Shown: in pieces, positions 1-64,000 of the stretch
How positions within the stretch are numbered: position 1 is the stretch's first letter
How the letters are laid out: each line of letters begins with the position of its first letter
NCBI GenBank assembly: GCA_030704615.1
Contig: CM060731.1
Coordinates: 78,554,001-78,618,000, forward strand
Direction: 5' to 3'
DNA: 64,000 bases
DNA from: Takakia lepidozioides
Lineage: Eukaryota; Plantae; Bryophyta
Notes under the pieces: model-generated
Database searches by the model: none
Told to the model about the DNA's origin: nothing
The model's input: only the letters and a program-made list of their open reading frames with translations
Made by a program: the position numbers and the translations under genes

Positions 1-270
1 TGTCACAGCCCCTCACAGCCCGTCACGGCCCCAAAGGCCTCAGGCACGGCCTGTCACAGCCCCTCACAGCCCGTCATAGCCCCACAGGCCACTGGGCACA
101 GCCCGTCACAGCCCCACAGGCCACTGGGCACAGCCTGTCACAGCCCCTCACAGCCCCTCACAGCTCGCCACAGCCCCTCACAGCCCCAAAGGCCACCGGC
201 GCAGCCCGGCACAGCCCATCACAGCCCTGAAGGCCACCGGCACAGCCCCTCACAGCCCCTCACAGCCCCA
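1..270. repeat. Degenerate tandem repeat (CACAGCCC-based, ~11-30 bp units)
   Basis: Repeated tcacagcccc / ggcacagccc motifs visible in the sequence. Confidence 0.9.
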
Positions 271-1789
271 TCCATGGCCGCTCTGGCATTTTAGCCATTT
301 CTCCAAGGGGTTTAACCACGCCAAGCTAGGGTTTATGTCTCTTGGACTCTAGGCTTCTTTCCACCGAGCTATGGCGGCTGTGAGGAAATCAGCAAGGTAT
401 TCTTGCTCTTTCGGCTCCCACACACCCCATAGTAGCCCTAAGCCATGAGGTGGTTGCCACAAACCAAGCCTTCTTTCTCACTTAGCCTCCCCAAACACGC
501 CACTAAACTCAATGGCAAACAACCAAGCCCTGCTGGTTCCCAGCCCTTGTGAGCACTCATTCAAGCACTCTCCTGGCCATAGCATCTGTCTTAGAGCCTA
601 TTCCAGCCCCCTACACCTGCTGCTTCAAGAGTTGCGCTCCTTTCAAGCTTGAAGTTGAAACCCCAACTCACATAGGCCCTACAAGTGTTTTTCTTTCACT
701 CCAAGTGGAAACCAGCCCTAGACCTTCCGTTCTAGCTCTCTAAAGCTTGAAAACAAGAGCCTCAATGGGCTGAAGGCATGCTCCACACATGCCCCACTCT
801 CACCATAAGAGAATCAGCTCCTTTGCTTCATTTCTTGCACCCACAAACCTGAAAATACAAGCTTCAGCAGGCTGAAAGCATGCTCCACATGCCCTACAGG
901 GAAACCAGCCCCTTCCTTCCTTTCTTGCACTCCCACACCTGAAAGTGCAAGCCTTCACCAGGCTGATAGCATGCTCCACACATGCATTGCCCTCACATAA
1001 GGGAAGTCAGCCCTTCCCTCTTCCTTGCTTGCCCTCCAAGCTTGAAGATGGAAGCTTCAATGAGCTGAATACATGCTCCACACATGCAACCTCTTCACAC
1101 AAGAGATATCAGCCCCCTATCTTGGCTCCTTGGCTCCTTGATGCTCTCTAAAACAAGACTAAGCACTCCACAGCCTTTGCCAAGCTCCTAAAACCCTAAG
1201 GCTTACATTTCCAGCCACAAGACACTTCTCTTGTGGTGCAAGAGCTCTTCTTCCAAGCTCTGAAACCCTAGGTGCACATTCCATGGCCTTGCCGCACCAC
1301 TTAGCTCCTGTTCCAGCCCTGCTCTTGCCATGACAAGAGCCCTCTCAATGCTGAAGCTCGAGATTGAAACCCAATCTCATCATACTCCACAAAGTGCACT
1401 GATTTGCCCAAAGCCAAATCAGCCCTTTCGCTTGGTCTTGCAATCCTTCACACAATGAAAGCTCACATTCCCAAGTCCAGTTCTCAGCTTTGCCACCAAA
1501 GCCACTATAACCTGCTCTTGACTGGTCCTCTTCCCAATCGTGCTTGCTCATGCATGTACACAATCTGAAACCATCAAGGTGCTCTGGAATTACCTGCAGC
1601 ATGGTGCTTTCATCTCTGAAGCTGAAGGTCTACCACCTCGTAACCCACATCGCCTCTGCTTCTAACAACCAAGAGCTCCACGGTGCTCCTTGCATAACAA
1701 CTTGGTTTCTCTCATTCTCAAGCAAAAACCACAAGTGCTACAACTAACTCGTATCTGGCACTCACAGATACGAGTTCATCTTTCTCGAG

Positions 1790-2116
1790 TGATAAAGATG
1801 AAGAATACAAGCACAAGCTCATGCGAGCTCACAAAGCTGAAGCATAAACTCATGCATATATAACCTCATCACTCAAATACAAGTCAAGCCAAGTGCACCC
1901 CACGCCATGGGGAATCCACACTACGGCGCCATAGCTAGGCGCGGTGAGGCTCAACTCGAGAAAGATGAGCCTCCCGCGCTTGCCGTGAAGATAACCACTC
2001 CAGGGCCTAAATCTGCCTTGACCCCTGGATTGACACTTGGGCCAATCCCAAATGTCAATATGTAAAAGCTAGCTATTTCCTAGCTAGTGTCACACTAGTG
2101 GTAAAATAACTTGACA
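1790..2116 (-). repeat. LTR of copy C (TGTCAAG...CTTTATCA on the minus strand)
   Basis: TG...CA termini; aligns along its length with 12339-12655 and 23770-24087. Confidence 0.9.
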
Positions 2117-2588
2117 AGCCACATGTGTAGCATCCTGCCATAGAAACTCAAAAGACTTCATTCCTATGACAAATTGAAGACCTTTCTGAGTCATGGACCA
2201 GAGAAAACATAGTAAAATGGTAGCGTGTTCATATATGAGAGAGAGTCCAAGGGACACAAGGATAGCAACACAGTAGAACCACTGTAAACCAAATTATAGA
2301 GCCATAGAAACCCAAAAACAACTGGAGCCACCAACAGGGCACAAAGGCAAAGTGCCTACAAGAACTTCTATGTTGTTCATCCATTTCCTGGACAACCACA
2401 TTGTGATAGAGGTAATGCCTTAGTGGTTCGGTTATGTATCCAATCCTCACAGCTAAAGCCTTCTTTGAGGGAGAGCGATGTACTCATAAGATGTTTGCCA
2501 TAGCCTTGTGGCCATAGACCCCATGCCCAATTTGGGTGGAACAAAAGGGAAGACACTACCTTTGTGAGGGGCTCACTCCAGTGGTGGG

Positions 2589-3204
2589 GCTTTATGGAAT
2601 ACCAAATGCTCGACAATTTCACTATCATCTACAACCCTCAACAAATCATCTACAATCCTCGACAAATCAACCACTAGTGGTTGTAGATGATTTGTCCAGG
2701 GTTGATTTTGTGGGCAAACGGTATGCGTTGGAATACCAAATGCCCATGTCTTCATCCCACTTGTTCAGCAAATATTCTCTAATAGATTCTTAGATCCTTC
2801 AAATTCATGCTTAGATGCTTTCATCTTTGATTTGTCGGGCATTTGGTACACGAAGGAATATTGTATGACCACAACCCTCGACAAATCAACTTAGTTGTTC
2901 ACACCACTTGTTGACAACATGGGCGTCAACAACGTAGGTGGCGCAACTAAGGCAGGCGGCGCCAACAAGGTTGGTGGCGCCACTAAGGGAGGCGCCGCCA
3001 GGTTGTTGGCACAACTTAGTTCAGATTGGCACAACCTAATTTCTGATATATATATATACGTACAGGGTTTAGGGTCATTTGCATAATTCAAATATGATGA
3101 GACTTTGTCTTTAAGAATGTTGGACTATATCGTAATAATTTGATGATATTTGAAGAACAACTAGATCTAATATGTGGACGTATAATCTATAGTGTTCTAG
3201 TTTA
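2589..3204. repeat. Outer left arm of a long inverted repeat (partner 9480-10087)
   Basis: Reverse complement of 9480-10087; mirrored ORFs 2891..3091(-)/9593..9805(+) and 2536..2793(+)/9903..10145(-). Confidence 0.9.
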
Positions 3205-4400
3205 TTTGTATTACTTAGAATTTTTATATTATGAGATATGCAATAAAATATTGTGAATTAAAAAAATCACAAAGGGGTAGAGATTGAATTAAAATATATC
3301 CTATAACAGCCTAATTAAATGCATATGAAATATCACAATTCAGTGTTCACTCTTACATGTGTTTCTATTATTATATTGGTCATTTATATGTACAGAGTCT
3401 CATAAGTAGAATATTTTCATTGTCCTGCAATAAGTTATTTTCAATTAAAAATACAAGGATGTGTGAGACCGGATTATTAAAAAATTATTTAAAAAAAAAT
3501 GCAGATAAGATTTCATAATTTAATATTCACTCGTACATGCACTTGCTATTATTATATAGATCATTTATGTGTATCCCATGAATTCAAGAAGATTATGAGT
3601 AACCTATGCATAGGATGGATGCATAGGAATTGTGATAAAGAACAATTGGATCTAATAACATGTGTGCACATATACTCTATAGTTTTCTAGTTTGTTCGTA
3701 ATACTTGGAATTTTTGTATTGACAGATATGCAATGAAATATTTTGTATTAAAAATAACTACAAATATGTGACAGATCGAATTAAAATCTATCCTATAACA
3801 GCCTTTTAAAATGCATATAAAATATCACAATTCCCTGTTCATTCTTACATGCACCTCCTATTATTATATTGATCATTTATGTGTACAAAATTTTTCATTG
3901 TCGTGCAATAAGTTGTTTTAAATAAAAAAATCACATGGATTTTGGAGATCAAATTGAAAAAATGAATAACAAATATCATTTTAATATGCAGATTAGATTT
4001 TATAATTCAATATTCAATCTAACATGCACCTCCTATTATTATATAGATCATTTATGTGTATCGCATGAACTAAGTGACCTATACAACTGAGTGTTCCGAG
4101 TGACCTATACATAGGCTGCACGATTTAGAGATGATGTAGATATATAGTCAATGCATTTCTGTACTTAAATACTTATAAATGTTTGAAATATTGTGTTCAT
4201 AAAACTTAGAATGTTTTGTATTGCTAGACATGCAATGCAATGTTCTCAATAAAAAATCACAAGGATGCAACAAACGAAATATAAAAGATTATATAGCATC
4301 ATTTATAAATAGGTATAAGTTTTAACAATTTAATTTTCATTTCTACAATGTACATGACACATGTACCCCCCAATATTACGTAGGTCATTTATAATAAGTA
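3205..4400. repeat. Degenerate AT-rich tandem repeat (~180 bp subunits, ~490 bp higher-order period)
   Basis: Motif ttacatgcac..ctattattatat.gatcatttat recurs near 3350, 3530, 3845, 4020 and 4340; acttagaatttt.tatt recurs near 3213, 3703 and 4203. Confidence 0.7.
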
Positions 4401-4444
4401 TATCATATAACCAAGATGAAGTACTTATACAAACAAGCAACATC

Positions 4445-4447
<3 letters not shown>

Positions 4448-4478
<31 letters not shown>
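4448..4478. repeat. (AT)n microsatellite
   Basis: Visible in the sequence. Confidence 0.95.
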
Positions 4479-4483
<5 letters not shown>

Positions 4484-5296
4484 TGCAAATGACAACATGT
4501 CACTTGTAAATATTGTGTGCTTTTTCTTCATGGAGTTATTGTCTCCTCCACTAGACTACACAAAGCAATGTCCCTAAATCCCAAAAATAATGTTTCTTTG
4601 CACATAGAAGTACTAAAACCCAAAAGTAAATGAATGGGCGGGGTCTACCTATATCACATGGCTAGAAATGACATACAGTTCAATTTAAAAAGTCTTCTTC
4701 AATTAATGTTACCTTATGGCCCTGTTTAGGTTAATTTTTTCCTCTATCTTTTAAATTTGAGTAACTCGACCTTTGTCCCGTTTGGATGGAGTTGCATCTG
4801 ATTGATGCATCTGGAGTTCTTGTGTTGTCCGGCCATATCACAAAACTCTAGCTCTCTAGCACTTATGGATAGAGTTGGACAGACAAACTCTAGCTCTCTA
4901 AAAGGACACAATACCTATATGGGGAAGAGGCTCTTCTTGACGCTACCTTTGGTTGTCGTCGATATACATATATATGATTTTAATACATGATTATTACATT
5001 CAACGGTTAGTATATAGAATATAGAGTATACTATGTATCATTATACAAAATAAAGCCATAACTCTGCTTATTTTATTGTATATATATTATGCGGCTTGTA
5101 TTTGTGTAATATAGAATCTCTCTTTAGATCTTAGATATCATAATTCCATATTAATGCAATATGACCATGCTTCCTACTACTTTAAGTTCATCGTTGATAT
5201 ATAGGTTCATCGCTGGTTTCTTGGTTTTTATGTTCTGATTATTATTTGTACTTTCAGTTCTCCATCAATGAAATATTGAGAATCAGTCAAAAATTA

Positions 5297-6831
5297 TTGA
5301 CTTGATGAATATGGATTGAAAATATAGTAACACAAATTAATACAACATCTTGTTAGTTTGGGTGGTATAGGGACCATAAATAAAAACTGCGTGTCAACAG
5401 AATACCATGTTTGATCTATCACTGCAAGAATATCATTCGTCCATTACTTCTCTTGAGATATGGAAGGTCGCAATGATGCAAGAGATCATATGAGCCACTA
5501 AGATGAGACATGTATAATGGATATGAGCAGTTGTATATAAGAGGAAGAAGTAGACTAGGATCTATACTCTATAGAATTAAAAACGGTGGAAGATAGAGAA
5601 GAAAAAAAATGAAGACAAACATGTAAGTTACACATCATGTACACCAATGTTGTTCTGAAGCAATAAAGTTGATTGCATAATCCCCCATCAATTGATGCAC
5701 TAGCCATAGTAGTTTTGTTACAATAATATTTGTTGCAGGATTCATATTTACACATAAACTGGGCAGTAACAAAAGATTATAATGAGAACCAACATTCAAT
5801 GTATGGGAACGGTTGAAAAGATAATAAGAAGTAAGTTTGCAAGAGGAGAGGAGGTGACACTTGAATGAAAGGTATAGAAGTTTAGCGATCCTTAATTTTT
5901 GACATTGATTTCTAGTCTTCTCTTTGAGTAAACAAAAGCCAATAAATAATATAACAAAATTGTTCTAATGCCTCTTGAAAACATATTAATTATAGCCTAA
6001 ATGTGTGTTTATTTCAGCTTGAGCAAAGTACATGAAAAAAGAGAAGAAAAAAACAAGGAATAAATAATCCTCATTCTCATATCCCATTGTGTCGAAACAT
6101 TATATCGCCAAAATGTTGCTTACAACTATGAATCATATATCCACTGGTAAACTCTGTGAATTCAAGAATTTGCACTTGGTCCACACTACGACTTCAACAT
6201 GCTGAATTTTCTAGAATACCGGCCGATGAAAATATGCTAAGATCTAAGATAAATGTATATGGAATATGATACCAATGTAAGAGTATCAACTTATAAGAGT
6301 TCGTTATCCCTCACCTCTATCAAACGTACATCCCAATTTAAACATGATATTTTTGTAAGAGTATCGACACAAAATCCTTTTATATAGTAATCTGATTTAA
6401 TATCATGATCCGTTCGTGGGCTTACATTGGACTTAAAAATGACTGTGGCTCTTCTACAACTCTTTCCAAATTTGTAAGAAATTATTATCAAACGCCACAA
6501 CCATTTTCTACTTGTGGATTGCGAATGCTCCCAAACGCTAGAAATTAATATTGGCCAAAGCGCTTTTCTACTTCCAGTTCATAATCTTGTATTTAAGACC
6601 CCAGGTCCCCATGACTAATCATGTTTTCAATCACTCCCACTTCACATTCCCAACCCCGCCCCCCTTCATATTTATGTAGACTACCGAATGTATACGTTTC
6701 AGAAATTCAATGCTTCAATACATCAAACAAGTCAAAGATACTCAACTAGCTTTTTAAAAAAACAAAAAAATACTTGTCCATTTTGTGGTATTATATGTCA
6801 AAAATACTGATAGTCTGGTGAAAATATATGG
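5297..6831. repeat. Inner left arm of a long inverted repeat (partner 7939-9476)
   Basis: Near-identical reverse complement; identical mirrored ORFs 6291..6500(-)/8273..8482(+) and near-identical 5555..5755(-)/9021..9218(+). Confidence 0.95.
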
Positions 6832-7229
6832 TTGAAAATATAGTAACATCCATCAAATGTTCATATAATTAAGCCGATTACCACACATTCATTAACATAT
6901 GTATATATATATATATGGCTTTGAAGACATCATACTTCAATGATTAACTATAATTTTAATGCAACATCACCATGTCTGGTGGTAAGACACTCGAGTAGAA
7001 GAGAAGAGAGAAGAAGAAGACTCCGGTCGAAGCCGACGTAATTAAGAGCCACTTTGTTTTGCAGCTATTGCCCCTTACAGAGGTGGGCCCTATGTAAAAA
7101 TTGAGGCCCATGGGATACCCTGGGGCAGATTGGGAGAACGGTAGTAGTGGTGAAGGGTGCCGCTTGGCACTCGTGGGCCCATGGGTACCAGTGGTACCCA
7201 GAGGCGTATGAGGTGCCTAGGAAGCGGGA

Positions 7230-7938
7230 GGGAGACTGGATTCGAGTTTGTCGTTTGTTGGTGATGATTGCAATGAGGGATCGGAGCGCGCGGTGAGGTG
7301 TATTGCTTTGAAACAATTGTGAATAGATGTGATAGGGATTTAAAAATTATTTTGAAGGGTAGAGATGCTGGCATTATGGATGCCTCATCTGGTGCCAGTA
7401 GTTACGACAGTGAGTGGGCCGGTGCCCCACCCTCGTCGGCGGATGCCAACGATTAATGGTGCGTACTTTTTACGTTTTTCTAGAATAGAGGCGCTAGGGA
7501 AGCAGTCGTGGCAGTATATGAATTTTATAAAATGTATGGTGATGCCTGATGATGGTGAATGAGGGGGGGGGAGTTAAGGGGGAGGCCCTAGACTATGAGG
7601 ATGTCCGGGCATAGTTTAGCGGGGCATGTGCAGGACCCGCAAGGTTGACAGATACGTGGAAGGAGCCAAGTACATACTATATGGTCTGGAGGCCGACCCT
7701 GGTAGGTGCCGGCGTTGATGAGTGTAAACCATCTGGTTGCACTACATTGTAAGAGAAGTTTGTGGATGTGCCATACGGCGTGATTATGACGAGCGATTCG
7801 CAACCCTGTGGATGACAGGGTGTGGACATTCGCTGAGAATACGAGGCCAAGTATCACGTTTGGCATGAAGGTGTGAGCAGAGTGGGCAGTGTGGGGATGG
7901 GAATAGGGTTGGCCAGAAGGTGTGTTTGCGTTGATGGC
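7230..7938 (-). mobile_element. Decayed 3' fragment of a non-LTR retrotransposon with a CCHC finger and restriction-like endonuclease (RLE)
   Basis: Translation across stops and frameshifts: CPLC-x12-(H>R)ILSEC...LRIARHNHAV...PDILIV...IHFIKFIYCHD...EKRKKYAPL...GW..PLTVVTTG. This is the CCHC-RHN-PD-(D/E)-K..KY order of RLE-clade elements. Confidence 0.75.
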
Positions 7939-10087
7939 CCATATATTTTCACCAGACTATCAGTATTTTTGACATATAATACCACAAAATGGACAAGTGT
8001 TTTTTTTTTGTTTTTTTTAAAAGCTAATTGAGTATCTTTGACTTGTTTGATGTATTGAAGCATTGAATTTCTGAAACGTATACATTCGGCAGTCTACATA
8101 AATATGAAGGGAGGCGGGGTTGGGAATGTGAAGTGGGAGTGATTGAAAACATGATTAGTCATGGGGACCTGGGGTCTTAAATACAAGATTATGAACTGGA
8201 AGTAGAAAAGCGCTTTGGCCAATATTAATTTCTAGCGTTTGGGAGCATTCGCAATCCACAAGTAGAAAATGGTTGTGGCGTTTGATAATAATTTCTTACA
8301 AATTTGGAAAGAGTTGTAGAAGAGCCACAGTCATTTTTAAGTCCAATGTAAGCCCACGAACGGATCATGATATTAAATCAGATTACTATATAAAAGGGTT
8401 TTGTGTCGATACTCTTACAAAAATATCATGTTTAAATTGGGATGTACGTTTGATAGAGGTGAGGGATAACGAACTCTTATAAGTTGATACTCTTACATTG
8501 GTATCATATTCCATATACATTTATCTTAGATCTTAGCATATTTTCATCGGCCGGTATCCTAGAAAATTCAGCATGTTGAAGTCGTAGTGTGGACCAAGTG
8601 CAAATTCTTGAATTCACAGAGTTTACCAGTGGATATATGATTCATAGTTGTAAGCAACATTTTGGCGATATAATGTTTTGACACAATGGGATATGAGAAT
8701 GAGGATTATTTATTCCTTGTTTTTTTCTTCTCTTTTTTCATGTACTTTGCTCAAGCTGAAATAAACACACATTTAGGCTCTAATTAATATGTTTTCAAGA
8801 GGCATTAGAACAATTTTGTTATATTATTTATTGGCTTTTGTTTACTCAAAGAGAAGACTAGAAATCAATGTCAAAAATTAAGGATCGCTAAACTCCTATT
8901 ATGCCTTTCATTCAAGTGTCACCTCCTCTCCTCTTGCAAATTTACTTCTTATTATCTTTTCAACCGTTCCCATACATTGAATGTTGGTTCTCATTATAAT
9001 CTTTTGTTACTGCCCAGTTTATGTGTAAATATGAATCCTGCAACAAATATTATTGTAACAAAACTACTATGGCTAGTGCATCAATTGATGGGGGATTATG
9101 CAATCAACTTTATTGCTTCAGAACAACATTGGTGTACATGATGTGTAACTTACATGTTTGTCTTCATTTTTCTTCTCTATCTTCCACCGTTTTTAATTCT
9201 ATAGAGTATAGATCCTAGTCTACTTCTTCATCTTATATACAACTGCTCATATCCATTATACATGTCTCATCTTAGTGGCTCATAGGATCTCTTGCATCAT
9301 TGCGACCTTCCATATCTCAAGAGAAGTAATGGACGAATGATATTCTTGCAGTGATAGATCAAACATGGTATTCTGTTGACACGCAGTTTTTATTTATGGT
9401 CCCTATACCACCCAAACTAACAAGATGTTGTATTAATTTGTGTTACTATATTTTCAATCCATATTCATCAAGTCAACCCTAAACTAGAACACTATAGATT
9501 ATACATCCACATATTAGATCTAGTTGTTCTTTAAATATCATCAAATTATTACGGTATAGTCCAACACTCTTAAAGACAAGGTCTCATCATATTTGAATTA
9601 TGCAAATGACCCTAAATTCTCTACGTATATATATATATTTATTTATTTATCAGAAATTAGGTTGTGCCAATCTGAACTAAGTTGTGCCAACAACCTGGCG
9701 GCGCCTCCCTTAGTGGTGCCACCAACCTTGTTGGCGCCCCCTGCCTTAGTGGCGCCACCTACGTTGTTGACGCCCATGTTGTCAACAAGTGGTGTGAACA
9801 ACTAAGTTGATTTGTCGAGGGCCGTGGTCATACGGTATTCCTTCGTGTACCAAATGCCCGACAAATCAAAGATGAAAGCATCTAAGCATGAATTTGAAGG
9901 ATCTAAGAATTTATTAGAGAATATTTGTTGAACAAGCGGGATGAAGACATGGGCATTTGGTATTCCAACGCATACCGTTTGCCCACAAAATCAACCCTGG
10001 ACAAATCATCTACAACCACTAGTGGTTGATTTGTCGAGGGTTGTAGATGATAGTGAAATTGTCGAGCATTTGATATTCCGTAGGGCT
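7939..10087. repeat. Right arm of the long inverted repeat (7939-9476 pairs with 5297-6831; 9480-10087 pairs with 2589-3204)
   Basis: Direct reverse-complement comparison. Confidence 0.9.
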
Positions 10088-10431
10088 TACCATGGTGGAA
10101 CCAATTAGTTCGGGCTTTCCAGATATCCTCTAGAAAGCCCTTCACACAAGCATCAATCTGCCGTGGGTGAGGTGCCCACCAAGGTCTGTAGGCTCAGCCT
10201 AGAGATTTTCAAAGTTGGTGACCAGAGTTGCAGGAACGATGTTCTTGATGTATCAGAAAATGGATATTGACTTCAAGCTGCCTACACATCAAGAATCTCC
10301 TTTTCTTCTCTGCATCTGCATCTGTTCATTCCATTTGTCTCATAGCAAACGAGATACATTAACACCGACGTTCACAAGTCTACCAGAACACCCACTTGTA
10401 ATATATATCAATTCAGTTTATATATATTAAC

Positions 10432-11108
10432 CAGTGTTGGTCTGGTATCTGGGTTTCGCCGGGTATCAAACCGGGTCTCTCCTAACCTAACCTACTGTAC
10501 TCTGTTCCTGTAAACATTTGTAGTACCCTACCAGAAGGTTCTCGAGTTACCTAGCGGCCCCACAAACCCTAACAGACGGCGGTTAGGTTCGGATCAGAGC
10601 TCGACTCGTCGCTGCAGGTCTGTTCGGGTATCATGTTAATATGCACTGGGTACTTTGTAACGTAGAGTAGAGATTTAGGGCTCGGGGCATATACTGGCTG
10701 TTTTGATTATAACATCTTCATTTGCGAGACACTATGGATGATTAAGTGTATAATTGTATAGGGGTTGGTATCATATGAGATGAGCAGGTTTCCCTTGTGG
10801 TTTTCTTGAATATTCAAATGGCCATTTGAATAGTTCAACTGGCCATTCCAATATTGAATACTAGTACCATTTTTATTTTATTATTTTTTAATATCATATC
10901 CGACCTCATATTTCTAAGTTATTGAGATTTAGATACCATTGCTCATATCCAGATGATTTTTTTTTTAAAACCACACTATGCATACCAGATTCATACTTGA
11001 AAAAATCAGGGGCTGCATTATTGGAAAACCTACCTGCCTTAAGAAAAATCAGCATTGCATACCAGGACCCTTATGGTATTTCCAATTCAAGATACTAGAC
11101 CAACACTG
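10432..11108. mobile_element. Non-autonomous hAT-type element (MITE)
   Basis: TIRs CAGTGTTGGTCTGGTATCT / AGATACTAGACCAACACTG; 8-bp TSD ATATTAAC / GTATTAAC (7/8 match). Confidence 0.85.
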
Positions 11109-11504
11109 GTATTAACCTTTAATTTTATTATTATTTTATTTGTGCAATTTATTTAATCAATATATGAAGGAAGCCAGTTTGTTTTGTTTTGTTTTGTTTT
11201 GTAGCATTGATATGTCCCCAACCGCGGGGCCCAACGGTTGGGGGCGCGCTGGTGCTTGGTACCGTTGGAAAGCCCTTGACGAGGAGGGGTGCACGGGCTT
11301 GGTTTCACGATTTGTGGACCCGGGGTGTGGGAGATGTGGAATTCCAAGTACTTTTGGTCTCTAGAAATTCACAAAAAATAGCAAAAATGGCAAAGTGGGC
11401 ATTCCTAGACAATGGTTAGAGCCTCGACGGGAGAGATATCAAGGGAAAGGTCTCCAGTTCAAATCAGGTCGTCGGTTCTATAAAAAAAAATGATTGGACT
11501 TAGA

Positions 11505-11742
11505 TGACATAGATGACATTGGACACTTGGGCCAACGGCACAGGCTACCCTAGAGGTTGTACTTGGGCCTTGACATAGGAGACGCATTGGGTTACATATG
11601 AGATCTTGCACTTGGGCTTAGATGACACTGGACACTTGGGTCAACGGCACAGGCTACCCTAGAGGTTGCACTTGGGGTTCGACATAGGAGACGCACTTGG
11701 ATAAGAGACTGCACTTGGGCCAACGGCACAGGCTACCCTAGT
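11505..11742 (+). repeat. Three ~110-bp tandem units sharing CACTTGGGCCAACGGCACAGGCTACCCTAG; possible Helitron-like 3' end
   Basis: The repeat is visible; the last unit ends CTAG|T. The Helitron assignment is inference only. Confidence 0.55.
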
Positions 11743-12103
11743 TAGTTAATAATTTACAGAAATTGTATCACCGCTCGGATGAATTTTAAAAATTGCCGCA
11801 TCACTTCAGTGTCCCACAGCACAGCCTAGTCACAATAATCCTTCAACCAAGCAATATTTGCCTCAAGTATTTATCATTGTGGTTTATGATGATTCTCAGT
11901 GTTACCCCTTCACTGCCCCTTTTATTTAGCATGTAACCCCAAAACTAAGCTATCCAAGCATTATTGCGAACTTGCATGTCTCTGGCCACTACGATATTCA
12001 TGGGATCCGATTAATACACACTCACACCACACAATTTACACTTCACCATATCATCTTGGGTCAACCATTTAGTTCATTTCAGCCCACTATAGGCCTTATA
12101 TAT

Positions 12104-12892
12104 GTTGTCGTGCGCATACATATCGCTACACAACTACATCGCTGTCCAAAACCACACATCACATGTGTATACCAAACACTAGTCTATAACTAATCCACCA
12201 CTAGTGCACCGCTAGTCCTGCCACTAGTGCAACCACTAGTCCAACACTAGTGCAGCCACTAGTCCAACACTAGGCTGCCACTAGCCACCACTAGTGCAGC
12301 TACTAGTCCACCACTAGGCTGCCACTAGCCCATCACAATGATAAAGAATGAGATTGATACAAACACACAAGCTCTCTCAAACTCACATACTTGCACATGA
12401 AAACATCACTCATATATTAAGTCCAGCCAAGTGCACCCACGCCATGGGGGATCCACACTACGGCGCCATAGCTAGACGCGGTGAGGCTCAACTCGAGAAA
12501 GATGAGCCCACCGCGATCTGCCGTGAAGATAACAACGTCAGGTGCCCAAACATGTATTGGCCCCTGGATTGACACTTGGATCAATCCCAAATGTCAATAT
12601 ATGAAAGCTAGCTATTTCCTAGCTAACTTCACACTAGTGGTAAAATATCTTGACAGCTATCGTGCGCATACATATCGGTACACAACTACATCGCTGTCCA
12701 AAACCACACAACACATGTGCACACCAAACAATAGTCTATAACTAGTCCACCACTAGTGCACCGCTAGTCTTGCCACTAGTGCAACCACTAGTCCACCACT
12801 AGTGCACCGCTAGTCTTGCCACTAGTGCAACCACTAGTCCACCACTAGTGCAGCCACTAGTCCATCACTAGGCTGCCACTAGCCCATCATAG
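12104..12892. repeat. ~235-bp direct repeats (12104-12338 and 12656-12892) rich in CCACTAGT units, abutting both sides of an LTR
   Basis: Both copies begin g(t/c)t(g/a)tcgtgcgcatacatatcg and end gccactagcccatca. Confidence 0.85.
12339..12655 (-). repeat. Downstream (3') LTR of copy A
   Basis: TGTCAAG...CTTTATCA; similar to 23770-24087. No TSD with the 5' LTR and no adjacent PPT. Confidence 0.8.
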
Positions 12893-13142
12893 CTGGCGCT
12901 TAGGTCCCTCTAAGTCCAGGTAGCCACAAGATGTGATAGTGGCCATAGCCTCACTAAGTCCTCCACCACTGTCCGTACTACACTCAAACTCAATAGATCA
13001 ATAGGCCGGGTACAAGAGACTTTGCCCCATCGTTAGTCGCTGTCTTGCAACGTGTGAACTTGAGCCTGAGATCTTGGGTATTGACTCCTATGAGCTTGGC
13101 CTCCCATGTCTTGTGAGCTGCCACTAATCATATCCACTGCCA

Positions 13143-13290
13143 CTATCCCAAGCAATGTGGACATAACCAATCTCCAACAGAAACCATCTCAAGAGGTGGT
13201 GTCAAGCATCCCATGTGCCAACCTCTTGAGCATCGATCACACACCAGCATAGTGGCGGCGCCACGAGCATGCCCACATAGCATGCAACGC
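13143..13290 (-). pseudogene. PHD finger (C4HC3) at the integrase C-terminus
   Basis: CMLC...MLVCDRCSRGWHMGCLTPPLEMVSVGDWLCPHC in ORF 13143..13523. Confidence 0.9.
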
Positions 13291-14505
13291 AATCCTGCAG
13301 GTACCACTACAAGGTTGGGATCTATCCTCCCATCCACATGTGGAAGGTGACATGGCGCACAATTACGCACATGGTTCTTCCATACCATGCCATCTCGACC
13401 CTCCAGAATTAACAGTCCTGAAGGCAACACCTCCCTGACCCTTAGAATCACACGTCCTGCTGTGACATCCAAGGTCGTAGGCGCTGTCTGCTGCAGATAC
13501 ACATTACTGCAGCCTACCTGCAAATAGACGCAGGCAAATCTGGCTCTCGGCCAAAGAGAAGGAAATATGGTGAGAAGGAGGCAAGTGATGCTTGCTTGCT
13601 AAACCTGTAGCCCATGGCTAGCCAAGGTACTTGAAGATCCCAATCTCCTAGGTGTCCCTTTTGCAAGCCATACTTGCGCAAACCCCTCTTTACCGTCTGC
13701 ACCACTCTCTCTGCCAAGCCATCGACCTCAGGATGATCCCGAGAAGTGCTACGGTGGTCTATCAAGGCTTTATCACACAAAGCCTGAAACTCCCCCAAGA
13801 ACTCTCTCCCTTGGTCCGTGAGTACCTCAGCTGGAGCACCGAATCGGCTAAGCACACGATCCAGGAATGCATACGCAGCCCCCTCACTAGCCTTGTCAGG
13901 CAATGGAACCAACTCAATCCACTTGGAGAAGTGCTCCACCATCACCAACACATATCTGTGGTGGCGCATCGTCAGTGGCAACGGCCCTGCGAAGTCAAGA
14001 CTCCACCTGTAGCCCAATCCTATGATGGGTAATGGATGCAACTGTGGTGTAGGGGCGTTGAATGAAGCACGCACCCTGTCACACACCATGCACCTAACCA
14101 CGAACTGTTGCATCTTTGTGTGCATACCACGCCACCAATACTGCCCATGCAGTAAACTATGAGTGCGTCGCACTCCAAAATGCCCCAACTCCTCATGGGC
14201 ATGCCGCACTAACTGTGCACACTGTGTTGGGTGAGGCACGATCCTCACCCGACCATCCTCCCACACTCGAAATAGGTGTATCCCCTCCCACTGAATCTCT
14301 TGGCTCATTGCAGGATCTGATCCCTCTCCTTGGCAGTCACACTAGCTGTCGTGTCTCCAGTGCGGAGGTAGTCCAACACAACCGAATCCTCATGTATATC
14401 TCTGGCACCATCTGGCTCATCACTAGCCTCAGGGTCCTCAGACACTCTGTCTACAGTCATCCCTGTTGTAGGTCCAACCTGACCTCCCGATGCCAAGATA
14501 CACAA
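13291..14505 (-). pseudogene. Retrotransposon integrase (HHCC zinc finger plus DDE core), disrupted
   Basis: HEELGH...CMVC; WSLDFAG...TDQG...LAERVV in ORF 13514..14308; frame breaks near 14305 and 13515. Confidence 0.93.
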
Positions 14506-14589
14506 AAAGGCAGATGCATGTCATCCCGACACCATCTCCTCGTCCGTCTCACCATGCCACCGAGCTCCAGTGTCATCTACTGGCTTGTG

Positions 14590-14712
14590 CATGGATTGCG
14601 ACTCAATCCATCCGCATCCCTATTGACCAAACCCGGTCGATGCACAACCTGAACATGTCTTTCATGCTCCTCCACCGTAGCACGAGAGGCAAAGCAATTC
14701 CTGTAAGCCTCA
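14590..14712 (-). pseudogene. Fused remnants of pre-RT linker, RT and RNase H
   Basis: One frame reads EAYRNCFA-SRATVEEHERHVQVV-HRPGLVNRDADGLSRNP: a pre-RT motif, the helix that follows YxDD in RT, and the RNase H C-terminal ADxLSR motif. Confidence 0.75.
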
Positions 14713-15109
14713 GGAACCGCCGTATACGTCGTCTCTCTCCTCTAGTGACAATGGATCCAATGTCAGGCTCCCAATTGCCCTTCGTAACTACAACCTTAAG
14801 TCCAGCAGACTTAGAAGTAGAGGACGCGTCCCGTGGTTGCTATGCCGCAACCTCTTGAGCAGTACTCCCTGCCTACTCAGTCAATGACAAGGCCTCATCC
14901 TGCCCCATCATCTCATCCTTGAGGACCTCCTCAACCCGAGAAGAATCCCAAACCTCATCCATCACAGCCGCCTTGGCTGCCAACTCCCTCTGAACCTCGA
15001 GCACCTCCCACGTGTGCCATGGATGTCTACACCCCGTGGTCTTCACCGGCTCGCCCCCACTCACTACCTGTACCATCTCGGTAGGCAGAGAGACCGTCAA
15101 GGGAAGTGC

Positions 15110-16160
15110 ACTCCTCACTCTACGTTGCTCAGCCATAGCCAAGCTGATAATCCAGGTCAAGCAATTTAGATCCATCGCTTGCCCCAATACCTGACGACAT
15201 GATGCCTCAGAAAGAGGAGGCACCGCCGTGGTCCCAGTGGAAAAACCCATAGCCCACTCTCGCTCGTCGGCATTAGGCTCCACTAACTGCTGCTACTGAG
15301 CATCCCACAGGAGGCCGGGTCCACTATCCCGGAAAGCATGCGATCTTGGGAAGCTGAGCAGTGTACGGTACTGTTGTTCGTGGTCGACCCACCTTGTTAA
15401 CCACTGCCAAAGGCGGACGATCATCGTGTCTCACACGCTGAGACTGCCTCCCTGTGTCCAAGATGCTATCAACTGTGAGGTGTGCTGGTCGCTGCACCCC
15501 ATCAAATGCACGCTTAAGCAGTGCGGGTGATTTAGTCCACCATAGCCGTGGACGATGAGCCCGTGACCCCACTGCAGCTGCATCCAGCAACACTGCTGAC
15601 CCAAGCCACGACCGGACTTGATGCACACTGGCCATCACCCTGGCCCGAGAATCGCCCATCAGTGGCACATTCTCCAAGATGTATGCTGGAGATACAACCT
15701 GATAAAGCTGTGAGTGGCTTAAAACTTGCACCATCTCCCAAAACAGACCCGACCTCGAGTCTCGCAATCCATTGCCATGCCTAGCTGATGAGTGCCCTTG
15801 GCAGGGCCAACCTGCCACTACCAAATCAATGGAGCCAACCCGCTCCAAATCCTGCGCCCCCAGCAAAGAAATGTCTACTGACAAGGCCTGCTGATATCCA
15901 CGAACCGCATACACCGGCAACAACTCAGGGTACTGCTGCATCAACAGAGCAACATGACGGAGTGAGACGCGTCGTGCGGTCTCATCCCTCTCCACATACA
16001 AGTAACGCCGTACTCGTACACTTGCCTGTAGAACAGCAGCCAACCCAGTGTTGATCCCGCCAAACAAGTCCAGAAGGCAAATGCCTTCATCCAGACACTG
16101 CCACACGATTAGTGTGGTGTCCAATGATGACAACTGAGGTGGTCCTGGTGCAATCCCCGC
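15110..16160 (-). pseudogene. C5-cytosine DNA methyltransferase domain within the retrotransposon pol (copy A)
   Basis: Motif I LDLFGGI, II YVE, IV DLVVAGWPCQG, V GLRDSRSGLF, VI ILENV, VIII AHRPRLWW (ORF 15324..16217); motif IX EREWAMGF and X LGQAMD (ORF 14873..15283). One frame break. Confidence 0.93.
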
Positions 16161-16374
16161 ACTCTCCTCTCTCCTGACGATACAAAAGCCTCTACCCAGG
16201 CTTGTTGCACACGACAATCAGCAACCCGCTGCAAATCCTTGCTCGAGCCCCACAATGGAGTGTGAGCAACCATGGCAGGCAACTCCGCCATACCATACAT
16301 GTCATCCTGCTCTCCTAGAGGTGACACATCCTCTAAATGAGTGTTGCCATTCAACAACTCTCCAGGCCAACTCA

Positions 16375-19300
16375 CACTACAACAGATGAGCGTTTTTATG
16401 ACTGCACATATGACTATTTTTTCAGTCCTATATGCGTTCATGACTACATCACTCTATAGTGAAAAAAACCCTGTCATAGCGACTAGTCTTTAGGACTGCA
16501 TTTTGCAAGTCATAGCCGTGACTGCGTGCGTGGCACCTGGAGTCATGCATAAGAGAGTGATGTAGTTACAACTCTATAACTTACATACGACTAACTATAT
16601 GACTACATTGTCTGGTGAGCGTTGCCTACATGGAGAGGCTTTAGAGGAACACGTGTACCACTGCGCAAGTGACACGTCACGACACCTGTTGCACTTCAGA
16701 TGTGACATGTGGCACTTAGACATAATATATGACTAGCATATATGGCAGGGTTTATGCCACGTGTCATCAAGAATGTCTCTGAAAATAATTTAATAGTTAT
16801 ATTTGTAATTTTAAATTCTTAAATTTATATTTTATTTTTGAAAACAGGGAATAGCAGCTTGGAATTTTTTTATTAAATGGTATTATTGTTTAATTTAATA
16901 ATGTTATATAAAATAAAAATAGATTAAATGATTTAAATTCTTCATTATATGGTGAAATTCTGATATAAAAACAGAATGGACCCCTCTTGCATACTAGCAA
17001 CCACAAGGACATTCAAAATAGACAAGTACAGGGAAATACACGCCCTGTAAATTATATTACAAAAATCCAAATGAGACCAATGTCCCAATGGACACCTCAA
17101 AGGCCACAAGGTCCAAAAATCCATGCCTGAAAAGGTCCAGTAAGTAAAAAATAAGCAACCCCACACATGGGCTGAATTGTTGTAATACTAGTTTGTTCTG
17201 GTGCTACTAGAATCAAGGACCCTATTAAACAGTGCAATACTTACGGCCGATTTGATAAGAGGGAAAAACAAGGTGAAATGTGTTAAAGAAGGTGCCTTGA
17301 TTAACAGTGCCTGATTTGATCAATTGTGCCGCTGCTGCTGCGGCTTCCAGTTGACCATCTACCCATGCAGGTTTCTTGTACCTATCCTTCCACAGGGAAT
17401 CATAGGTAATATGGAGCTTGAAATCCGACCATCTTGGATGAATGTGGACCCACACATCTATCCCTGCTCCTTCAACTATCCATGCCCCTGCACAAATCAT
17501 GCATACATCCTCGCCTTGCTGCTAGCAGCTGACAATGACAGCCAAGTTCTATGACCCAAACCGAGAGTGAGCACAATGGCTTTGTAAGGCCAATGCCTAC
17601 AGGGCATATTCAATACTACAATGAGGATACGCAAGCAGCAGATACCATGTGTAAATAAAAAAACAACAAAGGTGGTGAAGGTGCGCAACCTGCCAAAGAG
17701 AGGGCGGAGTTGAGGAAGGATGAAGCAACTACAGACATTGCGAAATGCTCTGATGCGGACAGAAGGGAAGACCCAGGCCTTCTGGCAAAAGAACAAGCTG
17801 CTGACAGCAACAACATGGAAGCAGAGTGGATACAAGTTGATTTTGACAAACCTGAGTCCATCAGACAAGGCATTAGAAGGCCCAAACAAAGAACACTGTC
17901 TAAAATCTGTAATAACATGAGACACAGTCGTCACACACTAACCCAACATGGGTCTTGGCAAACTTTCAGCAAAGCTGAAACAATCACAGAAGCAAAAAAA
18001 GGGGCAGGACCTCAAGGGAAGATGTATGGAGTACCTTTTGCAGTGATCAATGAGTACGTGGAAGGAGGAGAAGCTTACCCATTGCCAAGCACGGAGTACA
18101 TGATGCAACCAACAGCACAAGTATCATGTCAGTTCACTCATAATGAGCTGGAGGCACTGGATGAGTTGGACGAGATATACCATATAAGTGATCACACTCC
18201 AATAAGACTACAACAACACCCCACATCAACATGTTGACACGGGGAAGTGCAAAGAAGGCCAAAATAGGGGATGGGATGCCTATTCTGCAGAAATCCAGCC
18301 AAGACATCAAGGATTTAGGGCAAAAACATGGATTTGGTGAAGAAGAATGCATTGGCATGGACAACATCTACAGCTCAGCAGGGTTTGAGCGCCAACCAGA
18401 GATATTCATGGGAGAGGGTGACAAAAGCGAGGAAGAAGCCAAAACACAAAGCCTTGACACATTCACTGAAGACTGGGCAGACAAACAGATAAGAGAAGAC
18501 AACTCGCAAGAAACGGATAAGAGGGGAAAACAGGGTGAAATGTGCTGAAGGAGGTGCCTTCAGTAGAAGTGCCTGACCTTATCAATTGTGCCGCTACTGC
18601 TGCCGCTTCCAGTTGACCATCTACCCATGTAGGTTTCTTGTAGCTATCCTTCCACAGTGAATCACAGGTAATGTGGAGCTTGAAATCCAGCCCTCTTGGA
18701 TGAATCTGGACCCACACTCTATCCCTGCTCCTTCAGCTATCCATGCCTCTGACAGCCTAGAATTCTACCAGCAAACACCCCAACCATACTGGTGTGGAGT
18801 TCTTCCCCAAAACACCCCAACCCTACTTATCACAATCTGAAATGCATCTGCTTCTCTCTGTAGTCCAATAGTCATTCGCCTTTTTGTCTCCATTGTCCCA
18901 CCATTGACTGGGGTCGGAAAGTGTTCACCCCAAAGCTTCTCCTCACCTCTATTATATGTTTTTGGATACTTCCATGCTGCCACACTGGTAGTAACTTGCC
19001 AAAGTCACTCCAAACCACCACAGATCTACCCAACGACCTAACTTACAGAATTCAATATGCATCTTGCGGACGAGTATGATGAGAGGGCAACACAGGCTGA
19101 AATAGGTTGAAGAAGAAGGTACCCTACCACATTGTCCTTGACCTGTCCTGACCCATGGAGGATTTGACCGACCATCAACCTAAAATGACCTCTTGTGTGT
19201 GCTGCTTGTGTCTGTAGTCAGGTAATGTCGGATCGGTCTGTGAGATCGAACCACTACGGCCTAGCTGAGTAGTCAGAGATTGAAACACGCATGCTAAGAC

Positions 19301-19903
19301 CAAGCTGACTTTCCCAAGAACGGCGAGCTCGCTTCTCCTCGTCTCGTCTCCTCCTCCTCTTCTCCTTCGTGCATCATTTGCTCAACGCCTCCATCCCACG
19401 CCCCTGCATATCCTGCTATCATCGCGTTCCATCCCTCGGCTATGTGGTGTGGCGCAGGAGACAAAAAAACGCCAAGTCCCAGCCCTCATTTCTGTTCACG
19501 ATTACCCTAATGGGCAACCTTATTAACAATTTTTTAACTTTTTTAAACCTAATGGGCAACCTTATTTGCATTATATGTGCCTTCAAAATGACACGTGTAG
19601 TGATGTAGTCGTATAAATAGAGCTGTGAAACCATCTTCAGTCATGGAGTCATAAGATTCCATGAAACGTCGTCCACGTGTAGTCAAACATATCACACTAG
19701 TCATATAAACCATCCCTGTCATCATGGTCAACAATGTTTGACCAATGCTCCCTAACTTTCCGGAGTCATGTAGTGATATCCATTACTACAAAGTCATAAA
19801 ACTATGATTGCAATGCATTTCAGCGCTCTGTAGTCATCTACCTAGTGCAGTTTTTATGACTCCGCCAAAGCCGTAGTCCTAAAAACGCTCATCTCTTGTA
19901 GTG
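16375..19903. mobile_element. CACTA (En/Spm) DNA transposon, non-autonomous, inserted in copy A
   Basis: 29-bp TIRs CACTACAA(C/G)AGATGAGCGTTTTTA(T/G)GACT; 3-bp TSD TCA; subterminal TATGACT/AGTCAT motifs. Removing it restores ...DAVSWPG, matching AAVSWPG in copy B. Confidence 0.95.
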
Positions 19904-20960
19904 TCACTGCATCTATGAATGCTGCCAGTATCGGCATCTTGCCTCGCTGGGCAACCGCAACTCCTCCTATGAACGTCACAGGGAGCTGCACACGCCGGCC
20001 CTCCCCTGACTGCCATCCAGGCCTATAGGAAGCCGACTCCTCCCAAAAATCCAGGGTGAAGCCCATGGGGTACAACATTGCCCCACCAACAATAACATCG
20101 TACGAGACCGCATCTATCACAATGGCCTTGGCTCTTATCACTGAGCCATCTGTAGGATGATCCGGCTGTAGTCCGATAGCCAACTCACGCCGTGTAATGC
20201 CTCAAGCCTGCTCTGATCCTCCCAGAGATGTCTGTATCTGGAAAGGACACGGCTCCATATCCGCCTCCATGAGGCCCAAGCCTGCAATAGCAGCTCTGCC
20301 CAGCATCAATGGCTGAGCTCCCGAGTCCAACGAGACCCGTAGTGGCCAGTACCTCTTGCCTGCCGGTCCACTCAAATATAAAATGTCATCCTGGTTATCT
20401 AACATGACAACTCCAGGTGTCACCATGGCGCGCTTAATGGCTGGCCTAGCTGGCAGCTCCATCAACCTAGTAGCTATAGCTTGTCATGGCGCCGCCGTGG
20501 TAGTCTTGACCCTCACATCCGAGGATCCCTCCGGCACTACACCTCCCACTATCTCCGCAGAAGATGAAGTAACCTCCCCACTCTCACAGAGTGTGGCTGC
20601 CAGCCTGAATACCTCAGCTGGTCTTACCCCCGGCGTCGCAATCATGGTAGCCGAGAACAATGGAGCCTGGCACACAGCTGTGGCCGCCCCCAACAGCACA
20701 CTAGCTGTCGTAGCTTTGGCAACACTAGGTAGTGGTGTTGCCCGTGTAGCTCTCCCCAATGGCATAGTAACCTCCGCCTCGGTAACAGTCGAGCGAGAAC
20801 TAGGTGCCATGGATGGCGTCGACATTGTCTCCGCCAATGTGAATGACTGAGGAAGCCTGGCCTGACGGCTTGCCTCCCCACGCTATGGATCCAACTCCAC
20901 CTCCGCACCCCGTGGCTCAAGAACTCGTGCTGCTCTTCGAGTCACTGCCGCAGCTGACTC
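19904..20960 (-). pseudogene. Gag-pol linker and aspartic protease (copy A)
   Basis: VSLDSGAQ active site and YDVIVG in ORFs 20202..20465 and 19854..20183; colinear with ORF 62143..63417. Confidence 0.9.
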
Positions 20961-21119
20961 CACTTGCACTAGTGGTAGTGCTGCCCGGCACTAGTGGTAA
21001 TGGTGCCCCACCCATAGTGGTAGTGGTAGTGGTGCCCCACCCATAGTGGTAGTGGTAGTGGTACCCCTCACTAGTGGTAGTGGTGCCCCACCCATAGTGG
21101 TAGTGGTAGTGGCACCCCT

Positions 21120-22685
21120 CACTAGTGGTAGTGCTGCCCCGCACATGAATCCCATGCCTCCCATATCTCCTCCCTCAGGAGCAGGAGGTGGACCATCCGG
21201 CCTTGGAGCCGGTACCACTTGAGCTGTGGCCATGGCAGCGAGCCTCTACTCTAGCTGCTGAAGCCGATTGGCCATGCCTTGGTCACCACCCTGACCTCCG
21301 CGTCCTTGGCCATGTTGAGCTTGCCCTTGGCCTGCACGTCGTGCCTGGCCACCTCGTCCTCTCTAGGCTACTCCACCTCGCCCCCGGCCACCATTGTTCC
21401 CTTGGAACTGGCCTGGGTGCAACTCAGGATGCAAACCATAGCACTGGGCCTCTCCATGCCCGTACTTGCCACAATGCCTAAACTGTGCAGGTTGTGCCGG
21501 TGCCAAACCATTGCCTCCCTCTGGGCAATCCTTCTTGATATGAGGTCCTCCACATGTCCAGCATACCACATCCGCCCATTGTTGGCTTACAAATGAAGGG
21601 AGCGACCCCTGCATCTGAGGTCCTCTCTGTCCTTCCCTAGGCTTCACCTGAGCCCCCTTGTTGCCTTGAGTACGTTGAGGTAGTGGCTGGCTAGGAGCAC
21701 CACTATCCCGTGGTGCCTCCTTAGCAAATCCCACCATGACCACTCGTTCCTCCACCATGTTGAGCTCTATCCGCTCTGCCAGCAAAAACACATTTGCTAA
21801 GGTGGGTTGGGCCGCTTGTAGGAGAGTTGCATCCTGCACCCTTCTCCTCAGCTCCTTGTCCAATATCCTATACCAGAACTGGACTGCCTGAGCTTCTGTA
21901 ACTCCTTGGGTTACATTTATCAAGCGCCTCATGCAAGTGAAAGCCTCCCTCATGCTCTCAGTAGGCTTCCTCTGGAACTCTTGCAAGCTCCTCAACTTCT
22001 CTGTCCTCAACCCTTGGTAGTTCATTCTCAACTCTTCGAAGAACTCCACAACAGGGTTGAAGGCAGGCACCGCCACTGGTGCTGGTGCAGCAGTAGCTTG
22101 GGTGGACGTCGTAGCCTCTGTACCACTAGTCCCACTACTGCTCGTGGAAGCTGCTGTTGTAGCTGCTGCTGCTGGTGCAGCTGCCGGTGTGGCTGCTGCC
22201 CTTATTCCTCTAGTGCCTCTAGTGATGGAGACATAATCGGGTGACCAGTACATCCTCCACTCCTTGATCTCAATATTATGCCCCTGCCTAAACTCATGGC
22301 AATCATCCATGGGCGGTCCCTCAAGGTGCTGAAACAACCCCTTCCATGCCATAAAAGGCGTAAACAATTGTGGATTGCGCATTTGCTGCAAGTCACACCA
22401 ACTATCAAACTCTTGAATGAAATCATCCAACTCAATGGTGCCCACCGCCCCAGAGTACATACGTGGCCCCTTGGTGGCTCCATACATCTCCTCGATTGTG
22501 TCCCACAACAATGGCAAGGAAACAACTTGCACCGCCGGTGTGAGTCCTCTTGATTCACAATCCGAATCAGAACCTTCCGTAGAAGACACAGGAGGTGAAG
22601 GTGGCCTAAACCGCACACCTCGTCTTGTATACCTGCTAGTATCGCTAGTGCTCGTACCGACACTTTCCCCAGCAACTAGTGGCAC
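21120..22685 (-). pseudogene. Gag with two zinc knuckles and an RGG-rich tail (copy A)
   Basis: ORF 21363..22685: capsid-like region, CWTCGGPHIKKDC and (C>F)RHCGKYGHGEAQC. The premature TAG corresponds to CAG in copy B. Confidence 0.88.
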
Positions 22686-23757
22686 CTCCGTGTTGACAAA
22701 CTGACACTCAACTAGTCATGAACATGTTTCTAACCCCCTCTCCACAAGGTAACTGGGTAGAGAACCTGATGCGACTTATGGTTGGAATACTAGGTTCATA
22801 ACATAGCCTGCACCTGCACCTGCATTCACCGCAGACACTCCTATGGTTGGCTGGTCATCACCTCCAACCTCACCACAGGAGAAACAAAGATGGTCTGACT
22901 AGTCATCAACCCAGCCTCACCATCGACAGCATACTCTAGGGTTGGATCGGCGATCAAGCCCGAGTCAACTACCTATAAAATCAAGCGCCCACACAAAACT
23001 AGCATGGCGCACAATCAAGCATGCAGGTGTGGAGGGGATCCAAACACAAATCTGAAAATACGCACCTTTACAAACTTGGTGCACTTGCACTTCTCATGCA
23101 TCTCCCTTGGCTCTAGGGCGCCTCGTTGCTGCCCTTCTAGCCCCGCTCTTGCCACTCCAAGAGCCCTTACACTGCTGAGTTTCAGATTGAAACTCCAACT
23201 CAGCACATGCTTCACAAGTGCACTGATTTGCACACAAGAGGGACCAGCCCCCTCTCTTCACATATACCTCTTCATGAGCTTGGAGCTGAAGCTCCCAACG
23301 GACTGCGATGCATCCCCTCGCAGCTCCACCATTCGGCTGCTCCTCATCTACCCGCAACAACTAGTTTTGGGCAGAAATACCTGGAGCTGATCATATCATC
23401 TCCAACCTACAACATGCTAGCTTCCCATGCGCAGCCCACATTCCTTCAGCTCCTTAACTCGGCCTGCAACTGAAGAAGACGACCACCAGTTTGCCCACTC
23501 GTGGCCAACATCTCCTCCGCTTCACACTAGAAGCCCAAACTTGGTTGCCATAGCGTTGAGCTATGCAACGCCGCTCTTCAACAGAGGCTACCCGTCTCTC
23601 TATCCATGGCAAACCTGCAACCTGTTCGCCTTTGCACTCTATCCGCTTTGGATAGGCTCATGCACGGCTCCCTGCACTCTAGGTTGAACCGCTTCTCATG
23701 ATCTAAAAACACAAGTGCTACAACTAACTCGAACCTGGCACTCACAGACTCGAGCTG

Positions 23758-23769
23758 ATCTTTCTCGAG
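23758..23769 (-). promoter_or_regulatory. Putative self-priming primer-binding site of copy A (CTCGAGAAAGAT)
   Basis: Directly abuts the 5' LTR, lacks TGG, and is complementary to LTR positions 23924-23935. Confidence 0.75.
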
Positions 23770-24087
23770 TGATAAAGAAAGAGAATGATACAAACACACA
23801 AGCTCTCTCAAACTCACATACTTGCACATGAAAACATCACTCATATATTAAGTCGAGCCAAATGCACCCCACGCCATGAGGAATCCACACCACGGCGCCA
23901 TAGCTAGACGCGGTGAGGCTCAACTCGAGAAAGATGAGCCCACCGCGATCTGCCGTGAAGATAACAACGCCAGGTACCCAAACATGTATTGGCCCCTGGA
24001 TTGACACTTGGGTCAATCCCAAATGTCAATATATGAAAGCTAGTTATTTCCTAGCTAACTTCACACTAGTGGTAAAATAACTTGACA
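23770..24087 (-). repeat. 5' LTR of copy A
   Basis: TGTCAAG...CTTTATCA, followed by the PBS-position sequence and a leader to gag. Confidence 0.92.
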
Positions 24088-25866
24088 ATGCCTAAGTAAT
24101 ACCCTCAATTCATCACCAAGATAAATCATGTCACCCCATGATCCCCACCGCCTTGATTAAGCTACCGTTCAGTTCAATGCTGGCCGGTATGACATCTACG
24201 ATAATTCTAGCTGACACAGAACAATCACGCCACGATTTGTACGTAGACGCATTATTTACTGTCACATCCTCAATGCAGTATTTGATATATTTGCCTACAA
24301 GATAGGGACTGACACTGGTAATATGACTTACTTTGGACAGACAATTGATCCGAGTTTTCCAGATACCCTCTCGCCTCCCACCAACGATGAGCCGATGCCT
24401 CATCAAATTGGGCCAATTTAAAACCCATCTCCACCATATGGAACCACTTCGTGTCTTGACTCATCTTGCCCTTTGAGACATATGGTCGTGAGACACGCCC
24501 CTACAAACGAGGCGTCGATGTTCTCATCGACCCAACCAAACTCTTTGGATACTATCCACCTAGGTGTGGCATCCCACAACAAGGAGTCAGTTCCCAAGCC
24601 ATTATGTCCAATGCTCAAGAAACCAACTCCCGCTTAACTCTAACAACACGCTAGGTAGTTTTTTTTTCGTTTTATTGGTCGAGCTCTGGTTGAAGATGGG
24701 AGTGGAACTTTTCAAGCTACACCTAGTGCAGTCTCGATCCTCCTCAAGATCAAATCGCCTTATAGCAAAAACAATTTGCTTATGACCGCCCGTGAAGTCG
24801 CTTTTGGTATCACCAGCTTGGGCAAGAACTTAAAATCAAATATGAATGTGACAAAAATATATAAAATATGCTATCAAAATTAAATCCTTATTTTTTGAAT
24901 TAATAATATGATGTAAATAATTGAGGTAATATGATAAAGGTTTTATGGTGCATGTAGGCGCATATAATGCAAAGTTTTATCGAGAAGTTTTAACATAGGT
25001 TTATGTTTTTTTGAAAATGATGCGCAGTCTGGTCTTCAGGAAAACCAATAAATGTGAACGCATTGTTGAAATGTAAGTTATGGTGTCACATGACCCAAAT
25101 CCATAACCACTAACGAGGGAGTTCGTGCCTTTACCACTAGGCTGTATGTTGGCTCACTGAACTCAAACTACTAGTGTCGCTCCGGTGATGTCACCCCAAT
25201 CAATGTACTGTCACTCCAGTGTCTAGTGTCACTCCATTTAATGTCACTCTTGAAAGGGAGTGGAGAAGATTTGATGGACCAAAAACTGGCATACCATGTT
25301 GTCAGGGATAGCACTCTTGAAACAACAAAATTACGAGAAAGACAAATTCTCAAAACCACTTACGTTAATACAAAGTAGGAAGGTTAGTCATCATAGAATT
25401 GTTCACCCAAAAAGTTCCTACATTATTGTTATTGTTCTCCCATTTGAATTAGTCAAGGTGCAGATGGATTTTAACTAGTTAAGGTACATCAGTAGAAAAA
25501 CACCATTGCATGGTTTCTTATCACAGCTCGAAGGAGCCAATAAACAGACCAATTTCAAGGTTGGCGACCAAGACTTAAACAGTCATACCACCTGCCACTG
25601 TCAACGGTAGGCATACCTATTGGTCGTCCAGTCTTGGACAGACCACTGACTACCACTCTGGGCCAAGCCACTGCTTACAGCAAGTGCGATGTTGAACTAA
25701 CTAGAGACCAATGGTCGAGAGCAAGGAATTCAAACATTAACTACACATTTGTCGGAAAATCAGAAAATGAGAATAGTTTAGAGGTGCTACCCTGTCTTCT
25801 ATCTGTGCTCTTTCCACTTCATCTTCCTCTAGTCACCGATCCCCCTCACTCCACTCACATCAGGAG

Positions 25867-26152
25867 CAGTGTTTTTATTTCTGGCGAAATTTCGCACTTT
25901 TTCTCCCTCAAAAATCAAAATCGAATAATCTGTCATAAATTCCCTGTTTTCTCATGGATGAAATCGCCAAAATTCTCAAAACAAAATATAAATCTTGGAT
26001 GAATTCGCCTAATATGGATGATATACATGGATGAAAGTACAGAGGAGGATGAGTCTGTCCAAATTTCAGTGGATGAGCAGAAAATATGGCTATTTCCTGC
26101 AAAACTCAGTAGCCAGTCCTGTTCTTTTCAAAATTTGAAAAAAAAAACACTG
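25867..26152. mobile_element. hAT-type MITE
   Basis: TIRs CAGTGTTTTT / AAAAACACTG; perfect 8-bp TSD ATCAGGAG (25859-25866 and 26153-26160). Confidence 0.9.
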
Positions 26153-27797
26153 ATCAGGAGGGGTCATGAAGAAGGCTCCGGCTTCAAGGGCTCAATCTCT
26201 TCTCAATATTTGTTCATGAGGAATGGTTGACCGTATGAACGTTGATTAGAACACTCCTTTGATTGCCCTGCAGGTGCCACCTGGCAGGAGCCCGACCGGG
26301 CAGCGAGCAGAATACTTCCACACTGCATATTTCAGATCCTGTTTTACACCTTGAGAGTCTGGGATGCTTTCCATGCACCTGATGTCGAAAGTACATTTAT
26401 TTCACACATAAAGAAATAAAAGAGTTATGTGGCATGGGAAACAAAAATTGCAACCCAATTTGCCGAAGCCAATATCATGGGATGACTCTGGATGTTCAGC
26501 ACACACATTTTCTAGACCTTGCACAGCCAGAAATTCATGTGGCACATGCGAGGCGGCATATGAATGTGAAGGCCCAACGTTTGACATGAAGAATGAAGGA
26601 ACTGCATGGGTGATACTTCCTTACAGATGTCGAGCACTTCCCTAATAGAACGACCTTAATAACATCTGTGTAAACTAGAAATGCCAACAGCAAACAATGA
26701 GACAACCTCCAGTGACATGGTAAGTTCTGCAATGAGATTACATTCAGTCCTCTGTGCACATTCCTACCAGCAAGGTGGACATACAACCAGGGGATATGAA
26801 TGAGGTAGACGCACAAGCAACTTTACTTAAAAAGTTGGAAATGTGCCAAAAAGAATGCACAGATAAAACTCAAGTAAACAATTTGAGGCCCTGTCACATG
26901 GCAGCCCATTCACAATGAGCCAATAATGAGTGATGTGGTTATGATACATTCCTAAATGTACAGCTCCTTTCAAAAACGCTGGCACACATTCCTGCAGCAC
27001 CAACCCAACCATGCGATACCTCATCACCTGAAGTACAAAGGACCCCCGGAACTAACTGAGCAATCAGCTCCATTGAAAAAGGAGCAAAAGGACAGAGACA
27101 ACGCACCAGCCAAGGAAGAGATTAGAAGACCAAGATTGAATTTGGAAAGGGTACTAGTTTAATCCCCTGCAAAATGCACAACAGCACATTGAGTCACATG
27201 CCGATACCAACTCAAAGGGACAAAAATAGTTGTCCAGATATCTTTTCACCTCATATCTCCTTGACACGACAGTCAACTCTTCCCTTGTATGCAAAGAAAC
27301 TCCCACATAGGTTGGTACACAGAACTAGCAAGGAGGGATACAATCAACATTTGGGTATGTACTATTTATCGTACCCTGCACAGGTTGGATATAACATACC
27401 CTCAAAAGCCCCTGTGCACCACTGAAGTGAGACGCAGAGGAGAAAGAGAAACATTTCACCATAAGATGATGTAAATTGGATACACTGGTCTGTGCCAAAC
27501 ACTGACTGCCAGACCAAGAGCGGAGGTGGGCAGGAGGTGGGGAGATACAGGTACACCCAAGAAGACCCCATCATGGGTCGACTAGCTCTTCCACTCTCTA
27601 GAACGGGAATTGAACATGTGTAAGGCAATTATGCCCCATTCCAGCAGGTATTCAGAGCCATACAACCTCTTAGGAGGGCAGGCCATAGCGAACGGGGCTT
27701 GGCACGAACACATGAATAGTGGTGGGACCCACCAGCCAGTAATCCAGACACACACAGGCCGCAGCCTGCATGTGTGAGAGTGTGACAGTCATAGGGC

Positions 27798-30700
27798 CTA
27801 ATCCGAGTCAGATTCATCAACGCGGTAGTAGTGATGATGCCGGCGTACATGCAGTGCGCTACTGCGAGGCTTTGCTGGAATGGAGTTGCAGCCAGGACTT
27901 CGGCTGTGACCTGGCCTTTGCTGGCAACCTGGTGTGTTTCCAGTACTGCTGATACCCAACAGCACTGATGCTGCCATACAAACACACAACACGTCAAGTC
28001 AAGCATGCCAAGCCGTGCATTTCCACATAATTAGTGTCTGGCTTCAAAGTTTGAAATGACATCACACATGCGACAAACAGTGAGGATATGAAAGAGTCCT
28101 TCCCCTCCAGCACTTCATTTTGAACAGAATGATGTGATCTAAATATGTCTGAATATGACTACATGTTGAGAATTGAGTACTTGAAGTAGATACGGGAGAC
28201 TTCACTTTTATGTCAAGGGTTAAGATGGTAACTCGCTGCTCAGATGCAACTCTTTGTAAATATGACGAGATAGTTATCATGCTTGAGATGGTACAAAAAC
28301 AGCGAAACAGGAAAACAGCAAGGGTCAATAGGGCAGTTCATGTCTCCCCACGTGTTTTCGTACAATTTCCACATCCCTTTTCAATCGTTAAACACTGGTA
28401 TTGATACCCAGGCATATATCCTTGAAATCGGAATCCAACTCCCGACGCTATTTTTCTAGTGTAGGAGTATAACATCAAACAACTTGCCAACTAACATCAT
28501 TTCGGCACCCCCTCATTCCCAAGACAGGTGCACGACATACCCTCCCTTTTCCAAAACAAGACAAGAAGAGGACAGAATTTACAAGAGCATTTGATCAGGA
28601 ACCAGAAAATGGATCCCTGCTAAGAGAGACAGCAACCCACGAAATCCAATAGTCACAACATACCTGTGGCTAAAGAATCTAGGACACCTCCTCTGGCTTG
28701 TGGGGTAGGCCAGTGAAGCTCCCGTGACGGGGAGCTTGGAACACATGGAGGGGGAGCTGAATCAACCCCACTCTTCCCTCCACCTAGACTGAGCGAAAAC
28801 CATGCATTGTCCACCTCGTCTCTTGGTAACACCAAGGGTTCTGGCAAGCTCGATTGAATCTGGATCCATCCAACACATCCCATCAGGAAAGATGCCAGCC
28901 GGGATCATAACTAGGCACCCAACCTTTCCCCAAGTGGTGAAGAATTCTACAGTTGGATCCAGTCAATATAAACAGCATTTACTATCTAAACCCCCAAAAC
29001 TAGCCTTGTTGATACAGGGAGCTGTACACATAACATAGATGGATGTCAATATGCCTCCCAAGAGGTACTAATGACTCAGAAATGATGCTTTAACAACAGA
29101 GTGCAATGGTGAGCAATGTCATCAAATTGAACAGCCAATTACCTGAACACGAGCAGGCTGGGGAGGTAAAAATAGGTGCAGCGCTGACTCTGATGGTGAG
29201 GTGCCCCTTTCACTGTCGTTACTCCCACCATTACCTTCAGTACTAGCATATGCAGGTGTTGTTGGAGAAAGCTGACTGTATCTTGTCCAGCCTGAACCCC
29301 TTGTCAGGTCTTCCATATGAGGGGATGGTAGTCCATACCCTGCACCTGCAACCGCTAGCATTGGCGTGGGCCGCACAGGGCCAGGGTGGTGGCTGTGATG
29401 CATGTCTGGCTCTGAAACAAAACAACCATATTGAGCATTGTGAACATTCTGCAACTGGGAGGACCAGAAACTATTGTTCTCCATTTGCAAGCCAAGCTCA
29501 CTGCCATGAATCCCTTTGTCAGCCATGTCCATGCTTGCTCTCGTGGCTGTTAATGAGTTGAATGGCAAGGACTCCATGTGGAGGCCTACCACCACATCAG
29601 CTTCTTTTGTTCCCAGAGCAAGGTGTGGGGAGTCACAGTGTAAATCATCTAGGGAAATTAGATTAGGGGACCTTAGCCTACTCTGACCCATATTGTCAGA
29701 GTCCCTATAGACAGATGCTCCAGATGATCCTATAATCGGCTCATCACCATCCTCACCGTCAGTATCACTGAGAACTATAACATGTGATCCATTTGGCGGC
29801 TCACCAGCACTGCTTTGCCATGCCCCTACTAGCGTAGCAACTGGATTTATGGGGGAACCCACTCCATTATTGTACTCTGATAGGTCAACATCTTTCTCAC
29901 TTGGCTCTTGGTTTACACTCTGCTCATCTTCATCATGATTCCCTTGGTCGTCGTTGCTATCAGTTGCACTACTACTCCGCGAGGCTAATGTAGTGGTCTT
30001 CTGCCGTTGGCTCGGACCTGCCCAGCCATTTGGGCGCTTGGTGCCATTAACAGTCCAGAGGTCATCATGTGTGCGCTTAATGCCAAGTCGCAAAGAGTCC
30101 TGCTCCGGTGAAGACAAACCTTCTTCCACCTTCACATGAAGAAGGGGCGCTTGTGGGGTTGGAGGCTTAAAATGGTTTACCCCCTTTGCTACAGGGACTA
30201 AAGCACCACAGGGCATTCGCCACGGCTCATGGAACTTTGTGTCTCCTTCCAATTTGGGCCGCCACATACCATCAGCTTTCATCTCAACTTCAGTTACATC
30301 TTCCGCCATATTTTTCATCTGTCAGCAATAATTTAGGTCATATCCACCATTAAAGCATAGATACTGAGTATGGATGTGTAGATGCCACTGTCACAGGAAC
30401 TAGGAATAATCAAAGGAAAGCAGAAGTGATGGAATGCTTACTGCCATAGCATGCGGTTGATAAAGGGATTGCCAAATAAGCATTTCAATGAGGTAGTTTT
30501 TCAGGAAAATTGGGCAAGCGAGAGCAGAAGTGATGAGATTTAGCTTACAGCCGTAGTAATGCAGCTGAAAAAAGGATCAATAATAAGCACTTCAATGCAG
30601 TAGTTCTTGAGGCAAATTGGACATTGCCACTGCATTCACACACCGGATACAATGTGTAAACCATTAGTATAGACCCCTGGACATACCATACGAAGAGAAC

Positions 30701-33700
30701 AAGTTGGTAACCAACTGTGGATTTGGAACTAAATCGAAGTAAGCAACTTTCTTCCTCACAATCCTAAGAATGGTATGGTAAATTTATGACACCGTGAGCC
30801 ATTGACAACCGAAAGAGACCATTTCTTGGACAGCAAATATGTCACTGTTGAGGTGTCCAGCCAGTGACATTGACAATACAAAGAAACCATTTCTTGGAAA
30901 GCAAAATTTGTCATCTTGCAGGCGTGTAGCAATGGAAAGAGACCCTTTCTTGGAAATCTATATGTCACTCTTGAGGTGGACAAATTGATATTCACGATGA
31001 AAAGAGACCATTTCCTGGAAAGTAAAATCTGTCACCCTGGAGGTGTCTAGCCAATAACAATGGAAGACGACTATTCCTTGCAGAGTAAGCCATTACCACG
31101 AAGCATAATAGCCTTGCCTATAAGCACAAATAGAGAGTCAACACAATGGGCACAGTGTAGAGTTTGAGCACTCACCTTCCGTGCACGCTGATTGAGCTCC
31201 ACAAAAGTATTCAAGTCAAAACAACCCATATGAAGGCAAGGCTTAAATCGTCCCGCCACCCTGATGCGAGACCCACTCATCTGTGTTCCCATGTACACAC
31301 ATTAGTCAGTTAAATAAAAACCTTCTTGATGTCCCATTATCATTGCTTTATATTTCACAACTAGGACCAATAAACACAAAGGAGATAGCCCATGAATGAC
31401 CAAACCAATAAGATCAGAACATAAAGTGTGATTCTTGTTAATGAACATAAGAACATAGTCCTAGAAGACTGTGTTGCCTTGCTTGTCAACATCATCATAC
31501 TGATGCATGTGAACATTTGATGCCATCATGAGTAAAGGGGAGAAGAAGAGGGGAGAGAGAACACCATACATCCAGGAGTGCGAAGAAAGATAGGGAGCTA
31601 TCATATAGAACGAGAGAAGCTACTATAATCTATGATGAAATTTGATGTGATCATAGCACTGAAAGTAGACATAAACAGAGAGGGAGTCAATCAGCACTAT
31701 GAGATTGCTATGAACTTACATCATCTATAGGGATAAGAGTACAAAGAGAAGGAGCTATTATATAGAACGAGAGAATCTATTTGATGCCATCATAGAGATG
31801 AGTGTATAAAGACGAGGAGAGGGAGGCAAACACATTGAAAGAGAGGATGTGCCATGCTAAGGCTCAAGGAAAAATGATCAAAAGAATAAAGAAAAAACAC
31901 ACGATTTGAGCTTAAAATCACATGTACATTTTTTTAACAGTAATATACTCCAAGGAGTCATCTAATCCATACAGGACAACATAAGCTGAAATGATCCACA
32001 AGAACTAGAAGGCAACACCATTTTCCAAGCACTCATGTAGTCCTTACAGGGCAACGTAAGTTGACAGTGATAGACTCCGCCATAACTTCCACATCACTAT
32101 CATTATCATCGTCCACCCCAACTCCCTGACCCCCTCCACCATTGATGCACCGGTGTACACGTGCCATTGCATCATCGAACTTCTCCCCATCTGTAACAGC
32201 TGGGATCATGGCCATCACCTGTCATGACAGCCCACATCCCTAACCAATAGTCAAGGCACTGGCATAGACAAAACTTAGCCTAAGATATCTTGGGTAAGTG
32301 TTTGAATACCATTGAAATCTGCTAATTATTTTTTAGGAAGTCTACTCATGATGCAGAATGAATTGTGAAATAGAAGAATAAGACAATATCAAGCAACATG
32401 GCTTCTAAGAGAGAAGTTAAAGTGACTAAAGAGGCAACATGGATTCTGAATTTGCAAAATAACATAATATTAAACAACATGGGATCTAACATACAAATCT
32501 AGCTAGGAATTGTAAGGTTCATCAAAGACATGGAATGAATTATCAAATTGAAAAATAAAAGAACATTAAGAAATATGACTCCAACATCTAGCAACTAACA
32601 AGGACCAAGACAACATTGAGAGTGTACTTCATATAAATCGTTATTGTGAGGCCTCCAAGGCATAGTAATACACCAGCATAAAACATTGGTCTTTCTTCAA
32701 GAGGAGTACACAATCTTAAGACCCTTTACACATACCACCCTAAGCTAGGTAACATACCCAAACTTGTAGCACACACAGTTCAAGCTGAAAAAGACAAACA
32801 CACTTCCAAGAAGAGAAATTGCAGATAGCCCACATATTCCCACACATAAGCTACATTAAAAATGGAAATTTTCTTGAAGCTAAGTGCACCCAAACCTGAA
32901 AGTGAGAAAACTACATTTAGAAATAGCAATGGCATACTATTAAAGCAAGACCCAAGCGGCCAAAGTGAGAAACCACCTTTAGCGATTCAAATGGCGGATA
33001 ATGCATACTCCCACACAAAGGGCACAGGAGAAAGCAAAAGACTACCTGAAGCAAAGAGCAACGGCGGATAATACGCACTCCAACGCAAAAGGCACGGGCA
33101 TCATACGCTAAGAATGAAAAAGTATTTTGCCCGTCTCTAATGCATGCGGTTATCTGCAAGCCCTCCAACCCCACTGCTTTAGACAGAAAGGGGCAAGTCA
33201 CACTACATCAAGCTTAGAAATGCACCAAAGTCGCTCACATTCCCTGTTTCAGTCTCTCTTTGTACTACTCTACTACACCACCAACCCCACTCCTTGAGAT
33301 ATTCCTTCAGAGAGGGGGACAAATCATGTGAAGCAATCTAAGAAATTCACCAAAGTCCTTCCAGTACTTCACTACACCACCAACCCCACTTCTTGAGAAA
33401 ATACTCGAGAGAGAGGGATAAATCAGGCAAAGGAAGAGCATCCACCAAAGTCCCTTACATTTGTTACACCTCTTTGCCCTAATTCACTACATTCATCACC
33501 TACATTCTCGTTGTCTCACTTAGGAATCTACTACAACATCTTAACAGTCTTGGTGACAACCCATGCTACAATAACACACCTAAGAAGAATTGTCATACTA
33601 CAAATCAGAATAATGAAACCGTACCGTTGGCCCTTCATCCCGACCATTAGCCCCAAGCAATTGTTGGCCTGGTCGATTAGTCACCCGAACATTGTACCCT

Positions 33701-36700
33701 GTGGAAACGATCAATGATTAGAGCATTGGCAATTATTAGGCGTAAAGCAATAGCCAAACTAGATGGCCACAGAAAGCACATAATGACGAGACTAGTCTAG
33801 ACCCCTTCAACACAAGCTATACATGTGTAACTACTATACATCCATCAAATGAGATATGAAAATGGCATAATGTTCAAGATTCTTATTGTGTGCCAAAACT
33901 TAGAGAAAGGATAAACAAAATAACCAAAGGTTTAATGGCACCAAGTTCGTGTCATAGAGAACCAAAGGACTAATTCTCTACAACTGTAAGACTCTGAAGA
34001 AACTAGTTACAGAGAACTACTTCGAGACAATTGCAAAACCACACAACACGCAAGTTCTACATATTCTACATATATCTACTACCAAAATGACAGTCTCAGA
34101 TATGAAAGATCTCATTTGACCAAAACTAAGCAAACATAAGTGACCTCAACAACTTTCACCACCTCGGAGTGGACACAAGAAGGACCAAACGCTACTAAAA
34201 CTAGCCATAGTTATGCTATAAGATATGAATGATTTGACAAACAATAAGCAAACCAAAAAGAATCTACCAACTTGACCAATTGGGAGTGGATAGGCGACAA
34301 CATAATTACACCAAAAAAGAACTTAAGACTAACTAACACTAGCCCACCACAAAACCACAACAGAAATTCCACACATTAAGGACGTCAAAATACTAGGAAG
34401 CTGAGGATGAAGACAAAAAGGGGCCAAAAAACCAAACAAACCCAAAATTAAACTATGAGGGTGCTAAAGGGGCACCATAGTTTTAGTCTACATCAATCCT
34501 GTTTACAGCAGAACCTAGTCAAAAGTTAAGAAATTAATCCTAAATAAGAATGAAAATTGTCAATTGACAAGGTATAGAATGGAGTAAAAAATTTCACAGT
34601 ATATGAGGCTCATAGTATCAGAAAGCTACACTGTCAGGATATGTGTAAACTAGAGGGAACAAATTATGTGCGAAACAGCTAAGGTGAAAGCCACATTACT
34701 ATACAAATCCTTGGATACAAATTGGCGAAGCTCACATCAGAGCAGTCAAATCTTAAATTGGAAGTCAAGTAACTAAAGAAACACTTTGATGATTTCTCAT
34801 TCAAAACATAAGGAATAAATGGTAAATATACCATTGACACGAAGCTCGGCATACGAAGGCCAGTGCATACGAAAGGGAACCTTGTCATTTAAGAGAACAC
34901 ACCACACCTGCAAAAGATTTTAAACCCAAACAAAACCCACTGGAAGGTTAGCATAAAAGTCTAAGCAAATCACATTTATAACAGATCCTAATCCCAAGAA
35001 ATCCTCACAGAAAAGGAACCTTGTCATTTAAAAGCACGCATCACACCTACCATTCTGCCTCCCCAGTGATAATATCAATTAACATACTTGGCTTGCACAG
35101 AATTCTAAAAAAGCACCACATCCATCATTGATCCAAATTATTGCTTCATGGTGCATACGGGACTTTGTCAATTAGAAGCATACATTACACCTACAATAGA
35201 CTCTAACCCTTAAGTTTCCTATCTCAAAACGTCAATTGTCAATATAGTTGGCCTAGACACACCACCTTCTTAATAGATACCAAAAGGATAATAAGTGACA
35301 CATAAGCAAAGAACAAAAGTCCAGTGCACTCGAATAAGAGTATCAACATAGTCAGCTTGGATATGTGGATCCCATATACCCCAGGGAAATAATTACTCCA
35401 TTAAACAGTGAAGACTTCAGACTTGAAAAATAGAGAACGAGGTCATTACTCACCCAATGTACAAAGAGTTGGAAGGGGTTAAGTGTTGATAGAAACATTG
35501 TTCTTCTAGGAAGTCTGGTAAGATCTCAAAGGGTATGCAAGAGGTGTATCACAAAATTGATCTTCTAGAAATTCTGGTAAGAGGGTATGAAATAGGGTAT
35601 CTCCAAAACTAAGTTACTCTGATAGGACTTCAAAGGGTACAAATACCTAACCTGAATAACTAACTCATAAACTTTCTAAGTAGACATTGGGTGCAAGGTT
35701 TCATTGCTAACATTGGGAATAAGATATCTAATATTCATCAAAGGATGTCACATAACAACACCTTAGATCTCCCTCACCAAGTATGTTATACAATTTCACC
35801 ATAGGATGCTATTTTTTAAGAAAAAAACCTGAAAGCTCTCTCACCAAAACTAATTGCAACAACAGTGCTACCTCCCTCACAAGGACATATTCTAATTCAA
35901 CATAGGAAGTTACAAAAGAAAACCTGATTGCTGTTTCATAGCTGCCTTACCAAGTATGATATCTAAAGAGAGCATAGGATGCTAAGCACAAAACCTGGTA
36001 GCTACCTCATCAACAGGTACAAAAGAAAAACAAGCCAATGGTAGCTCTGATATTGAAGGTTGTTATTTCCCTCACCAAATAAATATATCTAAACTGAAGA
36101 TCACATGTATGGGATAAAACTCGATAGCTCCCTCATCAATTGCTACCAAAGCGGAGCCTCATCCATGCAAGTTCCTTGCCACTCTCTGTCATGTCAATAT
36201 GTATGAAGACAGAGCTCTCAACAAGATGTCAAGCAGAAAAATCCATTAAATGATCAAGCATAGCTGTAACTCCCTTTGACAATCATAGTGTACACAAGAT
36301 CCTCCGAGTTAATTAGTTGTGTCAGGCCTCAAAGGGCATGTTTGAGTAGAATCCAATCAGGGGGATACAATAGTTATTCTGGTAAGATATGAAACAGTAT
36401 CAAGTAGTTATTTTGGTAAAGAGTCGAACAATAAACCCTTATCTTTATTCCATCTCTGTTCAAATCATCTCTAGAAAATTCTTAAGGACTAATATTAGCT
36501 GACTTTGGAGTAGAACAATCACTGTTCCATGTGGGATAGAAGAGCATAACACCCGATAGCTCCGTCACTTCATCATGGAATTCAGGAGAACAGTTTAAAC
36601 TCTAATGTTAATTACTACCTTGGTTTTAAATACCTTCTTCGGGTAGCCTAAACTCTATTGTTAAAGTTTCACCTCATGGCTCCCTCATTTCCAGATGGAT

Positions 36701-39700
36701 ATAGGATAGTGAAACTTCAGAACCCCCTCATAAAAATGCACATGATCATCGTTAGCAATTTCCACCACATTGTACCCATCAACCATAGCTCCCTCATTTC
36801 CAGATGGATATAGGATAATGAAACTTCAGAACCCACTCATAAAAAGGAACATAACCATCGTTAGCAATTTCCACCACATTGTACCCATCCGCAATTGTGT
36901 TGCCTACAAACACACTGTCATACATATGCAATCTTTCTGGAGGAAAAATATCATGGACCAAGCCTCAAGCACAAGCATAAATCCCTCACATGCCATACAA
37001 AAAACAATAAATGCATGTAACCTGAATATCATGATTTTGTTTGTGAAGCAACTCTCGATTTGCACGTGTTAATGTAAATGTCTTCTCCACATTTTGCAAT
37101 GGATTTGAGCTGCACCCCACCAGTCATCTCAACATTTCCTGACCTATTTGCAAAACTTAAATACTCTCAAAAAGGCCAATATCAACAACTCCTACATCCC
37201 TCTACTAAATAAGCACTCTATAAACAAGCTAACATAATACACATAAGCTCCATATTTGTCTTTCCTTTCAAATAAACAAGTTCATCATCACCATACAATC
37301 CACTTCGTTTGCACTCAAGATGTTGCCACGAAAGACATCATATTATAAGTGTAAGATAAAAACAAACCCCTCTGCCGTGGAAAGAGATATGTTCAGCTTC
37401 ACTGGAAGCAAAGGGTGTGAAAGCGCCACAGAAAATCTGTTGGAAATGCATAGGCACACATTACTACATAGTTTGATATTGCCTTGAACTAGCAAACTCA
37501 CTCTTTTTTCAGTTTTAGCACAACTACTGACTATAAACTTTGGGATACATGACAAAATACACACATAGGTTCCCTGTGGGTGGCAGATGGATGAAACACA
37601 TAAGAGACCTTAAGCACAATTAAGACAGAGACCTTTTCATACAGATAAACATCACACACTTACAATTCTAGTTACAGACCTTCATACTAAGCAACTTTAA
37701 AAGCTACAAAATTGTCAGGAGCCAATTATTAAGATAGAGTAATATGGATGCCCACGAGTGAAGCGGCAAAACTCACAAAACAACCAAGAAGGAATCCACA
37801 TTTCAACAAAACTATAAACTTATGGGAATACATATAACAAACACCTAGATTCCCTACTAGTGGTAGATGGATTACAAAAATAAGAGCCCTCCAGCACAAT
37901 GTCCGATAGAGACCTTTCATATATGCTGCATACTAACAACTCTCTGTAGAAACCTTTCATCTTCAAAAGCTACAAAACCATGAGAGGAACCAAATATTGA
38001 GGTAGAGTCATACGGATCGCCACGAGCAATGCGGCAAAGCTCGCAATAGAAATGAGGAGGAACCTCTGCTTTAGTGGCCTCAGAGGACTTCTCTGGAATC
38101 ACCACACAGTCCCTGTGTTGGCGCACTCTACATTTGCTATCATCACACTGCTACATTCAAAATTCACACGTCAGATTCTACAAATACAATTCCCAGGTGA
38201 AGAAAGTAAATAGATTTCCTCTAGAACCGCCACCCCTGACCTGAGTTTATGTGTTGCAACACACCACGTTTGCTATCATCTCAGTACCACATAATGTCGA
38301 AGCTAGGGCTCATTCGGAACTCTTTTAACTTCTAAGAATACATCACTATAGGTGAAGAAATAGATGGATTCTCTTTTCCATTCACATCTGGAATGGGCAT
38401 CTTCTATGTTACCTACTCTTATTGTGCAATATTTATGTGTTGTAATTCTGCGTGTGCATCATAACCGAGTCTAGCAGCTATTGTCAGAAATTTTCTATCC
38501 TACACACCATCAACTTCCTTTGGATTGTCTTGAAATGTGAAGTGCAGATAGACCTTTTGAAGTAAACTTAATGGCCAAATGCAATCCCTTCTGATCCTAC
38601 AGGGTGTTTGTGGAAGCAAGAACTAGCAAAACAGCAACCTCCTAGAAATGTTCTAGTGAAATCCTCCAAAACATACAATAAATAAAGTTAAAAAAATTAG
38701 AGATAAAAATTGAATAACCTGAATCATGGTTTCCCTCCCCACAGAGTTGCCACACGGGCACCGGGTCTTTGCTTCATCCTTGCCAATAATCTCTTCATGT
38801 TCATCTGAGTGAGCAACGCTGCCAGACCTAGCTGTGGCATTATTATTCTTCTCCCCCGATGACAAATCAGGCGCAGCCAAACCCCGTAACTTCCTGGCAT
38901 CACCATGGTGACCCTTAATCTTCTTAAAGACCATCCACATCTACAACTGGAAAGAAGTCTACATATCAATCAGAACCTCTGCTACCGTGTATATATATAC
39001 CATTTAACATCTCTCTTACATCTTGCTCACATTAGAAACGAATAAGCAGATTGCCTAAACTCCCATCACACAAACCTCTAACTCTTATTTATTGTAAGCC
39101 CACATGTCTAGGCCATGTAGATGATGTTTGTAGCCTAGGTTGTTCTTCCTGGAACCCTAAACGTCCATTATGCTCTTGAGTGTGGACCACTCATAGCGAA
39201 GTAGTTTAAAAAAACTATCCCAGTACTAAGCCACACATGGTTGTTAACTGAGTGGGAGATGCAAAATACAAAACAAACCAGAGATTCAAAGTAAATTTAC
39301 CTGTAGATATCATCAATGACATTTACTGCATCATCCCTACTGACCACATTCTTATGATGTGGCAATTTCAACCCTGTACCCATCCAAAACATACAAAGAT
39401 ATAAGCAACTATCTTCCATGATTTTTGGTATTCTCTCTAGATTATAATTTGTATTGCTGTCATAACACTTGTAACATGAAGAGCCCTCGCATGGATGTTG
39501 AGTTAAAAATAGATTAGCACACTTCTCATCAAGAACTAATCCACTCACTCTATTGACATATTCTAAGGTAAAAAATGAGAAGGATACCTTTGTGACTTGG
39601 TGGTGGTCTTTCTGCAGCCCCTATCACTCCCATGATCTTTTCCATAAGAACCTGCTTATACACAATCACCATATCTATGTGATTAGCTTCTCTTGACCCC

Positions 39701-41216
39701 CACATGCCACGGAAACACAGGAATAGTGTGATGCATAATCCAAACACAAATAAACAAACCACACCACTCAAATCTCTTGACCCCATATGCCATAAAAACA
39801 CAGAAATAGTATGCTGAGTAATACAAATACACAACCAAATCAAAAGTACATGCTGATGCTCAAACCTACCATCCCAACCCACTTTCTTCCATGTACACCT
39901 GTCTCCCTCCTTACAACTCTCAAAATTAACAGTCTTTCCTCACATTCAGGCAAATCTCCAAAAACAGGAAACAGAGATGAGGAAAAGCTTCTGGAATATT
40001 TTTAGATTCCAGTCAATGGTGGGAAAATCTAGAGAAGCAGACAACAAGATGCATAACAGAGCTTTCTTCGAAATTGTCATCTTCTCTCTCTCCCCAACAT
40101 ATTTTTAAGGTCTTGGGAGCAATTCAGCATAGAATTTAGTGTGGTAAGTATGGTTGGGGTGTTTGCTAGAAAAATTCAGGCTGTCCTTGTCAGTTACTAG
40201 CAGCAAAGGGAGGATATATGCATTAAAGCACGGATCAATGAAGGAGCAGGGATGGTAGTGTGGGTCCAATCAGCCCAAGCCGAATTTCAAGGACAAGACT
40301 ATGGATCACCCTGCTTCTGTATTATGCGAACTGTCATTGACAGCAAACTTCATTGTCAGTCCAAAAAACACCTACCAAGCATGCGAGAGTTCTCATCTCA
40401 ATCACACCTCTAATAGAGATAGAGTCTAAAGCTCATCTTGCAAATGTTTCTTCCATGTCTGCCATGAAAATCCTCTTATAACCTAACCCTTGTATGACTA
40501 ACTAATTAGTATATTTCTGAGAACAATGTTCTTGCCCTAACCCTTGCACAAGTGATGATTTAGGTTTCCAATATAGGACTTCTGAATCCATACCCTTGCA
40601 CTAGTCATGATAACATCTAAGCCCTGAAATCGACAGAAGGGCTTCCATTTCTAACTAGAACTTCTTTCCAAAAGGACCCATTTCCTCACGATCAATTTGG
40701 AACCACATTATATACTTTTGACAGAAAGGCTCCAATTTCATGCTAGAGCTTTTTTCAAAACAACTCAGTTCTGCTTGAACGCTTCCTTCATCGGCAATAC
40801 CCAAAAGTTTCACAAGAGCTGTTTTGCAGAGACTAAGCCGTGCACCTGTTTCTTGCCCTGTTTGGGAAGACCAAGCCGAGTAAGTACATCTTTCAACTCC
40901 TTGATCCGAAAGGAATCCAATTGCTTCTGCGTATTAGCAGGGTACGTTGCAGTGTCAGTACCAATATACATAAAGATCATCATGATGGACTTAACTCCAT
41001 GTGAGAATGGCTTAGAAACATCCTAAGAGAGTGTAATAGCTGAAAGGAGAGTGTCACGATCTCATAACTTATGTGACTAACTTAGTTGTTGCCCCACTCA
41101 AAAGAGTAACTTCTCATGAAAATCAAACCACTCAAATGTGTGCATGGGGGGTGGGTGAGTGAGTGAAAGAGAACCTTGCAGCGTGCAGTGAGATCAGCCA
41201 GTGCCATTGTAGACAT
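27798..41216 (-). CDS. SIZ1: SIZ/PIAS-type SUMO E3 ligase (SAP, PHD, PINIT-like, SP-RING), 17 coding exons, 961 aa
   Basis: GT-AG exons join in frame: 41175-41216, 40846-40926 ([25 protein letters not shown]), 39588-39651, 39301-39373, 38719-38893, 38014-38147 (PHD), 37368-37436, 37022-37109, 34832-34907, 33625-33698, 33046-33153, 32048-32218, 31176-31280 and 30549-30629 ([30 protein letters not shown]), 29143-30318 (SIM-like VIVLSDTD), 28664-28859, 27798-27970. Total 2886 nt. Confidence 0.95.
30805..31050. repeat. Intronic degenerate tandem repeat (gaaagagaccatttcttgga...tgtcac...gaggtgt)
   Basis: Three to four related copies visible. Confidence 0.7.
36675..36889. repeat. Intronic tandem duplication of ~108 bp
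   Basis: gctccctcatttccagatggatatagg...ttccaccacattgtacccatc occurs twice. Confidence 0.9.
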
Positions 41217-44200
41217 CCTTAGCACTTCACACTAATCTATAATTGGCTTGCTCCTTCATCAGGCGGCCTCAATCCAAAGGTTTGTTTTCCCTACAGTAAT
41301 TGTCCCATGGATAATTATGGAAGATGTATCCTGCCTATGCATCTCTCCACCACCCATTGCATTTCTGGTGAAGGGTGTGGAGAGAGGCTTCTCTATTAGC
41401 GGTCCAAGACGTCCTCTACCCACATGTCCATCTTACTAAACGATGAGTAACGAACAGACAAACATACAACACAAAGGACTTCACTGTACATGATAGATTT
41501 ACACTTTACCAACTAGAAAATAGGGTTACGGGGATAAAAGAAAGGGACGTTCTTCCACAAACTATAATCAGAAGAAAAAAATGCCCGTTAAGCACAATAC
41601 CGCAAAACAATGTCACGGAAGTGAAAGGAAGAGAAGGAGACAAATGCAATTTAGTAAAGGATTGAAAATGTGGGCACAAAGAGAATACAACGAGATAGAT
41701 GACGAGTGAGGACTACTGAATGACTGTAGAAACTGAAACTGTCATACGTGGGCATACACATGAAGAACCCATCGCGTGAGCTGACTGGAGTAATACCTAA
41801 CAATCGGAGTCAATTCTGACAATTCGAAGGAAGAAAAAAGAGAAAGACAGACCGAGGATGGACACCAACTCCACGCTCAGGGTGTGCCAAGAGATGACAC
41901 CAAAACCTAAATTCCTTCCAATTCTGCAGCACTTACGTAAGACAAAATCCTGAGTGAGAATTCGACAGGAAAGGTAGGCGAATACAAGAACATACGGAAC
42001 CGGCAGCAAACCGAGGGTTTCCAAACACCCCCGCCAGGAGGACTCACGAGAGCTAGAAAACACAAACGCACCCCCGCATAGAATCGTTCGAAAAAAAACT
42101 TGGAACAAAATTCAACAGAAAGAATGCCACAAATCCACAAGCAAGCAAATCAGCCCGCGCTCCCTTAAATCGTCTGGGCTATGGGAAGAAAATCCTCGGC
42201 TGGAGCTACACAGTGAGCCCTGGGCAGAGCAGGAAGGACGAGGGACGACGAACGAAGAAACCGAGCCGGTCACCTCCTCCCTAACGCGGCCCGCCTCCCG
42301 CCATTCTCTGGGGCTACCGGCTGGCCTACCGGCAATGCACTTTCGCGTGCCGAGACGCAACATCCACGAGACTCCGAACCTCATCCATCTCATGGATGAA
42401 AAGTACACCCTTTTGCGGTCACTAAAAAAAGCAAAAAGCAAAACAAAATCTTCCAATATATTTTAAAGAAAATAAAATTTTATTTTTGTATTTTCTTTGT
42501 TGGGAAAGGGGACAAATATTTAATGGGATAAAATAATTACTTGTGTAGCAATGGTATTGCCAAAAACTTATCACCAAATATTCCAAAAAATTGAATAAAC
42601 ATGTTTTTCTTTGTCCTTTACAATTGTATAGCATAGTGCGTGCACCTTGGTCGTCCATATCTATCATCCATTGAATCCATCCATCTGGAATTCTGCGGGA
42701 CAATGTTATGAGGTATAATGGGTATTATCCATCCATGGTTGCAATAACTGAAGTTCTATTCTATTTTTTAATTTAAAAAGAAACGACTGAAAATTTAGGC
42801 AAAAAGTGCAGTGAAATTGCACAATTATTTGAGTTCTGACGTTCTAGTTGTCAGATACAAATTAAGGGAAGGACAAAAACGAACAACTACAATGGATGAA
42901 AGCTGTCATATGTAATCCTTGTGGATGTAGCATCCATCTTGTGATCACTCCGTGCAATATGGATATACCAGGTATATCCCGTATCTTTTCTCCATCTTTC
43001 TGGAACATTCTTATCATTTACATATTCCAGACATATTCTAGATATTTCTACCATATCAATCAGATGTTCTAGGGATATTTGATGCAAAATAGGAATGCTT
43101 TTATTGGGTGCTCATGTGAAATGATTTTCTATTAGGAAGGTCTCGAGGAGAGAGGTATGGAAAGGTCAATAGTCAACGACCAAACTAGTTCGGTAGCTTA
43201 GTTGGATAGAGCACTGAGTGCCACCCAAGATGATTCTGGGGTCAAATCTTGCTACCTTGACTGGTGTACTCCATCTCCTACCATAGAAATCTGCAAGAAA
43301 ATCCCGCCGCAATAAATAAAGGCTATAATATCAAACTTCGGTCCAAAAACAATTAGTTCCTGCATATAAGGTGCCAAAGAAAGCACTTAACATCCCACAT
43401 TTGGTTTATCTTTCTTTTACCTTTCTTCTGTTTTCTTTTTGTGGAGAAAAGGGCCGCGGTGGGACTAATAGGAGGAATTAATTTTTGTTAGAGTTATGCC
43501 TGGCCTCATGCTCTGCCCTATTATTTCGCCCTGTTTGTAGCTAGCTATAAATTGTCCATTTTCTTAGGGCAGAAACAAAATTATGCTACAAAACTTCTGA
43601 AAAAAGAACTGGTTCCATGCCTAATTTCCAGGAATGGTTGCATTCACAGGCACTGCCGCCAAAAACTTTTGGGCCCAATCAGATTGTATTTCGGGCTGTT
43701 TCAGTTCAATGCCCGGGGTCACCAGAATGTGCCAGAAAATGTAATGTGTTATGGAGGTCGGAGTTCAACGTCTGGATAGGCTTCCGGAATGTGCCTGAGT
43801 TCAAAGGATCTGCCCAAGTCCTCAATGGTCTATTGCTTTGACGCTTTGAATTCACCATACCTTGCCATGACAGATTTGCAGGCTACGTCCTGCAGCATGT
43901 CTTCTTTGATATTTTACGACTCCACGTCCATTGTCAACCAAAATCTGCCCTAGTCTTCAACCTACATTTGTTGGCAGCTTTCACAGCTATGAGCCTTTGG
44001 TACTGATAAATTTGCCAGTTCCATACTCTGGTGGGATTGGCCTAATTCTTGAGCTTGCCACTGTCACCCTGGTCCCTGATGGTAAGTTGAATCGACAATT
44101 TCATGCAGCCAAGCCTAAACGACATTTTGCAGTTTAGGGTATCCTTCAACTTTGTCATTTGACGCTTATACATAGGCCCAATTATGTTGTTAAAACTTAA

Positions 44201-45534
44201 ATTTAATGCTTAAACTTGATATGTCCCCTTCTTTTCCAAATTTGAAGGAATATCAATGGGGTGGTTATTCTTTCTTTTGACATATACCAGACACACTCAC
44301 AAGGGGTAATTTCAAAATGTTATTTGAGTTGTTTGCGTTCTTAATATGCCTGCTTCTTTTTCAGATTTGAAGGGGTATAAAATCTCTAAAATTTCATCCA
44401 GGGCCCCTGTCCCCTGTTCATTAGGGGGGGAAAAAAAACACACTTGGGATGGTTATTCTTTTGACATATACCACACAACTAAGGGGTATTTTCAAAATTA
44501 ATAATGATTAAAAGGCCGAGGAAAAGCCCTTGATTGAACAAAGTCCAGAAGTACAAAACGAAGGGTAGTATAATGGGCCGAAGTATGGTACTGGCATAAG
44601 CATGATACATGAGAGCTCAAAGAATCAAATTGGAAGTAGAGAGGCTCTTTGGCCAATATTACTTAATAAGGTTATTTCAGGCACAATAATAATCACAGAC
44701 TCCAATAGAAAGCCAAAAAATGCTAAGGACTGGTACATAGAGGGCTGAAGCGGAGTACTTGAGCTCAAAGAACGCCTCAAAACAAATTGGAAGTAGAATT
44801 GTGACCTGTTGCTCCCATATTGTTTTTTTCTTTTTCTTTTTAATGGGGTAGAAAAGCTCTTTGGCCAACATTAATGAATAAGATTATCTCAAGCACAATC
44901 TCAAGTCTTTCATTTATTTATTAAAATATGTGTATCATACCCACACTAATTTGAAAAAAAAACTTGACACACCTATTAGTGCATGTCCAACACTATTTAC
45001 CACCCACACTAATTGGGGACCCACACTAATTGGGGACCCACACTAAATGTTGGCTTGGGTGTAATTAAGAGCAGTTCTCGGGTGCAAATAGCAATACACA
45101 TGCCCCACCCTCCAAATGGAACCACATACTAAACCATATGCAAACAACCTCATCACCACAACCCCTTCAAAACAGCTATGATGGACAATATTTCGAGTTA
45201 AGTAATGTACATCAATAGATTTGAGCCATTTGAACACCTACTCGTTATTGTTTGTAATGTATGTTAGTGTCAAAGAACCAATGAGCATTTTAGACTATGG
45301 ACTAAGATGGAGAAACCTCCATACCAATCTAAAGAAAATTGGTTCATATCGTGGTCCTTAGATTCATATTGATATGCATAGTAAGGACCATGTAAGAATT
45401 ACCCAGTAACCACGGTAATCTGTAAGCTTAGTACGGTGCGGAGTATCACAGGCACTCATGGGCTAACAGCTCATCATCTTTTCCAAGAAGTTGCCGCTGA
45501 TTTTCTGGGCTTCTCGACTAGCTGGGACGAACGA

Positions 45535-47150
45535 AGATTTTCACCAAAATTTACTTGAGATGAGCTTATAACCTTGTACGGATAAAAGAAGGAGACGAAT
45601 GGAAAACAGCTTTTCGAACAAGGTATGGACATTTTGAATACAGTGTTATGCCTTTCGGTCTTACAAATGCTCCAACAATTTTCCAACATATGATGAATGA
45701 CATCTTTCGAGAATTTTTAGATGACTTTGCAGTCATCTATTTAGACGACATTTTGATATTTTTACATAATGAAGAAGAACATGGGCGCCATGTACGCCTT
45801 GTCCTTGATAAATTAAGAGAAAAAAGACTATATGTCAAGTTGGAGAAATGTCTATTTCATCAATCTGAGGTCGAATTTCTGGGCTACATTATTTCCGACA
45901 AAGACGTCTTTATGGATCAGAAGAAAATACAAATCATCATCGAGTGGATTAAACCAACTTCGGTCCGAGATGTATAATATTTTCTGGGATTTGCAAATTT
46001 CTATGGAATCTTCATCAAGGACTACTCCAAAATTGCTGCACCATTGACACGACTCACAGGGAAGGACAAATTTGTATCGGACGAGAAGGCTGACTAGACA
46101 TTTGAAAGGCTGAAGCAGGCATTTACAACGGCTCCAATACTGGTACATCGGACAGCAGATACATCGGACTTTGCACTTGGCGCTATACTCTCTCAATACA
46201 GTACGGATGGCCGACTTCATCCTGTTGGTTTTTGTTCTCGCAATTTTTCCGCTGCAGAAATCAATTATGAAATCCATGCAAAGAACTTCTAGCGATCATC
46301 GATGCTTTTGAGGAGTGACGTCATCTATTGGAGGGAGCTAAACATAAGGTCACTGTCTACACCGATCACAAAAACCTCGAATATTTTATGAGTGCTCGTG
46401 TTTTGAATCGACGTCAAACAAGATGGGTTATGTCACTAGCAATGTTTGATTTTTTTATTACCTATCGCCCCAGACATCTTCAAGGGAAACCCGATGCTTT
46501 TTCTCGACGATCGTATCATGCGCCGAAAAAAAGGGAGGCAGCTTTCGACCAACAAGATTCCATCATCTTGAAACCAGCAAATCTCTAATTGAATATGTTA
46601 TCCATGTCCACCTATGACGATGCAGAGATCATAAAGGAGATTCAGGAATCACTGAAGAGCGACCAATTTGCTACGACACTACGAAGTCAACTAAATCGAC
46701 CTCGAGACAACCCACATGTTGCAAACGACTTCGAATTCTTCAAACATGTCATGATCTTCCGACTGTAGGACATTTCGGCTTCAACAAAACAATGGAATAT
46801 ATATCTTTATATTTATATTTCGGCTTCAACAAAACAATGGAATTGATATCCAGGGACTATTGGTGGCTGCAGATGTGGAAACTCGTTAAAGAATTTATAA
46901 AATCTTGCGACACGTGTGTTAGAGCGAAAGGATCATGACATCGACCTTACGGCCTTCTGCAACCATTATCCATTCCCAAGGGTCCATGGTCGTCCGTGTC
47001 TATGGACTTTATTACGGACCTCCCAATTTCCAAGACCACCGATTCAATCCTTGTTATTGTAGATCGTTTTACGAAGATGACACATTTTATTCCATGTAAT
47101 AAGACGGTTATCGGCGAGGAAACTGCAAGACTCTTTCTCAATAATATCTA
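45535..47150 (+). mobile_element. Decayed Ty3/gypsy pol fragment (RT, RNase H, integrase N-terminal half), Tcn1-like
   Basis: [40 protein letters not shown] and SMDFITDLP; many stops; no LTRs found. The clade call is from motif resemblance only. Confidence 0.88.
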
Positions 47151-50100
47151 CTTGCAATTTTATGATAAGAAGTGTTGAGTTTACGTGTGCAGTGTTAAAT
47201 TTGTTTGTTGTTCGTGGACATTTTGGAGGGGTTCATGTATATAACGTTGTAGTAGCATATACATTTCTAGAACAAATGTTGTTGCAGATGTATTGGAGGA
47301 TATAAATTCCTATGGGGGATCTAAAATATAAGATGTTTTCTAAAGCCATGATAACATGTGAAATTATAAAATGCTAAACTTTGCGAAATATTTATCTTTT
47401 ATATACGTTTCAGAAAGATTTTTTTTTTTATCTCGATACAATATTGAAATCCTACCGGGGGTTTGTATGGATCTTCCTCCATGTAGAGAGATAATTGTGT
47501 TGCCTCTAAAGCTGTAACTTCTTCCATTTATCTTATATTTGTGATTTGCTGGAATGCAAGTCATATGGGCTTTCTATGACACTTGTGTGTAGCCAGGGGG
47601 GAGGAGCTTAAAAGTGGAAGGTATTCTCGGATCTCATTTGTCAGCAATCAGCTGCTAATCCTCCCTGACTTTCTGTAGATGTCTGCGCCTCTGGGGCTTC
47701 CATTGGAGGAGGATGTACATGGAGTGTTTGATGAGAAAGACAATGTTTCTTAGGATTACTACACTTCGGTAGATGATCCCCCTCCATCTTAATATACAAC
47801 GTTTCAGTTTATTGAGCGGGACTTGATGCTAGATGCTGATGCAGGGTCAGTCAGTACCTATGAGACGGATCTTATTGCATTTTTGCAGAGGTTTTTTTTT
47901 CAGATATTGTCGTGAGAGATGTCATGCAAACGCACAGAGATGTGCAGGAGTCTCCTATTGGAGTGGACTATTTAGTACGTGATGATTTTGGTCTAGCAGA
48001 TGTGGAGGCTTTGTTTTGCAGTTTGTTGGTTAGCTCCAGACGTCCACTTGGTGGCGATGATGAGGGGGGACTCCAGTGGCCCATCGGACCCAGTCTAGAT
48101 ATCATGTCAGCCCTAGTCAGAGAGGATCATCCTATCTTGGTACTCAAGGGTTAGAGCGGGGGCGACGGGGTAGAAGGGCAGGTAGGCGTGGTGGTGGTGA
48201 TCGGGGTTTGAGGGGCGCCGAGAGGTTTTTTCCTAAGATACACTGTTTGGATGTGCTCCTTCCTGCAACAACACCAATTTCTCCAACCTCCCCAACACCG
48301 CCTCCTCCACACTCCTCCTGACTCCACCACGCATCTGCGAGCTTGCAAAATGTAGACGAGAATCCGATCGCAGGAGTAGGCGCTGAAAAGAGACGTCAGT
48401 TCACAATAGGACTCCTCGGCGAGGGATCAAGATTCGTGAGTGATCCACACTCTTTAGCTCGCATGATGTCGTAGCTACCTATCATTTGCGAGCGTATGAT
48501 CCTTTCTCATCTGTGTCTTCCTCTGTTACCCTTTATCATGGCTTTCGGAGTGTGTCATGAGCATAGTCGTGAACAATGTTAATGTATTAGGTAACTTTTT
48601 TAGCGAGCATTCTCTCCTCTTGTTGCATTAATGCTTTGCTTCTTTTCGTAGGTTTGTGCTTTACATTTGTAGTTTTTCTATGGCTATAGTGTTTGTGCTT
48701 CATTATTGTGGTGGAAATTCTGGATCTACTTAAGGATTAAAACAAACTATGATAACTACATTTTTCTGTCACGACGTACTTTTTACATTACATAGTTTGA
48801 TTCAGTTGGACTTAGAGATAAATTTTTTATTAGAATGATGAAATGAGACCCACTCTTATGCTTTCAACTACTACAAGCTTCACTCTTTACGGTTTCATCA
48901 CAAATGAAGTTGATTGCTCGAAGTACCTATTGGACTTTTGAAAAATGTATATGACAATGTCGCAGTCCATAACAAAACATATTATGGACTTTTTGCACTC
49001 ACCATAGAAAATAAATATGCAAAACGAGACTTATATTGGTATTGCCCTAGTCTTAAACATATTTTTTTAATTTTTTTAAAAAATTGAATCCCTGGTTACT
49101 TTATTGATAATTATTGAGGGGAAAAAAATTAAAACCCCGTTGTCGCCATAAGGCACACACACCGTATTCAGTGTATTAAGAGCCAATCATCTCCTGATGG
49201 AGATTAAATCTGGAGAACAAAATACCGTGCCACTACTGATAGACACTTACACAAAGATCTGAAACATATTAAAATCACATAAAAAACGTGAAATTTCTAA
49301 TTTTTACATATTATTTTAGGCCTAATTTTTATTTTATTTTACAAAGTACATGCTTGGATGGAAGGAAAGTAAAACTATGTAGTCTCTTCACTAAAAACGT
49401 ACATTTGATGTAGATGAATAGTTGTCCGCTATTCATTATATGATATCATGAAAACATGGATAATATGTTTCACGGTGATATGACGTCATATGATACATGG
49501 CATTATCTTGAACGTTCATATTCCCCATCCTATTTGAGATGATATGATCTATGTCGTCTTTTTGAGAAGACCATCGGATTTGAACGTTGCCGGTCACTTT
49601 AATGACGTATATCACGTGGCGCGCATACTTCCATCTTAATTAGAAAATCCATTAAGCAATGTTTGCTTTTGGGCTGCTTGTGTTGGGTCCATCTATTTTC
49701 CTCGCAATTTGTTTTCTCTTTTGTTGAAAGCTGAAAAACATGTTTTCATTTCCTAAATAATTTGGGATAGGGTGAAGATGTATGCAATGCAGCCCCTGTT
49801 TCTCCCTAAATTCTATCAGACTTTGCTGGCAGTGTTCCTGGTCAAGTTAGGGGATGTGTACATCAGACTCTTATGTATACAATGAGTGAAGTCATATGTG
49901 CTTAAAGATGAGTGGTTATATGGACTGTTCATTCTTCAATCAGTTGTTTGGTAGTCTTTAGTGCATATGGAGAATGTTATATACTCTATGGTACTTGAAA
50001 GTGGATATTTGTGTACTGTAGTCATTTATAGATGAGTTTCTGTGTAGTCTATGGTATTTTATGTTGATGTTTGTGTACATTATGCATTTGCAGATGAGTT

Positions 50101-51344
50101 GTTGTATAACCAATGTTCGCATGGGGAGGGCTATGTAATATAGGGTACTTGAAATGGAGTGATTGTATAGTTCTTGGTGGACTTTGTGATGTTTTTGTGT
50201 TGTCCCATGGTGCTTGATTATAGTGCAATATACTACATATAAAAGTGTGGATAGTCCATCATAACTCAAAGAGGTATTTATGTACTTTGTCCTTGCATGT
50301 GTTATGTTGTCAATGATGCTTCATAGATAAATTTATGTTATACAACTAATATTAATATCTATGAGCTTAGGACAGAAATATGGATTGCTTCTAATCGAGA
50401 AAATCTGAAATATTGACTTCTGGATTTTATTTTATTTTGTGTGTAGAATGAGGTTTATCTCATATTCAAGGCTGCTAATCCTACTGCTGTTATTGGACAA
50501 TGATCTTTCGAGGCTCTAAAGCCATTCTTTGTGAAACCAATGAAAAATCGCAACACTTGTGCCTACATCTATCATGTCGAGCTGAACGAACTTCGACTTG
50601 GCTTGAACAACATGAGGGTAAGCCTTCATGCCAAAGAAATTTGTAATTGCCGCTGTAAAGGGTTGTGCAGTGCTATTTAGGTGCATTTTCCATCCCCCAT
50701 TGTCTACGCGCTCCATTAGCATGCAGTCTACTGATATGGCTTGGCAAAGTCTCCTCTTGAAAGCCTAAGGAACTTTGCAGGGGTAGCCAGCATCCACGAA
50801 GTCTCTCAAATCCTTTTGAGCTTAGTTCATTGCTTCCTTGAGATCCAGATTGCCTCGTAACTCACATATGTAGGAAGACTTTGCTTCGAGATAGCCGTGG
50901 CACACCTCTTGGCTTGTATAATGGTAAAACAACGCATAAAATGTAGAACTCTAGGAATAATGTATAAACTCAATGCACGTGTGTAATCTCTAAGAGGACA
51001 ATAGGTCAATTTCTGACATATCAAATCTTCCCCAACCCCCTCTTGCAAATTGGAATGAGATGACACTCGAATGGGGTTGCACCAAAGTGATGGCATGATA
51101 CCAAAGGGAATGTCACTCCATTCGGTGTAACTCCAGTTGCAATTACATATGGTTTTGAAATTTCACTAAGTCCAAATTTAGCTAAGCATAAGATGTATTA
51201 GGAAGAGTTACATAAGACATAGGATGACATCAACCATTAAGTTCTTATATTCTTCATATTAGTTTTTGCATAAAATATATTTCCAATTAAAAATAAAATA
51301 TATGTTGATTTTTTTATAAAATTTGAACATTGTTCCCAAAAGTC

Positions 51345-51822
51345 GTCACTAGTACGCGGAGCAACGTACATAACCTTAGCTATAGCGATGATTGAAGGTC
51401 GGAAACTAGTTTTAGTATAGAGCAGGAATAGGTACTATAGTGCCATATCATCATCAGACACATCATTGTAGTCATTTTTTTGACTGCCCAAATAAAAGTT
51501 AGATTTTAAAGATCTTTTTTGCAAAATTAATCTGCTCTAATGTTATTTTTTTTTCTTTCTTCAGCCACGTCATCGTCATCATTTTTCTTGGCTGCCTTTG
51601 AAGGTTTTCAATTTTGAAAATTTGTTTTACAAATATGCTCTAGTATCGCGTTCTTCCTTTTTTTCAGCCAACTTGTCATCAACGTCATTTTTTTAAGCTG
51701 TCTAAAAAGAAGAAGAAAAAAAAAAACTCAAAATTTTGAAACCCTCACATGTTCAATTTTTGGTTTTATGGTGAGTGCGTTTTGATTTACTAACATATTA
51801 CGATAACACAAACACACACACA

Positions 51823-51876
<54 letters not shown>

Positions 51877-52274
51877 GAGTAATAGCTAATGAAATGTCAA
51901 AACTCTTTATGTTGGATTTTTGTCTCTTGTCTATATTTTGGATAACTAAAAAATATATCTATCAATTTGTTATTAATACACATCAACAATCTTTATGATA
52001 AGTATTACATGTACATCTATTTAGTCTCCATGTCTAAATATTTTAAATTTATTTGTTAAGATTTTGATTTTAAAAAGTACTTATAGACCACCCTTGATAT
52101 ATGTAGAGTAGGAATATGGTACTCTAGTGCCATGTCATCACCATGCCAGATCATCATTAGCCACATCATCGTCATCATTTTATAAAGTTGTCTGAGTTCT
52201 TGTTCAAAAGAAAAAAACCTGGACGTATGAAAATCATTTTTGGGCATCATCGTACTATTTAGGCTGTCTACCAG

Positions 52275-52317
<43 letters not shown>

Positions 52318-53530
52318 GATTTTTTAAAGTCATTTTTTGAATTCTGCTCTAATATTATTTTTCTCGTTTCTTTTGTTTCTTCACAAACATTCATTATGAT
52401 AAAATCACCAAACCAAAATCAATCGTTTACCCAGTTTTTAAACCCTCAAAAGTTCAACCCTCTGATTTTATGGTGAGCACGTTTCAAAGTACTAATATAC
52501 CATCTATGATAGTACATATCAGTGCGTTTTTTTTTCCTTCATTTTTCCAGAATTACAGGCCAATTCACCATTAATTGATTGAATATGTTTTTATTTTAGG
52601 ATTCATTATATTTTAATTTAAACTTCATAAGTGTAGTTTTTTCTAATTTAAAATTTAGTCTAGGGCAGTGTGCCCGGTTTTTTGGTCCCCTGGATTAGCC
52701 CGCACAGTGGCTGTTTGGTTCATAGAAACAATCTTTGCTCTTTTTGCATTTAATGTAGAATCAGATAGAAGTTATTTTCGTATCTTGGACTTTATCTCTG
52801 TTCGGAGAGGCTGGCTCGAACTACACTGATCACAGTGGGTATACCTCATGGTGTAACGGGGTTTTAATTTTTTTCCCCATCAAATAATTTATAATAAATA
52901 TATCAGGGATATAACCCCCCTGTTCCCTTAAATATAAATATAAATATAAATATATATATATATATAGAAACATTGAACTACATAAGAAAGAAGGGAAAAA
53001 AATTCTTGTTGAAGTAGCTACAATAAGTAGCTATATTATTTAGTTACTATATTTCAATAATATGTTTTTAAATATTGTACTTTTAAACATTGTTATCATA
53101 ACTTGTCACTAGTACTGCAGATTAACGAGCAACCTTAGTTCTAGTGACGACTAGGTCGGAAACTAGTTTTAGTAGAGAGGTGTCATAGTGCCACATCACG
53201 GTTGCCACATCATCATCAGCCATGTCATCACTCCCGGATTGCCTGAAACATTAACAAAAATATCATCTCTGCCACATCATCGTCGCCACGTTTTGGAGGC
53301 CAATTCATCACTCTACATTGTTGCTGCCCAGATTGCTTGAGAAAAAAAATAAAAATAAAAATAGAATCTGCTCTACTATTTAATCTGCTCTGTCAAATCT
53401 GCTCTACTATTTAATTTATTTTTATTTTCATCGTTTCTACACATATTCAATGTAAATGTTAGAGCACGTCCAAAATATTACTTTGATTTTGTGATAAGCA
53501 TGTTTCAATTTACCAATATCTTACGATAGT
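51345..53530. repeat. Three related ~400-450 bp repeat units with (CA)n(CT)n (about 51812-51873) and poly(A) (52275-52315)
   Basis: ggtact.tagtgcca..tcatca and tttatggtgag...tttactaa motifs recur near 51430, 52120 and 53180; gtcggaaactagttttagta occurs at ~51400 and ~53155. Confidence 0.6.
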
Positions 53531-53704
53531 ACTTGTAAATATAATAATGGTAATACTAATATATTATAATTATACAACAAAAATATCAAATAGATTCATA
53601 TTGAAATAAAATAAATATCAACACCATTAATGTACCGTAAAATATTATTACTGCAAAAAGATAGAACAACGCATTACTAAAATAGAGAATCATAAGAATT
53701 TTTT

Positions 53705-56452
53705 TTGAAGTTGATGCACGTATCTGAGATGCAAAAATTGGCTCCTGCACAAACTCAAACTGAAAAGCGATCTCGGGAGTTGGCTGTGAGTGAGCCATGG
53801 AATGAGGCTGAATCTGAGGCTGATTCCCATGAGGCCAAGATGAAACGAAGCAAGGACGTCACTAGGGAAATCGGAAGATTGGTGAAATTGCCAGAATTTT
53901 ATGGTAAGCCATCTGTCAAGCCCGAGGAAATATTGTCTTTCCTGGATACATTAGAAGAGTTCTTTGAGGACGATTATTCAGAGTAAGCCAAGATACAGAC
54001 AGCTGCTCTGCAGCTCCGTGATGCCGCCAAGCTATGGTGGTCGCGCCAAAAATAGGAACGCCATGAATACAAGAAACCACCTGTGGATAGTTAGGCTATG
54101 TTTAAGACATTGTTCTTAGCCCACTACCTACCTAGCGACTATGCACACAAGATGAAAGTAGAACTGTTCGGGTTGAAACTGGAGACCTTGAGTGGTGGTG
54201 AATTCAAAACTAGATTTGAGACCCACGCAAGCTACTTTTCTTCCTGAGTGAAGAAGACGGGGTTGATTTCTTTGTGGATGGCCTGAATGATTCCCTTAAA
54301 TATAAAGTCAAGGCCCACAATCCTCGAACAAAAGCAGAGGCCTATCGCTTGGCTTGTAACTTTGAAAGTGAGATCAGGGCACAGAGGATTGTAACTCAGG
54401 CTCGTGAATTTAAGCCAGTTGCAGTGCCATCTTGGCAACCAACTAAGAAAAAGGGGAACTAGAAAAGGTTCAAGCCCTATAACAAAAGGCAAGATGGCTC
54501 GAATAGTCGAAGGCCATCGCAGGTAGAAGCCCCTGCACAGCTCAGTGCCAAGGAACATGAAGAACATAGGTGCAAAGGATTGTGTTTTATCTGCCATGAG
54601 TGGGGTCACAGGGTTAGAGAATGTCCTAAGTGTCAGGCTCGGCAGGCAGCCACAGTGGTAGTTCAGAAACCAGCCGAACCTTTGACCATAGCAGAAGTGA
54701 CTGATGAAGGGCCAAGTCAGGAAAAAAGAAAAGGAACTCATATTCGGGTTTCAACAGCAGTTGTTGAGGATCAGGTGGCCTACAATCCTAATGTCTTTCG
54801 GGTTTATGGCAAGGTAGCTGGATCTGCCACCCAGGTGTTGATAGACACTGGAAGCACTCACAATATGTTGTCCAAGAACTTTGCTGACAACCTGAACCTG
54901 GCTCAAGAAAATGTGCAGCCTTCCCACATTCTGCTACCCAACGGCGGTGTGGAGTTTACACACAGACATTTGTCAGAGGTGCTAATGATCCTGCAAGGTG
55001 TACACACGACAGCAGATTTCGAGGTCTGGGATGGAGCTCGGTACGACTGCATCCTCGGTATTCAATGGCTGGATCCAGTGGATGCGGTGGTAGTCTATAA
55101 GCTCGGAACGGTCAGTGGGACTTTGCCAACTGGAGAGGCATTCAATCTTAAAGGTACTAGGGCCCTTCCTAATGTCCCAATCTTGTCAGCCTTGCAGATC
55201 AAGAGGTACATTCGTAAAGGGGACACGCAACTTTTTGTTGTTAGCGTGCATGAACCATCAGGAATAGAGTGTGTGAAAAATTCGTATCCTAGACCTGATA
55301 TACTGCTGCATGAATATGTTGATGGGTTTCTTGATGAACTTCCTGGAATGCCCCCTGAGCGAGAGATTGATCATGCTATTGAACTAGTGACGGATGCTGT
55401 ACCAGTTGCAAAGGCGCCATACAGACATTCAATCGCAGAGAATGAGGAATAAGAAAGACAATTGAATGATTTGCTTGAGAAAGAGTACATTCTCCCAAAT
55501 AAGTCACCCTGGGGCGCTCCAGTGATGTTCAAGAAAAAGAAAGATGGAAGTCTGAGGTTGTGTGTTGATTATAGGTGGTTGAACAAGTTCACCATCAAGA
55601 ATAAGTTTCATCTGCCTCGTGTAGACGACCTGTTTGACCATCTGTATGGGAGTCAAGTTTTTTCAAAGCTTGATCTCCGATCTGGATATCACCAGATACG
55701 AATCAATGATTCTGACATACTGAAGACCGGATTTCGATCCCGCTTTGGTCATTACGAATTCTTGGTGATGCCATTTGGGCTCACGAATGCTCCAACAACA
55801 TTCACGCATCTACTGAATTCCCTGTTTCAAAAGTATTTTGGAAAGATGGTCTTGATCTACATGGATGACATACTGATATACTCGAAGATCAAAGAAGAGC
55901 ACGAACTGCAGTTACGTGTGGTCTTAGACATACTGAGAAAGAACCATCTGTTTGCTAAGAAAAGCAAGTGTGAGTTCTTTGTGGACCACATGGATTACTT
56001 GGGATTTCTCCAAAGATGGAATCTCGATTGATCCCAAGAAAGTCCAGACAGTGGCTGAGTGGTCTAAGCCAAGTGATAAGACAGAGGTCGGAAGCTTTAT
56101 TGGATTTGCCAGCTTCCTACGGAAGTTTGTCAAGTCTTTTTCACAGATTGCAGCTCTGTTGACTGACTTACTTAAGGACTCAAGTCCTGTAAGCTTGAGA
56201 GATGTCTGGATAGGAGAATGTGATAACAATTTTGAAAAATTGAAATTGCTTTGACGCACACTACTGTACTGAAAATTGCTTGATCCTACTAAGGGAGCAA
56301 TTGTATTCTGTAATGATGCAAGTGATCTTGCTGTCGGGGCTGTGTTGATGCAAGATGGATATGTGATTGCATATGAATCTCGAAAGGTCAGTCCAGCAGA
56401 GAAGAATTACCTGACTCATGACTGTTTGCAATAGTTCATGCCTTAAAGATAT
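53705..56452 (+). mobile_element. Decayed Ty3/gypsy gag-pol (gag, CCHC knuckle, PR, RT, RNase H), interrupted by copy B
   Basis: [57 protein letters not shown]. The reading AIVHALKI stops exactly at the LTR of copy B. Confidence 0.92.
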
Positions 56453-56806
56453 TGTCAAGTTAAATAAGCACAGTGTGAAACTAACTAGAATAAAGCTAGT
56501 TATTTGTATTTAACACTTGGATTTAGATCAAGTGTTAAATCAGGTGTCAAGTTTAGTTTGACACCTGAATTGTCTTATCTTCACGAGAGCGTCAGTCGCG
56601 CAGCTCATCTCTCTCGAGTTGAGCCTGCGCGACCGAGCTCCTTCATCGTTTAGAACTGAGTGTACTTATGATGGGAGGATAGGTTGTTGTGGGGTGGAGT
56701 CCCCATAGCTTGGGGTGCCCCTGGCTCGACTATTATCTGAAAGAGTGATGATGAGATGGATTTCATGTTTCTTGTGTTAAGAGTGTGTTCTTAGCTTTTC
56801 TTATCA
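56453..56806 (+). repeat. 5' LTR of copy B (diverged from A and C)
   Basis: Same termini, shared TTATCTTCACG and CTCATCT.TCTCGAGTTGAGCC motifs; followed by CTCGAGAGAGATGA. Confidence 0.85.
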
Positions 56807-56820
56807 CTCGAGAGAGATGA
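56807..56820 (+). promoter_or_regulatory. Putative self-priming PBS of copy B
   Basis: 56806-56820 is the perfect reverse complement of LTR positions 56605-56619. Confidence 0.75.
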
Positions 56821-59276
56821 TGCTATCTAGTTTTCTAGTGCTAAGGATGCGTGGCTGCAAATATGAGTAGTATCGTTCAAACCCCTCATTTCTCATGAGT
56901 GCCTAGGGTTGTCTTTATTATGTTTGTTTTAGCACTATTATAATATATATCTTGGGGCAGGAGTCCATCTGGCCCTGCTGTTGCCATGGGTATGCGCTTG
57001 TTGTTTCACACATTGGCGTTGGTGGTGATCAGGGTGTAGTCATCCCTGTTTGTGGTGGCGGGTGCGCGCAGGGGGCCCTGGCAGCTCTGCTGCCTGAGCG
57101 CTGGGGCAGGCTGAGCACCCAGTAGGCCAGTCGTGCCCAACTTGTGTGGTCCGTTGTGTTGCAGCTCAAGAAGGGCCATTGGCTTGTAGCCCCATTCTGG
57201 GTTGCAAGCATATTGCTAGATTCACCGTGCCCTGTAGAGACTCGTTGCCAGCGTACAGGGAAAGGTAGTCGGAGGAGGCAGGTAGGTCGTGGGCCTTCTC
57301 CACTTTCCCCTGAATGGGAATCGCCAAGGCCATCTCCATAACGAAGGCGCGGTTGCCTTTTAAGAGCACAATGCCATCAGTTGCAGGGTGGAGGAGCTCG
57401 ATTTTGAGAAGTCCAGACCATAGTTTGCTACCGTGCTTAGTAAAGGCAGTGATCGGTGAACTGGAGGTGTCCATGTGTTGTGAGGGGCCTGGCGCAGCGT
57501 ACTTTTTGGGATCAGAGTGGGAGCTGTCGGCGTCACTGTTGAGCGCACTCGATGCTCGTTTGATACCTGGGTTGTTAGCCAAGAGCACCAGGTGGCGTAG
57601 GTGTTGCAGAGCGGAGGATAATCTGGTGGTCTGACGGGTTGGTTATCACAGGAGTTTGTGTTGCTGGAGCGCCTGGGGCATGTGTGTCATTGATCGTTGG
57701 CAGATTCTGCGCAGAGCGAGTTTGGTAGGCGCGCTCCGTTGCAAAGAACTGTTCGTCAGAGAGATGCATGTCGCTGATCTCGGTGTACCGTCTGTGTAGC
57801 CTTCCATTGTCACTTCGTTGGTTGAATGCTGCTTTCTAGTGGAATGGGGTTTTGTGGCTTGGGATGGCCGGAGTGCAGAAGGCATGAGGGCAGTTGGACA
57901 CCTGCCGCGCACTGCTAAAGAGAAGCTCGTGGTGGCAGTGCTTACAGGCCACCTTGATGTGGCGGCATTGCGACTTCCTGCCAGCCAGTACGTCAGTACT
58001 CTTTTGAGCCCCCTGAAGCATTAATTCACACACCTGATGAAGATTTCTAAGGTTGTGGTGGAAAGAATGGTTGGCAATCTTTCCAGCCAATAGTGAAAGT
58101 TGGGACTAGCGCCTTGTGCCTCGTGGTTGGTCAAGCTGGCCACAACAGCTTTTCTTTGTGGTTCGTTGAACTATAGGCTTGGCAACTTTTTACATGAGCC
58201 TGTGCATGGCCTTGTAAAGATGGTTAATGCAGCTGAACTCCACATTGAGCCAGCACAACAAGCTGCTGCACTTACGCCAGCCCCTTTGCAACAGCAAGCC
58301 TCCAGGCAATCTATTACTGGTCATCTCTCTTCATCCGATTCTTTGGAGGGTAGTCAAATGTCAGGCAGCTGTGAGAAAGGCCAAGCAAGAGCAGTCCAGG
58401 GAAGGATTGACGAGGTCACCAGATCTTAGGCCATTTGCTGGAAGGGAGGGGCGCTTTCTGACAGTGTCAACCTCCCAGGTTGGCGATCCTCAGGTTTTGG
58501 AGGATTGAACCTCAAGGTTGTGTTTGTTGCAGGAGAGCATGAGAGTGGGAGACTGTGGACTCACCAGGTGACACTTGGTGTATGAGCGGGATATGAGCTG
58601 AAGGGGCCCAGCTCACTACACGACCTGCTCGGTCTATGTTTACAATCCAGAACTTGAGGGCAGCCCGTGCCAACTCCATGTAAAGGCTTACACAATCAGT
58701 GATAGCAGATCTGTTGTTGCCACCTTGAAAAATCAGCACGCATGAAGGGCTGTAAGTGTTCTTGATCAAAGCTAGTTAGCTCTGGTGCTTTCCGGGGTTG
58801 CATTGTAAGTGCTCCTGCTTTTGTTGGGAATATTGGTGCAAAGGATTAAGGCTCGGCATAGCTACGGATCTCGACTGGAGGAGAGCAGGTCACTGGTAAC
58901 CAAGAGCTGTGGGGGGTGCATTTGTAAACACAACTGAAATCCTAGGAATTATAGGGCATGTGGCCAGGGAACCTAGGAAACCATATAGAACTTAGGGAAC
59001 CGGGAACCAGTTACCAGATATTTTGGGTGTAACTTTAAATGATTTAAAGCCAAATTGGTCATATCTTTGTCAAATGGACTCTGTTTGACTCAGTTCTTGA
59101 GGGGATAGCTGCAGAAAGGGGAAATCTACCTATCTCAACCTGGTTTTAGTTTTTGGGACTCTGCTAAAAATCTATGGAATTTTTAGAATGTGAGTGTGCC
59201 ATGAAAGATCCACAATTCTGTTTCTAGAACCTGTTCTGGTCTACATGAGAGATAAATCTGGGGATGTACTCCTTGT

Positions 59277-59903
59277 ATGGCTGGGGGAAATGAGGACGTA
59301 ATTGAAGGGCAGGTCTCTTCTCTTAGCCTGTGTACACAAGGGGACATAATTTATGTTTCCCAAGGAACTCAGACTGATTTGAGTGGAGAACAGTTGGACG
59401 AGTTGATTGCATACTGGGAGTCAGGCATTAGCAGTGGACAACAAACTGCTGTAGTTGGCGTTGAGGGCCTCAATATCGCTTTGGACAGTCAGAACTCTGT
59501 TGGAGCCAGCAGTTCTGCAGCTGTAGGTGAAATACCTAAGTGGGTGAAAGCTAGGCTTGGAACACAGCCAAAGACAGCCCCGGGTACCAAGGTGTTCAGC
59601 CACAAGGCCATGGTGTACTGGAGCAGAGGAGCAGGAGCTACACAAGTTTGTGCAATCAGACATGGTTGCAGCCGGACACGCTCTACACAAGGCAATCGCG
59701 AGCGGGGGTTCATTAGCAATGACAAGTTTGTTTTTCTTGAAGGAGATGCAGTCATCCGCAATGAGGACACCCGTAATCGTCTCAAAGCTTTCGAGTTGAG
59801 AGACTATCAGACCCTACCTTTGTTTTCTTTAGTGTTCAGTGAGCGGGAGATAGGGAGTATTGCTTTGTCTCTACCTGGCAGAAAGAAGAGGAGGGTTGGT
59901 TAG
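59277..59903 (+). CDS. Unknown 208-aa ORF in the leader of copy B
   Basis: ATG-initiated uninterrupted ORF with a C-terminal basic RKKRR; no family recognised. Confidence 0.4.
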   Translation: MAGGNEDVIEGQVSSLSLCTQGDIIYVSQGTQTDLSGEQLDELIAYWESGISSGQQTAVVGVEGLNIALDSQNSVGASSSAAVGEIPKWVKARLGTQPKTAPGTKVFSHKAMVYWSRGAGATQVCAIRHGCSRTRSTQGNRERGFISNDKFVFLEGDAVIRNEDTRNRLKAFELRDYQTLPLFSLVFSEREIGSIALSLPGRKKRRVG

Positions 59904-60559
59904 AGCGAGCTACTGTAGCTTGGGACAAGGTTAGTGGCAGGTTTCTGGACATAGATATACCTCCTACACCTTATTATCATGCAGAGCGAGGCACTTTGAG
60001 AGAAGTCTGGCAGTTGATAGCATAGATCAGGATTAGATCTTGCTGGGTCGGGCTTTTATTCTTCCCCTCCATCTCTGTACTATTTTCATTATCTTGTACT
60101 TGTAGTTGCCAAAGCCTCTCTTGGTGGAGGCCAGTCAGTCCGGGGTTTTGGGCTGGGATATTCTGCAGGATCAGCATTGCAGATGGATTTTGGTGTGGGG
60201 GTGTTGATGTTTTGATTTCTTGTGTTTGGATCCCCCCAACACCTGCATGCTTGACTGTGCGCCATGTTGGTTTTGTGTGGGCGCTTGCTTTCATAGGGAT
60301 TAGGCCGGATTTGATCACCGGTCAATCTTAGAGTATGCTGTCGGTGGTGAGGCTGGAGTGATGACCAACAAGACCACCAGTGTTTCTTCTATGGTGAGAC
60401 TGGGTTGATGACCAGCCACCATAGGAGTTCTTGCGGTGGATGCAGGTGCAGGTGCCCTGAGCCACTGGGATATGACCCTTAAACTGCAACAGGTGCCCAC
60501 CCGTGTCACTATTAGAATTAGTACTAGAGCCTTATAGTGTCACGTGGGGAGGTGCACAT

Positions 60560-62140
60560 TGTGAGTGTCATCACGGAGTTACCCAGGGTTCTGAGGGGAG
60601 TACGGCTACAGGCAGTAGTAGTGAGAGTGGGTTCACCAGATGAGGTGTTCGTTTCAGACCACCTTCACCTCCACCTTCAACTAATGCAGAGTCAGACACA
60701 GACTCGGAGGCTTCATCAACAGGTGTGCAGTTTTATTCGCCATTGTTGTGGGACGACATGGAGGAGATGTATGGAGCTACCAAGGGGCTTCGTAGGTACT
60801 CTGGAGCTGTGGCACAATCGAGTTGGATGACTTTATCCAGGAGTTCGACAGCTGGTGTGATTTGCAGCAGATGCGCAATCCACAGCTATTCACCCCATTC
60901 ATGGCGTGGAAGGGACTGTTCCAGCATTTGGAAGGCCCGCCTATGGACGATTACCACGAGTTCAGTGAGGACATGAAGCAGAGATTGAGGAGTGGAGGAT
61001 GTATTGGTCACCTGACTACGTCTCCATTACTCGAGGCACGACGCGACCAGTAGCTGCATCAGTATCAATATCTTCCACTGCCAGCACTAGTAGTGGAACA
61101 AGTAGTGCCGGTACTTCTGCAGGTGGTACCAGTTCAAAAGGTGCTACTACTCCTCTTGCCACGACTACAACACATGTGCCTAGATTCAACCCGGTGGTGG
61201 AGTTCTTTCCAGGAGTTGCGGAGGAACTTCCAAGGTGTACGGACAGAGAAGCTGCGAAGTTTGCAAGACTTCCAGCGCAAACCCAGTGAGAGCCTGCGAG
61301 AGGCCTACACTCGTATGAGGCGCTTGATAAGTGTGACCCAAGGGGTTACTGAAGCTCAGGCAATCCAGTTCTGGTATGGAATTTTGGACAAAGAGCTCAG
61401 GAGAAGGTGCGGATGCAACCCTGTTACAAGCAGCCCAACCCACATTAGCAGATGTGTTTCTGCTGGCTGAGCGGATTGAGCTCAACATGGTGGAGGAGCG
61501 AGTTGTTACCATTGGATTTGGCAAGGACATGCCTGCACGAGGCACAGCTGCCAGCCCACAGGCACAAGGGACTGCCCAACAGCGTGGTCAGGGGGCAAGG
61601 TTTCCCAACCCAAGTTCCATGGAGCTTACAGGGGACCTCAGGTGCAGAGGCCCGTGGCATCTTTTGCAGGCCAACAGCAACCAGGGGTGATATGTTGGAC
61701 ATGTGGAGGACCCCATGTCAAGAGAGATTGCCCAGAGAGTGGCAGAAGGCCGGCACAAGCACAGCCTGCACAGTTGCAGTGTGGGCATTGTGGCAAGTAT
61801 GGGCATGGAGATGCCCAGTGTTATGACTTGCATCCTGAGTTGCGCCCAGGCCAGTTCCAAGGGAACAATGGTGGCCGGGGGCGAGGTGGACCAGCCCAGA
61901 GAGGACGAGGTGGTCGGGCACGAGGTGCAGGCCAAGGGCAAGCTCAACATGGCCAAGGACGCGGAGGTCAGGGTGTTGACCAAGGCATGGCCAACCGGCT
62001 TCAGCAGCTAGAGCAGAGGCTCGCTGCCATGGCTACAGCTCAGGCGGTACCGGCTCCCAGGCGGGATGGTCCACCTCCTCTCCTGAGGGAGGAGATATGG
62101 GAGGCATGGGATTCATGTGCGGAGCAGCACTACCACTAGC
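60560..62140 (+). pseudogene. Gag of copy B (frameshifted)
   Basis: Fragments LLWDDMEEMYG, DDFIQEFDSWCDLQQ, CWTCGGPHVKRDC and CGHCGKYGHGDAQC match gag of copy A. Confidence 0.88.
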
Positions 62141-62142
62141 AG

Positions 62143-63417
62143 GTGGAGTCTGCTGCAGCCGTGACTCGAGGAGCAGCACGAGTTCCTGAGCCACGAGGTG
62201 CAGAGGTGGAATTGGATCCACAGCGTGGGGAGGCAAGCCGTCAGGCGAGGCTTCCTCAGTCATTCACATTGGCGGAGACAGTGTCGACGCCATCCATGGC
62301 ACCTAGTTCTCGCCCGACTATTACCGAGGCGGAGGTTACTATGCCATTGGGGAGAGCTACACGTGCAGCACTGACACCTGCTACCAAGGCTAGTGCAGCC
62401 GGTGTGTTATTGGGGGCAGCCACCTCTGTGTGTCAAGCCCCACTGTTCTCGGCAACCATGATTGCGACGCCGGGGGTAAGACCAGCTGCAGTGTTCAGAC
62501 TAGCAGCAACACTCTGTGAGAGTGGGGAGGTCACTTCATCTTCTGCGGAGTTAGTGGAAGGTGTAGTGGCAGAGGGATCCTCGGATTTGAGGGTCAAGAC
62601 TGCCACGGCTGCGCCATGGCAAGCTGCAGCTGCCAGGTTGACGGAGCTGCCAGCTAGGCCAGCCTTTGAGCGCGCCATGGTGACACCTGGAGTTGTCTTG
62701 TTAGACAACCAGGATGACATTTTCTCTTTGAGTGGACCGGCAGGCAAGAAGTACCGGCCACTGCGGGTCTTGTTGGACTCGGGAGCTCAGCCACTGATGT
62801 TGGGCAGAGCTGCTATTGCAGGTTTGGGCCTCATGGAGGCGGATATGGAGCCTTGTCCTTTCCAGATACAGACATCTCTGGGAGGATCAGAGCAGGCTCG
62901 GGGCATGACACGGCGTGAGTTGGCCATTAGACTGCAGCCGGATCATCCTATAGATGGCTCAGTGATGCGAGCCAAGGCCATTGTGACAGACGCGGTCTCT
63001 TACGATGTCCTCGTTGGTGGGGCAGTGTTATATCCCATGGGCTTCACCCTGGACTTTTGGGAGGAGTCAGCATCCTACAGGCCTGGATGGCAGTCAGGGG
63101 ATGGTCGTCGTGCACAGCTCCCTGTGACATTCATTGGGGGTATTGCGGCTGCCCAGCGGGGCAAGATGCCAACACTAGCCGCCTTTACAGCTGCAGTTAG
63201 TTGGCCTGGAGAGTTGCTGGAAGGCAATGCCCATGCAGAGGATGTGCCACCTCCAGCAGAGCAGGATGACATGCATGGTACGGCGGAGTTGCCTGCCATG
63301 GTTGCTCACACTCCATTGTGGGGTACGAGCAAGGATTTGCAGCAGGCTGCTGATGGACGGGTGCAACAAGCCTGGGTAGAGGCCTTCGTACCGTCAGAGA
63401 AGAGGAGAGTGCGGTGA
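62143..63417 (+). CDS. Gag-pol linker plus aspartic protease (copy B)
   Basis: 424-aa open segment with VLLDSGAQ and YDVLVG. Confidence 0.88.
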   Translation: MESAAAVTRGAARVPEPRGAEVELDPQRGEASRQARLPQSFTLAETVSTPSMAPSSRPTITEAEVTMPLGRATRAALTPATKASAAGVLLGAATSVCQAPLFSATMIATPGVRPAAVFRLAATLCESGEVTSSSAELVEGVVAEGSSDLRVKTATAAPWQAAAARLTELPARPAFERAMVTPGVVLLDNQDDIFSLSGPAGKKYRPLRVLLDSGAQPLMLGRAAIAGLGLMEADMEPCPFQIQTSLGGSEQARGMTRRELAIRLQPDHPIDGSVMRAKAIVTDAVSYDVLVGGAVLYPMGFTLDFWEESASYRPGWQSGDGRRAQLPVTFIGGIAAAQRGKMPTLAAFTAAVSWPGELLEGNAHAEDVPPPAEQDDMHGTAELPAMVAHTPLWGTSKDLQQAADGRVQQAWVEAFVPSEKRRVR

Positions 63418-64000
63418 TTGCACCAGGACCACCTCAGTTGTCGCCATTGGACACCACACCTCTTGTGTGGCAGTGCCCGGATGAAGGCATATGCCTTCTG
63501 GACTTGTTTGGCGGGATCAGCACTGGATTGGCTGCAGTACTGCAGGCAGGTGTACGAGTTCGACGTTACCTGTATGTGGAGAGGATGAGACTGCACGACG
63601 CGTCTCACTGCGCCAGTTGCTCAGTTGGTACAGCAGTACCCTGATTTGTTGCCAGTGTCTGCAGTTCGTGGATACCAACAAGCCTTGCCAGCAGACATTT
63701 CGTTGCTGGGGGCGCAGGATTTGGAGCAGGTTGGCTCCATTGATCTGGTAGTGGCAGGTTGGCCCTGCCAAGGGCATTCATCAGCCGGGCATGGCAATGG
63801 ATTGCGAGACTCGAGGACGGGTCTGTTTTGGGAGATGGTGCGGATTTTGCGCCACTTGCAGCTTCATCAAGCTGTATCTCCAGCATACATCTTGGAGAAT
63901 GTGCCACTGATGGGTGATTCTCGGGCCAGGGTGATGGCCAGTGTGCATCAAGTCCGGTCGTGGCTTGGGTCAGCAGTGTTGCTGGATGCAGCTGCAGTGG
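63414..64000 (+). pseudogene. C5 DNA methyltransferase domain (copy B), truncated by the window end
   Basis: LDLFGGIS, YVE, DLVVAGWPCQGHS, GLRDSRTGLF and YILENV; small indels near 63585-63625. Confidence 0.92.

What the first reader, a model, noticed from the sequence alone, without database searches (positions are those of the whole stretch)
13143..13523. Integrase ends in a PHD finger instead of a chromodomain: a chromatin reader paired with a DNA-methylation writer
Seen: an intact C4HC3 PHD (CMLC..MLVCDRC..WHMGCLTPPL..V..GDWLCPHC) is the last domain of pol. Established: chromoviruses carry a chromodomain at this position to steer integration, and PHDs with the CLxPPLxxxPxGxWxCP signature (AIRE, BHC80, CHD4 type) typically bind the H3 tail unmethylated at K4. 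Inference: the element may target H3K4me0 chromatin, giving a reader-writer pair that parallels the ADD-MTase logic of DNMT3.
Basis: partly seen in the sequence, partly recalled or inferred. Interest (0 to 1): 0.75.

Follow-up and report, generated by a model that had tools for sequence, protein, structure and literature searches.

The report
Jumping-gene integrase tipped with PHD finger
A dead copy of an abundant plant jumping gene, whose family also carries a DNMT3-like DNA methyltransferase, ends its integrase with a real PHD finger that likely grips the tip of histone H3 to help place new copies, but the finger lacks the acidic residues that read unmethylated lysine 4, so the proposed reader-writer switch is unlikely.

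Summary
The PHD is real (Pfam 39 bits; eight ligands; minus strand 13286-13152). This copy is dead, however: integrase core and PHD lie in different frames across a deletion, RT/RNase H is mostly gone, and a CACTA transposon sits before the methyltransferase. The element is kin of KnitGypsy-Dnmt3 (DNMT3-type domain, A-coding-B-A-B split repeats). A terminal PHD is the rule in this lineage: 94 of 98 integrase relatives long enough to show it carry one, from green algae to bryophytes, and none of 120 lists a chromodomain. The finger has no K4me3 cage and keeps the Ala1/Arg2 contacts. In the window's subclade, 17 of 19 lack all three further acidic features used by K4me0 readers, so an H3-tip tether with weak K4 discrimination fits better than strict K4me0 reading. 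The ADD parallel is weak: 1,040-1,313 residues, and likely a read-through stop, separate the two domains, and some relatives keep the PHD without a DNMT. PHDs in retrotransposon pol are in print (Gypsy-7a_cRei); I found no paper on this terminal PHD. This scan reported the same family before, in this genome and others. Binding and targeting are untested.

The parts
13152..13286 (-). C4HC3 PHD finger, last domain before the stop (13145-13143). No cage Trp; Arg2-binding Asp kept; no acidic residue in the 8 positions before C1; Ser at the Pro of PxGxW
13330..13505 (-). SH3-like integrase C-terminal domain (three short strands in the model), same frame as the PHD; lower bound approximate; 'SH3-like' is my label from fold and position
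13504..13518 (-). deletion junction with frameshift between integrase core and C-terminal domain; about 190 nt present in other copies are missing
13514..14341 (-). integrase: H2C2 zinc finger and rve core
   Evidence: PF17921, PF00665
14580..14760 (-). remnant of pol: start of the RT region joined to the last ~30 codons of RNase H; RT and most of RNase H deleted (a contig of another copy holds about 1.28 kb more between 14653 and 14687)
14834..14842 (-). TAG followed by CAACCA, likely the end of the gag-protease-DNMT frame with a read-through context (CAR-YYA motif recalled, not from a call)
   Evidence: lead from e1-10631578
15130..16145 (-). DNMT3-type C5 methyltransferase domain (FGG, WPCQ, ENV, RxRxWW motifs); frameshift near 15365 and a stop at 15295 in this copy
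16375..19903 (.). nested CACTA-type DNA transposon: CACTA termini, 27 of 30 nt terminal inverted repeat, TGA duplicated on both sides; absent from the second copy
19968..22715 (-). gag-like region and aspartic protease (DSGA), with stops and frameshifts
23770..24087 (-). repeat A1, 5' end of the element, begins TGTCAAG; 305 of 318 positions identical to A2
12658..12889 (-). repeat B1 (91% to B2), joined to A2 by a GC dinucleotide
12339..12655 (-). repeat A2
12106..12335 (-). repeat B2, 3' end of the element, ends GACA; flanks GCAT / ACAT may be a 4-bp target duplication with one mismatch
60220..64000 (+). second copy of the family (gag, protease, DNMT directly joined), cut by the window end before pol

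Best explanation
The PHD is the conserved C-terminal module of the integrase of a Ty3/Gypsy lineage related to KnitGypsy-Dnmt3, here in a dead copy, and it likely tethers the integration complex to nucleosomes through the free tip of histone H3 (Ala1 and Arg2), with predicted weak sensitivity to K4 methylation and likely no direct control over the element's DNA methyltransferase. Shown: PHD fold and ligands; fusion to integrase across the family; no K4me3 cage; retention of the residues matching KDM5A D312, G333 and W335 (and P331 in the family); loss in this subclade of the residues matching D292, E305/D306 and D315; wide separation from the DNMT; decay of this copy. Inferred: that it binds H3 at all; that binding biases insertion, at most mildly away from H3K4me3 promoters; that the protease releases DNMT and integrase-PHD as separate proteins; and that the DNMT acts on the element's own naked cDNA, where no histone needs to be read.
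For: The query was the integrase core alone: 97 of the best 120 hits carry a PHD, 94 of the 98 with at least 60 aa after the SH3-like domain do, and none lists PF00385. Named hits include Klebsormidium, Calypogeia, Haematococcus, Pleodorina and Tetrabaena; Marchantia and Sphagnum came and Coleochaete. Among 167 parsable PHDs of 181: Gly at the cage-Trp position 152, Asp after C3 153, Trp/Phe at the end of PxGxW 155. The clade holding the window's closest integrase relatives was defined on an INT+SH3 tree without the PHD (19 proteins, FastTree support 0.96). In it, acid within 6 residues before C1 occurs in 2 of 19, the E305/D306 patch in 0 of 19 and D/N at the D315 position in 0 of 19, against 101, 78 and 67 of all 158. 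Median net charge is +2, against -4 in the green-algal layout. UHRF1 is a precedent for R2-driven, K4-tolerant binding without the Asp (PMC3214078). DNMT end to PHD start is 1,040-1,313 aa in 8 ORFs and 488-812 aa in 48. P0164, P0172 and P0260 lie in the clade that normally holds DNMT between RNase H and integrase; they have a short gap (259-287 aa against at least 568), no DNMT hit and an intact PHD. PHD-bearing Gypsy-7a_cRei inserts between genes 2.6 times more than chance (PMC9940879).
Against: No binding or insertion-site data were obtained. K4me0 can also be read by backbone carbonyls (KDM5A V291, D292, Y294; bioRxiv 715474), so loss of acidic side chains lowers but does not exclude K4 selectivity. 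UHRF1 uses an extra zinc finger and a second Asp (D337) that this finger lacks, so affinity may be low or H3 may not be the ligand. 9 of 50 further cluster members do have an acid within 6 residues before C1. The subclade counts are from related sequences and may reflect one loss event. DNMT and PHD do co-occur in 75 ORFs and in both domain orders, which fits long joint retention. The DNMT-less ORFs may have a DNMT in an upstream frame that I could not see.
Confidence: 0.5

Rival explanations
1. The PHD is a strict H3K4me0 reader that steers integration away from active promoters, independently of the DNMT.
For: Nearest solved sequences include CHD4, KDM5A/B PHD1, ATXR5, BHC80, BAZ2A and AIRE, and no ING or BPTF finger is among the best 60 of 74 shown. 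There is no cage Trp. Outside the window's subclade most members keep an acid before C1 (102 of 142 within 6 residues), so the ancestral finger may have read K4me0.
Against: In this subclade 17 of 19 lack all three acidic features. The review PMC3241642 names the acidic cluster as the feature of this class.
Confidence: 0.22
2. One reading: PHD and DNMT work as one reader-writer unit like ADD-MTase in DNMT3, so that reading K4me0 directs or activates methylation at the insertion site.
For: Both domains are kept in 75 single ORFs and in two domain orders. Catalytic Cys, Glu and Arg are intact in 27 of 28 upstream-type and 62 of 65 mid-type DNMTs with over 75% profile cover. Both proteins could meet in one particle.
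Against: The domains are 488-1,313 aa apart with RT/RNase H and/or integrase between them. In this subclade 7 of 24 DNMT-ending proteins stop 82-90 aa after the DNMT, and the window has TAG-CAACCA near the matching place. The PHD persists without a detectable DNMT. K4me0 determinants are missing. KnitGypsy-Dnmt3 DNMT gave no activity in yeast, which the authors call inconclusive (PMC5890265).
Confidence: 0.1
3. The finger has a non-histone job in this subclade, such as binding target DNA or a host chromatin protein, or stabilising the integrase multimer.
For: The subclade finger is basic (median +2; Arg/Lys just before C1 in 24 of 25) and has lost the acidic H3 groove. PHDs with non-histone ligands exist (PMC3241642, abstract passage).
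Against: The Asp after C3 and the PxGxW residues, which form the Arg2 and Ala1 pockets, stay conserved (24 of 25; 46 of 50 and 48 of 50). They also have structural roles, so this is not decisive.
Confidence: 0.15
4. The PHD reads H3K4me3 and targets active genes.
For: Met three residues before C3 (139 of 167) matches a cage position in ING-type fingers (recalled).
Against: The invariable cage Trp (PMC3241642) is Gly in 152 of 167 and Trp in 1.
Confidence: 0.03

Closest known systems
KnitGypsy-Dnmt3 of Klebsormidium nitens (de Mendoza et al. 2018, PMC5890265; passages of the main text and a search of 3 supplement files seen, figures not visible); called streptophyte 'Gypsy-DNMT3' in bioRxiv 10.64898/2026.05.21.726589 (passages)
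   Same: Gypsy pol with a DNMT3-type domain; DIRS-like split repeats A-coding-B-A-B; K. nitens proteins are among the integrase hits, one with DNMT-RT-RH-INT (P0101) and two with integrase plus PHD (P0078, P0100).
   Different: The paper's text and supplements never mention a PHD (0 hits); Fig. 4c could show one. Here the host is a land plant, the DNMT is likely separated from pol by a stop, and the PHD has lost the acidic residues that the two K. nitens fingers partly keep.
Gypsy-7a_cRei of Chlamydomonas reinhardtii (PMC9940879, passages)
   Same: Gypsy Gag-Pol with a PHD, proposed in print to help avoid harmful insertions; insertions between genes 2.6-fold over chance.
   Different: The figure legend lists PHD between RH and INT, an order seen here only in P0293, P0300 and P0318, which fall outside the window's clade. 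No DNMT is mentioned in the passages read.
Chromoviruses (chromodomain at the integrase C-terminus; as cited in PMC6673714 and bioRxiv 2021.11.30.470311, passages)
   Same: A histone-reader domain at the same position of a Ty3/Gypsy integrase.
   Different: PHD rather than chromodomain; split repeats; no chromodomain listed in the 120 nearest integrase relatives. Descent from chromoviruses was not tested.
EpiLTRs (bioRxiv 10.64898/2026.05.21.726589, passages)
   Same: A chromatin reader and DNA methyltransferases in one LTR element.
   Different: Those carry chromodomain + Dam + a DNMT4-sister DNMT; this carries PHD + DNMT3-type.
Unmodified-H3 PHD readers: KDM5A/B PHD1, ATXR5, BHC80, AIRE PHD1, UHRF1
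   Same: Fold (0.7-1.6 A), no aromatic cage, Arg2 Asp and Ala1 pocket residues.
   Different: No acidic K4 residues before C1, no E305/D306 patch, no second Arg2 Asp, and no UHRF1-type extra zinc finger.

Membership tests
PHD finger (PF00628) | C4HC3 ligand set and profile score above cut-off | tested here: met
   39.1 bits against 24; eight ligands
PHD finger (PF00628) | PHD fold | tested here: met
   predicted model, pLDDT 87-94 over the finger; Foldseek matches at 0.7-1.6 A
H3K4me0-specific PHD class (AIRE, BHC80) | no aromatic cage | tested here: met
   Gly at the Trp position in the window and in 152 of 167
H3K4me0-specific PHD class (AIRE, BHC80) | [quoted passage not shown] | tested here: not met
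   VVVPAGLR in the window; none in 8 positions in 23 of 25 near relatives, window included; 2 of 19 with an acid in the tree-defined clade
H3K4me0-specific PHD class (AIRE, BHC80) | hydrophobic residue before C3 and Asp after C3 for Arg2 | tested here: met
   M-L-V-C-D in the window; Asp in 153 of 167
H3K4me0-specific PHD class (AIRE, BHC80) | binding to H3 abolished by K4 methylation | not testable with these tools
   needs a binding assay; no H3 sequence was available for a complex prediction
H3K4me3-reading PHD class (ING, BPTF) | invariable cage Trp | tested here: not met
   Gly
KnitGypsy-Dnmt3 / Gypsy-DNMT3 | Ty3/Gypsy domain set (protease, RT, RNase H, integrase) | tested here: met
   protease, RNase H end and integrase in the window; RT deleted here but present in relatives
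KnitGypsy-Dnmt3 / Gypsy-DNMT3 | unrearranged, intronless DNMT3-type domain with key residues | tested here: met
   29 of 30 PDB hits are DNMT3A/B/C; FGG, PC, ENV and RxR present; groups with K. nitens P0101 at weak support 0.61
KnitGypsy-Dnmt3 / Gypsy-DNMT3 | split repeats A-coding-B-A-B | tested here: met
   A1 24087-23770, B1 12889-12658, A2 12655-12339, B2 12335-12106
KnitGypsy-Dnmt3 / Gypsy-DNMT3 | DNMT in the same ORF as RT | tested here: inconclusive
   true for P0101 and P0026; in the bryophyte group 7 of 24 DNMT-ending proteins stop 82-90 aa after the domain and the window has in-frame TAGs; decay cannot be separated from design in this copy
Chromovirus | chromodomain at the integrase C-terminus | tested here: not met
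   no PF00385 in the 120 rows, nor in the Pfam scans
Chromovirus | RT falls in the chromovirus clade | tested here: inconclusive
   tree of 134 RT-RH sequences had no labelled chromovirus; 14 outgroup proteins scanned showed no chromodomain
ADD-MTase unit of DNMT3 | reader adjacent to the catalytic domain in one mature protein (recalled) | tested here: not met
   488-1,313 aa and other enzymes lie between them

The most novel reading that the evidence does not exclude
An old, undescribed Ty3/Gypsy lineage spanning green algae to bryophytes uses a PHD, not a chromodomain, to choose integration sites. It has carried a DNMT3-type enzyme in two different positions of pol, and its land-plant branch has retuned the finger from an acidic K4me0 reader to a basic, K4-tolerant one, so that active algal and bryophyte members form a natural experiment in PHD-guided integration.
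Probability: 0.3. Interest if true: 0.65.

Novelty: new variant of a known kind. Interest (0 to 1): 0.38.

Why it matters
PHD-guided integration of retrotransposons has been proposed in print (PMC6673714, PMC9940879, PMC8557442), and the passages I read offer it only as a possibility. This lineage has the finger at the tethering position, thousands of matching contigs in the host's runs, and many members in Marchantia, where chromatin maps exist (recalled), so the idea is directly testable. The sequence contrast between algal and bryophyte fingers gives a sharp prediction.

Tried and rejected
No whole genome is held for this window, so copy number and insertion context could not be measured. 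The look-up of sequencing runs listed no RNA holder. The RNA label of runs X12 and X13 is a guess, so their contigs are used only as evidence that fuller copies exist, not of expression. Contig depth was not used as copy number. The papers by Sanchez and Zhou (PMC3130114) and on REM1 (PMC1291216) are not held; REM1 is known to me only through citations. A strict regex found only 79 of 120 PHDs and a fixed PC[QVTS] pattern only 14 of 75 DNMTs. Both undercount variants, so I replaced them with local profiles and alignment columns. The local DNMT profile is more permissive than Pfam: of 22 proteins scanned, PF00145 was found in 5, and P0133 and P0143 had none. The Fisher test (p 1e-9) is not relied on, because the sequences are related. 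The RT tree used only 25 of the outgroup proteins, plus 3 with PHD, and could not place the lineage relative to chromoviruses. The DNMT tree had weak deep support and no host DNMT3, so one capture with relocation cannot be told from two captures. Chimerism, meaning PHD or DNMT from a neighbouring host gene, was rejected: intact single ORFs exist (P0026, P0064) and the second copy joins protease to DNMT directly. Literature searches (open-access library only) found no paper describing a terminal PHD in Gypsy-DNMT3 elements. Fig. 4c of PMC5890265, the Craig 2021 thesis, Repbase entries and preprint supplements were not visible and may show it.

Full report
Observation. The minus-strand frame 13598-13143 ends in a PHD with ligands C105, C108, C120, C123, H128, C131, C146 and C149 (nt 13286-13152), two more residues and a stop. 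Pfam PF00628 scores 39.1 bits against a cut-off of 24. An AlphaFold model of 13502-13146, built on 38 sequences, has mean pLDDT 80.6 and 87-94 over the finger. Foldseek matches it to DPF3, ATXR5, BAZ2A and UHRF1 PHDs at 0.7-1.6 A. The finger is therefore real. It is not part of an intact pol here: the integrase core (14341-13514; PF17921, PF00665) is in another frame, and residues 844-910 and 1-467 of the intact relative P0010 have no match in the element. Contigs of other copies carry extra sequence at both junctions, 200 letters in place of 13 at 13504/13518 and about 1.28 kb between 14653 and 14687. The window's finger has Ser at the Pro of PxGxW, where nearly all other laid copies differ from it.

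The element. On the minus strand it reads: repeat A1 (from 24087, TGTCAAG), gag-like region, protease, a 3.5-kb CACTA transposon (19903-16375; 27 of 30 nt inverted termini, TGA duplicated), DNMT domain, pol remnant, integrase, SH3-like domain, PHD, then B1 (12889-12658), GC, A2 (12655-12339) and B2 (to 12106, ending GACA). A1 and A2 differ at 13 of 318 positions. A second copy at 60.2-64 kb joins protease to DNMT directly, so the DNMT belongs to the element. The DNMT's PDB hits are DNMT3A/B/C in 29 of 30 rows. This is the layout described for KnitGypsy-Dnmt3: Gypsy domains, a Dnmt3, and DIRS-like repeats (PMC5890265, passages). The family is abundant in the host: 42,954 contigs of run X1 lay on 4.8 kb and 4,886 on the 500 nt around the PHD. 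The closest named homologs are from Marchantia, Calypogeia, Riccia and Sphagnum, so the host is likely a bryophyte.

Is the PHD a family trait? I searched with the integrase core alone, among proteins of 453-2,000 aa (292 hits, best 120 listed). A local profile finds a PHD in 97 of 120, and in 94 of the 98 that run at least 60 aa past the SH3-like domain. No row lists a chromodomain. Named PHD carriers include Klebsormidium, Calypogeia, Haematococcus, Pleodorina and Tetrabaena and Coleochaete; the Closterium hits lack it. Of 322 proteins gathered, 75 hold both a DNMT and a PHD. They show two main orders: DNMT before RT (8 full ORFs; the window's order) and DNMT between RNase H and integrase (48 full ORFs). 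The second order falls in one RT clade (57 sequences, support 0.93) that contains the named green-algal proteins. Catalytic Cys, Glu and Arg are intact in 27 of 28 and 62 of 65 well-covered DNMTs of the two types. In the window's group the PHD is truly terminal; in the green-algal order 36-507 aa follow it.

What would the finger bind? Musselman and Kutateladze (PMC3241642, passages) define K4me3 readers by an invariable cage Trp. They define K4me0 readers by the absence of the cage plus an acidic cluster before the first Cys. The cage position is Gly in the window and in 152 of 167 parsable fingers (14 of 181 were not parsed), so K4me3 reading is very unlikely. Aligned to KDM5A PHD1 (residue roles from bioRxiv 715474, passages), the family keeps D312 (Arg2; 153 of 167) and P331/G333/W335 (Ala1; 135, 125 and 145 of 167). 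The window has VVVPAGLR before C1, AA in place of E305/D306 and Ser in place of D315. This is not decay of one copy. On a tree of integrase plus SH3 only (158 proteins), the clade of 19 around the window's closest relatives (support 0.96) has acid before C1 in 2, the patch in 0 and D/N at the D315 position in 0; 17 of 19 lack all three, against 30 of 158 overall. Among 50 further cluster members with a PHD core (of 101 fetched), 9 have an acid before C1, 1 has the patch and none has D/N. Median net charge is +2, against -4 in the green-algal order. These are related sequences and may record one loss. Backbone carbonyls can also hold K4, so selectivity is lowered, not excluded. UHRF1 shows that a PHD without the Asp can bind H3 mainly through Arg2 and lose only 3-fold on K4me3 (PMC3214078, passages), although it uses an extra zinc finger and a second Asp that are absent here.

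Reader-writer pair? In DNMT3A the ADD lies next to the catalytic domain and gates it (recalled). Here 1,040-1,313 aa separate DNMT and PHD in the window's order and 488-812 aa in the other, and retroelement proteases normally cut such polyproteins apart (recalled). In the bryophyte group, 7 of 24 proteins that end after the DNMT stop 82-90 aa beyond it, many pol ORFs begin just before RT, and the window has TAG-CAACCA at 14842. That resembles a recalled read-through context; the lead came from note e1-10631578. The window also has TAGs at 14875 and 15295, which may be decay. Three members of the clade that normally holds DNMT after RNase H have a short gap, no DNMT hit and an intact PHD (P0164, P0172, P0260), though an upstream frame could hide a DNMT. 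The authors of PMC5890265 suggest methylation of the retrotranscribed copy, a substrate that would carry no histones (my inference).

Mechanism. Most likely (0.5), the integrase-PHD tethers the integration complex to nucleosomes through H3 Ala1/Arg2, with weak K4 discrimination in this branch, while the DNMT acts separately on the element's cDNA. Rivals are a strict K4me0 reader without coupling (0.22), a non-histone role (0.15), ADD-like coupling (0.10) and K4me3 reading (0.03). The sequence features are shown; binding, targeting and processing are inferred.

Known and new. PHDs in retrotransposons are called widespread, with a targeting role suggested, in PMC6673714 and PMC8557442. Gypsy-7a_cRei has a PHD in Gag-Pol and favours intergenic sites (PMC9940879). 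EpiLTRs combine a chromodomain with methyltransferases. Gypsy-DNMT3 is published for K. nitens, with no mention of a PHD in text or supplements (the figure was not visible). Nine library searches found no description of the terminal PHD, of the bryophyte and green-algal range, or of the two DNMT positions. The library is open-access only. This scan's index lists 18 earlier findings with these words in at least 4 genomes, including this one. They agree on the family. The loss of the acidic K4 residues in the land-plant branch is not in the eight summaries shown, and it tempers their 'unmodified H3' reading. Verdict: a new variant of a known kind, seen in a dead copy; interest 0.38.

Noticed in passing
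window 16375-19903: CACTA-type DNA transposon nested between protease and DNMT, with 237-nt internal direct repeats (17254-17490, 18516-18751, 89%); its one ORF scanned (17659-18237) had no Pfam hit
   Followed up: partly
window 12658-12655 and 12106: The B1-A2 junction reads (C/T)A-GC-TG, which looks like the two element ends CA and TG joined by two bases, inside a near-palindrome; it may be the site that integrase cuts (same idea in earlier notes)
   Followed up: partly
proteins P0066, P0129, P0035: Weak PTM/DIR17 Tudor hits (PF21743, E 3e-4 to 2e-3, below cut-off; 3 of 14 scanned) in the tail after the PHD of long-tailed members, perhaps a second reader; P0035 also has a weak N6-adenine methyltransferase hit
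   Followed up: partly
proteins P0293, P0300, P0318: Gypsy ORFs with a PHD between RNase H and integrase, two of them with a Dam domain; outside the window's clade, the order listed for Gypsy-7a_cRei
   Followed up: partly
DNMT domains of the green-algal order: 39 of 65 have Glu-Cys instead of Pro-Cys in motif IV while keeping the catalytic Cys, Glu and Arg; many are missed by Pfam PF00145
   Followed up: no
Closterium proteins P0114, P0134, P0142, P0148, P0176: Close integrase relatives that end without a PHD, a possible lineage-specific loss
   Followed up: no
window 1715-2116 (-) and from 56453 (+): Further A-type repeats of the same or a related family (83% and about 70% identity), beginning TGTCAAG
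   Followed up: no
window 45.5-47.2 kb and 54.4-56.4 kb: Fragments of other Gypsy pol genes (25-33% identity to this family); the window is dense in repeats
   Followed up: no
window 2593-10082: Large nested inverted repeats (arms up to 897 nt, 95-99% complementary) around 6.8-7.9 kb, possibly a foldback element
   Followed up: no
window 29122-30321 (-): 399-aa ORF with no Pfam hit; the Atlas look-alike is an unnamed streptophyte cluster (score 0.90, low recognition)
   Followed up: partly
Marchantia proteins P0394, P0395, P0396, P0399: Pieces of this retrotransposon are annotated as 'PHD-type domain-containing' host genes, which may inflate PHD gene counts in bryophytes
   Followed up: no

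Follow-up and report, generated by a model that had tools for sequence, protein, structure and literature searches.

Three copies (A, B, and C) of one retrotransposon family lie in the window, our term for the whole 64-kb stretch of Takakia lepidozioides DNA that was analysed, and they raise the question of how the synthesis of their minus-strand DNA is primed. Copy A occupies 24087 to 12106 on the minus strand. Copy B, on the plus strand, has its 5' repeat at 56453-56806 and a body that continues beyond the window end, and copy C is on the minus strand, with its 5' repeat at 2116-1790 and a body that continues beyond the window start. An alignment of four repeats (A5 and A3 of copy A, C5, and B5) sets the repeat limits at TGTCAAG...TTATCA, and in copy A the similarity between the 5' repeat (23770-24087) and the 3' repeat (12339-12655) ends exactly before CTCGAG. 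The repeat of each copy ends in ...TCA and, as an earlier sequence-only reading of this DNA had stated, is followed by CTCGAGA(A/G)AGAT rather than by TGG. That reading called the repeats LTRs. Repeats do exist, but the portion it described, with its U3, R, and U5, is only the 'A' part of a split repeat whose layout is described below.

In each of the three copies, the 12-15 nt that follow the 5' repeat are reverse-complementary to a site that lies inside this repeat, about 150 nt from its start. In copy B, a 15-nt site at 56605-56619 (conserved core 56608-56619), which would supply the first bases of the RNA, pairs with a primer-binding site (PBS) at 56806-56820; position 56806 is the final base of the repeat, and the PBS proper begins at 56807. 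The corresponding partners on the minus strand are 23923-23935 with 23758-23770 in copy A (13 nt) and 1954-1968 with 1776-1790 in copy C (15 nt). These pairs had been reported before, and all of their coordinates proved exact on re-check, as did a joint change in copy B, where one site base and the matching PBS base differ from those of copies A and C. The 3' repeat of copy A holds a second copy of the site (12491-12503) with no PBS behind it. The 12-mer pattern occurs nine times in the window against an expected 0.36, and seven of the nine occurrences are the sites and PBSs of the repeats.

One possible extra copy, at 52638-52830 on the minus strand, was rejected. It has a 12-mer before TCGAGCC, a one-mismatch complement 181 nt downstream, and GGTATAC upstream, but it is AT-rich, has no repeat partners, and is probably due to chance; it could also be a very old relic. 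A comparison with Rfam gave nothing beyond a sub-threshold chance match.

A gag search located relatives in bryophytes only, namely in Calypogeia fissa, Marchantia polymorpha, and three Sphagnum species. Eight relative loci from Calypogeia, Marchantia, and Sphagnum were joined with the three window copies into an 11-copy set that covers four genera. In all eight relative loci the sequence that follows the 5' repeat is complementary to an internal site of that repeat, and this site always directly precedes a conserved T(T/C)GAGCC. The complementarity after the 5' repeat extends over 12-17 nt in 10 of the 11 copies and over 10 nt in the remaining, decayed copy. Directly behind the repeat the sequence reads CTCGAGA..., CTTAGAG..., CTCAAAG..., and so on, and never forms a tRNA-type TGG PBS. 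Six sequence variants of the site and its PBS are found in the 11 copies, two in the window and four further ones in the relatives. Calypogeia and the window's genome each contain two of these variants.

All 12 core pairs are standard in every one of the 11 copies (alignment A2), and changes on both sides are seen at 8 of the 12 core pairs and at 11 of the 15 pairs counted. None of 500 shuffles reached the observed values for site-PBS pairing, and moving the partner by 1-3 columns reduced the pairing to about 40%. Covariation over more copies had been proposed as a check on the single compensatory change in copy B, and the covariation found across the 11 copies is far stronger than that change. 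The complementarity, its position, its covariation, and the conserved structure described below are directly established properties of these copies. Such covariation is what self-priming would be expected to leave. In the standard retroviral scheme the primer is copied into plus-strand strong-stop DNA, which would give the progeny a PBS derived from the primer sequence. A single change in the site could therefore be carried over to the PBS within two rounds; for a contact between RNA segments that is purely structural, two mutations would have to arise independently.

We conclude that the copies are bryophyte elements of the Ty3/gypsy type that probably prime their minus-strand DNA with their own RNA, in the classical manner of Tf1. 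This conclusion is also supported by the start of the PBS exactly at the end of the similarity between the 5' and 3' repeats, and by the lack of TGG. In the proposed mechanism, transcription would begin at the site, about 30 nt downstream of a motif at the TATA-box position, and the first 11-15 RNA bases would fold back onto the PBS directly after the repeat. RNase H would then cut the RNA just past the paired stretch, and the freed 3'-OH would be extended through U5 and R. A second helix (helix 2, formed by UGAGCC with GGCUYGACU in U5) and a conserved hairpin may serve to bring the primer and the PBS together. The start site, the cleavage, the priming, and a mask discussed below are the parts of this scheme that we infer.

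A conserved motif about 30 nt upstream of the site had been noticed earlier, and TTATCTTCACG is indeed identical in A5, A3, C5, and B5. It begins 30 nt upstream of the 15-nt site (56575-56585 in copy B, 23954-23964 in copy A, and 1984-1994 in copy C) and lies at the position of the TATA box of the relatives, where its counterparts in the alignment are GTATAAAG in Sphagnum and GGTATA in the liverworts. In each of the 11 copies a distance of 28-32 nt separates the start of the motif at this position from the first base of the site; the motif reads TATAAA in Sphagnum, GGTATA in liverworts, and TTATCTT in the window's genome. This spacing leads to the prediction that transcription starts at the site, whose first base also forms a pyrimidine-purine step, and the site would then constitute the first bases of the element RNA, as in Tf1. 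The TTATCTT of the window's family is a poor TATA box. Two small contig sets of uncertain type on copy A extend over U3 and end about 60-100 nt beyond the site, although contigs cannot show starts or strands. An ENA contig (L011) considered as a transcript was rejected, as it is a low-coverage metagenome contig that begins inside the leader.

The sequence-only reading had proposed Tf1-like self-priming, possibly with the site presented in a loop. Its first part is upheld by the covariation across species, and its second part finds no support in the RNA folds or in the motif spacing. If the site were presented in a loop, the RNA would start upstream of the left arm of a GC-rich hairpin, the 12-nt loop of this hairpin would pair with the PBS, and the RNA would then be cut. 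The arms flank the site at 56595-56607 (left, on the U3 side) and 56620-56633 (right) in copy B and at 23935-23947 and 23909-23922 in copy A. The stem is formed in RNA and DNA folds that contain U3, and the UGAGCC with which the right arm begins also serves as the 5' strand in helix 2. In copies A, C, and B the two arms are complementary, with entirely different outer sequences. This covariation, which had been claimed before and is real, is seen between copies A and B, where the outer 7-9 bp differ wholly and complementarity is kept. It means that the hairpin must form in some strand, and it counts against the explanation that we prefer. Presentation in a loop is also favored by the GC hairpin being the minimum-energy fold once U3 bases are included, and by a TATATT in copy A that lies about 95 nt further upstream than the motif at the TATA-box position.

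However, a closed 12-nt loop on a 13-bp stem cannot form a duplex of 12-15 bp, and it is a duplex of this length whose every position is maintained. In Calypogeia, Marchantia, and Sphagnum, moreover, the site is not a loop at all and forms the strand of a stem opposite an arm identical to the PBS. RNA folds were begun 3 nt before the core site, and a second series was given 30 more upstream bases. For RNA begun at the site, each of the 11 copies has 8-12 of the 12 site-PBS pairs in its minimum-energy fold. With the 30 extra bases, which bring in the arm, the site-PBS duplex is gone in 7 of the 11: every window copy and four of the eight relatives. The spacing of the motif at the TATA-box position likewise indicates a start at the site. 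We therefore consider presentation in a loop unlikely, and the classical form of self-priming, with the primer at the free 5' end of the RNA, remains our preferred reading.

For an RNA that starts at the site, the upstream arm would lie in U3, outside the RNA 5' end. In all eight copies from outside the window, the site is directly preceded by 10-12 nt with the same sequence as the PBS, and this arm and the site form a perfect hairpin with compensatory changes. In the window's genome, the PBS-identical arm is replaced by the GC stem that flanks the site. An arm in U3 would be carried only by plus-strand strong-stop DNA, by read-through RNA, and by the 3' copy of the repeat within the RNA, and in the first of these an unmasked site would compete with the new PBS end. 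Our tentative proposal is that the U3 arm masks the site, so that the primer would be free only on correctly started RNA. When the window repeat is folded as DNA, the clamp forms and the PBS end is left unpaired with the site. The Sphagnum repeat as single-stranded DNA still prefers the site-PBS pairing, and on energy alone a mask has no support there.

In its strongest form, this proposal would make the U3 arm a built-in anti-primer that hides the self-primer in every strand that carries U3, so that only RNA begun exactly at the site primes. We regard this form as possible but doubtful. If it is true, the PBS end of strong-stop DNA would stay free for the second strand transfer, and the family would have reinvented, in two forms, a solution to a problem peculiar to self-primed elements. 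A U3-side arm that, by these folds, could hide the site is in any case new, and it raises the question of how self-primed elements keep the second copy of the primer sequence from interfering.

The stretch from the site to the PBS also carries a structure of its own. A consensus fold of this stretch, computed with RNAalifold from the 11 copies (alignment A3), unites helix 1 (the site with the PBS), helix 2, and a covarying hairpin in one structure. Helix 2 joins (AG)UUGAGCC with an invariant GGCUYGACU about 110 nt downstream; in copy B, these strands are AGUUGAGCC at 56617-56625 and GGCUCGACU at 56723-56731. The hairpin sits just before the second strand of helix 2, at 56691-56721 in copy B, with six pairs changed on both sides and 98% paired. 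Helix 2 is 99% paired in the 11 copies and almost invariant, the changes in Marchantia being from U-G to C-G. It fits the structure, and because of its near-invariance covariation gives no proof of it. Taken together, helix 2 and the hairpin comprise 20 pairs with 98.6% pairing, a value that none of 500 shuffles equaled. This conserved, covarying R-U5 structure is new. Helix 2 and the hairpin resemble the supporting structure that Tf1 needs, its U5-IR, and we offer this likeness as an analogy and not as homology.

Further evidence on the position of the PBS comes from the layout of the repeats. Elements of this family do not have plain LTRs but are arranged as A1, PBS, genes, polypurine tract, B1, A2, and B2, with termini TGTC...GACA. 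This layout, together with a DDE integrase (rve), is found in window copy A (12106-24087, minus strand) and in five other loci: L001 (8110-18024), L002 (8509-17712), L007 (6903-19061), L008 (6640-17879), and L009 (5944-13636), the last being from Closterium. In copy A, the B2 segment at 12106-12338 is a repeat of the approximately 231 nt that precede A2 (B1, 12656-12889), with 91% identity over 231 nt, and B2 is the true 3' end of the element. Target duplications of 4 bp lie outside A1 and B2 in the four bryophyte loci (L001, L002, L007, and L008). At the corresponding position copy A has a match of three bases out of four, and in the Closterium locus a target duplication was looked for and none was found. 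Locus L008 has one extra B-A unit.

At the junction of A2 and B2 in the four bryophyte loci, the last base of A abuts the base that immediately follows the polypurine tract. Copy A and L009 lack a clean polypurine boundary. In the four loci, the junction thus brings the end of U5 to the start of U3, as in a two-LTR circle. The junction of B1 and A2 consists of the two termini abutted with 2 nt between them, and it forms the palindrome GACAGCTGTC in L001. Because the A2-B2 junction falls at the same last base, the repeat end is a genuine reverse-transcription boundary, and the PBS proper measures 11-12 nt. The last approximately 35 nt of B (GATGTAYGTTGTATGRCGAT...CGCACGACA; 12656-12700 in the window, 17540-17584 in L001, and 17215-17257 in L002) are kept between liverworts and mosses despite being non-coding, and they are probably the recognition sequence of the integrase for the right end.

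The boundary bears on a second alternative, in which the site and the PBS would form a long-range RNA contact with another role, such as packaging, dimerisation, or translation control, and the primer would be something else. The conserved R-U5 structure could indeed serve packaging. Nevertheless, the pairing begins at the exact repeat end, where a primer must sit and where the same base marks the reverse-transcription boundary at the A2-B2 junction, and no other candidate PBS is present. For dimerisation, it had been suggested that the palindromic CUCGAG acts as a kissing loop. This suggestion finds no support in the relatives, because the palindrome is absent from the sites of Calypogeia and Sphagnum and Marchantia keeps only UCGA of it; a palindrome for kissing dimers is therefore not conserved. 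We judge a contact with another role to be quite improbable.

A host tRNA, tRNA half, or other small RNA as the primer, with the match inside the repeat being secondary, is hardly credible: half-tRNA primers do exist in plant copia lineages (PMC6317226), but the PBS lacks TGG, and each of the six PBS variants is matched by its own repeat, with two variants in the window's genome and two in Calypogeia, which rules out a conserved host tRNA or tRNA fragment as the partner. A search of the window and of ten loci with ARAGORN yielded no tRNA genes, and the case against a tRNA primer accordingly rests on the variability of the PBS.

The coding content places these self-priming candidates in a particular lineage. 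The order in copy A is gag with a zinc knuckle, aspartic protease, C5 DNA methyltransferase, the end of RNase H, DDE integrase, and PHD finger. Copy A is without RT and most of RNase H and is a non-autonomous, decayed copy. The full-length relative L001 has the intact order of gag, PR-DNMT, RT, RNase H, IN, and PHD. The C5 cytosine methyltransferase domain (PF00145) lies inside pol, between protease and RT, in L001 and in the window (15324-16217, minus strand), and the domain is also found at 63196-64000 on the plus strand. The integrase C-terminus has a PHD finger (about 13146-13598, minus strand) and no chromodomain. Among the best 120 RT matches, those with names are from bryophytes, Closterium, or Klebsormidium, and most of the matches are unnamed metagenome proteins. 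By these sequence criteria the element belongs to the streptophyte Gypsy-DNMT3 lineage and is like KnitGypsy-Dnmt3. The streptophyte RT relatives and the PHD finger in place of a chromodomain are the reasons why we do not place the family in the Tf1/sushi group. The Closterium relative (L009) has the split repeats, with TGG 8 nt after the repeat, and shows no clear self-priming signal, as its 11-nt complement is in the wrong register. The charophyte relative L010 has no usable repeats.

To our knowledge, self-priming has been shown experimentally only for Tf1 of fission yeast and has been predicted for a limited set of other lineages. [quoted passage not shown] Tj1, Tcn1, and the sushi group are predicted self-primers, and so, among plant elements, are the TAR copia lineage and the Tcn1 clade found in mosses and club-mosses; predicted self-primers make up about 12% of the plant elements surveyed (PMC6317226). 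That survey scored as self-priming a complementarity to the LTR of at least 10 bp that starts 0-5 bp after the 5' LTR (PMC6317226), and complementarity of this kind is what the bryophyte family shows. Marchantia and Sphagnum were not among the species of the survey, and elements carrying DNMT were not described in it (Neumann et al. 2019; PMC6317226).

The bryophyte family shares with Tf1/Tf2 and the Tf1/sushi group, including Tj1 and Tcn1, the lack of a tRNA PBS and the complementarity of the bases after the LTR to the presumed RNA 5' end. It further resembles this group in its PBS proper of 11-12 nt and in having extra RNA helices that join the partners (PMC7175516, PMC4600332). Unlike the Tf1/sushi elements, it has an integrase that ends in a PHD finger and not in a chromodomain, a pol that carries a DNA methyltransferase, and, among the named ones of the best 120 matches, RT relatives that are streptophyte and not fungal or vertebrate. 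Its repeats are also permuted (A...B-A-B), with a U3 arm that may hide the site. Cleavage and priming, in contrast to Tf1, are here predicted from sequence. The Tcn1 clade of chromoviruses, which also occurs in bryophytes, and TAR of Ty1/copia resemble the family in their complementarity under the same computational criterion (PMC6317226).

KnitGypsy-Dnmt3 of Klebsormidium nitens has a DIRS-like A-coding-B-A-B repeat layout, given in a figure legend, and its primer sites are not discussed in the paper that describes it (de Mendoza et al. 2018; PMC5890265). The bryophyte family has the same layout and shares with KnitGypsy-Dnmt3 a methyltransferase of the Dnmt3 type within its Gypsy pol, and its relatives include an RT from K. 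nitens; it differs in that its copies are bryophyte and carry a PHD finger after the integrase. A literature search on self-priming and bryophytes found nothing further. Most likely, then, a known mechanism operates in a family where self-priming had not been described.

The family offers a clean comparative set, with six covarying pairs of primer and PBS, a conserved R-U5 fold, and a boundary that is independently confirmed by the A-B junction. It is also old, being found in liverworts and mosses, and it brings its own DNA methyltransferase and permuted repeats. The analysis yields a precise and testable prediction of the transcription start and the cleavage point, for which Marchantia polymorpha, with its related copies, would be a tractable test host.

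Some other features of the window were observed in passing. Copy A has a 3.5-kb insertion relative to copy B (16375-19906), which holds internal direct repeats of 200 nt at 17254-17455 and 18516-18717. Copy B is nested in the RNase H region of a different Ty3/gypsy element (54580-56450), whose protease lies at 54580-55452 and RT at 55462-56031. Large near-perfect inverted repeats at 5297-10051 are unrelated to the retrotransposon family; for example, 5874-6770 and 8003-8899 are 99% complementary.
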